Shown here: positions 1 to 47,612 of the stretch, piece after piece
Numbering within the stretch: the stretch's first letter is position 1
How the letters are laid out: the number at the start of each line of letters is the position of its first letter
Assembly: GCA_964394625.1 (NCBI GenBank)
Contig: CAYMYK010000005.1
Location: forward strand, 1-47,612
Length of the DNA: 47,612 nucleotides
Direction: 5' to 3'
From: an uncultured Pirellulales bacterium
GTDB lineage: Bacteria > Planctomycetota > Phycisphaerae > Sedimentisphaerales > Anaerobacaceae
Notes under the pieces: generated by a model
Database searches by the model: none
Seen by the model: only the letters and a program-made list of their open reading frames with translations
What the model was told of the DNA's origin: nothing
Made by a program: the position numbers and the translations under genes

Positions 1-1815
1 GTCGATGCTTGCGTAATCGAAGTCATCTATCACACGATAGTCGCCTACCGTAAAGCTCCAGGTATCGCCCGGCCAGATGTACGGGTCGGGCCCTGCGGTA
101 TTGACCTCATCGACACGCCAGAAGTATTCCTTGCCAAGCTCCAGACCCGTAGCCGCGTAGCTTTGGGGTGTCTGGGGCGTACCGCCTGTGGCGTCGCAAA
201 CATCCTCGAAGTTCGTTCCGAAGTACACCACGTGGCCATCCGTCGAGGCCGCGTAATAACCGCGGTCCCACGTAAGCTCGTAGTTCAAAGGTGCGCCAAG
301 CTTGATGCCGGCTACGCCGCCGTCCTTCGGATTGGGATTACTGGCCTTGCCGCCGACCGTCCAGAAGTGGTGAACCGGCGCCTTCCACCACGAGATGTTC
401 AGCATACCTCCGCCGTAGGGAAGGCCGTTGGTGTCATTGGCCTCGATAACCGTCCAGACATAATGCGTGTCAAGCTTAAGAGTGTTGCCAAGCTCATTAC
501 AATCTGCTACGCTGAACGTGTTGGCATCCTGGGCGCCGACTATATGTCCGTAAAATGTCCCGACCGGATACTGCAGGTTCCAGCCGTTCATGTTCCCTGA
601 CTGCTCTTCGTAAGTGCCGATGAACACGTGATGGCCGTTGCCTATTTTGGAGCCGGGCACTCCGCCGGTGCCGACATAGTCGCCCGGACCCCAGCTTAGT
701 GTTTCCGTGGGCAGAACGCCCGTCGCGTTCTGCCGCGGATACAAACCATAGGGCTCGCCGTAACCGCCCAGGTACGCCGTAACAACGGTATGGCCCGTCT
801 GGCTCGGCTCGTCCGGAACCACCATCTCACCGCCGGGAACGTACTCCACTATCACCTCGGCCCACTTCGACATCCACCAGTTGTTCACATCGTCGTTGCC
901 GGGCTGATACCAGTGCTCCGGGTCGCACGGGTCGCACGGGTCTCCGTAGGCGGTTATCCACCCGCGGTCGATGTACCCCTGGATGCCTATCTCTTCTTTG
1001 CCGTCATAATAGGGGTCGATATATCCGGGCCGCTCATACGGCACGTACTTCTCATACGGAATCTCATTGTTCCGCCGGTCGCCGTCGATTATCAAACTTC
1101 CCTTTCGAATATCCAGGTTGCTTGTGCATACCTCCATATAGATATCGTCATACTCGGGGAAATAAGCGAGATCCCACGGATCCCATCCTCTCATCATCTC
1201 CAGAAAATACGTCTGGACAACACCGTCGTTGATTCGAAGGGTGCCGCCGCCGCCGGTATTAAACGACAGCGTAAGGCCGTCTGCTACCCACTCGCCGCCG
1301 TCCATGACAACAGTTCCCTGGCCGCCCATCTGCGTGCTCCACACGCCGTGAACCGTACTTGTTGTCGGGTCGCGCTGCGTCCGCCAGTAGCTGCCGGGCA
1401 TCATATGGACTGTTCCGGTCCTGTCCCTGTCCTCACCGCCAGTTGTCGACCAGCCGCTGCCTATTATAATAAGCCCCGGCTCTACAGTCAGCCGTCCCCA
1501 CATCACCAGACAGGGGTCCGCAACCGGCAGAGCCGGCGTCCCTGTCCGCCGACCGCTCATGCCGAAGCTGTCAACGGTGGTATTGACGTCTGCCTGCATC
1601 GTGGGCCAGGAACGTCCCTCACCCAGCCGCCCGGTTATGGTAATTCCACCCTGACCCGGTCCGGGCGGCCCCTGGTCGTTCGGGTCCCAGTTGTTCGGCT
1701 CGTTAAAGTCGTTGTTGTCCGGGCACCAGTCGGTCCAGTTCAACTGGGCCGATACACTGCCGGCAAGAACAAGCAATACAATCGCCGGCAAAATAAAAAA
1801 TGTTTTCTTACACAT
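1..1815 (-). CDS. Secreted multi-domain protein (signal peptide, Gly/Pro-rich linker, beta-sandwich FN3/PKD-like repeats). The C-terminus runs off the window start. Not in the ORF track because no stop lies in the window.
   Basis: My reverse-complement translation is open from the ATG at 1813-1815 (MCKKTFFILPAIVLLVLAGSVSAQ..., a typical signal peptide) to position 1, which is 605 codons. The codons are protein-like and GC3-rich. A strong SD, GGAGGAG, lies 6-12 nt upstream at 1822-1828. C-terminal motifs EYFWRVDEV...GDTWSFTVGDY recur. The overlapping plus-strand ORF 790-1881 is Arg-rich shadow sequence. Confidence 0.6.
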   Translation of the reverse strand, partial: MCKKTFFILPAIVLLVLAGSVSAQLNWTDWCPDNNDFNEPNNWDPNDQGPPGPGQGGITITGRLGEGRSWPTMQADVNTTVDSFGMSGRRTGTPALPVADPCLVMWGRLTVEPGLIIIGSGWSTTGGEDRDRTGTVHMMPGSYWRTQRDPTTSTVHGVWSTQMGGQGTVVMDGGEWVADGLTLSFNTGGGGTLRINDGVVQTYFLEMMRGWDPWDLAYFPEYDDIYMEVCTSNLDIRKGSLIIDGDRRNNEIPYEKYVPYERPGYIDPYYDGKEEIGIQGYIDRGWITAYGDPCDPCDPEHWYQPGNDDVNNWWMSKWAEVIVEYVPGGEMVVPDEPSQTGHTVVTAYLGGYGEPYGLYPRQNATGVLPTETLSWGPGDYVGTGGVPGSKIGNGHHVFIGTYEEQSGNMNGWNLQYPVGTFYGHIVGAQDANTFSVADCNELGNTLKLDTHYVWTVIEANDTNGLPYGGGMLNISWWKAPVHHFWTVGGKASNPNPKDGGVAGIKLGAPLNYELTWDRGYYAASTDGHVVYFGTNFEDVCDATGGTPQTPQSYAATGLELGKEYFWRVDEVNTAGPDPYIWPGDTWSFTVGDYRVIDDFDYASID

Positions 1816-2845
1816 AACAACTCCTCCTCAAAAATTCATAAAAACAACGGATTAAATCCCTGCATTGCCCGCCGCTCATAACAGCCGCGAGGGCCCTTGA
1901 CCGCACCCTGAAAAACTTATCAGGACGTCAGTGGCGCGCCCGTCACAAACGGCGATGCACAAAAAAGGAAAATGGGCAAAAGAGACATATCAAGAGACCT
2001 GTGCTTGCCCGACACAGCCAGCTTTCAATACACTAATTCACCCTCCTTTCTGCCGGAGACCGGCAAATTAGCCAAGAACGCCTCGATTCTCCTCTAAGGG
2101 ACAGATATACCTATACTTGTTAATCCTGCCGTTCTAAGCAATCCGATTCACTAATATCCCAAACACTCTCTCCACACAAGTTCCTGTGAACAAAGGCATT
2201 ATAGCCATATTTGCCCTTGTTGCACAAATCACGACCCTGCGATTAGGCACAGGAGCGGTTTATGTATTTTAGATTACAGTATTCCCACAGCCCTGTCAAG
2301 GGCAAAATGCCAAAAATTTTAAGTGAAGTTGCCGGTTTCCAACTGAAAAACCGAAAATTTTGAGCAAAATCGGCAATCGGCAGTTTTGCAGAGGGCTGCG
2401 GGATTTGGCGGCGTGAAAAGGCAGGTGGGTGCGTTTCATTTTTGTAGGTAAAAGCCGAATACTCTGCAGAAACTCGAAAGCGGCTATCAGGGTGACAGGT
2501 TATCAGGCGGCGGGCATCAGATTATCAGGAGAGCAGGTTAGAGACGCCGTATTTGGCATTCGTCATTTTCCTGATGCCCTGTTCTGCCGATATCCTGCAT
2601 CCTGGTTGCCTGATGACCTGGTTTGCCTTTTTTTGATATTCGGATTGATACGCCGGATATAGGCCTTATGAGTTAAAAAATCTACCTACAAACGTGAAGT
2701 GTACCCAAGGCGGGTCCTATAAAATGTTTGAGCTTGAAAAGGGATGGGAGAAATGTTAAAAGAGCGGATGCGGAGTCCGCCTTCGGCGGATTTCACTTCT
2801 TAGCGCCGAGAATAACGGTTAAACCCGGATTCTGATTCGGAATGA

Positions 2846-5800
2846 GTGTTCAGGATGGACGCAAAGAGAAAAGCAGGCAGCAATAATGTTATGCAAGAGG
2901 AGAGTTCCGGCGGGCAGAGGTTTGTCCCGACCTGTCCGGTATGCGGTGAGAAGCACTGGCCTCACCATCCTCTGGTTCCGTGTGTCAATGCGAAGAAGGT
3001 AAAGGCAAAGGCCAGGGCGGAGGCGAAGCGAAAAGCAAAGGAACAGCGAGAGCGAAAGGCCGAGGCGAAGCGCAAGGCCAAAGAGCAGGTGAGGGCGGCC
3101 AGGGCGGCTCGGGCTGAGGAGAGGGCGAAAGAAAGGGCGGAGGAAAAGGCGAGGCAGCAGGCGTACGAAGATGCGATAGCACGTGCGAATGAGAGTGCTG
3201 ATGACGAGGCGAGGGCGCGGGCGGATGCGGAGCAGAGGGCCGAGTCGGCGGCAAAGACACGGGACGTTGCTGTCGAGAAGGCCAGGACTGATGCGCTGGC
3301 GAGAGAGCGGACTGAGAAGGAGCTGAAGGGCCGGCTTGCGGAAAAGAGCCGGGCATACGAACTGGCGATAGAGCAGTCGCAGCGCAAGCTCGCAGAGCAG
3401 CAAAAGGCGCGTGCGGAGCTGCAAGAGAAACTCTCGGCCGAGACAAGTGCGCGGGCCGGGCTTGAAGAGATGCTTGCCGCCGAGCAGGCGGCCAGAAGTG
3501 CCGCCGAGGAAAAGGCGCAGCGAGAGGGTCTCGAGAGGGCGCAGGCCGAGTCGAGCTTGAAGGAAAAGGTGCGGCTGTACGGTGAGTCGCTGGCGGAGAC
3601 GGAAGAGAAATTAAGGGTTGAAAGTCAGGCGAGGGTCCAGGCCGAGCAGAAGGTGGAGGATTACGGCGGGCAGTTGGCGCGGCTTCGGGAACAGTTCGAG
3701 GCGCAAGGCGAGACGACGGCGGCCCTGGAGCAGAGCATGCAGGCCCAGGAGCAGGCGCGGATGCGCGCCGAGCAGCGGGCACAGGCGGAGCTCGAAAGGC
3801 GTGCGCAGGCGCAGACGCGGGCGGAGATTGCCGAACGCAGGGCCGAAGTGGAGGCGCAAGAGCGGGCTCAAACGCTCGAAAAGGCGAAAGGCGAATTAGA
3901 ACAACGGGCGAGGGAGTATGGAGAACAGATAGCAAGGGCACAGGAGAGGGCGAGGACGCTTGGTGTGGAGATTGAGCAGGCCCGCAGCAATTTAGCGGCT
4001 GAGGAGCAGGCGAGGGCAGAGGCGGAGAGTAAGCTTCAAGAATACGCCGAGGAGCTTGAGAAGGCGAAAGAAAAGATCGAGTTTGAAAGTGCTGCGAGAG
4101 GAGCGATAGAGGAGCAATTAGGCGATGAGAGTCAGGCGAGGGAAGAGGCGGAGGCGGAGGCGAGGCGGCTGGGAGAGTCGCTGGCTGAATTGGAGAAGCG
4201 TATCGAGGCACAGGAGCGGGCGGCGGCGGAGTTGCGGGTGGAGATAAACGAGGAGATTGAGGCAAGGTTGAAGGCGGAGGACAGGACCGGTACCGAACAG
4301 CAGGAAAGGGTAAAGGCCCAGAGACAACTCGAGCAGCTCGGGGAGTCATTAGAACAATTGCAGGAGCTGAACGAGGAGCAGGCGAAGAGATTAACGCAGA
4401 CGGAGGAGAAGTTAGAGGCGCAGAGGCGGGAGCGGATTGACGCCGAGCAGAGGGCCGAGAGAGAGATTGAGAAACGGGCAAAGGCCGAGGCACTGGCACA
4501 GGCGGCTGAGAAGGGCCGGGCTGAAGCATTGGAGCAAGTAAGACGGGAAGTAGAGGCGTCAGAGCAGGCCGAGCAACGCGCCAAGGCAGAATTAGAGCGC
4601 AAGGCGATGGAATACGGTGAGCGAATAGCGGAGCAGCGGGAACGGCTGAGCAACGCAACGCAAAGCAAAGAGGATGCCGAGCAGCAGAGCGAAGAGCAAC
4701 GGCTGGCGAGAGAGCAGGCCGAGCAAAACGTACGGGAGAGTGGGGAAAGAATAGCGGAATTGGCAGAGCAGCTTGGGACGGAGGCGCAGAACAGACAGGA
4801 GCTTGAGCAGCGGCTGCAGAGTGAAACCGAAGCGAGGTTGGGAGTTGAGGAGAGGGTGGAGCGTTTAGGCCAGGAGCGGACGACGGCCCTGGCGAAGGCG
4901 GAGGCGGCTGAGCGGGCCAGGGCGGATGCACAGGCCAGGGCTGACGAGCAGGAGCGTCTGAGAGAGGCGTTCGAGCAGCGAATGCGGGCGGAGCTTGAGG
5001 AGAAAACGCGGAGCTACAGTGAGCAGGTTGCTACGGCTGAGGAAAAGGCAAGAGCGAGTAGCGAGGCGAGGACGGAGGCAGAGGAGCGGCTGCAAGCCGA
5101 GGTTGGATTAAGGGGGCAGGCAGAGGGTAAGGTCAGGGAGTATGGTGAAGAGCTTTCGCAGATTAGAAAGACGCTTGAGGACGAAATCGGGGCCCGCGGG
5201 CGGGCGGAGCAGGAATTAGAAGGCGCCCGAGCGGCTGAGAATGAGGCGCTGGGGCAGGCAAAGGGCTATGGAGAGAAGGCGGATGAATTAGGCAGGCAGC
5301 TGGAGCAGCAGAGTGCATTGTTGGCGAAGATGGGGCAGGAGCTTGCGGCAGAAAGGACAGCGAGGGGGCAGGCGGAAGAGGAGCTTCGAGAGGTGAGTCG
5401 GGAGAAGGCGGCGGCGGTAGCGGCCGGGCAAGTGCAGGAGCGGGTGCGGGCAGATGCGGAGCAGAGGGCTAAGCTGGCGACGGAAGAGAAGGCGGTATTG
5501 CAGCAGCACTTAGGCGAGGCGCTGCAGGCGAAGAATATGGCGGGGCAGCAGGCACGTCAGGAGACGGAGGCGAGACAGAAGTCACAGGACAAGGCCCAGC
5601 GTGAGGCGCAGAGGCGGGCGGAGGCGGAGGCGATAAGAGATGCGGCTGAGAAGGCACGGGCTGAGGCGGAGACTAAGGCGACGGCTGAGGCACAGGAGCG
5701 GGCGCGAATTGAGAAGCAGACGAGTGCGGAATTAGAGCAGAAGGCCCGGCATTACGGCGAGCAAATAGCGGCTGCGCAGGAGAAGGTAAGGTCGTACGAG

Positions 5801-8800
5801 AGGGAGCTTGCGCAGTTGACCGAGCGGCTTGGTGCGGAGAAGAAGAGACGGGCTGAGGCGCAAGAAAAGCTGCAGGCGCAGACAGAGGCGAACCGGCAGG
5901 CGCAGGAGCGGGCGAAAAAGCAGGCGGAAGAGCTTGCGAGGGTACACAAGGAGACAGAGGCGCTGGTGCAGGGTAAAAGTGAGCTGGAAGATAAGCTGGA
6001 CGCCCAGAGTGAGGTGCGTGCGAGGACGGAGCGGACGGCGAAGCAAGCGGGCGAGAGGATTGCGGCCCTTGAGCTCCGGCTCAGGCAGGCGACGGATTCG
6101 CGTGCGGAACGGATTGCGAAAGTCGAGGCCAAGCAAAGGGCGAAGGCACAGGCGCAGGCGAACGAAGAGGTCAGGCGGGAGGCGGCCGAACAGGCCGAGG
6201 CGGCAGCAAAGTTGACCGAGCAGTTGCAGCAGCGAATTGCGGAAGCGACCGATGCGCGGCGGCGAGCGGAGGAGAATGTGGTGACGGCGGCGGAAGAAAG
6301 AGCGAAGGCACAAGCGGTTTTGCAAGCGGAGACAAAGGCGAGGATAGAAACGGAGCAGCGGCTTAGAACAGAGGCACAGGCGAGAGAGCAGACGGAGGAG
6401 AAGGCCAGGGCCGAGCTCGAGCAAAAGGCCGAGCAGTTCGGACGGCAGATTGCGACGGCGCAGCAGAGCGCTCGGTCGCTTGCCGAGCAATTGCGTGGTG
6501 CACAGGAGCAGTTGGAGATTGAGGGGCGGCTGCGGAGCGAATCGGATGAGAAGGCGGAACAATATGCCGAGACTCTTGAGCGGATTCGGGGCCAATTGGA
6601 GGCGCAGAGACAGGCAGGGGCTGAGCTTGAGGAGAAGCTGAGTGGGGCGATTGACGACAGAGAGGGACTTGCGGCGGAGTTAGCAAAGCAGGGCGAGCAG
6701 GCGGCCCAGATGAAGCAAAGGAGTGAGGCGGCAATACAGGGCAGGATTGAGGCGCAGGAGCGATTGAAATCGGAGACGGAGGCACGGCTCAGGGCGGAGC
6801 AGAAGGTGCAATTGGAGGCAGAGCAGAGGGTGAAGGCACAGGCGCAGGCCGAGACCGAGGCGAGGGCAAGGGCGCAGGCAGAGCAAAGGGCAAATGAGCA
6901 GGCCCGTTTGAGAGAGGCAGTGCAGCAGCAGGTAAAGGCGGAATTGGAGGAGAAGGCGAGACACTACGGCGAGCAAATAGCCAGGGCTGAGGAGCGGGCG
7001 GCGTCACTTGCCAAGACGCTGAGCAAGGCACAGCAGGAGACGGCGGAGGCGACACAGGCAAAAGCTCAAGTGGAAGAGCAGCTTGGCGGTTACGCCGGCA
7101 GGGTGGAGGATGTTGAGAAGAGGTTAGAGATAGCGGAACAGGCCCGGGCAAATGCGGAAGAAAAGCTCCGGGCGGAGATTGAAACCGCGGCAAATACTGA
7201 AATGCAGGTGCAGAGTGAGGCCCAGCAAAGGGCTAAGGCAGAGTCGCGGGCGGAGCTTGAGGCGAAGGGACGAGTCGAGTCGGAGGAAAGGGCGAAAGCC
7301 GCGGCAAGGGCGCAGGCGCAAGCGGAGCGTGAGGCGAAGGCGGAGCTGGAGGAAAAATCGAAGGCGTTTGAGCAGGCGAGCCGAGAGCTTGCCGAGACGC
7401 TGAGAGGTGAGATGGAGGCACGGATAAAGGCGGAGGAACAGGGCAAGTTGCTGGCTGAGCGATTTGCAGAGATTGAGGCGCAGATGGCGGATGAGGCCAA
7501 GGCAAGGGCTGAGGCGCAACAAGAGTCAAGGCGGTTGGCCGAGGCGCTGGCAGAGTTAAAGAGCAAAGTCGATGCGGCGGCGGAGCGAAGAGTGGAGGCA
7601 GAACAGCGGGCTGAGGAGGAAAAGCAGGCGAGGGTTGGTCTTCAAGAGAAGGAGCAACAGCGGGCCGAGGAAAAGACAAAAGCGGAGGCGCTTGCGGAGG
7701 CGGAGCGAGAGGCGAGGACGGCGGCGGAGGCGGTTGCCGCACGCCAGGTGCGAGCTCGAGAAAATATGGAGCGTGAGATGCGAGTGGAATTGGAAGAGAA
7801 GGCGCGGGCCTACGGCGAGGAGGTTGCAACGGCACGGGCCGGAGCGCGTGCCCTGGAAGAGTCGCTGAGTGAGTTGAAAAGCGAGCTTGCCGCTGAAAGG
7901 CGTGAGCGGGCGGAGATGGAGCAGCGGGCGCAGGAGCAGGCGGCGGCTTTGGTTGAGGCGCAGAGGCAGGCAGAGGAGCAGGCGGGGGCAATTGCCGAGA
8001 GAAAAGAGCAGTTAGAGTACCAGATTGAGGTAAGCAAGAAGGTACAGGCGAATGCTCAGGCATACGCGGAGCGGTTGGCTGAGGTTGAGGAGAAATTAGA
8101 GTGGCTTGAGAAGGCCAGGGCCGAGGCGGAGGAGAAAGAGAGGGCGCAGGCCGAGGAGGTTGCGGCGGCTCAGGAGAAGGCGCGTGGTCTGGCAGAGGTG
8201 CTGGGTGAGACGAAAAAGGAGCTTTCTACTGAGAGGCAGGTACGGGCGGAATTAGAAGAGAAGGCAAATGGGCAGGCGGCGGCTTTGGCTGAGGCGCAGA
8301 GGCAGGCAGAGGAGCAGGCGGGGGCAATTGCCGAGAGAAAAGAGCAGTTAGAGTACCAGATTGAGGTAAGCAAGAAGGTACAGGCGAATGCTCAGGCATA
8401 CGCGGAGCGGTTAGCTGAGGTTGAGGAGAAATTGGAGCGGCTTGAGAAGGCCAGGGCCGAGGCGGAGGAGAAAGAAAGGACGCAGGCCGAGGAGAGAGTG
8501 CAGGCGGAGGAGCAGTTGAACAGTGTCAATGAGAAGGCAGGAGAACTTGAGCGGCAGTTAAGGACTGAGCATAAGGCAAGAGAACAGGCGCAGAACAGTG
8601 CGAAGGCATACGCAGAGAAGATGACCGAGCTGGAAAAGGAGCTGGCGGTGCAGGCGGAGTCGGCAGCGCAGATGAAGAGCAGGATTGAGGCGGAGACGGA
8701 GGCGAGGATACAGGCGGAGGAGAACGCACGGATTAATGCCGAGGCGATGTTGGAAATTAGGGAAAGCATCAAAGAGCAAAGGGCCGGCGGAGCGGAAGTG

Positions 8801-9094
8801 CAAGAGAGGATTGGCGAGGCGGAGCAGGGCGAGCTGACATCAGGTCAGCAGGTTCATCAAAGAGAGCGGACTGCCGTTGGGATTAAGGCAGAGGCAGATG
8901 AGGCGGCAGTAACGGGACAGGCCGACAAGGGGTATGCGCCGATAGAGATTCGTGAGACGGGGGCGAGCCCCCACGGGGCGAGCAATGGTACGTGCGACTG
9001 CTGCGGTCGGGATGATATTGCTCTGACGGATTTGGTGAGAATAGACTCTGGTCATTTGTTCTGTCCGGATTGCCTTGCGGCGCTGGGGAGGTAA
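2846..9094 (+). CDS. Giant 2082-aa A/E/Q/R/K-rich helical protein (coiled coil or ER/K single alpha helix). It has an N-terminal Cys/His cluster and a C-terminal CxxC-x19-CxxC zinc ribbon. No signal peptide or transmembrane segment. Function unknown.
   Basis: A 6249-nt uninterrupted frame with GC3-rich codon usage like its neighbours. The start is GTG 2846 or ATG 2855. The N-terminus reads CPVCGEKHWPHHPLVPC. About 1900 residues follow with heptad-like AE(Q/K)RA composition and almost no aromatics or Pro. The C-terminus reads CDCCGRDDIALTDLVRIDSGHLFCPDC. Confidence 0.8.
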   Translation: MFRMDAKRKAGSNNVMQEESSGGQRFVPTCPVCGEKHWPHHPLVPCVNAKKVKAKARAEAKRKAKEQRERKAEAKRKAKEQVRAARAARAEERAKERAEEKARQQAYEDAIARANESADDEARARADAEQRAESAAKTRDVAVEKARTDALARERTEKELKGRLAEKSRAYELAIEQSQRKLAEQQKARAELQEKLSAETSARAGLEEMLAAEQAARSAAEEKAQREGLERAQAESSLKEKVRLYGESLAETEEKLRVESQARVQAEQKVEDYGGQLARLREQFEAQGETTAALEQSMQAQEQARMRAEQRAQAELERRAQAQTRAEIAERRAEVEAQERAQTLEKAKGELEQRAREYGEQIARAQERARTLGVEIEQARSNLAAEEQARAEAESKLQEYAEELEKAKEKIEFESAARGAIEEQLGDESQAREEAEAEARRLGESLAELEKRIEAQERAAAELRVEINEEIEARLKAEDRTGTEQQERVKAQRQLEQLGESLEQLQELNEEQAKRLTQTEEKLEAQRRERIDAEQRAEREIEKRAKAEALAQAAEKGRAEALEQVRREVEASEQAEQRAKAELERKAMEYGERIAEQRERLSNATQSKEDAEQQSEEQRLAREQAEQNVRESGERIAELAEQLGTEAQNRQELEQRLQSETEARLGVEERVERLGQERTTALAKAEAAERARADAQARADEQERLREAFEQRMRAELEEKTRSYSEQVATAEEKARASSEARTEAEERLQAEVGLRGQAEGKVREYGEELSQIRKTLEDEIGARGRAEQELEGARAAENEALGQAKGYGEKADELGRQLEQQSALLAKMGQELAAERTARGQAEEELREVSREKAAAVAAGQVQERVRADAEQRAKLATEEKAVLQQHLGEALQAKNMAGQQARQETEARQKSQDKAQREAQRRAEAEAIRDAAEKARAEAETKATAEAQERARIEKQTSAELEQKARHYGEQIAAAQEKVRSYERELAQLTERLGAEKKRRAEAQEKLQAQTEANRQAQERAKKQAEELARVHKETEALVQGKSELEDKLDAQSEVRARTERTAKQAGERIAALELRLRQATDSRAERIAKVEAKQRAKAQAQANEEVRREAAEQAEAAAKLTEQLQQRIAEATDARRRAEENVVTAAEERAKAQAVLQAETKARIETEQRLRTEAQAREQTEEKARAELEQKAEQFGRQIATAQQSARSLAEQLRGAQEQLEIEGRLRSESDEKAEQYAETLERIRGQLEAQRQAGAELEEKLSGAIDDREGLAAELAKQGEQAAQMKQRSEAAIQGRIEAQERLKSETEARLRAEQKVQLEAEQRVKAQAQAETEARARAQAEQRANEQARLREAVQQQVKAELEEKARHYGEQIARAEERAASLAKTLSKAQQETAEATQAKAQVEEQLGGYAGRVEDVEKRLEIAEQARANAEEKLRAEIETAANTEMQVQSEAQQRAKAESRAELEAKGRVESEERAKAAARAQAQAEREAKAELEEKSKAFEQASRELAETLRGEMEARIKAEEQGKLLAERFAEIEAQMADEAKARAEAQQESRRLAEALAELKSKVDAAAERRVEAEQRAEEEKQARVGLQEKEQQRAEEKTKAEALAEAEREARTAAEAVAARQVRARENMEREMRVELEEKARAYGEEVATARAGARALEESLSELKSELAAERRERAEMEQRAQEQAAALVEAQRQAEEQAGAIAERKEQLEYQIEVSKKVQANAQAYAERLAEVEEKLEWLEKARAEAEEKERAQAEEVAAAQEKARGLAEVLGETKKELSTERQVRAELEEKANGQAAALAEAQRQAEEQAGAIAERKEQLEYQIEVSKKVQANAQAYAERLAEVEEKLERLEKARAEAEEKERTQAEERVQAEEQLNSVNEKAGELERQLRTEHKAREQAQNSAKAYAEKMTELEKELAVQAESAAQMKSRIEAETEARIQAEENARINAEAMLEIRESIKEQRAGGAEVQERIGEAEQGELTSGQQVHQRERTAVGIKAEADEAAVTGQADKGYAPIEIRETGASPHGASNGTCDCCGRDDIALTDLVRIDSGHLFCPDCLAALGR

Positions 9095-9282
9095 GATGGC
9101 CCTGCCATTCCGGGGGAAGGTATAGCAGGGAAACGGTTATTGTCCCGGCTTTCAATTTTGATTTTACGGGGCGGGTAATATGCTTATAATGTGGCCTTTT
9201 TACCGTGTGAACAGCAGGGTATGTAACTCAAACTGAACTACGGTCGGTTTGAGTATGTAATATAACAGGGCTGAGAAAATAA

Positions 9283-10128
9283 ATGTATGAGATTATTGAG
9301 AAGAAGGCGCTTGGGCCGGACGTGACGCAGTATGAGGTCAGGGCGCCGAGGATAGCGAAATCACGCAAGTGCGGCCAGTTCGTGATAGTGCGGGCGTTCG
9401 GGCATTCCGAGCGGATACCGCTGACGATAGCGGATGTGGATGCCGGGCGGGGGACGATAACCTTGATAGTTCAGACGGTTGGCAAGAGCACGCTTGAGAT
9501 GAGGCGGCTCGAGAAGGGACAGGGCTTTGCAGACGTTGCAGGGCCTTTGGGCTTGCCGAGCCATATCGAAAAGTACGGGACGGCGGTTGTGATTGGAGGC
9601 GGCCTGGGCACGGCGGTGGTGTACCCGCAGGCGGTCGCGCTGAAAAGAATAGGCAATGAGGTTATAAGCATTATAGGTGCGCGGACGAAGGAGCTGTTGA
9701 TATTAGAGGAGCTGCTGGGTTCTGTAAGCGACCGGCAGATAGTGACGACCGACGACGGCTCGGCGGGGATGAAGGGTTTTGTGACTGATGCATTGAAGAT
9801 GCTTGTCGGTGAGAGAGAGAGGAGTGTCGGTGCGGTTTATTGTGCGGGGCCTGTGATAATGATGAAGGCGGTTGCGGAGGTGACGAAGCCGTTGAATATA
9901 CGCACTATAGTGAGTTTGAACCCTGTGATGGTCGATGGGACGGGGATGTGCGGTGGCTGTCGAGTGACGGTCGGGGGCGAGAGGAAATTTGCGTGCGTTG
10001 ACGGGCCTGAGTTCGACGGGCACGATGTCGATTTCGACGAGCTGATGGACCGCCTGACGACTTACAGGGACCATGAGCAGAAGACGCTGGAAAGATATAA
10101 AGAGCATAAGTGCAAGTTGGATGAGTGA
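9283..10128 (+). CDS. nfnA: NfnA/SudB-like (PyrK-family) FAD/[2Fe-2S] electron-transfer subunit of NADH-dependent ferredoxin:NADP+ oxidoreductase or sulfide dehydrogenase
   Basis: Ferredoxin-reductase-like FAD/NAD-binding core with a C-terminal Cys cluster (GMCGGCRV...FACVDGPEF), typical of PyrK, SudB and NfnA. It lies immediately upstream of a GltD-like partner. Confidence 0.7.
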   Translation: MYEIIEKKALGPDVTQYEVRAPRIAKSRKCGQFVIVRAFGHSERIPLTIADVDAGRGTITLIVQTVGKSTLEMRRLEKGQGFADVAGPLGLPSHIEKYGTAVVIGGGLGTAVVYPQAVALKRIGNEVISIIGARTKELLILEELLGSVSDRQIVTTDDGSAGMKGFVTDALKMLVGERERSVGAVYCAGPVIMMKAVAEVTKPLNIRTIVSLNPVMVDGTGMCGGCRVTVGGERKFACVDGPEFDGHDVDFDELMDRLTTYRDHEQKTLERYKEHKCKLDE

Positions 10129-10143
10129 ACCGGAACGGCGACG

Positions 10144-11616
10144 ATGAGCGAATCGGAAAAAACACCACAGAGACAGAAGAAGCTGAGCGCGAAAGAGCGG
10201 ATGGGGATACCGCGAGTGGAGATGCCGCAGCGGGACGGCAAAGAGCGAAGCAGGGATTTTGAGGAGGTGAACTTAGGGCTTGGCGAGCGGGCGGCTGTTC
10301 GTGAGGCGCAGCGGTGTCTGCAATGCAAGACGGCGAGGTGCGTTGAGGGATGTCCTGTCGGGATTGATATACCGGGTTTTGTGAAGCTGATAGCGGAGGG
10401 TGACTTTCTGGGTGCGGCTGCGCTTGTTCGGCGTGACAATGATTTGCCCGGGGTGACGGGGCGGGTATGTCCTCAGGAGACTCAGTGCGAGGCCAGATGC
10501 GTTCGGTGCAAGAGCGATGCGCCGGTTGCGATTGGTTGGCTTGAACGCTTCGTAGCGGATTATGAGGTGGAACATCGCAGCGGCCGTCCAAAAGTTTCGG
10601 CTGAAAGAAACGGCAAAAAGGTGGCGTGCATCGGGTCGGGGCCTGCGGGGATTACGTGTGCCGGGCAGCTTGCGAAGGCCGGCTACGACGTTACGGTATT
10701 CGAGGCGTTTCACAAGCCGGGCGGGGTGCTGGTCTATGGGATACCGGAATTTCGTATGCCGAACCGCGTGGTGGCCGACGAGATTGAGAATGTCAAATCG
10801 TTAGGCGTCAAGATTGAAACGAACGTGATTGTGGGCAGGACGGTTACGATTGAGCAGCTTATGGGCGAGGAGGGGTACGATGCGGTGTTTATCGCGGTGG
10901 GGGCGGGGCTGCCGAGCTTTATGAACGTACCTGGTGAGAACTTCAAGGGTGTGTATTCGGCGAACGAGTATCTTACGCGGTCGAACCTGATGGAGGCGTA
11001 CGATGCCAGGTCGGATACGCCGATTATACGGGGCAGGCGGGTATGCGTAATCGGCGGCGGCAATACGGCGATGGACGCGGTGCGGACGAGCAAGCGATTG
11101 GGCGCAAAGCAGAGCATTATTGTCTATAGGCGGGCGAGGGAACAGATGCCGGCCAGGGCCGAGGAGGTCCACCACGCAGAAGAGGAGGATATCCGGTTCG
11201 AATTTTTGACGGCGCCGGTAGAGGTGCTCGGTGACGACAAGGGCTGGGTGAGGGGGCTGCGGTGTATCAGGATGCGATTGGGCGAGCCGGACGAATCGGG
11301 CAGGCGAAGGCCGGTGCCGATTGAGGGCTCGGAATTTGAGATGGAATGCGACTTAGTGATTGTGGCGATTGGGACAAAAGCCAACCCGCTTTTGACAAAA
11401 TCGACGGAGGGGCTTGGCTTGAACAAGTGGGGCTATATCGAGGTTGATGATGAGATGATGACGAGCATTGCCGGGGTGTTTGCGGGGGGGGATATTGTGC
11501 GCGGGTCGGCGACGGTGATTTTGGCGATGGGGGACGGCAAGTGTGCGGCGGCGAGTATCGACAGGTATCTGGCGGGAAGACAGAACGGCGGATGCGGGGG
11601 TCTGCGGCGAGAGTAG
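10144..11616 (+). CDS. nfnB: NfnB/SudA-like glutamate-synthase-small-subunit-family oxidoreductase (two [4Fe-4S] clusters, FAD, NADPH)
   Basis: CLQCKTARCVEGCPVGIDIPGFV is the iron-sulfur motif. VACIGSGPAGITCAGQLAKAGYDVTVFE and VCVIGGGNTAMD are Rossmann folds. IAIGTKANP and FAGGDIVRG are GltD/NfnB signatures. Confidence 0.8.
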   Translation: MSESEKTPQRQKKLSAKERMGIPRVEMPQRDGKERSRDFEEVNLGLGERAAVREAQRCLQCKTARCVEGCPVGIDIPGFVKLIAEGDFLGAAALVRRDNDLPGVTGRVCPQETQCEARCVRCKSDAPVAIGWLERFVADYEVEHRSGRPKVSAERNGKKVACIGSGPAGITCAGQLAKAGYDVTVFEAFHKPGGVLVYGIPEFRMPNRVVADEIENVKSLGVKIETNVIVGRTVTIEQLMGEEGYDAVFIAVGAGLPSFMNVPGENFKGVYSANEYLTRSNLMEAYDARSDTPIIRGRRVCVIGGGNTAMDAVRTSKRLGAKQSIIVYRRAREQMPARAEEVHHAEEEDIRFEFLTAPVEVLGDDKGWVRGLRCIRMRLGEPDESGRRRPVPIEGSEFEMECDLVIVAIGTKANPLLTKSTEGLGLNKWGYIEVDDEMMTSIAGVFAGGDIVRGSATVILAMGDGKCAAASIDRYLAGRQNGGCGGLRRE

Positions 11617-11651
11617 AGGTGAGGTAAGGATGTTACGGGGCGCGAGAGTAT

Positions 11652-12422
11652 ATGGGCTGGTTCAAGCGACGACGGCGAGAAGAAACGGCGGCCGGGGCTT
11701 TTCCGAGCGAATGGCTTTCGATTATCGAGAGGAACGTGCCTTATTACGGGCGGCTGACAGAGGCCGACAGGACAGAGCTTCAGAGGCATATCCTTATATT
11801 CCTTTCGGAGAAACGATTCGAGGGCTGTCGGGGTCTTCAGATTACCGATGAGATTCGCCTGACGGTGGCGGCGCAGGCATGCATTCTGCTTTTGCACCGG
11901 CGGACGGATTATTATCCGGGGTTGAAAACGATATTGCTCTATCCGGAGGCATACGTGGCGAGGGCGAGAAGGCGCATCGAGGGCGGGCTGATAGCCGAGG
12001 GCGAGGAGGTTCGATTGGGCGAATCGTGGCGGCGGGGCTCGGTTGTGCTGAGCTGGGATGACGTTCGCCGTGGGGCGGCGGATATTCAGGACGGGCAGAA
12101 CGTGGTGTTTCACGAGTTCGCACATCAGCTTGACAGCTCGGCGGGCCGCGGCGACAGCAGCGAGGTTCTCCGACGGCGGTCGAGCTTTATTGCCTGGGCG
12201 CGGGTGCTGGGCGCGAATTACGAACAGTTACGGCGGGATGTGGATGCGCACAGGCCGACGGTTCTGCGTGCTTATGGTGCGGTTAGCCCGGCGGAGTTTT
12301 TTGCGGTTGCGACGGAGGTGTTCTTCGAGAGGTCTGGCGAGCTGGCAAAAAAACATCCGGAACTATATCGTGAGCTGAAGAATTTTTACCACCAAGACCC
12401 GGCGGGAGAGGGGGGAAATTGA
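11652..12422 (+). CDS. mtfA: MtfA-like zinc-dependent peptidase (M90 family)
   Basis: The HExxH motif VVFHEFAHQLD and the overall layout match Mlc titration factor A family proteins. Confidence 0.65.
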   Translation: MGWFKRRRREETAAGAFPSEWLSIIERNVPYYGRLTEADRTELQRHILIFLSEKRFEGCRGLQITDEIRLTVAAQACILLLHRRTDYYPGLKTILLYPEAYVARARRRIEGGLIAEGEEVRLGESWRRGSVVLSWDDVRRGAADIQDGQNVVFHEFAHQLDSSAGRGDSSEVLRRRSSFIAWARVLGANYEQLRRDVDAHRPTVLRAYGAVSPAEFFAVATEVFFERSGELAKKHPELYRELKNFYHQDPAGEGGN

Positions 12423-12562
12423 CTATTTTCTATTGACTATTGCCTATTGGCTGTTTGGGATTGCAGGCGGGGATTGATTATTGGTTATCGATAGGTTAGT
12501 ATTGGGTGATTGAAATTAGCCCGGCGGCGGTCGGGAGCTTTTTTGTGTGGAGGTGTTTGGAA

Positions 12563-13687
12563 ATGAAGCTGGGTCGTGAGTTAATGTTGGCGGCAGCTTT
12601 GCTGGTGATGGTAAAGGGCGTGGCCTGTTTCGCAGAGGACAAACGGATAGAGACATTGTCGAGCGGGGCGAGCGCACCGGATTTTAATCTGCCGGGTGTT
12701 GACGGGAAGATGCACCGGCTCGGCGATTATGCGGATGCGAAGGTGCTGGTTGTGATATTTACGTGTAATCACTGCCCTGCCGCACAGGCGTACGAAGGGC
12801 GGATAACGAAGTTAGTGGCCGATTACAGGGGTAAGGGTGTAGCGGTAGTTGCAATATCGCCCAACGACCCGCTGGCGATTCGGTTGGATGAGTTGGGTTA
12901 TACTGATTTGAGCGATTCGCTTGCGGAGATGAAGATACGGGCGGCGGAAAAGGGATTTAATTTTCCGTATCTTTACGACGGGCGGACGCAGAAGGTATCG
13001 ATGGCATACGGGCCTGTGACGACGCCGCACGTGTTTGTCTTCGACAAAGAACGGAAACTGCGTTACGAGGGCGGAATTGATAATTCGCAGGACCCGAGGT
13101 TAGTGAAGAGGCATTTTTTACGGAATGCTATAGATGCGCTTTTGGCCGGGCGCCAGGCAGCGGTGAAGCAGACGAAAACGTTCGGGTGCTCAATTAAGTG
13201 GTCGAGCAAACGCGAATGGGTCGCCAAGGCGTTCGAAGAGTGGGCGGCCGAGCCGGTTGTTTTGAATGAGATTGATGCGTCAGGCCTGAAGAATATTTTG
13301 AGCAACGATACGAAGAAGCTTCGATTAGTGAACCTCTGGGCGAGCTGGTGCGGGCCCTGCGTGATAGAATTTCCGGAATTAGTGAGGACGAACCGGATGT
13401 ACCGGGGGCGGGATTTCGAGATGGTGACTGTCAGCACCGATATGGTAAGTATGGCTGAGCGGGCGCTCGGTTTTTTGAAGGAGCGGGAGGCATCGATGCA
13501 AAACTGTATCTTTGCCGGGAGCAGGCAGGGATTCATAGAGGCGTTTGATGTGCAGTGGCGCGGGGCCATTCCTTATACGTTAGTGATTAAGCCGGGCGGT
13601 GAGATTATCTACCGGCACGAGGGGATGGTTAACCCGCTGGAGCTCAGGCGTGTGATTGTGGGGCAATTGGGGCGGTACTTTTTCTGA
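12563..13687 (+). CDS. Secreted tandem thioredoxin-fold thiol:disulfide oxidoreductase with two TlpA/redoxin-like domains
   Basis: ATG 12563 is preceded by SD GGAGGTG, and the N-terminus is a signal peptide. Domain 1 carries FTCNHCP. Domain 2 carries the classical WASWCGPC motif. The track start at 12506 is upstream of the SD. Confidence 0.7.
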   Translation: MKLGRELMLAAALLVMVKGVACFAEDKRIETLSSGASAPDFNLPGVDGKMHRLGDYADAKVLVVIFTCNHCPAAQAYEGRITKLVADYRGKGVAVVAISPNDPLAIRLDELGYTDLSDSLAEMKIRAAEKGFNFPYLYDGRTQKVSMAYGPVTTPHVFVFDKERKLRYEGGIDNSQDPRLVKRHFLRNAIDALLAGRQAAVKQTKTFGCSIKWSSKREWVAKAFEEWAAEPVVLNEIDASGLKNILSNDTKKLRLVNLWASWCGPCVIEFPELVRTNRMYRGRDFEMVTVSTDMVSMAERALGFLKEREASMQNCIFAGSRQGFIEAFDVQWRGAIPYTLVIKPGGEIIYRHEGMVNPLELRRVIVGQLGRYFF

Positions 13688-13747
13688 AAAATGTTTATTC
13701 GATTGGGATTTTCGGGGCAAGAGAGGGATTTAAGGTGAGGGGGATAT

Positions 13748-13776
13748 TTGACAATCGCCGGCTAATCTGGTATAAT
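13748..13776 (+). promoter_or_regulatory. Consensus sigma70-type promoter (TTGACA-N17-TATAAT) upstream of the glycoside-hydrolase-like gene
   Basis: TTGACA sits at 13748-13753. A 17-nt spacer atcgccggctaatctgg follows, then TATAAT at 13771-13776. The start codon at 13882, with SD AAGGAGGAG, is about 100 nt downstream. Confidence 0.5.
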
Positions 13777-13881
13777 AGCAAGCCAGCCGGGTTGGGCGAT
13801 AGTGCGCAATTCGGTGGATATGAGGGTGTATGGAAGGTGAAAGGTCGATTTTTTTAGTCAAATCTGAAAAGGAGGAGTGAA

Positions 13882-16488
13882 ATGTCAGGTAAATCAGCAG
13901 GTGTCGTTGCGTTGATGGTTATATCGGCGGTAGTTTTCGGTGCGACGTATCCGGGTCAGATGGGCGTTAACATTGGTGGTATCGGTGAAGGGGGGGGTAT
14001 ATTTGTCGATATGGCGAAAGAGCACCACCGGTACAGCCGGCTGCCGAGCGGGACGATGGCGTATGACAGTGAGGGTTGGCCTTCGTGTGATGCGCAGCTT
14101 GTTATGGATTTTCGCTTAGTGGCGGAATGGGTTGGAGAGATTGACGACCCGGAAGAGTACCGGTATGACAACACGGGGACGTATAAGTGTTCGTTTGTCG
14201 GGCAGGCGACGTTGAGCAGCACGGGAGCGAGTATTGCGAACAAGAGCTATAATTCAGGGACGAACACGACGACGTTCGATCTTATCATTACGCAGAAGCG
14301 AACGTACTGCCATCTGGGCTTTACGAACACCAAACGGACGGCTGTAAGCAGTACGGATACCGGATTTACGGATTTGAAAATGATCAAGCCGGGGTATGCG
14401 GGTGATACGATGCAGACCTTTACCGATGATTTCATAAACACGCTGACGAGCGCAAGTTTCGGCGTGGTTCGGTATATGAACGTGACGGCGACGAACGGTC
14501 ACGAGGCAACTTATCCTGCGACACTGTCGTGGTCGGACCGCAAGCTTGTGACTGATGCGGCGCAGGTTCCGATCGATGCCATAGGCAAGCCACAGGGGGC
14601 GGCATGGGAGTATGTGATACAGATAGCGAACATGACGGAAATGGACCCATGGATCAACGTGCCGGTCTCAGCGACAACGGATTATGTGACGCAATTAGCG
14701 ACGATGTTCAGAGACAATCTCGACCCGAACCTGCACGTTTACGTTGAGAACAGCAACGAGGTGTGGAACGGTATTTTCTATCAGCAGATTTGGAGTGCGT
14801 CTCAGGCCGGCGCATTGGGGATAGATGAACATGAGAACTACGCACGGCGGACGGTAGAGCTTGCGCAGATATTTGAGAGTGTGTACGGCACGGGTTCTCT
14901 GAACAATCGGGTGCGGGTTATGCTTTGCTGTCACGCCCCGATGCTGAAGTGGTGGGTCGAGACCTATATGATTCCGTACATTAACAGCAACTTCCCTGGC
15001 ACGGCATCTGACTACATATATGCAATAGCGAGACAGACATATTTCGGTGCAGGTGACCCGAGTCCGGACACAAGGACGATTGACCAGCTGCTTGACGCCT
15101 GCATGACGGACATAAACGGGCAGATGAGCGAGACGGGAGGGGGCGAAGCGGGCCGGCTTCAGTGGGTGCAGAAGGCGGCGACGTGGGGACTTGTCGGTGG
15201 AGCGTGCTCTTATGAGGGAGGGTATCACTCCCCGGCGAACGGTGTGCTGGAGAATCTGGACAACAAGATTATGATGCATCGTGTGCCGCGAGGCGGCGAA
15301 GTTCTTAAGTACAATTACGATGATGCGTTCTTTGCGCTTGGAGCCAATATAGCGATACAGTTTACGCTACAGAGCTCTGCCACTCGCTACGGGTTCTGGG
15401 GCCTCACCGACGACTTGGCCAATCCGGATCGTAACTACAAGTTTCAGGCGATGCGTGATGTTTTAGGGGATGAAGCGTTGCTGGCGGACTTTGATAACAG
15501 TGGCATTGTAGATATTATGGACTTCAACGTGATGGCGACCGACTGGATGCTGCAGGATGGTTTCACGGGCTCGCAAGACCCGGGCTACGTTGGTCTTGTT
15601 GCCTTCTGGCCGCTGGACGACTCTTCAGGTGATGTGGCAGTCGATGACTCCGGGAACGCAAGAGACGGGATGTTGGGTTCGGCGGTCGGCGCCGATGCGA
15701 ATGACCCGACGTGGTTTAACGATGTCGAGCGCGGGTGGTGTCTGTATTTTGACGGCGGCGACTACATTCAGTGCGGCGGGGGCAAGAACGCAGGGGCCGA
15801 CCCGTGCGACCCGGGGACATGGACGGACCCGTGTACGTGGGCTGATTTTGCAAATTCGTCATTTACGACATCGGTCTGGATAAACCAGAACGACAGCCCG
15901 GACTGGGGCGTGTTCGTCGGCAAGGGTGAGATTCAGTATAAGCTTCAGTTCCTGCTTGGTCTTGACCTCTTGCACTTTGCGCTTCCGCGGACGCCGGGCG
16001 GCGGATTAGGAGGCAGCACTACGATATTGAACAACCAGTGGTACCACATCGCCGGGCTCTGGGACGAGGATAATGAATCGGCGTACCTTTACCTTGACGG
16101 TGTATTAGACAACTGGATGGATTACGGCACGGCGCATCCGGAGGGCGCCGGGGTGTTTATCGACAATGACTGCAACGTGTTGATTGGTGCGACGGTGAGC
16201 GAGGGTTATCTTGAGGACCCGAACCGGCATAAAATAGGCGGCTGCCCGCTTCGTGGTGACGCGGCGGGATACGCCGAGCGATTCTTTAAGGGCTACCTGA
16301 GTGAAGTCAGGATGTATGAGCGGGCGCTGAACGAACTGGAGATAAAGTATTTAGCCGGTATCCCATCAACATACGTTCCGTTGGATTCCGTTGCGAACAT
16401 ATATGATGAGGAGCCGCAGGGCTTGAAGGCGGTGAATTTCAAAGACTATGCGATACTGGCGGACGAATGGATGGTGGCAGGCCCTTAG
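13882..16488 (+). CDS. Secreted glycoside-hydrolase-like protein. The N-terminus is a TIM-barrel-like catalytic region of uncertain family. The C-terminus carries a dockerin-like Ca-binding repeat, a LamG jellyroll domain and a second dockerin-like half-repeat.
   Basis: Strong SD AAGGAGGAG and an N-terminal signal anchor. YVENSNEVWNG resembles the clan GH-A NEP acid/base region. DFDNSGIVDIMDFNVMATDWM is dockerin-like. CLYFDGGDYIQCGGG...WYHIAGLWDE...YLYLDG is LamG. The C-terminal tail reads LKAVNFKDYAILADEW. Confidence 0.55.
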   Translation: MSGKSAGVVALMVISAVVFGATYPGQMGVNIGGIGEGGGIFVDMAKEHHRYSRLPSGTMAYDSEGWPSCDAQLVMDFRLVAEWVGEIDDPEEYRYDNTGTYKCSFVGQATLSSTGASIANKSYNSGTNTTTFDLIITQKRTYCHLGFTNTKRTAVSSTDTGFTDLKMIKPGYAGDTMQTFTDDFINTLTSASFGVVRYMNVTATNGHEATYPATLSWSDRKLVTDAAQVPIDAIGKPQGAAWEYVIQIANMTEMDPWINVPVSATTDYVTQLATMFRDNLDPNLHVYVENSNEVWNGIFYQQIWSASQAGALGIDEHENYARRTVELAQIFESVYGTGSLNNRVRVMLCCHAPMLKWWVETYMIPYINSNFPGTASDYIYAIARQTYFGAGDPSPDTRTIDQLLDACMTDINGQMSETGGGEAGRLQWVQKAATWGLVGGACSYEGGYHSPANGVLENLDNKIMMHRVPRGGEVLKYNYDDAFFALGANIAIQFTLQSSATRYGFWGLTDDLANPDRNYKFQAMRDVLGDEALLADFDNSGIVDIMDFNVMATDWMLQDGFTGSQDPGYVGLVAFWPLDDSSGDVAVDDSGNARDGMLGSAVGADANDPTWFNDVERGWCLYFDGGDYIQCGGGKNAGADPCDPGTWTDPCTWADFANSSFTTSVWINQNDSPDWGVFVGKGEIQYKLQFLLGLDLLHFALPRTPGGGLGGSTTILNNQWYHIAGLWDEDNESAYLYLDGVLDNWMDYGTAHPEGAGVFIDNDCNVLIGATVSEGYLEDPNRHKIGGCPLRGDAAGYAERFFKGYLSEVRMYERALNELEIKYLAGIPSTYVPLDSVANIYDEEPQGLKAVNFKDYAILADEWMVAGP

Positions 16489-16525
16489 TGTCAAGCAGAA
16501 AAACAAGTTGATGAGGAGAAATATA

Positions 16526-19153
16526 ATGTTCAGCAAAAGTGTGCGGGGTGAAGTTATTGTTTTTTTGACAGTGCTGGCGTTGTTTAGTTGTGCGGTGAGC
16601 CCCTTGCCGGCGAGCGGGCAGACAGTGACGATTGACGAGGGCACGAGGTACCAGACGATAGAGGGCTGGGGGACGTGCACCGGCGGGAGCTTAAGCTACG
16701 ATGCGGATTGGCGGTATGCTTACAAGTATCTCGGGTGTAATCTGCTTCGGTTTCCGATGGGCAAGGAGGTGCTGATAGCACCGGACGGCAATTATGCGAC
16801 GGCTGTGGAATTAGTGGATGATATTAACAGCAACGTCGGTGCGATGGATTTTAACACGCAGGCGGTCGGTGGTGATACGGCGTTGTGGCTTATGGACAAT
16901 GCCCTTGAGCCGGAGCGGGTGAAGATTGTTGGTTCGGTGTGGTCGCCTCCGCACTGGATGAAAGGGCCGACGGGAGCGGAGCAGTATCATGTGACGAACC
17001 CTTCGGTTTTGAAGCCGACACCGTGGCTGAGCGAGGGGACGTGGGGCGACAGTATCGGGGGTCGGCTGCTTCAGGACGCGGGCAATTTAGAGCAGTTCGG
17101 GCGCTACATTGCGGCCTGGGCGAAGGGTTTCGAGAACCACTACGGGATGCCGGTATATGCGGTGAGCTTACAGAATGAGCTTAGTTTTGAAAATCCGTTC
17201 GACAGCTGCACTTACCTGCACGGGTATGGCGAACCTGATCCGATCGGGGGGCAATACTGGCAGTATGCAGGGGCGCTTAAGGCGGTGAAGGATGAGTTTG
17301 CGCAGATGGAGACAGAGCACGGGGCGGGCTTTATGGCTACGCAGATTATGGGGCCTCACATGGCGAGCATAAACACGAGCCCGAGCAGCCCGTGGGCGTT
17401 GAATGACCAGATGCAGTTTATCCAGGCGGTGAAGGACCATGCGGATGCGGGTTTGACAGACTTTTTGCATATTTATACGAATAACTATAGTGCGCCGGCG
17501 TATTCGAGGGCGAAGATGTGGCGGGCGTACTGGGAGGGTAAGGATTCGATGCCCGGTGAGCCGTGGGCCGGCTGGCTTTATGCTTCGGGTATAAGCAGCG
17601 ACGGGAAAAAATCGTGGAATTCGGAGGCGGGTGGACACGGTACGAACTGGAACGGCTGTCTTGACCTGGCGCAGGACTTACATGACCAGTTGGTGTGGGG
17701 CAATGTGAGCGCATATATTTACTGGCAGTTTGCCAACAGCGGTGTTGAGACGAGTCAGCACGATCTGGTTGCGGCGCCGGATCTGGCCAGGCCGACGAAG
17801 AGCAAGAAGTACTGTGCGGCGAAACACTTCTTCAGGGCAATTCGGCCCGGGGCCGAGCGTGTGTCGGCGACTTTCGCCGGCGGCAACAGCTCATACGGGT
17901 ACGGCAGTGACCCGATGCGGACGGATTTGAGCTTGAACGTTAGCGCTTACGTGCACGACGAAGACGAGACGGTTACGATTGTCCTGGTGAACATGCGGGC
18001 GAACAATTATTCGGTGACAATCAATGTGCCGCCGCTTTTCGGGATTACGGTGTACAGCGTTCACCGCTCGAGCGCAAGCGAGAACTTCAAGCAGTTGAGT
18101 GATTTGGCCGTATCGGGCGGTCAGGTATCGGTGACGGTGCCCGGTGAGAGCGTTATGACGCTTCACGGGCCGCCTTTGATTGACTTAGAGGCGGATTTCA
18201 ATCACGATGATGTCGTCGATATTAACGACCTGAACACAATGGCGGCGGACTGGATGATGACGGATAGGTTCGAGGGGGCGAAGGACCCGGGGACGGAGAA
18301 CCTTGTGGTGTGCTGGGATATGAACGACCCGAACGACGGGACGACAGTATCGGATTCGAGCGGCAACGAGCATACGGGGGTGTTCGGGAGCGGCAGTTAT
18401 GACCCGAGCTGGTACAACGACGGTCAGCGGGGTTGGTGTCTGTACTTTGACGGAACCGATTACGTGGATTGCGGCGGAGGTAAGGATGCGGGGCAGCCGT
18501 ACACATGGGCGGACTTCAACGAGTCGTCATTCACGTTGGCCGGCTGGGTAAAACAGGAGGCGACACTTGGCTGGGCGAACTTCGTATCGAAGGGTGAGAT
18601 TCACTGGAAGCTGCAGATGCTCTTAGGGTTGAACTATTCGCACTTTGCGTTCCCGAGGGCACCAGGAGCAGGTGTTGGAGGAACGAAGCTGTTCACGAAT
18701 AACAAGTGGTACCATGTAGCAGGTGTCTGGGACGACGAGCAGGAAGTGGCACGTCTCTACCGGGACGGATTTTTAGACGGAGTGCTCTATTGGGGTGATG
18801 CGCATCCCGATAGGTCGGGGATATTTGTGGACAATGACTGCAACGTACTGCTCGGTGCGACAGTAAGTGAAGACTACGAAGAGCTGCCGGAGCGGCACAA
18901 GATAGGCGGCTGTCCGATACGTGACGGGGCGAACTATGCGGAGCTGTTCTTCAGGGGTTGGCTGAGCGATGTGCGGCTGTACGATCGCGCGCTGATAAAG
19001 GACGAGATAAAGTATTTAGCGGGCGGCGAGGCAGTGTACTATGAGTTAGAGTCGCCGGCGAACGTATGGGATGAGGAGCCAGCCGGCTTGAAGGCGGTGA
19101 ATTTCAAAGACTATGCGATACTGGCGAACGAGTGGAGGAGGGCGCTTAATTAG
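16526..19153 (+). CDS. Secreted GH30-like glycoside hydrolase carrying the same C-terminal dockerin-like/LamG/dockerin-like module
   Basis: ATG 16526 with SD GAGGAG 7 nt upstream, then a signal peptide MFSKSVRGEVIVFLTVLALFSCAVSPLPASGQ. The N-terminal motif TIDEGTRYQTIEGWGT resembles the GH30 Q-x-I-(D/E)-G-(F/W)-G start. The C-terminal module is paralogous to 13882-16488. The track start at 16448 lies inside the upstream gene. Confidence 0.6.
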   Translation: MFSKSVRGEVIVFLTVLALFSCAVSPLPASGQTVTIDEGTRYQTIEGWGTCTGGSLSYDADWRYAYKYLGCNLLRFPMGKEVLIAPDGNYATAVELVDDINSNVGAMDFNTQAVGGDTALWLMDNALEPERVKIVGSVWSPPHWMKGPTGAEQYHVTNPSVLKPTPWLSEGTWGDSIGGRLLQDAGNLEQFGRYIAAWAKGFENHYGMPVYAVSLQNELSFENPFDSCTYLHGYGEPDPIGGQYWQYAGALKAVKDEFAQMETEHGAGFMATQIMGPHMASINTSPSSPWALNDQMQFIQAVKDHADAGLTDFLHIYTNNYSAPAYSRAKMWRAYWEGKDSMPGEPWAGWLYASGISSDGKKSWNSEAGGHGTNWNGCLDLAQDLHDQLVWGNVSAYIYWQFANSGVETSQHDLVAAPDLARPTKSKKYCAAKHFFRAIRPGAERVSATFAGGNSSYGYGSDPMRTDLSLNVSAYVHDEDETVTIVLVNMRANNYSVTINVPPLFGITVYSVHRSSASENFKQLSDLAVSGGQVSVTVPGESVMTLHGPPLIDLEADFNHDDVVDINDLNTMAADWMMTDRFEGAKDPGTENLVVCWDMNDPNDGTTVSDSSGNEHTGVFGSGSYDPSWYNDGQRGWCLYFDGTDYVDCGGGKDAGQPYTWADFNESSFTLAGWVKQEATLGWANFVSKGEIHWKLQMLLGLNYSHFAFPRAPGAGVGGTKLFTNNKWYHVAGVWDDEQEVARLYRDGFLDGVLYWGDAHPDRSGIFVDNDCNVLLGATVSEDYEELPERHKIGGCPIRDGANYAELFFRGWLSDVRLYDRALIKDEIKYLAGGEAVYYELESPANVWDEEPAGLKAVNFKDYAILANEWRRALN

Positions 19154-19176
19154 CCTGAGGTTCGGGCAGAGGAAAA

Positions 19177-19208
19177 CAAAAGCCCCCGCGAATTTCGGGG
19201 GCTTTTAT
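19177..19208. terminator. Bidirectional Rho-independent terminator between convergent genes
   Basis: aaaaAGCCCCCGcgaatttCGGGGGCTtttat is a perfect 8-bp GC stem with a 7-nt loop. An A-tract lies 5' and a T-tract 3'. It sits between the stop at 19153 (+) and the stop at 19239 (-). Confidence 0.6.
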
Positions 19209-19238
19209 ATTGAACAGTGCCGCAGTACTGCTATGTTT

Positions 19239-20168
19239 TCAGGCACTTTTCACCGGTGTCTTTTTTACAACGTCCTCGTAATCGTTAATTTCCTCTGTGG
19301 ATTCGAATCCGACGATGACGGTATCGACGCAGCCGAGGTTGAGTACGAGACGAGCGGTTTTTTCGCGAAGCTCACGGCTGTATCGGAAGGCGCCTTCGCC
19401 GATAAGTTTCATACCGACAACACCCTTGCCGGCATCGTGTATTTTTTTAAGGATGGGGACGACCTCTTCGGGGCTGGAGTCCATTTCGGTGCCGTATGCG
19501 TTTATTCTTGCGTGGACTGAATCGACCCAGGGCTCTTCGGCTGCCGTTCTGAGTGCTCCCAGCGAATGAATGGAGACACCTACGGCGCGGACTTTCTGCT
19601 TGTTCTTTAGTTCGTACATACCGTCCATGTAGGGTTTGTATCGTGTGTTCCAGTCGGGCTCGAAGACGCAGTGGAACAGGAGCATATCGATGTAATCAGT
19701 GTTGAGCTCCTTCAAGAAACGATCGAAGGTAACCAATGGTTTTTCGCGCTCGCCGTCGAGGATGTCGAATCGTTGTATCTTGGTGCTGATGATGTAGTTT
19801 TCGCGTGGTATGCCCTTCAGGGCAGGGATGATGTACGGATGCGAGCCGTACATATCAGCACAGTCGAAGAATCGGCAGCCGCGGTCGTATGACTCTTTGA
19901 GAAGCGCCTCGAATTTTTGCTTTCCGAGTCGTGTCTGGTTTGAGGAATGGTTGCCGCCTCCCATTCCGGTGCCGAATCCGACACGGGAGACCTTGATGTC
20001 GGTTTTGCCAAGTGAGACCAGTTCATAAGGGTCGAAAGTTTTTGCGTCGGCGGCCGGTTCTGCGGCGTGGCTCTGTGTGCGTGCGAGCCCCCAGGGGGCG
20101 AGCAAACCGGCGGCGCCGGCAACGGATTTTGTAAGGAATTCACGCCGTTTCATTTTTCCCATCATCAT
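19239..20168 (-). CDS. Aldo/keto reductase with a twin-arginine (Tat) signal peptide
   Basis: The N-terminus MKRREFLTKSVAGAAGLLAPWGLA is Tat-like. GFGTGMGGG, FDCADMYG and the rest of the body match an AKR fold. Confidence 0.75.
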   Translation of the reverse strand: MMMGKMKRREFLTKSVAGAAGLLAPWGLARTQSHAAEPAADAKTFDPYELVSLGKTDIKVSRVGFGTGMGGGNHSSNQTRLGKQKFEALLKESYDRGCRFFDCADMYGSHPYIIPALKGIPRENYIISTKIQRFDILDGEREKPLVTFDRFLKELNTDYIDMLLFHCVFEPDWNTRYKPYMDGMYELKNKQKVRAVGVSIHSLGALRTAAEEPWVDSVHARINAYGTEMDSSPEEVVPILKKIHDAGKGVVGMKLIGEGAFRYSRELREKTARLVLNLGCVDTVIVGFESTEEINDYEDVVKKTPVKSA

Positions 20169-20225
20169 AACCCTCTCTAATTCTTGGATTTATTTACTTG
20201 TATAAGCATTTTAGCACAGTTGTTC

Positions 20226-22994
20226 TCAGATTTCCGAAGAAAAACCGTAATTTCCGGAGCCGATGTGGAAGACGGCGGTGCCGTTTTCGCTGCGGAGGAA
20301 ATCGACGCCCGGTACCTGATCGAAGGCAGCGGCTTTGCCTGACTCGGTGACCAAGAGCACATCGACAGTGGGTATATAAACGGTGGCGGTAGTATTTGCA
20401 GGGATGGTCACGTCGAGGGTAAGACTGTCGCCGTCGAGCTTCCAGCTTGTGGCGATTTTACCGTTGATGGAATTGTAGGCGGCTTTTGCCCAAGTGAGGT
20501 TTCCGCCCGGCTGCGGCTTTATAATGATATTGCGAAAGCCGGGCCCGTCGGTGTCGATACCGCCGATGGTCTTGAACATCCACTCCGCCACGGCGCCGAA
20601 GGAGTAATGGGAAAAGGAGTTCATACCGGTGTCCTGGAAGCCCTTTTCGGGAGTCCAGCCGTCCCAGCGTTCCCAGATGGAGGTGGCGCCTTGTTTGATT
20701 GAGAAGCCCCAGGATGGGAACGTATCGTTGCCGAAGAGTTTGTAGGCAACATCGGTTCGGCCGAACTCTGTGAGCGTCGTCATAAGGTCTTTTGTGCCTA
20801 TAAAGCCGGTGGAGAGGTGCTGGTTTCGCTTCTCTGTGCGGTCGATGAGCCGGCTTATCGCAATGGCACTTTTGTCGGGTTCGAGCAGGCCGAACTTTAG
20901 GGCGAGAACGTAAACCGTCTGCGTATCGGATTTGATGGCGCCGTCGTCGGCGACGAATTTTTCGTTGAAGCGTTTTTTGATTTTCTCGAAGAGCTGATTG
21001 TATTCTTGGGCATCGGTTTTTCTTTCGAGCGCCTGAGCAATGCGAGCCATCAGTTTTGTGCTGTGGGCGAAGTATGCGGTTGCCAGGACGGCCTTGTCGG
21101 TCTCGGCGTCAATGCTGAGCCAGTCGCCGTATCCTTTTGCGGGCCTGATGAGGCTATAGCTGTTTTTTTTACAAAAATCTATCCAGTCGGCCATATTGTC
21201 GTAATATCTTTCGAGGACTCGTTTGTCGCCATAGACCTGGTAGATTGTCCAGGGGCAGATGATGCCGGCGTCGGCCCAGGCGGCGGTGCCGCAGCCATCG
21301 GCTATAACCCGCGGAGCGACATCCGGATAAGCGCCGTCGGACCTCTGGGCGTCGGCGAGGTCAACGAGCCATTTTGTAAAGAAGGCGGCGACATCGTTGT
21401 TGTATGTGGCGGCCCTGACGAAGACCTGGGCGTCGCCGGTCCAGCCGAGCCGTTCATCCCTCTGGGGACAGTCGGTGGGAATGTCGATGAAGTTGGCTCG
21501 CTGGGTGGTAACAATATTTTCGTAGAGCTTGTTGGCCATTTCATCGGAGCATTCGAAGACGCCGGCGAGCGGGGTGTCGGAGCTGAGGGTCAGGCCCGTG
21601 ACGTCGTCGATTGTTGGAGTGCCGGGGTAGCCGGTAACCTGGACATATTGGAAGCCGTGGAAGGTGAAGCGGGGCTGATAGATTTCGGTTCCCGCACCTT
21701 TGCAGATATAGGTGTCGGCGGCCCGTGCGTTTCGCAGGTTCGTAAGATAGACGGTGCCGTCGGCCTTGAGGCGCTCGCCGAAGTGCAGGGTGACTTTACG
21801 CCCCTTCGGGCCTTTGACTTTCAGCCGGGCAAAGCCGGCAAAGTTTCTTGCCATATCGAATACAAAGACACCCGGCTTTGGTTCATTGACGCTTACCGGT
21901 TTTATTTCGTCGAACTGCCGGACGGCTGCGCCGGGATACGGCTGTAACATAGCATCTATATGTTTTGTAACATCGACCGGTTTCCAGGAGGTGTCGTTGT
22001 AGTCGCAGTTTGCCCAGCCGGTCAATTCTTTTGCAGTGTCGTACGTTTCACCCATATACAAGTCGGCTTCGCGGATGGGCGAGGCGTTTGCCTTCCAGGA
22101 GCCGTCGGTAATAATCGTATCGTTCGTCCCATCCTCGTATTCGACGTAAAGTTGTGCGAAGAATCTTGTTTTGTCGCCGTAGTTGTCGCGTTTAGGTTTC
22201 CAGCCGAGGTAGCCGGCGTACCAGCCGTCGGCGAGGACGGCGCCGAGGGCGTTTTTGCCCGGGCGCAGCATCCCGGTGACGTCGTATGTATTGTAATAGA
22301 GCCGTTTTTTGTAGTTTGTCCAGCCGGGCGTGAAGTAGTCGTTTCCTACACGCAGCCCGTTGATGTGAAGCTCATAGATACCGAGTGCGGAGGCGTAGAT
22401 GACGGCCCGGCTGACCGGCTTTTCGATGTTGAAGCTTTTTCTCAGGCATACCGCCGGCGGCAGTTTGACCTTATGTGTTTTGATGTACCCGACTTCAACT
22501 TCCGGCAGGTTTTTGCGGGGCAGGTCAGAGCCGACCCACCGGGCCTTGAAATCCGTTTTTTTCAGCAGCCCCATAGACCAAAAGCCCGGCGGCCCATAGT
22601 CGGTAACACAGCCGTCCTGGTCCCAGGAGCGAGCCTTCCAGCAGCATTTCATTCGGCTCTTGAGCAATTTTCCTTTATAAACGACTTGATTTGTCCGGTC
22701 AGAGAGGACTTTGCCGCTGTTCCAGAGGTCCGCACTGTTTTGCCGGAGCTTTTCTTCGGAGCTGGCGACGAGGACTTGATAAGCGGTTTGCTTCTGTACC
22801 CTTTTGTCACTGTCGAGCGTCCAGCTCAGCCGGGGCCCGGCGACAGCAATGGCGAGCGGGTCTTTGAGGTATTCGCATCGCAGATTTTGAATGCGGATGT
22901 CGCTTTCAGGCAGCCCGGCGGATAATTGCGGACCGGCACAGCCGACGATGCTTAATAACAAAACAGTTAGAACAGCGGTAATTAGTTGTGTCAT
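20226..22994 (-). CDS. Alpha-L-rhamnosidase (GH78), secreted
   Basis: N-terminal lipoprotein-like signal. NLRCEYLKDPLAI...PRLSWTLDS...QTAYQVLVASS is the classic GH78 N-terminal signature. The length (922 aa) is typical. Confidence 0.85.
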   Translation of the reverse strand: MTQLITAVLTVLLLSIVGCAGPQLSAGLPESDIRIQNLRCEYLKDPLAIAVAGPRLSWTLDSDKRVQKQTAYQVLVASSEEKLRQNSADLWNSGKVLSDRTNQVVYKGKLLKSRMKCCWKARSWDQDGCVTDYGPPGFWSMGLLKKTDFKARWVGSDLPRKNLPEVEVGYIKTHKVKLPPAVCLRKSFNIEKPVSRAVIYASALGIYELHINGLRVGNDYFTPGWTNYKKRLYYNTYDVTGMLRPGKNALGAVLADGWYAGYLGWKPKRDNYGDKTRFFAQLYVEYEDGTNDTIITDGSWKANASPIREADLYMGETYDTAKELTGWANCDYNDTSWKPVDVTKHIDAMLQPYPGAAVRQFDEIKPVSVNEPKPGVFVFDMARNFAGFARLKVKGPKGRKVTLHFGERLKADGTVYLTNLRNARAADTYICKGAGTEIYQPRFTFHGFQYVQVTGYPGTPTIDDVTGLTLSSDTPLAGVFECSDEMANKLYENIVTTQRANFIDIPTDCPQRDERLGWTGDAQVFVRAATYNNDVAAFFTKWLVDLADAQRSDGAYPDVAPRVIADGCGTAAWADAGIICPWTIYQVYGDKRVLERYYDNMADWIDFCKKNSYSLIRPAKGYGDWLSIDAETDKAVLATAYFAHSTKLMARIAQALERKTDAQEYNQLFEKIKKRFNEKFVADDGAIKSDTQTVYVLALKFGLLEPDKSAIAISRLIDRTEKRNQHLSTGFIGTKDLMTTLTEFGRTDVAYKLFGNDTFPSWGFSIKQGATSIWERWDGWTPEKGFQDTGMNSFSHYSFGAVAEWMFKTIGGIDTDGPGFRNIIIKPQPGGNLTWAKAAYNSINGKIATSWKLDGDSLTLDVTIPANTTATVYIPTVDVLLVTESGKAAAFDQVPGVDFLRSENGTAVFHIGSGNYGFSSEI

Positions 22995-23013
22995 TTTTCT
23001 ACTCCTGAATAGA

Positions 23014-23577
23014 TTATTGACTCATCGATTCGAGCATTTTTCCCCACCTGTTGATATGGCCGATTTCGTCGGCCTGATTTTTTTCGATAACTTTTCGAGT
23101 ATCGTCGTCCCAGTCAACTTTCTCGAGCAGCTCGGCATAGTGGTCAACCGCTTTAGTTTCGACCCAGATGCCGGTTTTAAGTATGGCTTTTTTGCCGAGG
23201 ATACGCGAGCCGAAGCCGAATGCAAAACCGACAAGCCAGTATGCCCAGCGCAGCTTGAAGGGCTTGAAACCAAACTCGTAGAGCTTTATCTGAAAGTCCT
23301 GGTAGTGGCCCATTTCGTTGCACATAGCGGCGATTAGCTGGCGGTTGTGCTCGAAGGGTTCTGACGTAAGCTGAAACTTATAGATGTTCTGGGCCATAAG
23401 CTCAAGTGTATGCAGGGCATGCAGGGCCTTTTTGACGGCCTTTAGACGGCGGGGCGGCATTTGTTCTGTTCGCAGCTTGAAGTCATCGGCCGTCATTTGC
23501 GGGCGGATTATTGATATGTCATACGCCACTTTCGTCTGGGTGCGAGGATGGTCGGAGTCCATATCGTAACCTTTCAA
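23014..23577 (-). CDS. Ferritin-like di-iron protein (Coq7, demethoxyubiquinone-hydroxylase-like family)
   Basis: Two E-x-x-H helices, AMCNEMGHYQ and QADEIGHINR. It is about 187 aa and sits tandem upstream of the rhamnosidase and AKR on the same strand. Confidence 0.5.
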   Translation of the reverse strand: MKGYDMDSDHPRTQTKVAYDISIIRPQMTADDFKLRTEQMPPRRLKAVKKALHALHTLELMAQNIYKFQLTSEPFEHNRQLIAAMCNEMGHYQDFQIKLYEFGFKPFKLRWAYWLVGFAFGFGSRILGKKAILKTGIWVETKAVDHYAELLEKVDWDDDTRKVIEKNQADEIGHINRWGKMLESMSQ

Positions 23578-23819
23578 AAATCACTGCCTGTCATTATGGC
23601 CGAGATGATGGGTTTTGTCAAACGGTGAACCTTCCTGTGCGAACAGCTTGCACGGTTCGGTACGAGTCTGTGAAAAAAGAGAAATTTTATACTCGAATTG
23701 AACGAATCAAACGTATCGGTTAAATAAAAACGCTTGCGAAAACCGGGAGCTGCGGTTATCGTAATGCGGCTTTTTCATAGATGGAACCGTATTTGTAAAT
23801 TCTTATTTTCAGGAAGGTT

Positions 23820-25847
23820 ATGATGAGTGGAGCTGCGAGGATTACCGGTTTATCCCAACTTGATGAGCTTTGTGTCGATACGATTCGATTTTTGTCTGCG
23901 GACGGTGTTCAAAAGGCCGGCAGCGGACATCCGGGTATGCCCATAGCAATGGCGCCGGCGGCATACGTGCTCTGGATGCGCTATATGAAGTATAACCCGG
24001 CAAACCCGACCTGGCTTAACAGGGACAGGTTCGTTCTGTCGGCCGGTCACGGCAGTATGCTTTTGTATTCGCTGCTGCACCTGTGCGGCTTCGATATGAG
24101 TTTGGATGATTTGAAGAGCTTCCGGCAGTGGGCCTCCAAGACGCCCGGGCATCCCGAGTATAAGCCGAAACTCGGGATAGAGGTGACGACGGGGCCTCTG
24201 GGGCAGGGTATAAGCAATGCGGCGGGAATGGCGATTGCGGAAAACTACCTTGCTAACTACTTCAACCGCGAGGGATTTACAATCATAGACTACGACATTT
24301 ATGTACTGGCGGGTGACGGTGATTTGGCCGAGGGCGTCTCAGCGGAGGCGTCATCTTTGGCGGGGCATTTGGGGCTTGATAATCTGATTGTGATTTACGA
24401 CGACAATCACATTACGATTGACGGCGATACGGCCCTGGCGTTCACCGAGGATACTGCCAAGCGCTATGAGGCATACGGCTGGTACGTTCAGCAGGTAGGC
24501 GGCGACGGTAATGATATGGCGGCGTTCGCCAAGGCGCTCGACAATGCCAGGGCACAAAGCGACCGGCCTTCGCTCATAAAGCTGCGTACTCACATTGCAT
24601 ACGGGGCCCCGAATATGCAGGATACCGCCAAAGCACACGGAGCACCCTTGGGTGAGGACGAGATAAAACAGATGAAACAAAATTTCGGGTGGGACCCTGA
24701 AAAGACATTTTATGTACCCCAGGAGGTCAGGGAATATATGGGCAGACAGGTCGAGGTGGGTGCAGAGGCGGAGGCGGGCTGGAACAAGATGTTCGATGAG
24801 TATGCCGGGGAGTACCCCGATTTGGCCGAGCAGTTCCGCAATGCCGCCGACGGTAAATTAGGCGTGAATATCGATGAGCTGCTGCCTAAGTTCGAGCCGG
24901 GCCAATCAATTGCGACTCGAAAGGCATCGGGCAAGGTACTGGATGCCCTTATGCCGGGCTGTCCTATGGTGCTTGGAGGAAGTGCCGACCTGACGCCCTC
25001 GAACAATACGCGGTTCAATGGCGCAAAGGATTTTCAAAAGGACAGCCGGCTCGGCAGGTATATTCGGTACGGTGTACGCGAGCATGCGATGGGCGCAATA
25101 ATGAACGGGATATCGGTCAGCGGCCTGGTGCGTGCATACGGGGGGACGTTTATGGTGTTCAGTGACTATATGCGCGGGGCGGTTCGCGTGGCGGCTATGT
25201 CGGGCTATCCGACCATATTTGTATATACGCACGACAGTATCGGGATAGGCGAGGACGGGCCTACGCATCAGCCGGTGGAGCATTTGGCTGCGCTTCGGGC
25301 GATGCCGAACCTGCTGGTGTTCAGACCTGCGGATGCCAACGAGACGGCGCAGGCGTGGAAGTTTGCTCTTCAGTACCGCTCCGGGCCGGTAGCTCTTTGT
25401 CTGACGAGGCAGGCGCTTCCCGTGCTCGACCGGAACAAATTAGCTTCCGCTGAGAACTTGAGGCGCGGCGCCTACATTTTAGCCGACGGCGAAAGTCCTG
25501 ATGTTTTGCTTCTGGCGACCGGCTCGGAGGTTGCCGTTGCGCTGCAGGCCTACGAAAAGCTCTCGGCTGACCGGATAAGCGCACGTGTAATAAGTATGCC
25601 CTGCTGGAAGCTTTTCGAGCAGCAGAATAAAGAATACCGCAACTCGGTGTTCCCGGCCAAGCTGACAGTAAGGGTCGGTATCGAGGCGGGTGTCGAATTG
25701 GGCTGGCGCAAGTGGTTGGGCGAAAAGGGTATCTTTATCGGGATGTCCTCATTCGGCGCATCGGCCCCGGGCAGGGTTTGCTTCGAGAAGTTCGGGCTCA
25801 CGGCGGATGCGGTCGTAACGGCGGCGAAGAAGCAGTTGGGTAAATGA
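23820..25847 (+). CDS. tkt: Transketolase
   Basis: GHPGMPIAMAPAAYVLW is the TPP-binding N-terminus. The full-length ~675-aa architecture is present. SD AGGAAGG is upstream, and ATG 23823 is slightly better spaced than ATG 23820. Confidence 0.9.
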   Translation: MMSGAARITGLSQLDELCVDTIRFLSADGVQKAGSGHPGMPIAMAPAAYVLWMRYMKYNPANPTWLNRDRFVLSAGHGSMLLYSLLHLCGFDMSLDDLKSFRQWASKTPGHPEYKPKLGIEVTTGPLGQGISNAAGMAIAENYLANYFNREGFTIIDYDIYVLAGDGDLAEGVSAEASSLAGHLGLDNLIVIYDDNHITIDGDTALAFTEDTAKRYEAYGWYVQQVGGDGNDMAAFAKALDNARAQSDRPSLIKLRTHIAYGAPNMQDTAKAHGAPLGEDEIKQMKQNFGWDPEKTFYVPQEVREYMGRQVEVGAEAEAGWNKMFDEYAGEYPDLAEQFRNAADGKLGVNIDELLPKFEPGQSIATRKASGKVLDALMPGCPMVLGGSADLTPSNNTRFNGAKDFQKDSRLGRYIRYGVREHAMGAIMNGISVSGLVRAYGGTFMVFSDYMRGAVRVAAMSGYPTIFVYTHDSIGIGEDGPTHQPVEHLAALRAMPNLLVFRPADANETAQAWKFALQYRSGPVALCLTRQALPVLDRNKLASAENLRRGAYILADGESPDVLLLATGSEVAVALQAYEKLSADRISARVISMPCWKLFEQQNKEYRNSVFPAKLTVRVGIEAGVELGWRKWLGEKGIFIGMSSFGASAPGRVCFEKFGLTADAVVTAAKKQLGK

Positions 25848-26027
25848 CCAAAACTCAAGGCCGACGTGAACGTAATTGCGCATCCGTCAATTGCTTTTGC
25901 CCTGCATGCGAACTTTAGAAAAAAAAAAAGCTGTAAAAAGCCCTTGCAGAGGCCGGCGCTTTGACGCATACTCACGGCAAAGCAGGCAACACATTTTATT
26001 GTTCTCTGATTGTTAAGGAAGATAGCT

Positions 26028-27560
26028 ATGGAACCTGATTGGGAAGCTATTCCGATTCGAGGCGCCGGTTTCCTGCGAAAGATGGGCCCTGTCGCGGTGC
26101 TGGTGGTGATTATTCTCATTGTGCTGGCCTTTTTATCCGTAACTTCCATTGTCAAAATCGGCGGCACACAGGTCGGCATCGTCGAAAAGAAGCTCGGCGG
26201 TGGGTCTCTGCCGGCCGGCCGGGTCATCGCCGTAAAAGGCGAAAACGGTATCCAGGCCCAGGTCCTTGCCCCGGGCTGGCACTTCTTCTACTGGCCCTGG
26301 CAGTACGGCATCAAGAAAGTACAGTGGACCCAAATCAAAGAGGGCCAGGTCGGCCTTGTCACGGCAAAGGACGGACAGACCCTCCCGCCAGACACTATCT
26401 ATGCCCCCGAATGGTCCGACCCCGACAGAATGATAGACGCCGCCTACTTCCTCAGCGAAGGCAATGGCTACAAAGGTCCTCAGCTCAGCGTCCTTAACCC
26501 CGGCGCATACCGTCTCAACACCGACCTTTTCGAAATAAAGCAGGTCACCGTCATAAACGTCAGGGTCGGCACCGTCGCTGTTGTAAAAAGCAATGTCGGC
26601 CGGACGGTCGAGACCGAAGACCGTCTCGTCGAAAAAGGACAAAGAGGTATCTGGAACAAGCCACTCGGCGAGGGCCAGTACTACCTCAACACCAACGCCT
26701 ACGAAGTCACACTCATCAGCATCCGCCAGACAAAGGTAAGCTACACCGCGGAATTGGAGCGAGGCGAGACCGGCACCGCCCAGCCGCTCAAGCCAATCAC
26801 CGTCCGAAGCGCCGACGGCTTCACCTTCCCCGTTGATGTCAGAATCACCTACCGGATAGACCCCGAAAACGCCCCGCGAGTAGTCGCGATGATCGGCGAC
26901 GATGCTTTGATTCTCGATAAGCTCGTAACGCCCAGAGTCAGAGCGACTTTCAGAAACAATGCCGAGAAGGTCAAGGCACTCGCATACGTCCAGAACCGTT
27001 CCGTCCAGGAACAGCAAAGCGCCCGGATGCTCAGAGAAGACCTCGCCGAGTATGGCATCACCCTACTCGAAATCAGCATAGGTGACATCGGCGACGAAAA
27101 GAGTCTCGGCGCACTGCTCAAAACCCAGACCGACCGTGAAATCGCCCTCCAGGAACAAGCCACCTTCGAAGAACAGCAGCGCGCCGCTGAAAAGAAAAAG
27201 GCCCTGACGAAAACCACCCAGGAAGCCGAAGAGGAAAAACGGCTCGCTACTGCCACCTATGACGTCAGTATCGCCGAGCAGGACAAACAAAAGAAAATCA
27301 TCGCAGCCCAGGGCGAAGCCGAAATGGTCCGCATCGTCGCCGAGGCAAAGGCCAAGGCCTTCGAGCTTGTCTCAAACGTCATTGGCCCCGACAACGCCGC
27401 ACTTATCGAAGTCCTGAAGATGGTCTCCGAATCCGATATGGAAATCACACCGGAAGTAATGGTCACAGGCCAAAGCTCCGGCATGACCGATGCGCTGATG
27501 GGCACCATTCTCAAAGGCATGCTCAACAAGCAGGGTTCAGGCGTCAAGGCCGGTAAGTGA
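26028..27560 (+). CDS. SPFH/band-7 (flotillin-like) membrane protein with a C-terminal coiled-coil E/A/K region
   Basis: ATG 26028 is preceded by SD AAGGAAG with 6-nt spacing. A transmembrane segment VAVLVVIILIVLAFL is followed by an SPFH core and an EA-rich tail. The track ORF begins at an upstream TTG at 26010. Confidence 0.7.
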   Translation: MEPDWEAIPIRGAGFLRKMGPVAVLVVIILIVLAFLSVTSIVKIGGTQVGIVEKKLGGGSLPAGRVIAVKGENGIQAQVLAPGWHFFYWPWQYGIKKVQWTQIKEGQVGLVTAKDGQTLPPDTIYAPEWSDPDRMIDAAYFLSEGNGYKGPQLSVLNPGAYRLNTDLFEIKQVTVINVRVGTVAVVKSNVGRTVETEDRLVEKGQRGIWNKPLGEGQYYLNTNAYEVTLISIRQTKVSYTAELERGETGTAQPLKPITVRSADGFTFPVDVRITYRIDPENAPRVVAMIGDDALILDKLVTPRVRATFRNNAEKVKALAYVQNRSVQEQQSARMLREDLAEYGITLLEISIGDIGDEKSLGALLKTQTDREIALQEQATFEEQQRAAEKKKALTKTTQEAEEEKRLATATYDVSIAEQDKQKKIIAAQGEAEMVRIVAEAKAKAFELVSNVIGPDNAALIEVLKMVSESDMEITPEVMVTGQSSGMTDALMGTILKGMLNKQGSGVKAGK

Positions 27561-27614
27561 CAGAGATGGGAAACACGTGGGGCACAGCCCCGGCCTGCAG
27601 ATGGATTCGGCTTC

Positions 27615-28862
27615 TTAGTTTTGATATGGCAGCGGCTTCGGGTCGAGCCAGGCGGCTACTTTGCTCTTGATTGCCCAGGCCGTGAAGAAATTGCCCGCAG
27701 GGCTGTGGTGGCCGTTGTAGTATTTTCTTAAATAGCCCTGCACATTTCCGTCGGAGTATTTGAAATCTGCGCCGAAGTAATCCCGCATATCAATCACAGG
27801 GTAGGGTTTGTCTTTCAGCCAGTTTGTGAAATTCCGGTCGAATGCGGGTTTGCCGGTCAGCGCCGCCGCGATATTGCCCTCTGAAAACGACAGGATGAGC
27901 ATCAGTTTTTTTCCTGTTTTTCGGCAGAACTGTTCGGTCCAGGTGACGACGTTTTCTGTTGCGAACAGCGAGGCCTCGGTGTACATCTTCTCGATTTTTT
28001 CCCCGGCGGCGGTTTGTTCGTTCGGCTCCTGTGCGATGCCGAAGCTGACCGCGACGGGGCTGACGAGCTTTGGCGAGATTGTCCGGCCTTTCCTTAAACT
28101 CAGCATCACCTGCAAAACGGGGTCGTCTTTGAAGGTTTTGTACACGAAGGCCCTGTCGCAGAGCCGATATACTTCACCGGGTTTATGAAAGAGGTTCGGC
28201 GCCTGCTCGCAGAGGCCTTTTTGCAGATTAACCCGCAGGTGCGGCAGGGTGAAATCGTCGGGAATGACGCGCCCGAAACGGACGGGCCTCCAGGCGTCCA
28301 GATTGCGGTAGTGGTCGTCGTCCCAGATATTGAGGATAATATACTCAGCAGGGTTGTTTTTCTCGACCTTCAGCATCCGCAGGTATGCCTGATAGACACT
28401 GTAGCCGCCGGCGCCGTAGTTGCGCACCGGCTCCTGCAGGTGAGCGGCGAGAAATTCCTGCCAGGTCTCGCCGTCGTTGACCTGGTCGCAATGGGTAAAG
28501 CTGTCGCCGAATGTATGGATTCGGCAGGGCCTATCGGCGAAGTTTGTTACCCTGCGGGCGCCGTCGGGTTCGTAGTGATAAAATGTTTTAGATTTATCCA
28601 CGCCGTCTCGACGCACACAGTCGCTGATTATCCAGCCGAGGTCGGCGTCAAACGTCCAGCCCTTGTTTTTGCTGAGCTGTTCGGGGCCCTGTTTGCCGGT
28701 GATAAACTTTTTCACGTGCTCGCGGCTCGGCATAATGGAATAAAGGTATGCCTTGATATCTGCTTCGGTTATCCGGTCTTCCTTTCGATCTGCTCGAAGG
28801 GTCGGGACGGCAAGCAGCCCGGCTGCGATAAGGGCGAATAATACCTTCTTTCCCATCTTCAT
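27615..28862 (-). CDS. Secreted SGNH/GDSL-family hydrolase
   Basis: Signal peptide MKMGKKVLFALIAAGLLAVPTLRA. The GDS(L)-like block HTFGDSFTH is present. Confidence 0.55.
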   Translation of the reverse strand: MKMGKKVLFALIAAGLLAVPTLRADRKEDRITEADIKAYLYSIMPSREHVKKFITGKQGPEQLSKNKGWTFDADLGWIISDCVRRDGVDKSKTFYHYEPDGARRVTNFADRPCRIHTFGDSFTHCDQVNDGETWQEFLAAHLQEPVRNYGAGGYSVYQAYLRMLKVEKNNPAEYIILNIWDDDHYRNLDAWRPVRFGRVIPDDFTLPHLRVNLQKGLCEQAPNLFHKPGEVYRLCDRAFVYKTFKDDPVLQVMLSLRKGRTISPKLVSPVAVSFGIAQEPNEQTAAGEKIEKMYTEASLFATENVVTWTEQFCRKTGKKLMLILSFSEGNIAAALTGKPAFDRNFTNWLKDKPYPVIDMRDYFGADFKYSDGNVQGYLRKYYNGHHSPAGNFFTAWAIKSKVAAWLDPKPLPYQN

Positions 28863-29061
28863 CTCCTTTTCAATGTGTATGGTTTGCTGTCAGTTTAACA
28901 AATTGGCCATTCTGTGACAACAGGTGTGTCATCGGCAGTTTCTTTGATTGTGCTCGTTGCGGCTGCGGAGGGTTAGGGGGGGCAGAGTGCGGCATTGTAT
29001 TACCTGTGGCATAGCTTCTCAAGAGCTTTACAGTCCCCTTGAGATGGCGTGGCCATATAGT

Positions 29062-30195
29062 TCAGAGCTTTGCGCCGGCCTTGCGACGGTCATCAGTTAG
29101 GGTGCAGCTGCGGCTGTATTCTTCAGCCAGGGTTTCAATAAGCTCTTTGACGGAGATGATTTTGTTTAGTCTGTAGGCGTTGGTTCCGGCGAATGCAAAT
29201 CCGTGCTTTAGGTCACCTTTTTTGGCATTTGTTAATGCCGCACCGATGCAGTACGGGGCGTTTTTAAAATCACAGGATTTTAAACACTTCCAGGGACATT
29301 TGAAATCCTCCTTGATTCCGGACGCAATGCGTTCGAGGAACTCACAGCGTATTGCCCTTCCGGGCAGGCCGACGGGGCTGTCGATAATGACAATGTCTTC
29401 TTTTGTACACTCTAAGAATTTCTGTTTAAGTTCCGCAGAGGCGTCACATTCAGAGGTTGTAACAAATCTGGTGGCCATCTGGACGCCCTGAGCGCCCAAC
29501 CGGATGAATTTATGGATGTCTGCACCGGTGTATATTCCTCCGGCGGCGATTACGGGGATGTTTTTGTTGAACTGCCGGGCGTATGGTTTTATCGCAGAGA
29601 TTGTGTCGGGGAGCAGTTTTTCCAGTGCGTATTCGGGGTCGTCGAGCTGGTTTTTTTTGAATCCGAGGTGTCCTCCGGCGAGTGGGCCTTCGACAACCAC
29701 GGCGTCCGGTACATGACGGTAGCGTTTGGCCCATGCCTTAAAGATAATGTCAGCGGCTCTGGCGGAAGAGACTATGGGGACAAACTTTGTATGCAGGTCG
29801 CCCAGCGTGTCGAGTGGCAGAGTTTTAGGGAGTTTTATCGGGAGTCCGGCACCGAGAAGGAGTATATCCACCTGTTCATCGACGGAGCATTTTATAAGGT
29901 CGTCGAAATCCGAAAGGGCGACCATAATATTTACACCGATGATGCCGTTAGAGTTGGCCCTTGCGTTTCTTATTTCTCTGCGCAGGGCTCTCGTGTTCGC
30001 CTCCTTATAATTCGTGTACCAATCGGGCTCGAACTGACCAATTCCGGCGGTGGCAATAACACCTATAGCGCCGGCTATTGCAACGGCCGAGGCCAAGCTT
30101 GACAGGGAGATACCTACGCCCATGCCTCCCTGTATGATTGGGACTTCGGTCTGAAGATCACCTATTTTTAGTGGCGGCATTTTTCCTGAGTACAT
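29062..30195 (-). CDS. Nitronate monooxygenase (2-nitropropane dioxygenase / FabK-like FMN enzyme)
   Basis: PIIQGGMGVGIS is the NMO signature. An FMN-binding TIM barrel follows. This gene has lower GC and more A/T-ending codons than its neighbours. Confidence 0.8.
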   Translation of the reverse strand: MYSGKMPPLKIGDLQTEVPIIQGGMGVGISLSSLASAVAIAGAIGVIATAGIGQFEPDWYTNYKEANTRALRREIRNARANSNGIIGVNIMVALSDFDDLIKCSVDEQVDILLLGAGLPIKLPKTLPLDTLGDLHTKFVPIVSSARAADIIFKAWAKRYRHVPDAVVVEGPLAGGHLGFKKNQLDDPEYALEKLLPDTISAIKPYARQFNKNIPVIAAGGIYTGADIHKFIRLGAQGVQMATRFVTTSECDASAELKQKFLECTKEDIVIIDSPVGLPGRAIRCEFLERIASGIKEDFKCPWKCLKSCDFKNAPYCIGAALTNAKKGDLKHGFAFAGTNAYRLNKIISVKELIETLAEEYSRSCTLTDDRRKAGAKL

Positions 30196-30548
30196 ATACG
30201 GCCTCAGTTAACATTCACGGGATACTCGATAGTGCGGTGAATCCAACGTTGGTGTGATTATATGGCAGGGCTGGGGCTTTGACAAGCGAGAAATCCGCCA
30301 AAAAGCAATTGTGAGGATGTGTGTTTGGGATTTTTGGGCTGGTTTTGAGACGGTGGGCGGCGAGGCAGGGATAAGGGCGAAAACAGTAGCGATTCTTTTA
30401 GAGGGTGTTATAATGGTGTACGGTAGCAGGGTTGGCCGAGAGGTTTTACTTGTAATCTTCAAGGAATTGCTTATCAACGGCCGATAATAATCAGGTGTAC
30501 TCTCAGGTTTCACTATCTATGACACCATTTGGTAATGAGGGTGAGGTA

Positions 30549-31454
30549 ATGGGTAAGAAAACAAAAAAGAGTTCGCGGGAGCTTGGTCTTGAGGTTGCGG
30601 CTATATGCGGCAAGCATTTTTTCAAGCTGGACCACCTGCATTACGGATATTGGCCCCTCGGCCTTGACGTCAACATAGCCAATCTGCACAAGGCACAGCA
30701 GGAATATACTGACTTTCTGGTATCGCACATACCAGAGGGCGTCAAGACAATCCTGGATGTCGGGTGCGGCGAGGGATATGTGGCCAAACGTCTTGTTGAT
30801 GACGGTTACAGGGTGGATTGTGTCTCGCCGAGTCCTTTTTTAAGTGAGCGGGCGCATTCTCTTCTCGGTGCCGGCAGCAGAATATACCGGTGTGAGTATG
30901 AACGGCTCGATACCGAACAGCACTACGATATGGTGATGTTCAGCGAGAGCTTTCAGTACATAGGTCTTGACGATGCAATCCAACAGACGATGCGGTTTGC
31001 CACAGACAACGGTTATCTGCTGATATGCGATGTATTCAGGGTGGATACGAATGCCAACGGGGTTATGGGAGGAGGGCATAAGCTTCGGCGGTTCTACGAA
31101 AGAATAGACAGTTATCCGTTCGAGCTTGTGGATAACATCGACATCACCGAGCAGACGGCGCCGAATATGGACATACTTGACGATGCGCTGAGAAACGTGG
31201 TTCAGCCGGTGCTGGATTCGAGCATGAGCTTTTTAGGCGGCAGATACCCGTTGATGACGAAGTTTCTGCGGTGGAAATACCGCAGGCGTATCGAGAAGCT
31301 GAACAATAAATACTTCAAGGGCGGCAGGCGGAGTGAGGATTTCAAGAAGTACAAGAGCTATCGGTTTTTCCTGTACAGAAAATGCACCGCGGTACCGTGC
31401 GGTTCAGCTGGTGGCAAGGTTTTGAAAGCAGCAGTCGGTGCTGTGTATGTGTAA
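30549..31454 (+). CDS. Class I SAM-dependent methyltransferase
   Basis: ILDVGCGEGY is the glycine-rich SAM motif. ATG 30549 has SD GAGGG 7 nt upstream. The track ORF begins at an upstream GTG at 30495. Confidence 0.7.
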   Translation: MGKKTKKSSRELGLEVAAICGKHFFKLDHLHYGYWPLGLDVNIANLHKAQQEYTDFLVSHIPEGVKTILDVGCGEGYVAKRLVDDGYRVDCVSPSPFLSERAHSLLGAGSRIYRCEYERLDTEQHYDMVMFSESFQYIGLDDAIQQTMRFATDNGYLLICDVFRVDTNANGVMGGGHKLRRFYERIDSYPFELVDNIDITEQTAPNMDILDDALRNVVQPVLDSSMSFLGGRYPLMTKFLRWKYRRRIEKLNNKYFKGGRRSEDFKKYKSYRFFLYRKCTAVPCGSAGGKVLKAAVGAVYV

Positions 31455-31501
31455 GGAGGCGTTCCAGGGCCGTCGGCGGCGATGCGCTTAGCGGTTCAGA
31501 G

Positions 31502-32050
31502 CTATTCGCCCGGCTCGGTCTTTTGCGCCTTTGGCGGGTCCTGATGTTCGTCACTTTGCCCACCAGCCGCCGCCTGCTCAGCCGCCTTGAACTGTTCGAT
31601 GTCGGCACCTTCAGGCACAACGACAACCTTCACCGTCGCCGTCAAATCAGCCGCGAACTCCAGCACCACCTCGTGGGTGCCCACCTCCTTGATATTCTCC
31701 CCGAGCCGCACAACGTCGTCGCTGATTTCAAAACCCTGTGCGCGCAGATTTTCCGCAATAGCTCGCCGGCCGACAGAACCAAACAAATGCCCCTGCTCGT
31801 TCGCCGCCGCCGCTATCACCGCCTCGGCTGCCTGTACCTGCCCGGCAACCTTCTCAAGGCGAGCTCGCTCCAGACGGCGCTGCTGAACCCTGTGCCCCTT
31901 CTCAGCCGCTATCGTACGTATATTTTCCTTCGTCGCCGGCTGAGCAAGTCCGGCCCGGAGCAGATAATTCCTGGCGAATCCATCCGCAACCTCCACGACC
32001 TCACCCAGCCAGCCCAGCTTGTCAACATCACTCGTGAGCAATACTTTCAT
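31502..32050 (-). CDS. rplI: 50S ribosomal protein L9
   Basis: MKVLLTSDVDKLGWLGEVVEVADGFARNYL matches the L9 N-domain. An acidic C-terminal tail follows. Confidence 0.9.
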   Translation of the reverse strand: MKVLLTSDVDKLGWLGEVVEVADGFARNYLLRAGLAQPATKENIRTIAAEKGHRVQQRRLERARLEKVAGQVQAAEAVIAAAANEQGHLFGSVGRRAIAENLRAQGFEISDDVVRLGENIKEVGTHEVVLEFAADLTATVKVVVVPEGADIEQFKAAEQAAAGGQSDEHQDPPKAQKTEPGE

Positions 32051-32110
32051 AGTTCTTAGTTCTTAGTCTGTAATTATTAGTCTATAGTTCAATCGAAAAC
32101 GAACAACGTC

Positions 32111-32374
32111 CTATGCACAATATGGCAATAGCGCCATAAAGCGGGCGCGCTTGATTGCCTTCTTCACCTTCCGCTGACAGCCCGCACAGTTGCCGCTGCG
32201 CTTCCGGGAGTATATCTTACCCCGGTGCGTCAGCAGCTTGCTCAGCGTCGCGATGTCCTTGTAGTCCACGTATTTTTCTCCTCTTCTGCAGAACCGGCAC
32301 TGTGTCTGCTCCCGTCGCGCCGTTCTCCGCCCGGCTGGAAACGGCTCCTTCTCTCTGCTCTCTACTATCGCCAT
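32111..32374 (-). CDS. rpsR: 30S ribosomal protein S18
   Basis: CRFCRRGEKYVDYKD...RKRSGNCAGCQRKVKKAIKRARFMALLPY matches S18. Confidence 0.9.
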   Translation of the reverse strand: MAIVESREKEPFPAGRRTARREQTQCRFCRRGEKYVDYKDIATLSKLLTHRGKIYSRKRSGNCAGCQRKVKKAIKRARFMALLPYCA

Positions 32375-32442
32375 AACCTGTCCTCAAAAAAGTTCATTGT
32401 TCTTAGTCCCAAGTTCACAGTTCACAACCTGTAAGCCGCAGC

Positions 32443-32904
32443 TCAAAAGGGTATATCGTCCTCGCCCGACGGTAGCTCGCCTACGCCGGGCGTCTCGCCG
32501 CCGGCTTTACCGACGTTTTCACCGCCGGTCTGTCCCGCGCGTCCGCCGGCGCCGCTCGGTCCGCCGGCTGCCGTTGGGCCGCCTAAAAACTGAAAATTTT
32601 CCACCGTAACCCGGTGCTTGCTCCGCTTGCTGCCGTCCTGAGCAGTCCAGGCATCATAGGTCAGCCGGCCTTCGACAAACAAAGGGCGGCCTTTGCGCAT
32701 ATACTTGTTAATGTTTTCCGCCAGCCGACCGAACGCTCGACAATCAACAAAGCACGTCTCATCCCGATTTTCGCCGTCCCTGCTCTTCCACTTCCGATTC
32801 ACCGCCAGGCCGAAATCCACCACAGGCGTTTCGCTCGGCAGATAGCTCAACTGCGGGTCACGCGTCAAATTCCCTATCAACAGCACTTTATTATAATTTG
32901 CCAT
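32443..32904 (-). CDS. ssb: Single-stranded DNA-binding protein
   Basis: OB-fold N-terminus MANYNKVLLIGNLTRDPQL, a Gly-rich linker and the C-terminal acidic tip DDIPF. Confidence 0.9.
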   Translation of the reverse strand: MANYNKVLLIGNLTRDPQLSYLPSETPVVDFGLAVNRKWKSRDGENRDETCFVDCRAFGRLAENINKYMRKGRPLFVEGRLTYDAWTAQDGSKRSKHRVTVENFQFLGGPTAAGGPSGAGGRAGQTGGENVGKAGGETPGVGELPSGEDDIPF

Positions 32905-32938
32905 AAAGTTCCCCTCAAAATAGTTTATAGTCTCCTGA

Positions 32939-33505
32939 TTACTGACTTATGTCTTCTGTCTCCGCGTTTGTTTTGTCGCTGTCGGCCTCTGCGGCCGGCC
33001 CACGCTCCGCGCTTGTTTCATCGCTTTTGTCTTCTGCAGTTGGCTCGGCTTCAGTACTCGTTTCGTCGCTTTTGGCCTCCGCAGCCGCTGCCTCCAGGTC
33101 CCTGGATGCCTGCGACCGCGCCCTGGCCTGCTCTAACTGCCTCTTCGCCCGCATCGCAGGCGTCTCCTTGGAAATATCCGCCTCGGTCCTCTCCTCGGCG
33201 CTCAAAATCAACGCTCGCATAATCCGTTCCGAAAGCTTCACCTCGCGCTCAATCTCCCGAACACGCTGACTGTCAAGACGGAAATACGCCAGGATATACG
33301 TGCCGCGCTCAACCTTGCCAATCGGATATGCCAAAGGTCTTTCGTCCCACTTCTGCAGGGATACAATCTCGGCATCCGACCTGGCCAGTATCGTCTCAAT
33401 GGCGTTCATCACGCCGGCCCAGTCCCGCGCCGCCTCGCCCGAATCAACCAAAAACATCCCTTCGTAAAGTCTCTTAGTCGCCGTTTCCAAATCTATTGCC
33501 TCCAA
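32939..33505 (-). CDS. rpsF: 30S ribosomal protein S6 with an acidic C-terminal extension
   Basis: LYEGMFLVDSGEA...GTYILAYF matches the S6 core. An E/D/A/S-rich tail follows. Confidence 0.85.
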   Translation of the reverse strand: MEAIDLETATKRLYEGMFLVDSGEAARDWAGVMNAIETILARSDAEIVSLQKWDERPLAYPIGKVERGTYILAYFRLDSQRVREIEREVKLSERIMRALILSAEERTEADISKETPAMRAKRQLEQARARSQASRDLEAAAAEAKSDETSTEAEPTAEDKSDETSAERGPAAEADSDKTNAETEDISQ

Positions 33506-33528
33506 TAAAAATCGTCTGCGCCTCTTTT

Positions 33529-34155
33529 CTACTCACGTGTATCTTCACCTGCCGCAGAATTAAATCGCGTCATTGCCTCGTCAACTCCATACTCGGCCCA
33601 GCAAAGCACGGCGTCTTTCGCCCTGTCAATGGCTGCGTCAATCAGTGTCCTTTGCTCCGGCGTCGGCCTGGAGAGAACATAATCCGCACCCCAGGAGCCC
33701 TTGCGGGCCGAATCCGGTTCGTCGCTTCGTCCTATTCCTATTCGCAGTCGCACAACCTCGTCGGTCCCGAACCGGGCCAGGACGTCTGCCAGCCCCTTAT
33801 GCCCGCCGGCCGAACCCTTCGCTCTTATCCGAATCCTGCCCGGCTCGAGCGCCATATCGTCAAGCACAACAATCACATCACCGGCCCCGAGGCGGTAAAA
33901 ACCGGCCGCCGTCGCAACCGGCTCGCCGCTGCGATTCATATACAACTGCGGCTTCAGCAGTATCACCTTGCCGCCCGCAAATTCGCACTCGCCGAAGCGG
34001 GCGCCGAACTTGCTCTTTTTCACATCCGTACCAAGAACCTCTGCCAACAAATCAACCACCTCAAATCCTGCATTGTGCCGCGTCCCGGCGTATTCGGCGC
34101 CCGGATTGCCAAGTCCGACTATCATCCTGATTTCAGCCATACCATCAATTCGCAA
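33529..34155 (-). CDS. pth: Peptidyl-tRNA hydrolase
   Basis: IVGLGNPGAEYAGTRHNAGF is the Pth signature. The start is ambiguous between TTG 34155 and ATG 34140. Confidence 0.85.
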   Translation of the reverse strand: MRIDGMAEIRMIVGLGNPGAEYAGTRHNAGFEVVDLLAEVLGTDVKKSKFGARFGECEFAGGKVILLKPQLYMNRSGEPVATAAGFYRLGAGDVIVVLDDMALEPGRIRIRAKGSAGGHKGLADVLARFGTDEVVRLRIGIGRSDEPDSARKGSWGADYVLSRPTPEQRTLIDAAIDRAKDAVLCWAEYGVDEAMTRFNSAAGEDTRE

Positions 34156-34165
34156 AACTCCGGCT

Positions 34166-34819
34166 CTACCCTGTATCGGCTTGTGAAGCTTCTTGCTCTT
34201 CCGGCCTGACTTCGGTTATGACCTCCGGTGCTGCCGGCACCTCTTGTTCTAATTCTTCGGTTGTTTTCGCCGCCGCAACCAAATGACACGTCACCACAAG
34301 CGTATCAGGCGAGCTTACAAGCTTAAGCCCTTCGGCAAGCTCAATGTCACCGGCATGAAGAGCATCGCCGACGCCCATCTCCTTCACTGAGACAACAATG
34401 CTCTCCGGAATGTCCGTCACTCGACACTCTATCTCTAAATGGTCCGTATTCTCCTCGATGATGCCTCCCTCATGCGTGCCCTTCGCGGTACCTTTAAGCT
34501 CGACATGCACAGTCACCCTGACCATCTCCCCGATATCCACGCGCATAAAGTCGGCATGAATAATGTCCTTGCCTAAGTGGTCGTACTGCACGTCCTTGAC
34601 AATCATCTTCTGCTTCTTGCGGCCTATCTGCACATCCATCAGCCGATGCCCGTGGTGCAGCCCTTCCGCAAACACGCGAGCGTCCACTGAAATCGCCACC
34701 GGCTCGGTCTTGTGACCATAGATAATCGCGGGAATCCGGCCTTGTTCTCGAAGAGCAACCGCCGCCTTCGAGCCCGTGCGCTCCCGAACCTTCGCCTTTA
34801 ACAGCAACGCCTTATCCAT
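34166..34819 (-). CDS. rplY: 50S ribosomal protein L25 / general stress protein Ctc
   Basis: The N-terminus KAKVRERTGSKAAVALREQGRIPAIIYG matches L25/Ctc. An acidic tail extends the C-terminus. Confidence 0.85.
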   Translation of the reverse strand: MDKALLLKAKVRERTGSKAAVALREQGRIPAIIYGHKTEPVAISVDARVFAEGLHHGHRLMDVQIGRKKQKMIVKDVQYDHLGKDIIHADFMRVDIGEMVRVTVHVELKGTAKGTHEGGIIEENTDHLEIECRVTDIPESIVVSVKEMGVGDALHAGDIELAEGLKLVSSPDTLVVTCHLVAAAKTTEELEQEVPAAPEVITEVRPEEQEASQADTG

Positions 34820-34842
34820 AAACTTTCCTCACTCAAGCACTT

Positions 34843-35796
34843 CTAAGAACCTGTGAACAAGCTGCTCACAGACTCGTTTCGGTGAATCCTCTTTATCGCC
34901 TCACCTAACATCCTCGCAACCGTCAAAATCTTGATTGTACCCAGTTTCTTCGCTTCCTTGCTCAAAGGCACCGTGTCCGTCACCACGACCTCGTCGATAG
35001 GCGCTTCGCCCAGCTTCTCCAGCGCTGGGCCCGCAAAAATACCGTGCGTTGCGCCGACATATATCTTCTCCGCGCCTCGCTCCTTAACCAGATACGCCGC
35101 ACTGCACACCGTGCCCGCCGTCGTTATCATATCGTCGCACATCAGGATATTCCTGCCGCGCACGTCGCCAATCAGCTCCTTGGCTTCAACCTCACTGCCG
35201 CTGACCCGCCTCTTGTGCACTATTGCAAGCTCGCTGCCTAAGTGCGCCGCATACTTCGCCGCAATCTTCATATTCCCGACGTCCGGCGAAACAACCGTCA
35301 AATTGCCTATTTTTTTATCCAGAAAATACCTGCTCAAAATCAGTTCGCCCGCCAAATGGTCAACCGGTATATCAAAAAACCCCTGAAGCTGCGGCGCGTG
35401 CAAATCTATCGCCAGCACCCTGTTTGCGCCGGCCGTCGCTATCAGATTCGCCACAAGCTTGGCGGTAATAGGGACACGACCCTCGTCCTTGCGGTCCTGC
35501 CGGGCATAGCCAAAATACGGAATCACCGCAGTGATGCGCATTGCACTGGCCCGCCTCAGGCAATCTATGTAAATCAGCAGCTCCACTAAGTGCTCATCCA
35601 CGGGTTTGCACGTTGACTGCATAACAAAGCAGTCTCTGCCGCGAACGTCGTCCTCCACGCGAATTATCTTCTCCCCGTCCGGGAAACGCTCTATCTGCGC
35701 CCCGCCCAGGGGGATACCAAGATACCTGCATACCGCTGCCGCCAGCACCTCGTTACTGCTGCCGGAAAATATCTTGATGTTATCGCTTAAAAACAT
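34843..35796 (-). CDS. prs: Ribose-phosphate pyrophosphokinase
   Basis: The PRPP-binding loop and full Prs architecture are present, including KIFSGSSN and DLHAPQLQGFFDIPVDHL. Confidence 0.9.
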   Translation of the reverse strand: MFLSDNIKIFSGSSNEVLAAAVCRYLGIPLGGAQIERFPDGEKIIRVEDDVRGRDCFVMQSTCKPVDEHLVELLIYIDCLRRASAMRITAVIPYFGYARQDRKDEGRVPITAKLVANLIATAGANRVLAIDLHAPQLQGFFDIPVDHLAGELILSRYFLDKKIGNLTVVSPDVGNMKIAAKYAAHLGSELAIVHKRRVSGSEVEAKELIGDVRGRNILMCDDMITTAGTVCSAAYLVKERGAEKIYVGATHGIFAGPALEKLGEAPIDEVVVTDTVPLSKEAKKLGTIKILTVARMLGEAIKRIHRNESVSSLFTGS

Positions 35797-35805
35797 AGTT
35801 TCTCC

Positions 35806-37044
35806 TCACCGCCTTGATTTACCATGCCGGCCTTGTTCATTCGCGTTATCCTGCGAAACCACCGTCCCGGCGTCAATATGAGCGCCGTCCTTCAACGCAA
35901 CGGGGGCTATCAGTATCGAGCCGGAGCCGATGTAGCAATCGTTGCCTATCTCGGTTCGGTTAACGTTTTTGCCGTCGTAGTTGGCCGTTATCAGGCCCGC
36001 ACCCACGTTCACGTTCTTACCCACGGTAGCATCACCCAAATAGCTGTGGTGCCGCGCCCGCACGCCGTCCGCTAAGCTCGAATTCTTCACCTCGGTAAAC
36101 ACCCCCAGAACCACGTCGTCGCCGAGAACGGTTCCGCTTCGCAAAAATGCAAAAGGCCCCACCCTGCAGTTGCGGCCAATTTTTACCTCACCGTGTATGT
36201 ACGTAAACGGCTCAATAACCGTATCCTGCCCAATCTCAGCCCTGACGTCAATCCAGGTATTAGGCGGGTCAACTATCGTAACGCCGTTCTCCATCAGCCG
36301 GCTCTGTATCCGCTCCTGCATTATCTTGCCCGCCTCGCTAAGCTGCTGCCGGCTGTTGACGCCCATCGCCTCCTCGGGCCGAACCGCAGTAACCGCAACC
36401 ACCTTATGACCGCTCGCTATCATCAGCGCCAAGCCATCGGTAAGGTAATACTCGCCCTTGACGTTGTCCGGCTTGACCTTATCGAGCGACTCGAACAGGA
36501 TTTTATTGTTGAACAGATAGTAGCTTGGATTAACCTCGGTTATCTTAAGCTGCTCAGCCGTGCAGTCGGAGTCCTCGATTATCCCCTGTATATTGCCGTA
36601 GGCGTCTCGGATTATGCGTCCGTAACCCGCCGGCTCGGCAAGAACCGCCGTAGCTAACGTCGCCGCGGAGTTCTCCGACTCGTGCTTGCCGATAAGTGTC
36701 CGCAGCGTCTCGGTCCGAATCAAAGGCCCGTCACCGCAGAGAATCAGCGTCTGCCCGTCGGAACCCTTCAAATGCTCCCTGCAGCACATAACCGCATGTG
36801 CAGTGCCTTTCTGCTCATCCTGCCTGACCCATACGATATCGCCCGCATCCCTGAACCGGTCCTTAACCTGCTCGGCGCTGTAGCCCACCACCACGTATAT
36901 CTTCTCAACCCCCACCCCCCTGCAGGCATCCAGCACATAGGAAAGCATAGGCCTGCCGCACACCTCGTGCAGAACCTTGGCTAACTTCGTGTTCATCCTG
37001 CTGCTCACACCGGCAGCCAGTATTATCGCTACCCTGTCCGCCAT
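35806..37044 (-). CDS. glmU: GlmU-like bifunctional UDP-GlcNAc pyrophosphorylase / left-handed beta-helix acetyltransferase
   Basis: The nucleotidyltransferase N-terminus AIILAAGVSSRM...KVLHEVCGRPML is followed by a C-terminal hexapeptide-repeat region. The conserved gcaD-prs-ctc-pth gene order supports the call. Confidence 0.75.
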   Translation of the reverse strand: MADRVAIILAAGVSSRMNTKLAKVLHEVCGRPMLSYVLDACRGVGVEKIYVVVGYSAEQVKDRFRDAGDIVWVRQDEQKGTAHAVMCCREHLKGSDGQTLILCGDGPLIRTETLRTLIGKHESENSAATLATAVLAEPAGYGRIIRDAYGNIQGIIEDSDCTAEQLKITEVNPSYYLFNNKILFESLDKVKPDNVKGEYYLTDGLALMIASGHKVVAVTAVRPEEAMGVNSRQQLSEAGKIMQERIQSRLMENGVTIVDPPNTWIDVRAEIGQDTVIEPFTYIHGEVKIGRNCRVGPFAFLRSGTVLGDDVVLGVFTEVKNSSLADGVRARHHSYLGDATVGKNVNVGAGLITANYDGKNVNRTEIGNDCYIGSGSILIAPVALKDGAHIDAGTVVSQDNANEQGRHGKSRR

Positions 37045-37114
37045 TTCATCCCGGCTTCTTCGCCTTGAGATTCCGCATTTTCGAATTTTGCATTTTCAAC
37101 TTTGAATTTCCTAT

Positions 37115-37186
37115 CTACCCGGCCAGGACTCGAACCTGGAATGTAGGCACCAAAAGCCCATGTGTTACCAATTACACCACCGGGTA
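37115..37186 (-). tRNA. tRNA-Gln (anticodon UUG)
   Basis: The reverse complement folds as a 72-nt cloverleaf. The acceptor stem is TACCCGG/CCGGGTA. The D-arm is GTGT-AATTGGTA-ACAC. The anticodon arm is TGGGC-TTTTGGT-GCCTA, giving UUG. The T-arm is CCAGG-TTCGAGT-CCTGG. CCA is not encoded. Confidence 0.8.
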
Positions 37187-37321
37187 ATCCAATTGATAAT
37201 TGATTATTCAATATTGATTAACAGCACCCGGCTGCTGAGATAAAAACAACCAATCATCATTCATCAATAATCAATTCTCATAGCTGTCACGCAAGGCCGT
37301 TCAGAATCGGCCCGAAGAACC

Positions 37322-37420
37322 CCATCGGAGGCTTGAGTCAGCCAAGCCGTGATTCTGCTGACCCCACGCCGCTATTCGCGGCAACCGCAACCCCTTACGA
37401 CGGAGCATACCAAAACGACT
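37322..37420. repeat. Copy 1 of a ~100-bp direct repeat. The core is 45 bp, CATCGGAGGCTTGAGTCAGCCAAGCCGTGATTCTGCTGACCCC, followed by a diverged tail ending ...TACGACGGAGC.
   Basis: An identical 45-mer is present at 40186-40230. The core contains the hairpin GTCAGC-N14-GCTGAC. Confidence 0.6.
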
Positions 37421-37478
37421 ACTATAATACATTGCCCCGCCTTGATTCAACAGTTTTTCTCGATTTCTGAAAAAACTT

Positions 37479-38690
37479 TTATAACCCCATTACCCGTTCT
37501 CCAACGGGCGCCAGCGCCGGCAGATTGCTCTCAGGATTGTCGAGATAGAAATACGCACAGCAAGACCAGTCGTCCTGACGCTCGAAAAGCCCGTATGTCG
37601 GCGGATTCGCCTCGTCGGAAATGTCAACTTCAACCAGGCCGGGACCGTTCTTATACAAAGGCTTGCCAAGCTCAGCCATCTGCTCGCGATTGCCCGGGCT
37701 CCAGCAGCCGATCTGATGGATAGTCACACGGATATCTCTGCGGAAGTATATCGGGTCGAGGACATGCCAGCGGTAGAAGCAGAACTGCATCTTCTCATGG
37801 TCGGCTAAGTGACAGCCCTGGTAAAGATTGGCGTATTGGCCCTGTCCCCATGCGGTGCCGATATAATCCTCGGTGCCCGTCCCGCAAAGCGTCGGCAATT
37901 CCATATCGCCGTCCAGATATACCTTAACCTCGCCCTCGCCCCACCAGCTCTTGAAATAAAGCTCCTGGTTTGCGATGGCCCCGATATTGGCGCCGAGAAA
38001 GCGTCCGGCCCCTTCGACTTTCGGCAGTATCTCGAAATCCTTCTGCATTGTCGTCGGGTTCTCACGTCTGAAATTCGCGTGAAAATAAAGCATGTTGTCG
38101 GCAAACTTATCGCCGAGGGTAAAATCGACATCGTAATAAACCGAACCGAGTGTCCGGCTGGTCTCGTTCGTCAGCACGACCTTCATACCCGTCTTGAACG
38201 GCATGGGGATATAGCAATTGAAGCTGCGTCCTTCCGGGCTTGAAAACAATGCCGACTCGAACGTTGACATCCTGCCGATACCGTGGCAAAAGAAATCGCC
38301 GAACGGAGCCGAGACCGCGGGCTTATCCGCCCCGTCCCAGTAAATATCAAGCCTCAGCCCTCTCAGCATAACCGCATCCCGCTCGCTGATAGTAAACCAA
38401 ATTCTGCGAACCATACCGCTTTGCCCTTTGACCTCGGCAAGCACTTTGCTCTCGCCTCGTTCCATAGGAAAACAAGGCGAACCCTTCCTTCCTGCGTTGA
38501 CTTTACCGCCGGCCCCTCGCTGAGAATCCCAGTTCTCAGGACTCGCCCAGCGTGTCTCGACTCCTTCAGGCAAAACATAAAACGTTCCCGCCACATCTGA
38601 ACACACCACGCTGTCCACAAAGCTCAACAAAACCACTAACACCACGCACAACCTGACCATAATCGTTCTCATGACATGCCTCCATAACAC
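37479..38690 (-). CDS. Secreted DUF2961-family protein (possibly GH172-like), paralog A
   Basis: Signal peptide, then conserved blocks RKGSPC, EVKGQSGMVRR, YWDG.DKPAVSAP.GDFF and LCGTGTEDYIGT.WGQG. About 60% identity to the adjacent paralog. Confidence 0.55.
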   Translation of the reverse strand: MLWRHVMRTIMVRLCVVLVVLLSFVDSVVCSDVAGTFYVLPEGVETRWASPENWDSQRGAGGKVNAGRKGSPCFPMERGESKVLAEVKGQSGMVRRIWFTISERDAVMLRGLRLDIYWDGADKPAVSAPFGDFFCHGIGRMSTFESALFSSPEGRSFNCYIPMPFKTGMKVVLTNETSRTLGSVYYDVDFTLGDKFADNMLYFHANFRRENPTTMQKDFEILPKVEGAGRFLGANIGAIANQELYFKSWWGEGEVKVYLDGDMELPTLCGTGTEDYIGTAWGQGQYANLYQGCHLADHEKMQFCFYRWHVLDPIYFRRDIRVTIHQIGCWSPGNREQMAELGKPLYKNGPGLVEVDISDEANPPTYGLFERQDDWSCCAYFYLDNPESNLPALAPVGERVMGL

Positions 38691-38783
38691 AAATGCAACA
38701 ATTCCTGACGTAAATCCGTACCGCTATTCTAACGGAAAAGCCCTCCGATTCAACCATTTGAAATAGCACACAGAAACTGCGAA

Positions 38784-40010
38784 TTACAATCCCTTTACCC
38801 GCTCTTGCACGGGCGCCAGCGCCGGCAGATTACTCACAGGCTTATCTAAGTAAAAATAAGCACAGCTCGACCAGTCGTCCTGACGCTCGAAAAGCGGCAC
38901 ATCCTTCTGAGTCTCCCAGTCAATTTCAACAAGCCCCGGCCCGGTCTTGTGAAGAACCTGCCTGCGAGCCTTGAACTTATCGAACGTACCACTGTCCGCC
39001 GCCCCTATCTGCTGAATCGTCACTCGTATATCGCTGCTGAAATAAACCGGGTCCGGTATATGCAGCCGGTAAAAACAAAACTGCATGTTCTCATGGTCGG
39101 CTAAGTGACAACCCTCGTAAGGCTGCACATATCTGCCCTGTCCCCACCCCGTACCGATGTAATCCTCCGTCCCCGTCCCGCAAAGCGTCGGGTAATCCGT
39201 GTCGCCGTCAAGGTATATCTTCACCTCCCCCTCACCCCACCACGAGTTCAGGTATTTTTCTGTATCCGCAATCACTCCGACGTTCACACCCAGAAACCTC
39301 CCCTCCAACTTCGGCAAAAACTCGTAATCCTTCTGCAAAATCGTCGGGTTCTCACGCCGCCAGTACGTATGAAAATACATAACATCGTCGCCCAGCTTGT
39401 CCCCCACGGTATAATCAACCTCGAAAAATAACGCCCACAAACCGTATTCGGTCTCGTTTGTTATCTCAATCTTCATCCCCTTCTTAAACGGCATCGGAAT
39501 ACTGCAATTGAAGCTGCGCCCCTCAGGACTCGAAAAAAGCGCCGAGTTGAACTTCGACATCTTGCCCAGCCCGTGACAGAAAAAATCCCCCAACGGCGCC
39601 GATACCGCCGGTTTATCCTCACCGTCCCAGTACATATCTATCCGCGCACCGCGAAGCATCTTACCTAATCGCTCTCGCTCCTCTTGCGGCCCCCACTCCC
39701 AGCAGCCGATGATCGTCCCCCACATCCGCCGAACCATTCCGCTTTGTCCCTTCACCTCCGCCACAACCTGGCTTTTTCCCGGTTCCAGCCCATAACACGG
39801 CGACCCCTTCCGACCGCCCTTGGTCTTTCCGCCCTGGCCCTTCAGAGCCTGCGGATTCTCCGCCGTCGCCCATCGTGTTTGCACACCTTTCGGCAATACA
39901 TAAAGCGGCGTCGAATCCCCCGCCAATACCGACTCATCCTTTCCCATAACACACCCCGTACAGCAAACAACAACCAATGTCACAAAGACAAAATAACTCT
40001 TCATAACCAA
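38784..40010 (-). CDS. Secreted DUF2961-family protein (possibly GH172-like), paralog B
   Basis: Same conserved blocks as paralog A, with signal peptide MVMKSYFVFVTLVVVCCTGC. Confidence 0.55.
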   Translation of the reverse strand: MVMKSYFVFVTLVVVCCTGCVMGKDESVLAGDSTPLYVLPKGVQTRWATAENPQALKGQGGKTKGGRKGSPCYGLEPGKSQVVAEVKGQSGMVRRMWGTIIGCWEWGPQEERERLGKMLRGARIDMYWDGEDKPAVSAPLGDFFCHGLGKMSKFNSALFSSPEGRSFNCSIPMPFKKGMKIEITNETEYGLWALFFEVDYTVGDKLGDDVMYFHTYWRRENPTILQKDYEFLPKLEGRFLGVNVGVIADTEKYLNSWWGEGEVKIYLDGDTDYPTLCGTGTEDYIGTGWGQGRYVQPYEGCHLADHENMQFCFYRLHIPDPVYFSSDIRVTIQQIGAADSGTFDKFKARRQVLHKTGPGLVEIDWETQKDVPLFERQDDWSSCAYFYLDKPVSNLPALAPVQERVKGL

Positions 40011-40185
40011 TTCTCCTTATCAAAAGGAAATCACAAATGCCACGGGCTACGCATCGGCCTCGATAGCATTTTGTTCGCTTCCTCATCACTAACAAAACGT
40101 TCTTTCATAGGATCCCACTTAAGCTTTCGCCCCACCTTCATCGTGATTAGCCCCAGCTGACCGACCGACATTGAGCGATGCCCCG

Positions 40186-40290
40186 CCATCGGAGGCTTGA
40201 GTCAGCCAAGCCGTGATTCTGCTGACCCCGATTGCGCTCACCGCAGCAAATGCTACCCCATACGACGGAGCTTCAAGACAGTAACTTTAC
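40186..40290. repeat. Copy 2 of the ~100-bp direct repeat, in the same orientation as copy 1
   Basis: The 45-nt identity with 37322-37366 is followed by a related tail ending ...ATACGACGGAGC. Confidence 0.6.
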
Positions 40291-40369
40291 CCGATTGTCG
40301 CTCTCCGGTCAGCACTGTTTTTTATTCTTTTTGCCAAAAAAATGTTTGGCCCCCGCAATCGAGCTCAAT

Positions 40370-40478
40370 CCCTTTTTACGCCGACAAGCCGGAATATGTT
40401 GTTGAAAGATACCGGACGGATTATAATCATTACAGCCCGCACGGAAGCTTGAGCCCTATGCACCGCAAACAGCGATGA
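40370..40478 (+). pseudogene. Remnant C-terminal tail of a DDE (rve-type) transposase/integrase
   Basis: The translation ...KPEYVVERYRTDYNHYSPHGSLSPMHRKQR* resembles the conserved ...W..DYN..RPHSSLG..P C-terminus of IS3/IS481-family transposases. No catalytic core lies upstream. Confidence 0.4.
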
Positions 40479-40519
40479 CGAGACGGCGGCAACCTTCACA
40501 GGAAAGAACGCAAAATAAG

Positions 40520-41566
40520 ATGAAGAAGCTCAACCGCAGCATAATGTGGCTGGCGTTAGCGGCAATATGGTTACTCGCGGCCCTGTCTGTCCTGGGCGCC
40601 TTTTTGGGAGCGGAGGATGCTGGGCGATTTTTCAACTCGATGCCGCTTGGTTTTTTCTGGTATGCCCTGGCAGTGCTGCTGGCAGCCGGTTTTGTTGAGT
40701 TTCCCCGGCTGCTTCGCAGACCGGGGCTTTTTATGATTCACGCAGGTTGCTTATTGGTGCTTGCCGGGGGGATGTGGGGCTCGCAGGCCGGCCATCGACT
40801 CCAAAAGCGGTTTTTAGGCATAAACAGGATTCCCGGCGGTTATATGGTTATTCCCGAGGGAAATTCGGAAAATTGTGTAATTGCAGAAGATTTCAAGCAC
40901 CGGCTGGGCGAGCTGCCCTTTAGTATCCGGCTGAAGGATTTTCGTCTTGGATACTACCGGGCGGACAAAGATTCGGCTCGGCGGCTATACATAAAAACGC
41001 AGGATGGGCGGCATTTGCAGCTTGCCGCCAGGGCCGGCGAGGAGGTTTCCTTAGGCACAGATAAGGGCAAGCTCAAAGTGCTGGATACTTTCAGAAATTT
41101 CAAGATTCGGCTCGAAGACGGCAAAAACATAGTAACCGACGAACAGGCCAGCGGAGAAAATCCGGCGGTGGAGGTTGAGATTGAACTGCCCGACGGGAGC
41201 AGTTATACGCGTTATGTGTTTGAGCGTTTTGCAGGTTTTAGTCACGCTGAAGACGGCTTGCAGTTGAGTTATGTTTCGCAGGGGCCTCGAATGATACGTG
41301 ATTATTTCAGTGATGTGGTGGTCATCGAAAATGGAAAAGAGGTGGTAAGTAAAACAATCGAGGTGAACCATCCGTTACATTACGGAGGGTATCATTTTTA
41401 TCAGTACTCCTATGACCCGCAGGCAGAGAGTTATACCGTTTTGTCGGTGACGTCTGATTCGGGTCTGTATGCGGTATATGGCGGATACTGGCTGCTTGGT
41501 TTTGGGGTATTGTGGCAGTTTTGGCTCAGGCATATAGTCGAGCATATAAAAAATCGAAAAACATAA
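40520..41566 (+). CDS. ccsB: Cytochrome c biogenesis protein ResB/Ccs1 (CcsB)
   Basis: N-terminal transmembrane helices, a large periplasmic domain and a C-terminal NHPLHYGGYHFYQYS...transmembrane segment typical of ResB. The start is moved to ATG 40520 (MKKLNRS), downstream of the track start. Confidence 0.7.
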   Translation: MKKLNRSIMWLALAAIWLLAALSVLGAFLGAEDAGRFFNSMPLGFFWYALAVLLAAGFVEFPRLLRRPGLFMIHAGCLLVLAGGMWGSQAGHRLQKRFLGINRIPGGYMVIPEGNSENCVIAEDFKHRLGELPFSIRLKDFRLGYYRADKDSARRLYIKTQDGRHLQLAARAGEEVSLGTDKGKLKVLDTFRNFKIRLEDGKNIVTDEQASGENPAVEVEIELPDGSSYTRYVFERFAGFSHAEDGLQLSYVSQGPRMIRDYFSDVVVIENGKEVVSKTIEVNHPLHYGGYHFYQYSYDPQAESYTVLSVTSDSGLYAVYGGYWLLGFGVLWQFWLRHIVEHIKNRKT

Positions 41567-41599
41567 ACGACGACCCCCTATTTTGTAATTCATCGCAAA

Positions 41600-42418
41600 A
41601 TGGGAACCAGAGGTGTTGGTGCAATGGCGATTAAATATACTTTTCAGGGCCTGCTTATCTACTTGGTGATTGCGGCATATCTATTTGCGTTTTTGTCGGC
41701 GGCGCTGGGCAGAAAAAAAGCGGGACGCCGTATCTATCTGGCAGGGTTCGCAGCGGCGGTGTTCGCCTTCGGTTATCGATGGCACGATGTGCGTCACGTT
41801 CCGTTCCAGAATCTTTTCGAGGTGTTTCTGAGTATGGGAATGCTTGTTTATCCGCTGTCGATATTCTGCAGGCGATTCCTTCGGGTCGGCGGCGAGACGG
41901 CGGACATGCTGCTCGGGGTAATAATACTGCTTCCGGCGGGTTTTGTTTTTCACGCCGAGCCGCAGAAGCTTCCGCCGGCCCTGCAGAGCTGGTTATTCGC
42001 TCCGCATGTAGCGGCCTATCTGATATCTTACGTGATAATGGCCAAGGCGACGGTGCAGGCATTTTGCCAACTGAAAATCAATGTTGACAGCACGAAAGAA
42101 AATCTTGTTGGCTATGAAGACGGCACGTACAGAATGGTCTGTCTGGCTTTTCCGCTTCTTACATTAGGGTTGATATCGGGAAGCTGGTGGGGAAAGCTGG
42201 CCTGGGGCGACTATTGGGGATGGGACCCAAAGGAGCTGTGGTCTCTGGCATCCTGGTTAGTGTACGTGGGGTATTTTCATTTCAGGTATCTGTACGGCAA
42301 AAAGTATGCCCGTATCAACAGCGGCCTGGTAATTTTGGGGATTGTTACGATTGTGACAACACTGCTGTGGGTAAATCTGTCCGGAATATTCTCCGGGTTG
42401 CACAACTATGCGAGCTGA
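41600..42418 (+). CDS. ccsA: Cytochrome c-type biogenesis protein CcsA/ResC (heme handling, WWD domain)
   Basis: The Trp-rich motif SWWGKLAWGDYWGWDPKE is present. It is polytopic. An alternative start lies at ATG 41624. Confidence 0.85.
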   Translation: MGTRGVGAMAIKYTFQGLLIYLVIAAYLFAFLSAALGRKKAGRRIYLAGFAAAVFAFGYRWHDVRHVPFQNLFEVFLSMGMLVYPLSIFCRRFLRVGGETADMLLGVIILLPAGFVFHAEPQKLPPALQSWLFAPHVAAYLISYVIMAKATVQAFCQLKINVDSTKENLVGYEDGTYRMVCLAFPLLTLGLISGSWWGKLAWGDYWGWDPKELWSLASWLVYVGYFHFRYLYGKKYARINSGLVILGIVTIVTTLLWVNLSGIFSGLHNYAS

Positions 42419-42484
42419 TGCTTGCTTATCGGCGACAGATGTGTTATAGGGTTGGTTCCGGCGTAAAATGAAAGGTAAGATTTT

Positions 42485-43613
42485 ATGGAAGCAGCGGAAC
42501 TGAAATCAGCAATATCTCAGTTGCGGGCCCGGGTTGAGCAAATCCGGGACTGGCTTTGACTTGACGACAAAGAAACGCGAGATGGCTGAGCTCGAGGGAA
42601 AGATGAACTCTGCGAGTTTTTGGGACAATCGGGAGTCGGCGCAATCGGTCGTTTCGCGATTGAGCGCGGCCAAGGCGGTTGTCGAGCCGGTCGAGGAGCT
42701 TACGGCGGAGGTCAAAGACCTGGCGGAGCTTTTCGAGTTGGCCGGCTCGGACGCCGGCGAGCTGTCGCAGTTGGCGGACGACCTTCCCCGGCTGGTGAAA
42801 CGCTGCGAAAAGATAGAGCTTACGGGCCTGCTCAGTAGCCCGAACGATACGAAGAATTGTTTTTTCAGTATTCACGCCGGGGCGGGGGGTACCGAGAGCT
42901 GCGACTGGGCAAATATGCTGCTTCGGATGTACACACGGTATTTCGAGCGCAACAAGTATGCCTTCAGGCAACTGGATATCACGCCCGGCGAGGAGGCGGG
43001 GATACGGTCGATAACGCTTCGTGTGAGCGGGTCTTTTGCGTTCGGCAAGCTGTCGTGCGAGACGGGTGTGCATCGATTAGTGCGTATAAGTCCTTTCGAT
43101 TCGAACAAGCGGCGGCACACGAGCTTTGCGGCGGTGGATTGTATTCCGGAGTTCGATGAGGACATTGGCGTCGAGATCAAGGATGATGACCTGAAGATCG
43201 ATTTTTACCGGTCCAGCGGTGCAGGGGGCCAGCACGTCAATAAGGTCAGTTCTGCGGTTCGCATTACGCACATGCCAACCGGTATTGTCGTGCAGTGTCA
43301 GGACGACAGGAGCCAGCATAGGAACCGGGCGAGCGCGATGAAGGTGCTCAAGGCACGGCTTTATATGCTGGCCCAGCAGAAGCGAGACGCCGAGATAGCC
43401 AAACTCTACAGCGACAAGGGTGAGATCGCGTGGGGCAGCCAGATACGCAGCTACGTTCTTCAGCCCTATCAGATGATTAAGGACCATCGAACCGAACACC
43501 AGACGGGAAATGTCGATGCGGTGCTGGACGGGAATATCGAGGAGTTTATCGAGGCGTACCTGCGGCACAGGGCCAGGAGCAAACAAAAAAAGAAACAGGG
43601 CAAGGGACTATGA
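42485..43613 (+). CDS. prfB: Peptide chain release factor 2, with a programmed +1 ribosomal frameshift at CTT TGA C (42554-42560)
   Basis: ORF1 MEAAELKSAISQLRARVEQIRDWL ends at TGA 42557-42559 inside the canonical CUU UGA C slippery site. The +1 frame continues DLTTKKREMAELEGK... and carries SPF and GGQ motifs. The track ORF at 42534 is only the post-shift frame. Confidence 0.85.
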
Positions 43614-45136
43614 AAGAGATTATCGAGGTTGAACTTAAATCGAAGAAAGCCGTTCCGGTCGCAGTCGAAACCGACCTTCTGGTTGTCGGGCATTTTTCAG
43701 ACTCGAAGGGACTGGACAGGATATGCAGGGAGCTGGACAGGCGGCTCGGCGGCGCGATAAGCAGGGTAATCGAGCTGGGAGATTTCAAGGGCAAAAGCGG
43801 CGATAGTGCGATTTTTTACGGTGAGGGCAGGGTGGCGGCCAGGCGTGTTCTGCTTGTCGGGCTGGGCGAGAAGACCAAGGCGGGGCTTGATACATTCAGG
43901 CAGGCGGCGGCGCTTGCGGCGAATAAGGCGGTGGAGCTAAAGGCGCGGACGGCTGCTCTTGTCTTGCACGCTGCGCCGGGGGGCAGGTTTGATGCGGCAA
44001 CGCTTGCGCAGGTGATTGCCGAGGGGACATACTACGGCAGCTATCGTTACGACGAGTATGTTACCGGCAATGAGGACGGCCGGTTGAGCGCTCTTGAGGT
44101 TGAGCTGATTGATTCGGATTTGCAGCGGCTCAGGAAGCTGAAGGCACCGCTGGCAAGGGGGACTGTCATCGGCAGGGCGCAGAGTTACGCCAGGACGATG
44201 GCGAACCGGCCCGGCAATGTAATGAATCCGCCTGCTCTTGCACAAGAGGCGAAGAAATTAGCGGCGGGCACGCCCGGGCTTACCTGTACCGTTCTGGATG
44301 AGAAGCAGATGAAGCAAAAGGGGATGGGCGGTGTTCTGGCGGTGGGCGGCGGCTCGAACAGGCCGCCTCGATTCATAGTGGTCAGGTACGTTTCAAAGCA
44401 CGCCAGGGCGAGGAAGCTGCCGAGAGTTGCTCTTGTAGGCAAGGCGATAACGTTTGACTCAGGGGGGATAAGCATCAAGCCGGCGGCGAATATGGACCAG
44501 ATGAAGTTAGATAAGTCGGGCGGGCTTGCGGTGCTGGCCACGATGAAGGCGGCCGCGGAGTTGAAGCTGCCGATAGAAGTTTACGGTATTATTCCGTCGG
44601 CGGAGAATATGCCCGGCCCGGCCAGCTTCAGGCCCGGTGACATAGTGACGACGTTCAGCAAAAAGACGGTCGAGGTTCAAAATACCGATGCGGAAGGCAG
44701 AATGATTCTTTGTGATGGGATAGAGTACGCCGTCAAGCAGGGCTGTGACGTGATTATAGACATTGCGACACTGACGGGGGCCTGTATGGTGGCGCTGGGT
44801 CTGATGAGCAATGACGAGGCCCTGGCCAGGCAGTTAAAGAAGGCGGCTGAGATGAGCGGGGAGAAGCTCTGGCAGTTGCCGTGCGGGGAGCAATATGCCG
44901 AGGAGATGAAGAGCAAGATAGCGGATTTGAAGAACATCGGCAGCAAGTGGGGCGGCGCGTGCACGGCGGCGGCGTTCCTGAGGCAGTTCGCCGGCGAAAA
45001 AAAATGGGCGCACATCGATATGGCCGGGATGGACGTATTCGAGAAGCCGAAGGAATCCGTCTCTGCCGGCGCGAGCGGATACGGGGTTCGGCTGTTAACA
45101 ACCTATCTGATAAATCTGGCGAAAAAGAAGGGCTGA
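43610..45136 (+). CDS. pepA: Leucyl aminopeptidase (M17)
   Basis: [13 protein letters not shown] and [11 protein letters not shown] are M17 signatures. The start overlaps the prfB stop as ATGA. Confidence 0.9.
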
Positions 45137-45140
45137 GTAT

Positions 45141-45725
45141 ATGAGCAGGACAGGCAGGAAGGTGGACAGGGCAAGAATTGAGAAGGCGGTCAAAGAGATT
45201 CTGTCGGCGATTGGCGAAGATGCCGGGCGTGACGGGTTGAAAGAGACGCCTCAACGAGTGGGTCGGATGTACGAGGAGCTTTTGGCGGGGATGCACGACG
45301 ACCCGAAGAAACATCTGCGAAGCGTCTTCAGCGAAAACTACGATGAGATTGTTCTGCTTCGTAACATACCTTTTTATAGTATTTGTGAGCACCATTTGAT
45401 GCCGTTCATCGGCACTGCCCACGTTGCGTATCTGCCTTCGGGCAAGGTCCTTGGTGTGAGCAAATTGGCCCGGATAGTGGATTGTTTTGCTCACCGGCTC
45501 CAGACGCAGGAACGGCTTACGTACAAAATAGCGGATTTTATTATGACGAATCTAAAGCCCCTGGGAGTAGGTGTGGTTATGGAGGCCTCGCACAGTTGTA
45601 TGACGATTCGAGGGATTAAAAAGCCCGGCTCGGTTATGGTGACATCGGCGATACGCGGGATATTCAGGAAGGACCCGCGGAGCCGAAATGAGCTTATGAG
45701 CTTGATACATAACGGTAAGAGGTAA
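45141..45725 (+). CDS. folE: GTP cyclohydrolase I
   Basis: [18 protein letters not shown] and the overall FolE fold. Confidence 0.9.
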
Positions 45726-45852
45726 AGGACGAAGAAGGACGATTTTATACCCTTCAGGGTAGTAAATTCCCGCGAGTAAAATTACAGCTTCTTGTTCTAA
45801 AATCAGTTACCCGCGAACTAACGGGAAAATTCAATTGTAAGTAGGATAATTT

Positions 45853-46650
45853 ATGCACAAGCTGTCCCACGAAGTACGTTTTTCGATAAATCCTTTTTTG
45901 GCCGAGGACAGCGTCGGTTTTAACACTTTTGCATCGAGACCGGCGGGGCGGGGATTAGCGTTTTTTCTTGAGCTGAGCGCGGAATTAACCGGCGAGCCGG
46001 CCCCGGATACGGGGTTCGTTGTGAATGTCAGTGACATTGACAGCAAGCTGCGCCGCTATGCCGTGCCGGTCTTTGCCGAGCGAATAAAGGGCCGATGCAG
46101 GGCGGGCAGGCATATCGGATTTGTCGAATTGACTGAGCTGCTGTGCAGCGCCTGGCAACAGTTGAGCAATAAGTTCGGCGGTGCCGTGGTGAGTGGGCTG
46201 GGTTTGAAGCTGAACCCTTACAGACGGCTTTCGATAGAGAATGGGGACGGTGAAATGGTTTATTTCAGTGAAAAGTTTGAGTTTGCCGCTGCGCACAAGC
46301 TCTGGAACGAGCAATTCAGCGAGTCCGAGAACGTCGAGCGTTTCGGCAGGTGCGCCAACCCGACGGGGCACGGCCACAATTACGTTGCGGAAGTTACAAT
46401 CAAGGCACCCGTGGGGGAAGGGGATTTAAAGATAGCCGATTTTGAAAGAGCGGTCAGCGAAGAGCTTATAGAGGTCGTTGACCACAAGAATTTGAACGCC
46501 GATGTTGCGGAATTTCGCGAAACCAATCCCACGGTCGAGAACATATCGGTCTTCGCCTGGAACAAGCTTGTGGGCGGATTCGGAAAGGCGACATTACATT
46601 GTGTCACGGTATGGGAGACGGACAAGACCTGCTGCACGTGTTACGGATAG
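45853..46650 (+). CDS. 6-pyruvoyl-tetrahydropterin / 6-carboxytetrahydropterin synthase family protein (PTPS/QueD) with tandem domains
   Basis: The C-terminal half carries the CANPTGHGHNY (Cx5HGH) catalytic motif. The N-terminal half is PTPS-like but lacks the motif. The gene sits immediately downstream of folE. Confidence 0.65.
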   Translation: MHKLSHEVRFSINPFLAEDSVGFNTFASRPAGRGLAFFLELSAELTGEPAPDTGFVVNVSDIDSKLRRYAVPVFAERIKGRCRAGRHIGFVELTELLCSAWQQLSNKFGGAVVSGLGLKLNPYRRLSIENGDGEMVYFSEKFEFAAAHKLWNEQFSESENVERFGRCANPTGHGHNYVAEVTIKAPVGEGDLKIADFERAVSEELIEVVDHKNLNADVAEFRETNPTVENISVFAWNKLVGGFGKATLHCVTVWETDKTCCTCYG

Positions 46651-46859
46651 CTTGAGAGGCTCCTAAAGTGGCTGAGCCGAGCCGGAAGTTTACTTTTAAT
46701 GCCAGCTTATGATTGTCAGGCAAATCCTGTATCTAATGCTCGTTGCTGCCAACGGGCATTTCTGTTATGATTGAGTGACTCGGTCGGGCCGAGCACCGTG
46801 AAGCACAAACGCAAAGCCGTAGAATTCGACACCTTTTGGTTTTGTTCTGAGGATGAAAA

Positions 46860-47612
46860 ATGGCTATTGGCGCGAAGGAGGTTTCGGCGTGTCTGGATGA
46901 ATGCAGGGAGCATCTGACGACCGAACTTCTGCCATTCTGGCTGGACCGCTGTAAGGATGAGGTCAACGGCGGTTTCATAACGCACTTCGATAAGGACGGC
47001 AAGGATACGGGCGAAGATGAGAAGTCCATGCTCGCGCAGATGCGGACGATATATACGATGGCTTCTGCGCATCGGGCCGGGTACGGAGACGGCAAGTGCG
47101 CCGAATATGCCAAGTTCGGCGTTGACTTTGTTATTGATAAGATGTGGGACGGCGAATACGGCGGCTTTTTCTGGACGACGGACCGCAAGGGCAACGTCGT
47201 CATCGACAAGAAGATTCTGTACGGGCTGAGCTTTGCGATGTATGCCCTGAGCGAGCACACAATATCCGTCGGCGATCCGCGAGGCCAGGAATACGCCGAG
47301 AAGGTCTTCGACCTGGTCAAGAAGCACTGCGCGGACACGATGTACGGCGGATACTTCGAGATCTTTGAGCGGAACTGGGATTTGTGCGGGCCCGGCAGCG
47401 GGGGCGGCGACCGCAAAACGCTCGACGTGCATATGCACCTGATGGAGGCCTTTACGACTTTGTACGAATGCACGGGAAAGAGCATTCACCGGCGGACGCT
47501 CGTGGAAGATATCGAGCTGCTCGCAAAGAGGATTCTGCACCCCGAACATTCGACGGGGATATCGCAGTTCCGGGCCGACTGGAAGGTTGCGCCGCAGATA
47601 AAGTTTGACATC
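46860..47612 (+). CDS. N-acylglucosamine 2-epimerase (AGE) superfamily protein (for example cellobiose 2-epimerase or mannose isomerase). The C-terminus runs off the window end. Not in the ORF track.
   Basis: SD GAGGA precedes ATG 46860, and the frame is open to 47612. The motifs GGFFWTTDRKGNVVIDKKILYGLSFAMYALSE and LDVHMHLMEAFTTLYE are AGE-family signatures. The overlapping minus ORFs 46716-47549 and 46733-47485 are Arg/Ser-rich shadows. Confidence 0.7.
   Translation, partial: MAIGAKEVSACLDECREHLTTELLPFWLDRCKDEVNGGFITHFDKDGKDTGEDEKSMLAQMRTIYTMASAHRAGYGDGKCAEYAKFGVDFVIDKMWDGEYGGFFWTTDRKGNVVIDKKILYGLSFAMYALSEHTISVGDPRGQEYAEKVFDLVKKHCADTMYGGYFEIFERNWDLCGPGSGGGDRKTLDVHMHLMEAFTTLYECTGKSIHRRTLVEDIELLAKRILHPEHSTGISQFRADWKVAPQIKFDI

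What the first reader, a model, noticed from the sequence alone, without database searches (positions are those of the whole stretch)
2846..9094. 2082-aa helical giant capped at both ends by Cys clusters
A single 6.2-kb frame encodes an almost aromatic-free, Pro-free A/E/Q/R/K polymer. The sequence reads AKARAEAKRKAKEQRERKAEAKRKAKEQ... and continues for ~1900 residues. That composition fits either a two-stranded coiled coil or an ER/K single alpha helix, a rod roughly 250-300 nm long.

The termini carry the only Cys-rich motifs. The N-terminal one is CPVCGEKHWPHHPLVPC. The C-terminal one, CDCCGRDDIALTDLVRIDSGHLFCPDC, is a textbook CxxC-x19-CxxC zinc ribbon.

There is no signal peptide, transmembrane segment, ATPase head or enzymatic domain. 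It is therefore not an SMC/Rad50, an M-protein-like surface fibre or a tape-measure protein. Metal-binding knuckles at both ends of a giant spacer suggest a molecular ruler or tether, or a filament that closes or polymerises end-to-end through zinc. I cannot match it to a described family. It is the best candidate for something undescribed here.
Basis: partly seen in the sequence, partly recalled or inferred. Interest (0 to 1): 0.8.

Follow-up and report, generated by a model that had tools for sequence, protein, structure and literature searches.

The report
Giant zinc-capped coiled-coil tether protein
A real, conserved but undescribed family of very long rod-shaped proteins in Phycisphaerae-type planctomycetes keeps two tiny metal-binding end domains almost unchanged while the rod between them varies about four-fold in length, which fits a cytoplasmic tether between two cell structures; its function is untested.

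Summary
ORF 2846-9094 (+) encodes 2082 aa, 69% A/E/Q/R/K, with every Cys and Pro in the last ~50 residues at either end. It has no match in Pfam, NCBIfam, PHROGs, PADLOC or PDB.

It is a real gene family. About 62 species genomes and at least 25 metagenome contigs, nearly all labelled Planctomycetota (Phycisphaerae/Sedimentisphaerales), carry an ortholog. All share:
- an almost invariant N-terminal knuckle, KFVPTCxICGEKHWPxHxxxPCxN;
- a polybasic helix after it;
- an acidic, heptad-periodic rod of 637-2860 aa;
- a fixed-size C-terminal CxxC-x19-CxxC finger.

Rod dN/dS is 0.15-0.29. The rod evolves much faster than neighbouring genes, through module gain and loss. No neighbouring gene is conserved.

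AlphaFold2 gives one unbroken helix for residues 49-329. It models the C-terminal finger confidently as a treble-clef type, not a classic zinc ribbon. The same finger also caps other coiled-coil proteins ("RWWW"-domain and CHAD proteins).

Best reading (about 0.45): a two-headed cytoplasmic tether or spacer, similar in architecture to EEA1 or golgins but not homologous to them. A strict ruler, an ER/K single helix, SMC, TolA, an M protein and a tape measure are not supported. What it binds is unknown.

The parts
2846..9094 (+). Whole gene: 2082 codons plus stop. The likelier start is the ATG at 2855.
   Evidence: Searches give the ORF. Intact orthologous ORFs occur in 34 genomes with both ends present. 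Body dN/dS is 0.15-0.29.
2846..2917 (+). Variable N-terminal leader, aa 1-24.
   Evidence: It is not conserved among orthologs. AlphaFold2 pLDDT is below 50.
2918..2989 (+). N-terminal metal knuckle, aa 25-48: RFVPTCPVCGEKHWPHHPLVPCVN. C30, C33, H37, W38, P39, H41 and C46 are invariant; H40 varies.
   Evidence: The motif is near-invariant in 62 genome loci. It is also present in 25 of 26 long complete ORFs retrieved through the C-terminal pattern alone. It has no Pfam or PDB match. AlphaFold2 confidence here is low.
2990..3160 (+). Polybasic start of the helix, aa 49-105 (AKKVKAKARAEAKRKAKEQRERKAEAKRKAKEQ...). The first 100 aa have net charge +14.
   Evidence: One search gives the charge. The 55 aa after the knuckle carry +5 to +14 in 34 of 34 orthologs, while the body is always net negative. 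There is a weak compositional hit to TolA domain II, far below cut-off.
2990..8815 (+). Acidic alpha-helical rod, aa 49-1990. It has heptad periodicity, no Pro or Cys, and is tiled by degenerate ~110-aa modules, each with two ~42-aa sub-repeats carrying 'Y[GA]E.[IL]A..E..L'. Fully extended it would be about 288 nm.
   Evidence: a/d-position hydrophobic occupancy gives z=13-17 against shuffles, and i/i+4 salt pairs are twice the shuffled level. Modules are shown. AlphaFold2 gives a single helix 49-329 with pLDDT above 90 for residues 80-230. The length is arithmetic.
5072..5335 (+). Gly-rich stretch inside the rod, aa 743-830: three adjacent 25-aa windows each with 4 Gly. Possible hinge.
   Evidence: The hinge role is inference only.
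7886..8581 (+). Recent tandem duplication of a ~112-aa module: aa 1681-1800 versus 1793-1912, 73% aa and 80% nt identity.
8816..8938 (+). Low-confidence linker between rod and C-terminal domain, aa 1991-2031, Gly-rich.
8939..9091 (+). C-terminal domain, aa 2032-2082: a 'PIEIR' strand plus a single-zinc finger, C2050-x2-C2053-x19-C2073-x2-C2076, with an invariant IDSG turn. The protein ends 6 residues after the last Cys.

Best explanation
The gene encodes a cytoplasmic, two-headed coiled-coil tether or spacer.

**The rod.** The long acidic helix most likely pairs with a second chain to form an extended rod (pairing is inferred). In this organism the rod would reach about 290 nm if it is continuous. 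In relatives it would span about 75-400 nm.

**The ends.** Each end holds a different small binding module.
- The N-terminal end has an invariant Cys2-His(2)-Cys metal knuckle followed directly by a strongly basic helix. This most plausibly docks on a polyanionic surface such as nucleic acid/nucleoid, polyphosphate or acidic membrane (inferred).
- The C-terminal end has a fixed-size single-zinc treble-clef finger. The same lineage also places this finger at the C-terminus of other coiled-coil proteins. It therefore most plausibly docks on one common partner or site (inferred).

**Shown here.** The architecture, its conservation, the charge polarity, the heptad periodicity, the absence of membrane, secretion or enzymatic features, and the pattern of invariant ends with a plastic rod.

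**Not shown.** Metal identity, oligomeric state, binding partners and cellular role.
For: 1. **Real, constrained gene.** Intact orthologs occur in about 62 genomes. Rod dN/dS is 0.15-0.29 in 7 ortholog pairs.
2. **Both ends co-occur and are almost invariant.** All 34 complete orthologs found through the N-terminal pattern carry the C-terminal finger. Conversely, 25 of 26 long complete ORFs found through the C-terminal pattern carry the N-terminal knuckle.
3. **The rod is plastic.**
   - Lengths run from 637 to 2860 aa.
   - L012 lacks about 1150 internal residues relative to L005 but is 70% identical over the remainder.
   - The window's own protein contains a recent module duplication.
   - Window versus L001: the rod is 52% identical, while neighbouring genes are 74-95% identical and the ends are near-identical.
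   - From general knowledge, invariant ends with a variable rod is the pattern of tethers and adaptors. Intermediate-filament-like proteins show the opposite pattern, and SMC proteins keep coil length.
4. **Extended helix.** The heptad register is significant (z=13-17). AlphaFold2 gives one helix over 49-329 with no fold-back.
5. **Conserved polarity.** The segment after the knuckle is +5 to +14 and the body is net negative in 34 of 34 orthologs.
6. **The C-terminal finger is a reusable end-cap.** It also occurs on 'RWWW'-domain proteins, CHAD proteins and other coiled coils, at or near the C-terminus in all of them and with fixed spacing.
7. **Cytoplasmic.** There is no transmembrane segment or signal peptide, and it has Cys4-type sites.
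8. **A precedent for the architecture.** EEA1 has an N-terminal zinc finger, a ~200 nm coiled coil and a C-terminal zinc-binding FYVE domain (PMC8491906).
Against: - No partner, localisation or phenotype is known, and no neighbouring gene is conserved to hint at a pathway.
- The N-terminal knuckle could not be modelled with confidence, so its ligand set and fold are guesses.
- Core hydrophobicity is modest: about 39% of a/d positions are strictly hydrophobic. A dimeric coiled coil is therefore not proven.
- Some length variation could come from collapsed repeats in metagenome assemblies.
- One tandem paralogue has lost the N-terminal Cys residues (L026).
Confidence: 0.45

Rival explanations
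1. It is a cytoskeletal or scaffold filament. Rods would join end to end (N-terminal knuckle to C-terminal finger, possibly sharing metal ions) or laterally, like bacterial coiled-coil-rich proteins such as crescentin, FilP or Scy. The filaments might contribute to cell shape or to FtsZ-independent division in this lineage.
For: - It is a long heptad coiled coil without enzymatic domains.
- Each end has its own conserved metal-binding module, so the two ends could in principle pair.
- The basic N-terminal segment and the acidic body could support staggered lateral packing.
- Planctomycetes lack FtsZ, Phycisphaerales nevertheless divide by binary fission, and the mechanism is unknown (PMC5147048).
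Against: - Rod length differs more than four-fold and changes by over 1000 aa between related species. Filament formers usually keep rod length and vary their ends (general knowledge).
- The same C-terminal finger caps short proteins that lack the knuckle. The finger's partner is therefore unlikely to be the knuckle alone.
- There is no Pfam Filament or other intermediate-filament-like hit.
- There is no link to division or shape genes in any of about 60 neighbourhoods.
Confidence: 0.2
2. It is a monomeric single alpha helix (ER/K-type) acting as a stiff or spring-like spacer between the two end domains, not a paired coiled coil.
For: - E-to-K/R and K/R-to-E pairs at i/i+4 are twice the shuffled expectation (164 and 160 versus about 82).
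- Strictly hydrophobic residues fill only about 39% of a/d positions.
- AlphaFold2 models a monomer as one straight helix with pLDDT above 90.
Against: - The charged fraction is 0.41, and only 0.1% of 28-aa windows reach 0.65. Described ER/K helices are far more charged (general knowledge).
- The heptad hydrophobic register is highly significant (z=13-17).
- Ala (20%), Leu and Gln dominate the composition, which is typical of Ala/Leu-core coiled coils.
- An AlphaFold2 monomer model cannot distinguish the two states.
Confidence: 0.12
3. It is a nucleoid-associated or regulatory DNA/RNA-binding protein. The zinc modules and basic helix would bind nucleic acid, and the rod would be mainly a dimerisation or bridging device, for example for chromosome organisation.
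For: - A CCHC-like knuckle with an invariant Trp followed by a +10 basic helix resembles nucleic-acid-binding knuckles (resemblance from memory only).
- Related rods in the same lineage are fused to ParA-like ATPases (P0001-P0003).
- Treble-clef fingers include DNA binders such as GATA.
Against: - No DNA-binding family is matched.
- A strongly acidic rod of about 290 nm (net charge -81) is unusual for a nucleoid protein.
- This reading overlaps with the tether model, being the special case in which one cargo is the nucleoid. It is not truly exclusive.
Confidence: 0.13
4. It is not a functional protein: a chance or 'shadow' ORF in purine-rich repetitive DNA, or an assembly artefact.
For: - Composition is extremely biased: GC skew is +0.3 to +0.4 and AT skew +0.4 to +0.5 across the gene.
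- Long antisense ORFs exist, for example 2985..4931 (-) at 648 aa.
- The protein itself is absent from the large protein collections.
Against: - 2082 stop-free codons are very unlikely by chance.
- Orthologous intact ORFs occur in dozens of independent assemblies with invariant ends.
- dN/dS is 0.15-0.29.
- An 88%-identical copy exists in a separate metagenome (L067).
Confidence: 0.01

Closest known systems
EEA1 and golgin-type long coiled-coil tethers (eukaryotic)
   Different: There is no sequence homology. The C-terminal domain here has one Zn site (4 Cys, about 30 aa), not the two-zinc FYVE with its PI3P-binding motifs. The N-terminal motif is C-x2-C-x3-H-x3-H-x4-C, not a C2H2 finger. No Rab GTPase or PI3P system is known in these bacteria. 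This is an analogy of design, not family membership.
Bacterial coiled-coil-rich cytoskeletal proteins (crescentin, FilP, Scy, Ccrp)
   Same: They are long cytoplasmic heptad or near-heptad coiled coils without enzymatic domains, restricted to particular lineages, with internally repeated rods.
   Different: None has zinc modules at both ends (my knowledge; no such paper was found). There is no Pfam Filament match. Here the ends are invariant and the rod length is highly variable.
SMC / Rad50 / MukB
   Same: They have very long coiled coils. Rad50 uses a CxxC zinc hook. There is a weak coil-level hit to TIGR02168 (20 bits against a 567-bit cut-off).
   Different: There are no ATPase head halves at the termini. 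There is no Cys anywhere in the rod, so no hook or hinge. AlphaFold2 shows no fold-back over residues 49-329.
TolA domain II and Lys/Ala/Glu-rich stalks
   Same: The composition of the first ~60 rod residues is similar (NF007065 hit, E=4e-4, 19.5 bits).
   Different: The score is far below the 213-bit cut-off. There is no N-terminal membrane anchor and no TolA C-terminal domain.
RING / TRIM / BRE1-type coiled-coil E3 ligases
   Same: These combine a coiled coil with a terminal Cys-rich treble-clef domain. RING fingers are the top Foldseek and phmmer matches of the C-terminal finger, though none is significant (E 0.08-1).
   Different: Only four ligands are present, equivalent to RING zinc site 1. 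The positions of RING site 2 are Ser and a variable residue, and the protein ends before ligands 7 and 8. No ubiquitin-like system is implied.
Lineage-specific relatives sharing parts of this protein
   Same: ParA-ATPase / 1000-aa coil / TM / cadherin-repeat proteins (P0001-P0003) and a Ser/Thr-kinase / coil / TM / Sel1 protein (P0004) share the rod repeat with its 'Y[AG]E.[IL]' motif. 'RWWW'-domain and CHAD-domain proteins share the C-terminal finger.
   Different: None of these carries the N-terminal knuckle. They are other combinations of the same building blocks, and all are themselves uncharacterised.

Membership tests
SMC/Rad50/MukB | Walker A and Walker B/signature ATPase half-domains at the N- and C-termini | tested here: not met
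   There is no ATPase family in Pfam or NCBIfam. The only hit is a coil-level match to TIGR02168, 20.4 bits against a 567-bit cut-off.
SMC/Rad50/MukB | Central hinge or CxxC zinc hook where the coil folds back | tested here: not met
   There is no Cys between residues 47 and 2049. AlphaFold2 gives an unbroken helix 49-329. The rest of the rod was not modelled.
EEA1-type FYVE tether | C-terminal FYVE domain (two Zn sites, 8 Cys, basic PI3P-binding motif) | tested here: not met
EEA1-type FYVE tether | Long parallel dimeric coiled coil separating two binding ends | tested here: inconclusive
   The heptad register is significant and the modelled helix is continuous. Oligomeric state and chain orientation cannot be tested with these tools.
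ER/K single alpha helix | Very high charge density in alternating E and K/R blocks with almost no hydrophobic seam | tested here: not met
   The charged fraction is 0.41, and 0.1% of 28-aa windows reach 0.65. The heptad hydrophobic signal gives z=13-17. The i/i+4 salt pairs are nevertheless twice the shuffled level.
Intermediate-filament-like proteins (crescentin/FilP) | Rod domain of conserved length and segment layout, with variable head and tail | tested here: not met
   The rod is 637-2860 aa and the ends are invariant. There is no Filament family hit.
Intermediate-filament-like proteins (crescentin/FilP) | Self-assembly into filaments without cofactors | not testable with these tools
   This needs purified protein and electron microscopy.
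TolA | N-terminal transmembrane anchor and C-terminal TolA domain III | tested here: not met
   Maximum hydropathy is 0.92. The only hit is a sub-threshold, domain-II-like compositional match.
M-protein-like surface fibre | Signal peptide and a cell-wall or membrane anchor | tested here: not met
   No segment at either end is hydrophobic enough. The termini are Cys/His metal sites instead.
Phage tape-measure protein | Phage tail gene context and tape-measure families | tested here: not met
   PHROGs gives only a 17-bit hit to an unknown family over the finger. There is no relative in 2.9 million viral contigs. The neighbours are housekeeping genes.
RING finger | Cross-brace with eight Cys/His ligands binding two Zn | tested here: not met
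   Four ligands only are present. The positions of RING ligands 3 and 4 are Ser and a variable residue, and the chain ends 6 residues after the last Cys.
Classical zinc ribbon | Two beta-hairpin zinc knuckles forming a three-stranded sheet | tested here: inconclusive
   The CxxC-x19-CxxC spacing fits. However, the AlphaFold2 model (pLDDT above 90) puts the second CxxC at a helix N-terminus, and the top matches are treble-clef domains, all non-significant.
New family defined here (knuckle-rod-finger giants of Phycisphaerae) | N-terminal KFVPTC.ICG..HWP.H...PC.N knuckle, then a basic helix, an acidic heptad rod, and a C-terminal C..C-x13-IDSG-x3-C..C finger at the chain end | tested here: met
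   All four features are present in the window protein. All four are also present in 34 complete genome orthologs. Both end modules were seen in 25 complete metagenome ORFs.

The most novel reading that the evidence does not exclude
This is a bacterial counterpart of eukaryotic long coiled-coil tethers. A 75-400 nm rod would use one zinc module to hold a polyanionic structure (nucleoid, polyphosphate granule or inner membrane invagination) and the other to dock on a lineage-specific hub. That hub would be shared with the 'RWWW'-domain and CHAD-domain proteins. The system would organise the large, compartment-like cytoplasm or the FtsZ-independent division of Phycisphaerae. It would form a new cytoplasmic positioning system built from the knuckle, the rod repeat and the IDSG finger.
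Probability: 0.15. Interest if true: 0.85.

Novelty: new variant of a known kind. Interest (0 to 1): 0.62.

Why it matters
Planctomycetes lack FtsZ, and how they divide and organise their unusually complex cell interior is an open question (PMC5147048). This family is a concrete, lineage-wide candidate structural component.

- It is single-copy in nearly all of the genomes found.
- It is under purifying selection.
- Its two end modules are as conserved as enzyme active sites.
- Its rod can span a large part of a cell.

The family also reveals a small toolkit that this lineage recombines in several proteins: the metal knuckle, the 'Y[AG]E' rod repeat and the fixed-size IDSG zinc finger. None of these is in Pfam or NCBIfam.

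If the tether reading holds, long coiled-coil tethers with specific end domains would not be unique to eukaryotic membrane traffic. If it does not hold, the family is still a well-defined unknown whose ends are short enough for direct binding assays.

Tried and rejected
**Searches that found little or nothing**
- The full-length word-indexed protein search returned only four proteins of other architectures and no self hit. Low-complexity words probably swamped the candidate list.
- The same tool with the C-terminal 61 aa found no candidates. With the N-terminal 51 aa it found only six short fragments.
- An exact look-up of a neighbouring protein showed that the source genome is not in that collection.
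- Pfam, NCBIfam, PHROGs, PADLOC and PDB sequence searches, on the whole protein, on the termini and with a profile, gave nothing above noise.
- Rfam and tRNA scans found nothing in or near the gene.
- The promoter/terminator scan was uninformative.
- Literature searches found no description of this family.

**Structure searches**
- The AFDB library was unavailable.
- AlphaFold2 could not model the N-terminal knuckle with confidence.

**Synteny**
- Synteny analysis found no neighbour conserved across clades. Neighbours include IlvD, an NtrC-type two-component system, a large secreted glycoside-hydrolase-like protein and Rex, each clade-specific (IlvD, NtrC-type, glycoside-hydrolase-like and Rex assignments are my reading of the representative sequences, not Pfam results).

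**Ideas considered and rejected**
- Spectrin-like three-helix bundles, suggested by the ~110-aa module. AlphaFold2 shows no fold-back and the module reads as continuous heptads.
- A c-type haem CxxCH site. The His does not follow the second Cys, and the protein is cytoplasmic.
- A DksA/TraR finger. There is no Pfam hit.
- Phage origin.
- My guess that the 'RWWW' domain is an integrase-arm/AP2-like DNA binder. Pfam gave no support, so it remains only a lead.

Full report
**1.

The + strand ORF 2846..9094 is open for 2082 codons. Composition is A 20.5%, E 20.5%, R 11.5%, Q 10.2%, L 7.1% and K 6.6%. Aromatic residues make up 1.6%. All 8 Pro and all 8 Cys lie at residues 28-46 or 2032-2076.

Possible starts are GTG 2846, ATG 2855 and ATG 2891. 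Independently called N-terminal fragments from other samples begin 'MD...' about 25-35 residues before the motif, which favours ATG 2855.

No hydrophobic segment exists; the maximum Kyte-Doolittle 19-residue mean is 0.92. Pfam, NCBIfam, PHROGs, PADLOC and PDB sequence searches return nothing above noise for the whole protein or for either end. The gene sits among ordinary chromosomal genes:
- downstream are a DHODB-type Fe-S/NAD-binding protein, a GltD-like oxidoreductase, an M90 peptidase and a redoxin;
- further along are transketolase, PRPP synthetase, a nucleotidyltransferase/hexapeptide-repeat protein (GlmU-like by my reading) and an M17 aminopeptidase.

**2. It is a real, conserved family**

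A pattern scan of one genome per species returned 63 loci. All but one are labelled as Planctomycetota: Phycisphaerae, Sedimentisphaerales, Phycisphaerales, or 'uncultured Pirellulales' third-party bins. The exception is labelled Aegiribacteria.

Sixty-two loci carry an ORF with the N-terminal motif. All 34 ORFs that are complete within their contig end with the same C-terminal domain.

That scan used the peptide CGEKHWPH, so N-terminal conservation was partly ascertained. I therefore repeated the retrieval from the other end. A metagenome scan with only the C-terminal pattern [RK]IDSG[QH][LMR][FL]C found 196 relatives. Among the 80 kept, 25 of the 26 complete ORFs longer than 900 aa carry the N-terminal knuckle.

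This second set shows which positions are truly fixed. In window numbering they are K/R25?-F26-V27-P28-T29, C30, C33, G34, H37, W38, P39, H41, P45, C46 and N48. H40 varies (H/F/S/A).

At the C-terminus, C2050, C2053, C2073, C2076 and the I-D-S-G turn are fixed. C2052 and H2070 vary. The finger has identical spacing in 92 of 93 representative sequences. In all representatives with a finger it lies at or near the chain end.

Rod dN/dS is 0.15-0.29 in seven ortholog pairs. An 88%-identical copy of the gene's 3' part is present in an unrelated metagenome (L067). The artefact hypothesis is therefore excluded.

**3. Anatomy of the rod**

Hydrophobic residues occupy heptad a/d positions far more than in shuffled sequences. 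With Ala half-weighted, z is 16.9; for strictly L/I/V/M/F/Y/W it is 13.3. Forty per cent of 28-residue windows have at least half their a/d positions hydrophobic, against 10% in shuffles.

Only 41% of residues are charged, and almost no window reaches the charge density of ER/K single helices. However, i/i+4 opposite-charge pairs are twice the shuffled expectation. There is also a very strong period-2 Ala/charged alternation that I cannot explain structurally.

The rod is tiled by degenerate modules of about 110 aa. Each module contains two ~42-aa sub-repeats with the motif Y-[GA]-E-x-[IL]-A-x-x-E-x-x-L, and the motif reads as continuous heptads. One module was duplicated recently: aa 1681-1800 versus 1793-1912, 73% aa and 80% nt identity.

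AlphaFold2 on residues 1-330 gives a single uninterrupted helix from 49 to 329, with pLDDT above 90 for residues 80-230 and no fold-back. This argues against spectrin-like bundles, at least for that stretch. Extrapolated to residues 49-1990, the rod would be about 288 nm. A Gly-rich stretch at 743-830 may be a hinge.

The first 100 residues carry net charge +14 and the body carries -81. This polarity is conserved in all 34 complete orthologs.

**4. The ends**

*The C-terminal domain.* It was modelled with an alignment of 66 sequences. The final 35-40 residues (about 2042-2081) have pLDDT above 90. They form a short strand just before the first CxxC knuckle, a hairpin carrying IDSG, and a terminal helix that begins at the second CxxC. 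The 'IEIR' residues just upstream are at lower confidence (pLDDT about 50-70).

*The N-terminal knuckle.* The motif is C-x2-C-x3-H-x3-H-x4-C with an invariant Trp. It could not be modelled (pLDDT 44-59) and matches no family.

*The finger occurs in other proteins.* A full HMMER scan of 1.84 billion representatives found 101 clusters. Together with the metagenome loci, these show the finger on:
- short proteins (about 190-350 aa) with an uncharacterised N-terminal 'LPG..Y....RWWW.V.LPGE.K...R.LKP' domain and a short coil;
- CHAD-domain proteins;
- other coiled coils.

Pfam has no model for the RWWW domain.

*The rod repeat also recurs.* It appears between a ParA-like ATPase and a membrane anchor with cadherin-like repeats (P0001-P0003), and between a Ser/Thr kinase and a membrane anchor with Sel1 repeats (P0004). 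The lineage thus recombines three unannotated building blocks.

**5. How the gene evolves, and its context**

Complete orthologs range from 637 to 2860 aa. L012 (880 aa) equals L005 (1999 aa) minus about 1150 internal residues, with 70% identity over the rest.

Between the window and its closest relative L001, flanking proteins are 74-95% identical. The giant is only 52% identical, although its ends are almost the same.

The gene is present once in each assembly found. There are two exceptions: a truncated second copy in one assembly (L061) and a tandem paralogue in another whose N-terminal Cys residues are lost (L026).

No neighbouring gene is conserved across clades. No relative exists in viral contigs. 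Some short forms could be assembly collapses of repeats; I could not test this.

**6. Interpretation**

The pattern is invariant, asymmetric ends with a fast-changing rod that always stays helical. That is what one expects of a tether or spacer whose specificity lies in its ends.

From general knowledge, intermediate-filament-like proteins show the opposite pattern, with a conserved rod and variable ends, and SMC-type proteins conserve coil length. A strict 'ruler' of one length is not supported, although species-specific tuning is possible.

The conserved basic helix next to the knuckle suggests a polyanionic target. The reuse of the finger on other proteins suggests a common docking site. 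Neither target is identified.

My estimates are:

| Reading | Confidence |
|---|---|
| Two-headed cytoplasmic tether | about 0.45 |
| Filament or scaffold former | about 0.2 |
| Monomeric single-helix spacer | about 0.12 |
| Mainly nucleic-acid-binding organiser (overlaps the tether model) | about 0.13 |

**7. Comparison with known systems and novelty**

The closest design is EEA1, which has an N-terminal zinc finger, a ~200 nm coiled coil and a C-terminal zinc-binding FYVE domain (PMC8491906). Every family-defining feature of EEA1/FYVE that I could test is absent. The same holds for SMC/Rad50, TolA, M proteins, tape measures, RING ligases and ER/K helices (see the membership table).

Literature searches found no description of this family. 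I rate it a new variant of a known kind: a long coiled-coil structural or tether protein, forming a new and well-delimited family with two unannotated end domains.

It is of real interest because the lineage lacks FtsZ and its cell organisation is poorly understood (PMC5147048). However, no evidence yet ties this protein to any process.

Noticed in passing
window 1882-2845: About 960 bp upstream of the giant gene hold no ORF of at least 80 aa. GC is lower here (0.48 against about 0.6 inside the gene). The region has several short direct and inverted repeats. A small GC-rich hairpin (TCCGCC-TTCG-GCGGA, about 2775-2792) is followed by a T-rich run roughly 55-60 nt before the start codon. It could be a long leader or regulatory region, or an unannotated small gene or RNA.
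   Followed up: partly
metagenome loci L072, L102, L116, L119, L131, L136, L120, L140, L142; proteins P0052, P0093: This is a second uncharacterised family: short proteins (about 190-350 aa) with a conserved N-terminal 'LPG..Y....RWWW.V.LPGE.K...R.LKP.G...AT.D...AE..A..MW' domain, a short coil with the same 'YAEEIA' motif, and the same C-terminal IDSG zinc finger. Pfam has no match for the N-terminal domain. Its resemblance to integrase arm/AP2-like DNA-binding domains is only my recollection.
   Followed up: partly
P0093 / locus L064 6001-7506; P0066: CHAD-domain proteins (Pfam PF05235, E=1e-50) carry the same C-terminal IDSG finger. P0093 also has the RWWW segment. One such gene is on a contig of assembly GCA_016932895.1.
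   Followed up: partly
proteins P0001-P0003 (Sedimentisphaerales) and P0004: Giant membrane proteins reuse the same Ala/Glu/Lys rod repeat as a ~1000-aa cytoplasmic stalk. One type runs ParA/MinD-like ATPase, coil, TM helix, then tandem cadherin-like repeats. The other runs Ser/Thr kinase, coil, TM, then Sel1 repeats.
   Followed up: partly
locus L026, ORF ending near 8118 (723 aa), immediately upstream of the 1598-aa family member: This is a tandem paralogue with an intact C-terminal finger. Its N-terminal motif has degenerated and lost its Cys residues (PTSNTRGEKHWPPRFLAPY).
   Followed up: no
locus L061 9920-10942: A 340-aa ORF has the N-terminal knuckle and basic helix fused to an unrelated tail. 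It lies about 500 bp upstream of a gene that begins like Cas9 (MSSYTLGLDIGSNSIGWALL). The same assembly also has a normal family member (L042).
   Followed up: no
window 2846-9094, protein residues 51-1990: There is a very strong period-2 signal: Ala alternates with charged residues, with spectral power 115-160 against about 6 in shuffles. It is much stronger than the heptad signal and has no obvious structural explanation for an alpha-helix.
   Followed up: partly
window 13882-16488 and 16448-19153 (+); 20226-22994 (-): Two tandem paralogous ~870-900-aa proteins with Laminin_G_3 domains overlap by 41 nt. Their cross-matches to the other copy's L001 ortholog are about 56-57% identical over ~330 aa. 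They lie near a GH78 alpha-L-rhamnosidase and an aldo/keto reductase, and look like a polysaccharide-degradation cluster.
   Followed up: no
window 12506-13687 (+): A redoxin/AhpC-thioredoxin fusion gene is present here but absent from the otherwise syntenic locus L001. This is a small insertion or deletion difference between close relatives.
   Followed up: no
window 37479-38690 and 38784-40010 (-); tRNA-Gln at 37114-37187 (-): Two tandem DUF2961 genes lie next to a tRNA-Gln(TTG).
   Followed up: no
window 2985-4931 (-) and other antisense ORFs inside the gene: Long antisense ORFs, up to 648 aa, overlap the giant gene. I treated them as shadow ORFs produced by the extreme purine bias of the coding strand and did not analyse them further.
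   Followed up: no

Follow-up and report, generated by a model that had tools for sequence, protein, structure and literature searches.

That gene conversion homogenises intragenic repeats and unequal recombination alters the length of repetitive genes is textbook knowledge. The M and M-like proteins of streptococci and other Gram-positive surface fibrils are alpha-helical coiled-coil rods with in-frame tandem repeat blocks, in which intragenic recombination alters the copy number and, with it, the length of the protein; M-type fibrils have a signal peptide, are fixed to the wall by an LPXTG anchor and face immune selection. Crescentin, FilP and Scy (Streptomyces), examples of lineage-restricted long coiled coils, form cytoplasmic rods that are from hundreds to over 1000 residues in length, and Rad50 combines a long coiled coil with a zinc-binding motif. 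In spidroin genes the intragenic repeats are reported to be under concerted evolution, paralogous units being closer to each other than orthologous ones (PMC3933166, PMC3563967).

The DNA analysed here, hereafter called the window, is a contig of 47,612 nucleotides from an uncultured planctomycete (CAYMYK010000005.1, assembly GCA_964394625.1), in which one giant open reading frame (ORF) hosts an internal repeat (Table 1). A plus-strand ORF at 790-1881 was considered as its upstream neighbour and rejected, being the shadow of a minus-strand gene. Like spidroin genes as they are reported (PMC3933166, PMC3563967), the giant gene is very long and hard to assemble, and its in-frame tandem units are bounded by short conserved domains at the N- and C-terminus. 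Spidroins are eukaryotic, secreted, beta-sheet or glycine-rich and made of many near-identical units, whereas the protein predicted here is a bacterial alpha-helical rod with two homogenised units, its other modules being old and diverged.

The predicted product is a coiled-coil rod built of heptads, and each of its ends carries a short, conserved Cys/His motif. Spectral analysis of the 2082-residue sequence gave a hydrophobic periodicity peaking at 3.516 residues (power 8.0 against a median of 0.07), and this period argues for a heptad coiled coil rather than a single charged helix; a single alpha-helix (ER/K, SAH) domain was rejected because of the strong 3.5-residue periodicity. The heptad register ran in long constant blocks and was unbroken across both 112-residue repeat units, each of which equals exactly 16 heptads and so keeps the coiled-coil register. 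An AlphaFold monomer model of residues 1649-1925 was helical throughout (pLDDT 85). The repeat region, which the first-pass annotation had proposed to be a functional insert within the rod, is instead an in-register part of the continuous heptad rod. Its description as the only stretch of the protein enriched in Y, W, I and V was overstated: the density of these residues was 0.123 in the repeat core against a rod mean of 0.066 ± 0.023, a value within the highest 3% of windows along the rod and equalled by the window at residue 1359. Total hydrophobic content was unremarkable, and about 20 tyrosine-containing modules are spread along the rod.

No hydrophobic segment was found in the 2082-residue protein (maximum Kyte-Doolittle mean over 19 residues 0.92), and its N-terminus is polar. 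Since such a segment is lacking and Cys/His motifs are present at both ends, the giant rod protein is probably cytoplasmic. The N-terminal motif is the most conserved 30-residue window in the comparison with L006, the nearest full-length relative, and is followed by a stretch rich in K and R (22 K+R in residues 47-100). The part holding the C-terminal motif was modelled by AlphaFold with a pLDDT of about 89, and for this model Foldseek found no more than weak resemblance (E > 0.1) to zinc fingers of the RING, GATA and LIM types.

The alpha-helical coiled-coil rod with in-frame tandem repeats is a feature shared with the M proteins; a wall-anchored fibril of that kind was rejected, as there is no hydrophobic stretch and the C-terminus is a Cys-rich motif. 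Crescentin, FilP and Scy resemble the giant protein in their long, uninterrupted, lineage-restricted coiled-coil rods, but lack the Cys/His end motifs seen here, and Scy and FilP have a 51-residue repeat, in contrast to the plain 3.5-residue periodicity of the giant rod. A further difference from these proteins is the lack of any Pfam or NCBIfam match: searches of Pfam, NCBIfam and PDB sequences with the whole protein and with both ends gave nothing above threshold. The very long coiled coil is also reminiscent of SMC and Rad50-type proteins, but the giant protein is without ATPase head domains and without a hinge. Membership of the SMC family was rejected, the match to TIGR02168 (20.4 bits against a cut-off of 567, over residues 1738-2013 only) being coiled-coil noise.

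Table 1 Features of the giant gene and of its internal repeat (positions are those of the window)
Feature	Position	Strand	Details
Giant repeat-hosting ORF	2846..9094	+	2082 aa; from the ORF list and composition; A+E+R+Q = 63%
N-terminal conserved motif RFVPTCPVCGEKHWPHHPLVPCVNAKKVKA, putative zinc knuckle	2918..3007	+	97% identical to L006
Diverged 5' part of unit 1, YGEEVATA... module	7800..7935	+	Never homogenised with unit 2; 33 positional sites against 1 concerted site
Homogenised tract, copy 1	7936..8158	+	Likely conversion recipient in 7936-8016
Diverged 5' part of unit 2	8136..8271	+	94% identical to the L040 sequence at the same position; 62-67% to sequences of unit 1
Homogenised tract, copy 2	8272..8494	+	Likely donor for 7936-8016
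C-terminal motif CDCCGRDD...IDSGHLFCPDC, putative zinc finger/ribbon	8993..9091	+	Conserved in 34 genome loci

Between 7941-8158 and 8277-8494, 212 of the 218 bases are identical (97.2%) at an in-frame start-to-start spacing of 336 nt (112 aa), so that the near-identical 218-bp duplication with a 336-bp period reported in the first-pass annotation is real. The exact tract starts 5 nt earlier (7936-8158 against 8272-8494) and has 6 mismatches over 223 nt, with a longest exact run of 123 nt between the two copies. The copies differ at 7953, 8077, 8098, 8102, 8140 and 8144; three of these differences are synonymous and three are replacements (V/A, W/R and A/T), the same three that had been read from the peptides earlier. 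Four substitutions are private to copy 2 (8413, 8434, 8438 and 8476, the partners of 8077, 8098, 8102 and 8140). The whole repeated stretch, 7800-8494, comprises 2.07 units of 336 nt (112 codons) arranged head to tail and in frame, and this excess over two units accounts for the 23-nt overlap between the end of the copy 1 tract and the diverged 5' part of unit 2.

As a control for chance, every 218-nt window of the gene was compared with every in-frame shifted copy. The background of in-frame self-identity in the gene had a mean of 35.6% (sd 4.7) and the next best pair reached 64.7%; the repeat is thus far beyond what chance or the A/E/R/Q composition bias would give. Tandem Repeats Finder missed the 336-nt period, which find_repeats detected.

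The remainder of the unit has diverged, as had been noted earlier. Upstream of the tracts, 7800-7935 and 8136-8271 are 67% identical in register, with about 44 differences in 136 nt; this level is itself extreme, being reached by about 1e-5 of 135-nt windows. Downstream (8159 onward against 8495 onward) identity is near background. A single, very recent tandem duplication of the 336-nt unit without conversion, one of the two origins first put forward, is in keeping with 97% identity over 218-223 nt at an exact in-frame period and with the presence of only one recognisable core in L006. Such an event predicts uniform divergence, however, and 6 differences in 223 nt were found beside about 44 in 136 nt.

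The same figures bear on the idea that the copies were kept alike, without recombination between them, by strong purifying selection acting on two occurrences of a binding site. The tract contains an island, AQAYAERLAEVEEKLE, that is 73-75% conserved with L006, compared with 52-54% for the protein overall, and that is highly conserved in the metagenome contig L040, as such selection would have it. The third codon positions match too, however: the 223 nt contain only 3 synonymous differences, while the flank next to them has diverged by about 33% at the nucleotide level. Since synonymous sites are nearly identical between the copies, selection at the protein level was rejected, and this explanation is considered extremely improbable; nor can it account for the sequence of copy 2 that is present in copy 1 of the window at 7936-8016, and not in copy 1 of L040.

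L040 was found by scanning public metagenome contigs with degenerate patterns drawn from the repeat. The first scan, with a pattern for YQIEVSKKVQA, gave no match, and the second, with a pattern for ERLAEVEEKLE, recovered L040 (Ga0307427_1021918, 2066 nt) as the one match. This contig is colinear with 7300-9121 of the window, about 88% identical to it, and contains the same two units. The two copies of the window (w1 and w2) and the two of L040 (m1 and m2) were aligned column by column, sites being scored as positional where the copies group by position in the gene and as concerted where the two window copies are set apart from the two L040 copies. In the flank 7800-7935, w1 and m1 are 84% and w2 and m2 94% identical, against 62-67% between paralogues, with 33 positional sites and 1 concerted site. 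At 7936-8016 the grouping is a different one: w1 and w2 are 97% identical and both are about 88% identical to m2, whereas m1 is only 57-66% identical to all the others (63% to w1); m1 alone differs at 25 sites, and none is positional. Over 8017-8141 all four copies are 92-97% identical, with no positional and two concerted sites (8031 and 8068), which are the sole two sites supporting homogenisation of this shared tract after the split of the two lineages. The distribution of positional and concerted sites differs between flank and tract (Fisher test, p = 0.005). The near-identical tract has different limits in the two lineages, 223 nt in the window (7936-8158) and 126 nt in L040 (8016-8141, 2 mismatches).

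Since the flank copies of the window and L040 group by position, the duplication is older than the separation of these lineages. This, together with flanks of 67% identity, contradicts a recent duplication: L040 is 12% diverged and already holds both units with position-specific flanks (the 33 positional sites), and an origin by one recent event without conversion is therefore highly improbable. Ongoing intragenic conversion, the other origin put forward at first, is in turn supported by the copy 2 sequence carried by copy 1 of the window in 7936-8016 and by the two tract sites that are lineage-specific in both copies. Features by which concerted evolution is recognised were found: the copies are in frame and head to tail, paralogues are closer than positional orthologues over part of the unit, and the limits of the mosaic tract are sharp and differ between lineages.

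The repeat is therefore likely to be an old in-frame tandem duplication of a 336-nt module that has been partly and repeatedly homogenised by gene conversion between its copies. A rod module of 336 nt (112 aa, 16 heptads) would have been duplicated in tandem before the window and L040 lineages split; non-reciprocal recombination (gene conversion) between the copies would then have homogenised part of the unit; and, after the split, a conversion from copy 2 to copy 1 over 7936-8016 may have taken place in the window lineage. The polarity of the events was read from two genomes without a good outgroup, L040, a 2-kb metagenome contig, being the sole close relative.

The mosaic could also have arisen by exchange between strains, the long tract being ancestral and copy 1 of L040 having gained a foreign patch of 80 nt. 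Identity between the window and L040 is strongly mosaic, with 100% in the first 100 nt, 66% at 7900-8000, 97% at 8100-8200 and 73-78% near 8800-8980, and this range (100% to 66% per 100 nt) suggests that recombination among strains does occur. Exchange of this kind would still need an earlier intragenic conversion, to account for copies of 97% identity beside flanks of 67%. In addition, the m1 patch differs from the copy 2 type by 34-43%, which equals the paralogue divergence of the flank and is what would be expected of an unconverted ancestral copy 1, and a search within the gene found no alternative donor for it. Import into L040 is thus possible but unlikely. Intragenic conversion is required in either case, whether the 81-nt stretch was converted in the window or a patch was imported into copy 1 of L040.

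An assembly artefact was also weighed, in which the repeat was wrongly expanded or sequence of copy 2 misplaced into copy 1. The window is a whole contig of metagenome type, related contigs break near the giant gene, and catalogued relatives of the C-terminus are all fragments, such genes assembling badly. Against this, the two units are laid out alike in an independent and diverged contig, L040; six sites distinguish the copies, and their longest exact run of 123 nt can be resolved by common maximum k-mer sizes. Both copies also have unique flanks, and the junction between flank and tract needs real supporting sequence; by our reasoning, that of copy 1 cannot come from a mis-traversed repeat graph of the L040 kind. 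An artefact is thus very unlikely.

Returning to an old duplication homogenised by conversion, the identical run of 123 nt would be a substrate for unequal recombination or replication slippage. With a coiled-coil rise of 0.148 nm per residue, each such event would add or remove 112 residues, or about 16.6 nm of rod, with the heptad register unbroken. The first-pass annotation had regarded the repeat as a hotspot for RecA-mediated change in steps of 112 residues. Such steps are plausible, given the exact run and a 402-nt unit that varies in number among relatives; on the other hand, both carriers of the 336-nt unit, the window and L040, have two copies, with no copy-number variant between them, and the distant L006 has one clear counterpart of the repeat core. 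A diverged second core in L006 (residues 1840-1905) was considered and rejected, as it scored no better than background. Replication slippage, too, can rearrange direct repeats that lie close together, and the dependence on RecA is an assumption.

Relatives were sought with both the ends and the whole of the protein. A profile of the C-terminal motif identified 34 loci in species-representative genomes, all of them metagenome-assembled genomes (MAGs) of Planctomycetota, labelled Phycisphaerae, Phycisphaerales, Sedimentisphaerales, Planctomycetota or, in third-party MAGs, 'Pirellulales'. In about 28 of the 34, the N-terminal motif FVPTCxICGEKHWPHHPxxPCFNAKKVKE lies a few kilobases upstream, and the distance from motif to motif corresponds to about 630 to 2740 residues of rod, some of the short values possibly being assembly collapses. 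A profile of the C-terminus matched 134 clusters among 1.84 billion representatives, and these 134 are all 718 aa or shorter. A full-length homologue search was dominated by unrelated coiled-coil proteins and gave three Ig-like/ParA proteins of Sedimentisphaerales, not one of them a true relative; nothing matched the duplicated region when it was used as the query; and the giant protein, with three possible starts, was absent from a collection of 15 billion proteins. Through the neighbouring M90 peptidase, contigs of close relatives were located; none extends as far as the giant gene. A description of the family was not found in the literature searched. The giant coiled-coil family thus appears to be uncharacterised and undescribed, and restricted to MAGs of Phycisphaerae/Sedimentisphaerales.

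The giant protein is 52% identical to that of L006 (BLASTP), compared with 85-87% identity to the same genome for the genes neighbouring it, from which it follows that the rod evolves fast. The islands conserved between the window and L006 are the two end motifs and about twelve modules that contain tyrosine and follow the pattern ELE(E/Q)KARxYGEQIAxA, or YAExL, one of which is the island within the homogenised tract. Other members of the family have in-frame tandem units of their own elsewhere in the rod, with periods of 162-528 nt and 80-95% identity. Copy numbers of the 402-nt unit are one in L009, L018 and L022, two in L011 and L015, and three in L012; rod units are therefore gained and lost within the family.

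The mechanism itself adds nothing new, a homogenised repeat being ordinary in kind; the locus provides a clean, datable example of conversion in an uncultured planctomycete, the limits of the tract differing between two close lineages. Giant coiled-coil genes are systematically fragmented in or missing from protein catalogues, and surveys of catalogues will overlook them, since all 134 catalogued relatives of the C-terminus are 718 aa or shorter.

Conserved ends, a fast-evolving rod and an approximately four-fold range of length would fit a structural scaffold, tether or spacer. From these sequence features we infer that the protein may be a cytoplasmic structural rod or tether, the conserved ends of which would bind specifically while the length of the rod evolves freely. 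It is a more speculative and improbable suggestion that the family is an undescribed Phycisphaerae-specific cytoskeletal or tethering 'ruler' of about 100-400 nm, with zinc-binding end knobs and with the conserved tyrosine modules, that within the homogenised tract among them, as periodic docking sites. If so, YAERLAEVEEKLE would be a candidate docking module, conversion would be favoured for preserving two identical docking sites a constant 16 heptads (about 17 nm) apart, and the length of the rod would be tuned between species through gain and loss of units.

The plus-strand ORF of 363 aa upstream of the giant gene was considered as a gene and rejected, as it had no Pfam match, gave a junk-like translation and had a coding-strand GC skew of -0.17, the appearance of a shadow ORF. 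It is the minus strand of this region (window 1-1827) that carries the real gene. This minus-strand gene and the giant gene are transcribed divergently from a spacer of approximately 1 kb with lower G+C. G strongly exceeds C on the coding strand of most genes of the window, on either strand (skew 0.16-0.37). The excess extends beyond the purine-rich giant gene, and a weaker plus-strand component is added on top of it across the whole window.

Features identified in the window and at locus L005
Feature	Position	Strand	Description
Minus-strand gene	1-1827, start near 1815	-	Signal peptide MCKKTFFILPAIVLLVLAGSVSAQ; at least 600 aa, cut by the left end of the window
Plus-strand ORF	790-1881	+	363 aa; no Pfam match; junk-like translation; coding-strand GC skew -0.17
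Basic stretch, aa 47-100 of the giant protein	2984-3145		22 K+R and 10 D+E in 54 residues
Laminin_G_3 gene	13882-16488		About 870-900 aa; Laminin_G_3 (concanavalin-like) domain near the C-terminus
Laminin_G_3 gene	16448-19153		About 870-900 aa; Laminin_G_3 (concanavalin-like) domain near the C-terminus
Gene distantly related to the giant gene	L005:2787-15410		Split over six called genes

The two adjacent ORFs with a Laminin_G_3 domain, which overlap by 41 nt as listed, are probably tandem paralogues. Within the giant protein, a strongly basic stretch lies directly C-terminal to the N-terminal Cys/His motif, with acidic lipids or nucleic acid as possible ligands.

The giant protein itself was not found in a collection of 15 billion proteins, in which the proteins of its neighbours are present. 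Relatives carrying its Cys-rich C-terminal motif were catalogued 134 times among 1.84 billion representatives, and are probably gene fragments, since all have 718 aa or less. The protein catalogues largely miss the giant repetitive genes of this family. The contig of the distant relative, L005, seems to contain many frameshift errors, like an uncorrected long-read assembly, because the ilvD-like and ClpB-like genes there are likewise broken into pieces.

An in-frame unit of 402 nt (134 aa), different from the repeat unit of the window, occurs in one, two or three tandem copies in family genes of related peat and fen MAGs (L009, L011, L012, L015, L018 and L022). Other tandem units, of 162, 168, 180, 204 and 222 nt (87-95 % identity), are private to several members of the family.

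The giant protein (window 2846-9094) has 52 % identity with its counterpart in the nearest full-length relative (L006:4217-10480), with the motifs at both ends and roughly a dozen tyrosine modules conserved, and the three neighbours downstream have 85-87 % identity with theirs. To judge from these identities, the rod is changing much faster than the surrounding genes. The identity between window 7300-9121 and the colinear metagenome contig L040 is a mosaic, with 100 % in the first 100 nt, patches of 66-78 % and up to 97 % elsewhere, and the two differ by indels of 6 and 15 nt near 8887 and 8967, a pattern which suggests that strains recombine with one another inside the giant gene.

Follow-up and report, generated by a model that had tools for sequence, protein, structure and literature searches.

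Why should a stretch of about 100 nucleotides occur twice, in the same orientation, around a tandem pair of DUF2961 genes beside a tRNA gene, and what kind of element is it? In the 47.6-kb window (the whole stretch of DNA analysed, 47,612 nucleotides), a repeat search and a DNA search found a 44-nt exact direct repeat on the same strand at 37322-37365 and 40186-40229, a match that none of 100 shuffles reproduced. An earlier note on this DNA had read an identical 45-mer here; the repeat and its orientation were borne out, with an exact length of 44. The hairpin GTCAGC-N14-GCTGAC that it placed inside the repeat is present, and so is the related tail after the identical core: the copies are 78% identical out to 37406 and 40271, ending TACGACGGAGC, followed over a further ~70 nt by a weaker likeness of about 60%. 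As described there, the repeats flank two minus-strand DUF2961 genes and neighbour a tRNA-Gln(UUG) and an AT-rich tract, which corresponds to a 25-nt inverted repeat (I1, 37190-37280). Situated upstream of the tRNA at distances of 135 nt and 3 kb, they do not include its 3' end, again as the note had it. The locus contains the following features.

37114..37187, minus strand: tRNA-Gln (UUG) (ARAGORN; Rfam 59.3 bits)
37188..37283, minus strand: AU-rich spacer, one long hairpin between tail and tRNA-Gln (inverted repeat I1, folds)
37284..37292, minus strand: putative right insertion junction, conserved tail CGUGACAG(C) (alignment A5)
37284..37408, minus strand: copy A, complete leader RNA element (covariance model R1, 102.6 bits, E 1e-26, full length)
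37406-37398 pairing with 37327-37319, minus strand: P1 of copy A, separated from P1b by a UAA bulge on the same strand
37394-37390 pairing with 37332-37328, minus strand: P1b of copy A
37382-37368, minus strand: P2 hairpin of copy A
37364-37357 pairing with 37342-37335, minus strand: P3 of copy A, with a 14-nt loop at 37356-37343
37313-37294, minus strand: P4 of copy A
37292-37287, minus strand: tail of copy A, (G)CGUGA
37421..37450, minus strand: promoter A, -35 TTGAAT, 18-nt spacer, -10 TATAGT (promoter scan)
37479..38672, minus strand: GH172a (DUF2961), second gene of an old tandem pair (Pfam PF11175, E 1e-72)
38784..40004, minus strand: GH172b (DUF2961) (Pfam, E 4e-71)
40031..40182, minus strand: stump of a GFO/IDH/MocA oxidoreductase gene, last ~56 codons and stop (tblastn)
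40178..40182, minus strand: putative left insertion junction, microhomology GGCAU (alignments)
40183..40271, minus strand: copy B, 5' domain (P1, P1b, B-type P2, P3, P1b', P1') of a B-type leader, probably the resident one
40284..40312, minus strand: promoter B, -35 CTGACC, 17-nt spacer, -10 TAAAGT (read from the sequence)
40392..40454, plus strand: weak remnant of an rve_3 integrase-core C-terminus (PF13683, E 0.007, 16.5 bits against a cut-off of 26.5)

Our analysis shows that both repeats are copies of a structured RNA encoded on the minus strand, the same strand as tRNA-Gln, and that they represent the 5'-terminal structured domain of the primary transcript carrying tRNA-Gln(UUG). The alternative offered in the note, a structured element or small RNA, was right in outline. 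The element is a three-way junction, made up of P1/P1b, a variable P2 and an invariant P3, which is followed by the hairpin P4 and then by a tail. Its long closing stem consists of a 9-bp P1 and a 5-bp P1b on either side of a 3-nt bulge in which one A is invariant; P2 is a dispensable, hypervariable hairpin, absent in some species and about 130 nt long in others, P3 a nearly invariant hairpin with a 14-nt loop, and P4 a variable hairpin. The 5' domain measures about 105-130 nt, and more where P2 is expanded. About 60 nucleotides are near-invariant, concentrated in the junctions, the tail and the P3 loop, where invariance is partly built in, the search pattern itself having fixed part of the loop. 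The tail CCGUGA is complementary to UCACGG of the P3 loop, and we predict a pseudoknot between them, which stays a prediction because both strands are invariant and offer no covariation. The strand assignment follows from invariant G-U pairs in P1b and P3 and from a far more stable minus-strand fold: folding copy A, as the note had proposed, gave -40.7 kcal/mol (z -2.5) on the minus strand versus -24.3 on the plus strand, and the fold of the whole leader agrees with the model structure. Copy B, which lacks P4 and the tail, scored 75.2 bits with R1, the P4/tail part being unmatched. A scan of the entire window with the covariance model, filters off, returned these two copies only; a suspected remnant of the element between the GH172 genes (38691-38783) received no support from the model.

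The conserved, aptamer-like core is backed by covariation. Over 32 sequences, 97.9% of the cells pair and 13 pairs change on both sides, values that 0 of 500 shuffles reached. In a larger set of 102 sequences, 99.9% of the cells pair in P3, with GC replaced by AU in 32 sequences, and 95% in P4, where all six of six pairs covary. For P1, pairing was counted on sequences with P2 excised, because alignment A4 misplaces the 5' strand of P1 where P2 is long; among 92 unique sequences, 96.1% of the cells pair in 53 strand combinations, none of 1000 shuffles scored as high, and sliding the partner strand lowered pairing to 36-39%. In Rfam 15, only the tRNA reached the gathering threshold in the window, with no family for either copy; at E<=10 the surroundings of both copies gave only noise (snoRNA, miRNA, AniS at E>1), and the elements of eight other species gave nothing relevant at E<=1. 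Literature searches for structured RNAs or riboswitches of Planctomycetes/Phycisphaerae, and for sequence strings of the element, found nothing relevant. The element is a previously undescribed, strongly conserved RNA family without an Rfam match.

A pattern scan found it in at least 119 species-level assemblies of Planctomycetota (Phycisphaerae-type), once in each, including five complete chromosomes with a single copy apiece; this count is one of pattern matches in assemblies, the covariance model having been run on the window, and diverged further copies may have escaped the pattern. The element sits right after a sigma70-like promoter and 70-330 nt upstream of tRNA-Gln(UUG)-(glmU)-prs-rplY. 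The tRNA-Gln lies downstream in 122 of the 131 matches extracted, the exceptions being mostly contig ends, and glmU and/or prs and L25 follow across the family; the transcript order is tRNA-Gln(UUG), (glmU)-prs-rplY-pth-rpsF-ssb-rpsR-rplI. Relatives picked independently through GlmU also have the element, and its core hardly varies among genomes in which GlmU is only 66-95% identical to that of the window. A look-up of GlmU homologues supplied L133, a relative with a B-type element, and a metagenome scan with the B-type P2 22-mer matched a single contig, L001. Viral contigs gave no match in the scan, and an exact-protein look-up of the window's GlmU and GH172a found none on record. In L085, masked bases come after the element, then the 3' half of a tRNA unlike tRNA-Gln, with no glmU or prs, an unexplained arrangement; its apparent truncation is a masked run of N, and we dropped the idea of a second truncated orphan copy there.

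Promoter A ends 14 nt before P1, and this placement recurs: 74 of 105 unique upstream regions of the family match at least 9 of 12 sigma70 positions, against 4 of 106 in a control region, and the family's -10 boxes end 11-18 nt before P1. Promoter B, preceded by a T-run/A-run, matches 8 of 12 positions, under the scan threshold and hence absent from the scan output; L133 has TTGACC as its -35 where the window has CTGACC. Copy B and its promoter have close counterparts in L001 (87 of 88 nt identical in the element, 69 of 70 in the promoter region). Downstream of copy A, the spacer is a long AU-rich hairpin without a U-tract, and nothing resembling a terminator lies between element and tRNA. Transcription start, processing sites and RNA stability are all predictions here.

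How, then, did one genome come to carry two copies? L133, whose GlmU is 94% identical to that of the window, has a single, uninterrupted B-type element beside tRNA-Gln, with a spacer and tRNA matching the window's, although its sequence reaches only ~100 nt upstream of P1. Its complete element is 87.4% identical to copy B versus 70.9% to copy A, and its spacer is about 95% identical to that of the window (alignment A5), which marks the AU-rich spacer as resident DNA. Relative to L133 the segment is therefore an indel, the point on which the note had proposed a synteny comparison, and the comparison suggests that some 2.9 kb of DNA entered a resident leader and split it. The 44-nt identity, which L133 shares, is simply the family's invariant core. 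The content of the segment points elsewhere. GH172b is 93% identical in amino acids, and 89-90% in nucleotides, to its counterparts in L002 and L004, versus 70-82% nucleotide identity for the flanking glmU, prs, L25 and pth; GH172a shows 84% amino acid identity to the second GH172 gene of L004. In relatives, an intact GFO/IDH/MocA gene precedes GH172b. In the window, a stump of that gene, 75% identical to residues 399-454 of the 454 of L004 GFO1 (tblastn; 84-85% in nucleotides), abuts copy B, which stops after P1. L002 carries the A-type promoter and leader directly adjoining GH172, at 88-89% identity. With L133 uninterrupted and the cassette closer to other lineages than the flanking genes are, the note's islet that delivered the DUF2961 genes was right in outline. 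Its suggestion that the genes were duplicated here was not: both occur in L004, and the tandem pair is older. The gene order is in part kept without a repeat pair, an arrangement that the note had named as speaking against its proposal, since L002 has GH172b, the element and tRNA-Gln in succession with one element only.

The element would thus be present twice because a 2.9-kb sugar-hydrolase cassette with its own copy inserted into the resident one. The ancestor of the window genome would have had a single B-type leader, as L133 still has, and a piece of ~2.9 kb from a related lineage would have entered between P1' and the tail of that leader, bringing the GFO/IDH/MocA stump, GH172b, GH172a, a terminator, and an A-type promoter with its leader from P1 to P4. 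The joining points would be GGCAT on the left and CGTGACAGC on the right. On the left, GGCAU occurs both in the B-type leader (L133: GGCUGGCAU) and in the GFO gene (L004: GUUGGGCAUCGG); on the right, A-type sequence lies upstream and L133-matching sequence downstream, a junction that rests on about 9 nt shared. The outcome at tRNA-Gln would be a chimeric but complete element with an A-type 5' part and the resident tail, while the orphaned resident promoter and 5' domain, copy B, would now stand in front of the GH172 genes. Taken jointly, a leader RNA and this insertion are the best explanation of the locus, and very probably the correct one.

Other origins account for less. That copy B is a tandem duplicate of copy A, with a diverged 5' half and a 3' 44 nt kept alike by gene conversion, is very unlikely: a junction of the P1' end to the GFO gene at a microhomology would look alike, but in promoter and P2 copy B shares only about 50-60% identity with copy A, the unconstrained GFO stump from the same event is still 84% identical to L004, and the B-type element is the sole and complete leader in L133. 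An identical core with diverged arms beside a tRNA superficially resembles tRNA or tmRNA islands, which would make the repeats attL and attR of a site-specific-recombinase island in an RNA gene and the 44-mer the crossover core. Here, however, neither the 2.9-kb segment nor its immediate flanks contain an integrase gene, the left junction falls inside a truncated oxidoreductase gene at a 5-nt microhomology, and the 44-mer is identical in L133 as well; since copy B stays B-type as far as P1' and copy A stays A-type as far as P4, there was no crossover in the core. These boundaries rule out a Campbell-type crossover in the 44 nt, and we consider attachment sites extremely improbable. Least credible of all is a mobile element, be it a composite transposon, a MITE or another dispersed repeat, as the carrier of the DUF2961 genes, with the repeats as its ends or relics; the note had put a decayed composite element or islet first and a MITE among its alternatives. 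Direct repeats do bracket a 2.8-kb accessory-gene segment, and the rve tail that the note saw does match rve_3 over 21 residues, weakly and short of the Pfam cut-off. Yet this remnant lies outside the repeats and the insertion, in a region 95% identical in L001, and nothing ties it to the insertion event; no transposase was found by Pfam among the main non-overlapping window ORFs of at least 170 aa. Neither copy has terminal inverted repeats or target-site duplications, the junctions are microhomologies of 5-9 nt with no integrase, and the repeat's internal inverted repeats are covarying helices typical of functional RNA. Nor is the repeat dispersed: it occurs just twice in the window with model filters off, in one copy per assembly upstream of tRNA-Gln among the matches listed (at least 119 assemblies), and in none of the viral contigs scanned.

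As to function, we rate a cis-acting leader of the tRNA-led housekeeping transcript as the most likely role, with somewhat less than even confidence; elongation, processing or stability would be controlled through a bound ligand or protein. Also quite possible, if a little less so, is a stable small RNA acting in trans, which would be transcribed and processed by way of the tRNA operon and released at the AU-rich hairpin and by RNase P. The architecture, namely the promoter and the flanking AU-rich hairpins, would support such a processed RNA: similar hairpins border both element and tRNA, much like the processing spacers of stable-RNA operons. As in housekeeping RNAs, the loops are invariant and P2 can be greatly expanded; an expression platform of the terminator type is absent, and in L085 the element precedes another tRNA without glmU or prs. 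Against this, the element has no terminator of its own and always comes first in the same operon, and copy B, in its truncated form ahead of mRNA genes, has hardly changed between the window and L001. A riboswitch or self-cleaving ribozyme of a new class seems unlikely. The distribution of the near-invariant nucleotides among variable peripheral stems, the loop-tail pseudoknot and the placement as a 5' UTR would all suit it, but the pseudoknot is a predicted one, and the absence of any recognisable expression platform (terminator/antiterminator or SD sequestration) after the element weakens the classical riboswitch reading. There is also one locus per genome in a single genetic context, and therefore no ligand can be inferred. 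It is correspondingly doubtful that a new ligand-sensing or self-processing RNA gates the operon for tRNA-Gln, UDP-GlcNAc/PRPP synthesis, L25 and Pth, for which glutamine, PRPP, ppGpp and UDP-GlcNAc would be the obvious candidate signals. To our knowledge, no riboswitch upstream of a tRNA has been described so far; if true, this would be riboswitch-like or ribozyme control directly ahead of a tRNA gene.

Whatever its role, the element would add a new family to Rfam: a deeply conserved RNA, hitherto uncatalogued, from a class that is mostly uncultured and little studied. It heads one of the most conserved bacterial gene clusters (tRNA-Gln-prs-rplY-pth). It offers a precise target for tests, about 110-130 nt in length, whose fold is defined and for which a pseudoknot is predicted, and bears on how tRNA-led mixed operons are controlled or processed. 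The window itself would be a clean natural case of cassette gain, in which glycoside-hydrolase genes inserted into a conserved non-coding RNA, the incoming DNA restored a working, chimeric copy, and the promoter and 5' domain thereby orphaned came to lie where they could drive the new genes. Conserved RNA leaders could thus serve accessory genes as landing pads and promoter donors.

Several known systems can be set beside these results. Homology-facilitated illegitimate recombination and microhomology-mediated insertion are known routes for foreign DNA. The junctions in the window resemble them, with 5 nt of microhomology at one end and a brief stretch of homology at the other, as does incoming DNA that brings a homologue of its target; unlike those routes, the homologous side comprises only about 9 nt of the conserved tail, and longer anchors (tRNA-Gln, glmU) are present, yet the resolved crossover point lies elsewhere. 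Among RNA classes compared by eye, SRP RNA, 6S, 5S, tmRNA, HDV-like and hammerhead RNAs, glmS, c-di-GMP-II, boxA and K-turns do not fit, and Rfam agrees. A T-box leader was rejected, with no Rfam T-box match, and the CAA/CAG at J3/1b that might pass for a specifier covaries with position 20 (A-A to G-G) and is not a free codon. Three-way-junction riboswitch aptamers with a loop-tail pseudoknot share the invariant core, covarying stems and variable peripheral hairpins; unlike them, the element has no expression platform, a single genetic context and a tRNA directly downstream, and it matched none of the Rfam riboswitches, including c-di-GMP-II, glnA, ykkC and ZTP. Small RNAs also arise from tRNA precursors, as with E. 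coli 3'ETS-leuZ, and phage T4 has stable RNAs co-transcribed with tRNAs. As in those cases, a non-tRNA RNA shares a transcript with a tRNA and would be separable by RNase P/E/III-type processing; the known examples are short and weakly structured, or else poorly conserved, whereas the element has a near-invariant core across at least 119 species. Background on ETS-derived RNAs is given in PMC5222698 and PMC9514646. The element differs from processive-antitermination RNAs in that no Nus/boxA-type sequence could be made out in it, and from ribosomal-protein leaders in that a tRNA gene, usually with glmU and prs, stands between it and the first r-protein gene; mimicry of rRNA could not be demonstrated either. 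Both belong to the operon-leader RNAs, with HK022 put and Bacillus EAR as examples of the antitermination type. Like operon-leader RNAs (general background in PMC10325885), the element is single per genome, directly behind the promoter of one conserved operon, limited to one lineage, and structured, with a predicted pseudoknot; and as with ribosomal-protein leaders, its operon holds r-protein genes, here rplY, rpsF, rpsR and rplI.

The direct repeat described in the earlier note is real: an exact 44-mer occurs on one strand at 37322-37365 and 40186-40229, with no match in any of 100 shuffles, and past it the two copies are 78% identical up to 37406 and 40271, where this repeat family (D8) finishes with TACGACGGAGC and any further likeness is weaker. 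Between the copies lie the two DUF2961 genes (current class GH172), both on the minus strand. The same strand is indicated for the repeat itself, since copy A folds at -40.7 kcal/mol (z -2.5) on the minus strand versus -24.3 on the plus strand, and the G-U pairs in its minus-strand helices would become C-A mismatches if read from the other strand. With filters off, a covariance model of the resulting RNA element (R1) gives exactly two matches in the window, which are listed here with their neighbours.

37284-37408, minus: copy A, complete, 102.6 bits (R1)
Copy B, minus: 75.2 bits (R1), matched only through P1' (the 3' strand of helix P1), without helix P4 and the tail
37114-37187, minus: tRNA-Gln(UUG), then glmU, prs and rplY on the minus strand
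From 40475, strand opposite to the tRNA-Gln operon: ResB/CcsA-type genes

The 5' part of the element is made up as follows, all on the minus strand.

P1, closing stem: GCUCCGUCG x CGAUGGGGU
Bulge after P1: 3 nt
P1b: GGGGU x GCCUC
P2: hairpin
P3, hairpin: GGGUCAGC x GCUGACUC, the GTCAGC-N14-GCTGAC hairpin of the earlier note

Across the family P2 ranges from absent to ~130 nt and is frequently AU-rich, P3 hardly varies, nor does its 14-nt loop (AGU AUCACGG CGUG), and an extra hairpin after P1' is optional. In the 3' part, a conserved joiner of short length leads to the variable hairpin P4 and then to a tail, CUCCGUGACA, whose CCGUGA is complementary to UCACGG of the P3 loop. The spacer leading to the tRNA (~100 nt, AU-rich, GC ~0.39) usually forms one long hairpin, and similar hairpins also occur 3' of the tRNA.

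To search beyond the window, we derived a pattern, ATCACGNCNTNGNTGANTCANGCCTC, from the loci of GlmU homologues. These homologues place the window in Phycisphaerae-type Planctomycetota, and the contigs that encode them carry one copy of the element each, upstream of tRNA-Gln-glmU; the exception is locus L001 (GlmU 95%), whose two copies, otherwise as in the window, enclose just one GH172 gene. Scanning one genome per species returned at least 119 stretches; the matches listed each come from a different assembly, five complete chromosomes included. Their labels read Sedimentisphaerales, Phycisphaerae, Phycisphaerales or Planctomycetota; where one MAG series has "Pirellulales" instead, the label is probably loose. 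The suggestion that the repeat might be a dispersed structured element was right about the structure and, among the matches listed, wrong about the dispersal. In 122 of the 131 extracted matches, a tRNA-Gln(UUG) of the same orientation lies 70-330 nt downstream (the exceptions are nearly all contig ends), and 3' of it stand glmU-prs-L25 or, in five loci, prs-L25 directly. P1 is preceded by a sigma70-like promoter: 74 of 105 unique upstream regions agree with the consensus at 9 or more of its 12 positions, versus 4 of 106 in a control region, and 11-18 nt separate the end of the -10 hexamer from P1. One locus, L085 (CP070782.1, Phycisphaerales bin164, 2093-2320), has the element downstream of a PfkB gene, followed by ~100 masked bases and a tRNA 3' half (GTTGGTTCGAATCCAACCCGGCCCA) unlike the family's tRNA-Gln; downstream there is neither glmU nor prs, and the convergent genes include one for a tubulin-like protein.

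A conserved, covarying RNA structure stands at the 5' end of the tRNA-Gln-led operon. In an alignment of 32 sequences (A3), 97.9% of cells pair and 13 pairs have changes on both sides; none of 500 shuffles attains any of five measures, and with slid partners pairing falls to 33-53%. Among 102 model-aligned sequences (A4), P4 pairs in 95% of cells with covariation in all six of its pairs, and P3 in 99.9%, one pair changing from GC to AU in 32 sequences, a figure to be read knowing that the search pattern itself fixes 20 positions of P3 and its loop. The loop-tail pairing holds in 98.7% of cells without any variation, and is for that reason neither supported nor refuted. For P1, of which the 5' strand was placed partly through complementarity and is also marked by an invariant CG-nAn-GGGG motif, 92 unique sequences with P2 excised pair in 96.1% of cells through 53 strand combinations (a level that none of 1000 shuffles reaches; 36-39% when the partner is slid).

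The P2 insertions and the spacers flanking tRNA-Gln form long AU-rich hairpins (window 37188-37283; L010, L013, L016, L018, L023, L029, L036, L098, L105 and others), built from short, lineage-specific periodic units (ATTGATTA, ATTTATGA, AGTTTTGAGT, AAGTGCAAAG, GCGTGATGCG); they look like processing stems grown by slippage, and are possibly RNase III sites. The gap between tRNA-Gln and glmU (37045-37113, minus) holds short tandem GAAAATGC-type repeats, which are also found in L133 and are replaced by TTGATTA repeats in L001. A second ATTGATTATTGGTTATCGAT tract, at 12473-12492 (plus), resembles the unit of the tRNA-Gln spacer and occupies a short intergenic gap, with a peptidase M90 gene (11652-12422) on one side and a redoxin/thioredoxin gene (12506-13687) on the other; this type of unit has 8 matches in the window versus 0.6 expected. 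Elsewhere in the window, a 2082-aa ORF (2846-9094, plus) has no Pfam match at E<=1e-4, and near it are two Laminin_G_3 proteins of ~870-900 aa (13882-19153) and an alpha-L-rhamnosidase (20226-22994).

Immediately 3' of copy B lies what remains of a GFO/IDH/MocA oxidoreductase gene, its 3' end: window 40201 to 40034 (minus) corresponds to residues 399-454 of the 454 encoded by the GFO gene of locus L004 (75% aa, 84-85% nt). Such a gene precedes GH172b in L004 and in L002; its remainder is missing from the window, where the ancestral upstream neighbours (3-keto-disaccharide hydrolase, AP-endonuclease-2-fold protein, DUF6263, RlmN) were likewise not found. The promoter and P2 of copy B are only ~50-60% identical to those of copy A, yet the stump, which arose in the same event and is unconstrained, has kept 84% identity to L004; copy B was therefore not copied from A recently. 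We take L133 (GlmU 94%) as the decisive locus for the origin of the two copies. Its sole element is complete, adjoins tRNA-Gln and is B-type, that is, resembles copy B (87.4% over 175 nt including the promoter, versus 70.9% to copy A), and its spacer and tRNA match the window sequence downstream of copy A (A5). The window would thus represent an L133-like resident leader interrupted by ~2.9 kb of inserted DNA, with the following boundaries.

End of B-type sequence, minus: ...CCGAUGGCGG
40178-40182, minus: left junction, GGCAU, present both in the optional hairpin of the B-type leader (GGCUGGCAU) and in the GFO gene (GUUGGGCAUCGG)
~37284-37292, minus: right junction, conserved tail CGUGACAGC, A-type upstream and L133-like downstream

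In L002 an A-type promoter and leader directly adjoin GH172 (88-89% identity), which suggests that the incoming DNA brought its own A-type promoter and leader. Since neither copy changes type across the 44-nt core, a single crossover inside it is excluded; judged from sequence, the 44-nt identity is the family's invariant core, and L133 has it identically. The outline of an islet with the DUF2961 genes stands; the mobile-element mechanism proposed for it does not. The reported rve transposase tail is a 21-residue rve_3 match that remains below threshold (E 0.007). The segment containing this weak C-terminal remnant, between promoter B and the ResB-like gene (40342-40520), is 95% identical in L001 and does not align with the ~37 nt of L133 upstream of the promoter T-run; an old IS insertion may have reshaped the leader's upstream surroundings.

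From its occurrence in relatives, the GH172 pair is judged old, both genes being present in L004 (93% and 84% aa identity) and GH172b alone in L001 and L002. The identity of GH172b (window 38784-40004) lies above that of housekeeping genes (89-90% nt to L002 and L004, versus 70-82% for glmU, prs, L25 and pth; 93% aa between lineages, versus 58-86% for Prs, GlmU, L25, Pth, S6 and L9), which suggests that the sugar cassette upstream of the leader was exchanged horizontally more recently. In relatives, the stretch from DUF6263 to the leader is a hot spot where sugar genes vary. To the window's two GH172 genes (37479-40004) corresponds one in L001 (1563-2789). A deletion by recombination between the paralogues is suggested, since GH172a and GH172b share 84% identity across 112 nt at their 3' ends (D4), and the end of the L001 gene carries the sequence found after GH172a in the window (A5).

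Copy B apparently remains under constraint: when the window is compared with L001, it and its promoter show 2 differences in 158 positions, versus 15 in 178 for the adjacent stump. With no terminator-like site between it and the GH172 genes, it plausibly serves as their promoter and 5' leader. For the family at large, we infer that the element is transcribed from the adjacent promoter and then separated from the tRNA by processing. Our first choice, very tentative, is a cis-acting leader that would sense a ligand or protein, or affect antitermination or stability: the element invariably opens this one operon, it lacks a separate terminator, and a 5' domain has been retained ahead of the GH172 genes. 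A processed stable small RNA, the possible reading that we place a close second, is favoured instead by hairpins of processing type, by loops that do not vary, by a P2 that tolerates expansion and by the odd L085 locus.

A classical terminator-type riboswitch is unlikely, because the platform is absent. At gathering thresholds Rfam 15 finds the tRNA alone, with nothing meaningful around copies A and B at E<=10 and no match at E<=1 in eight further species, and the literature, searched both by topic and for sequence strings, returned nothing. The RNA family, the more interesting outcome here, appears to be undescribed.
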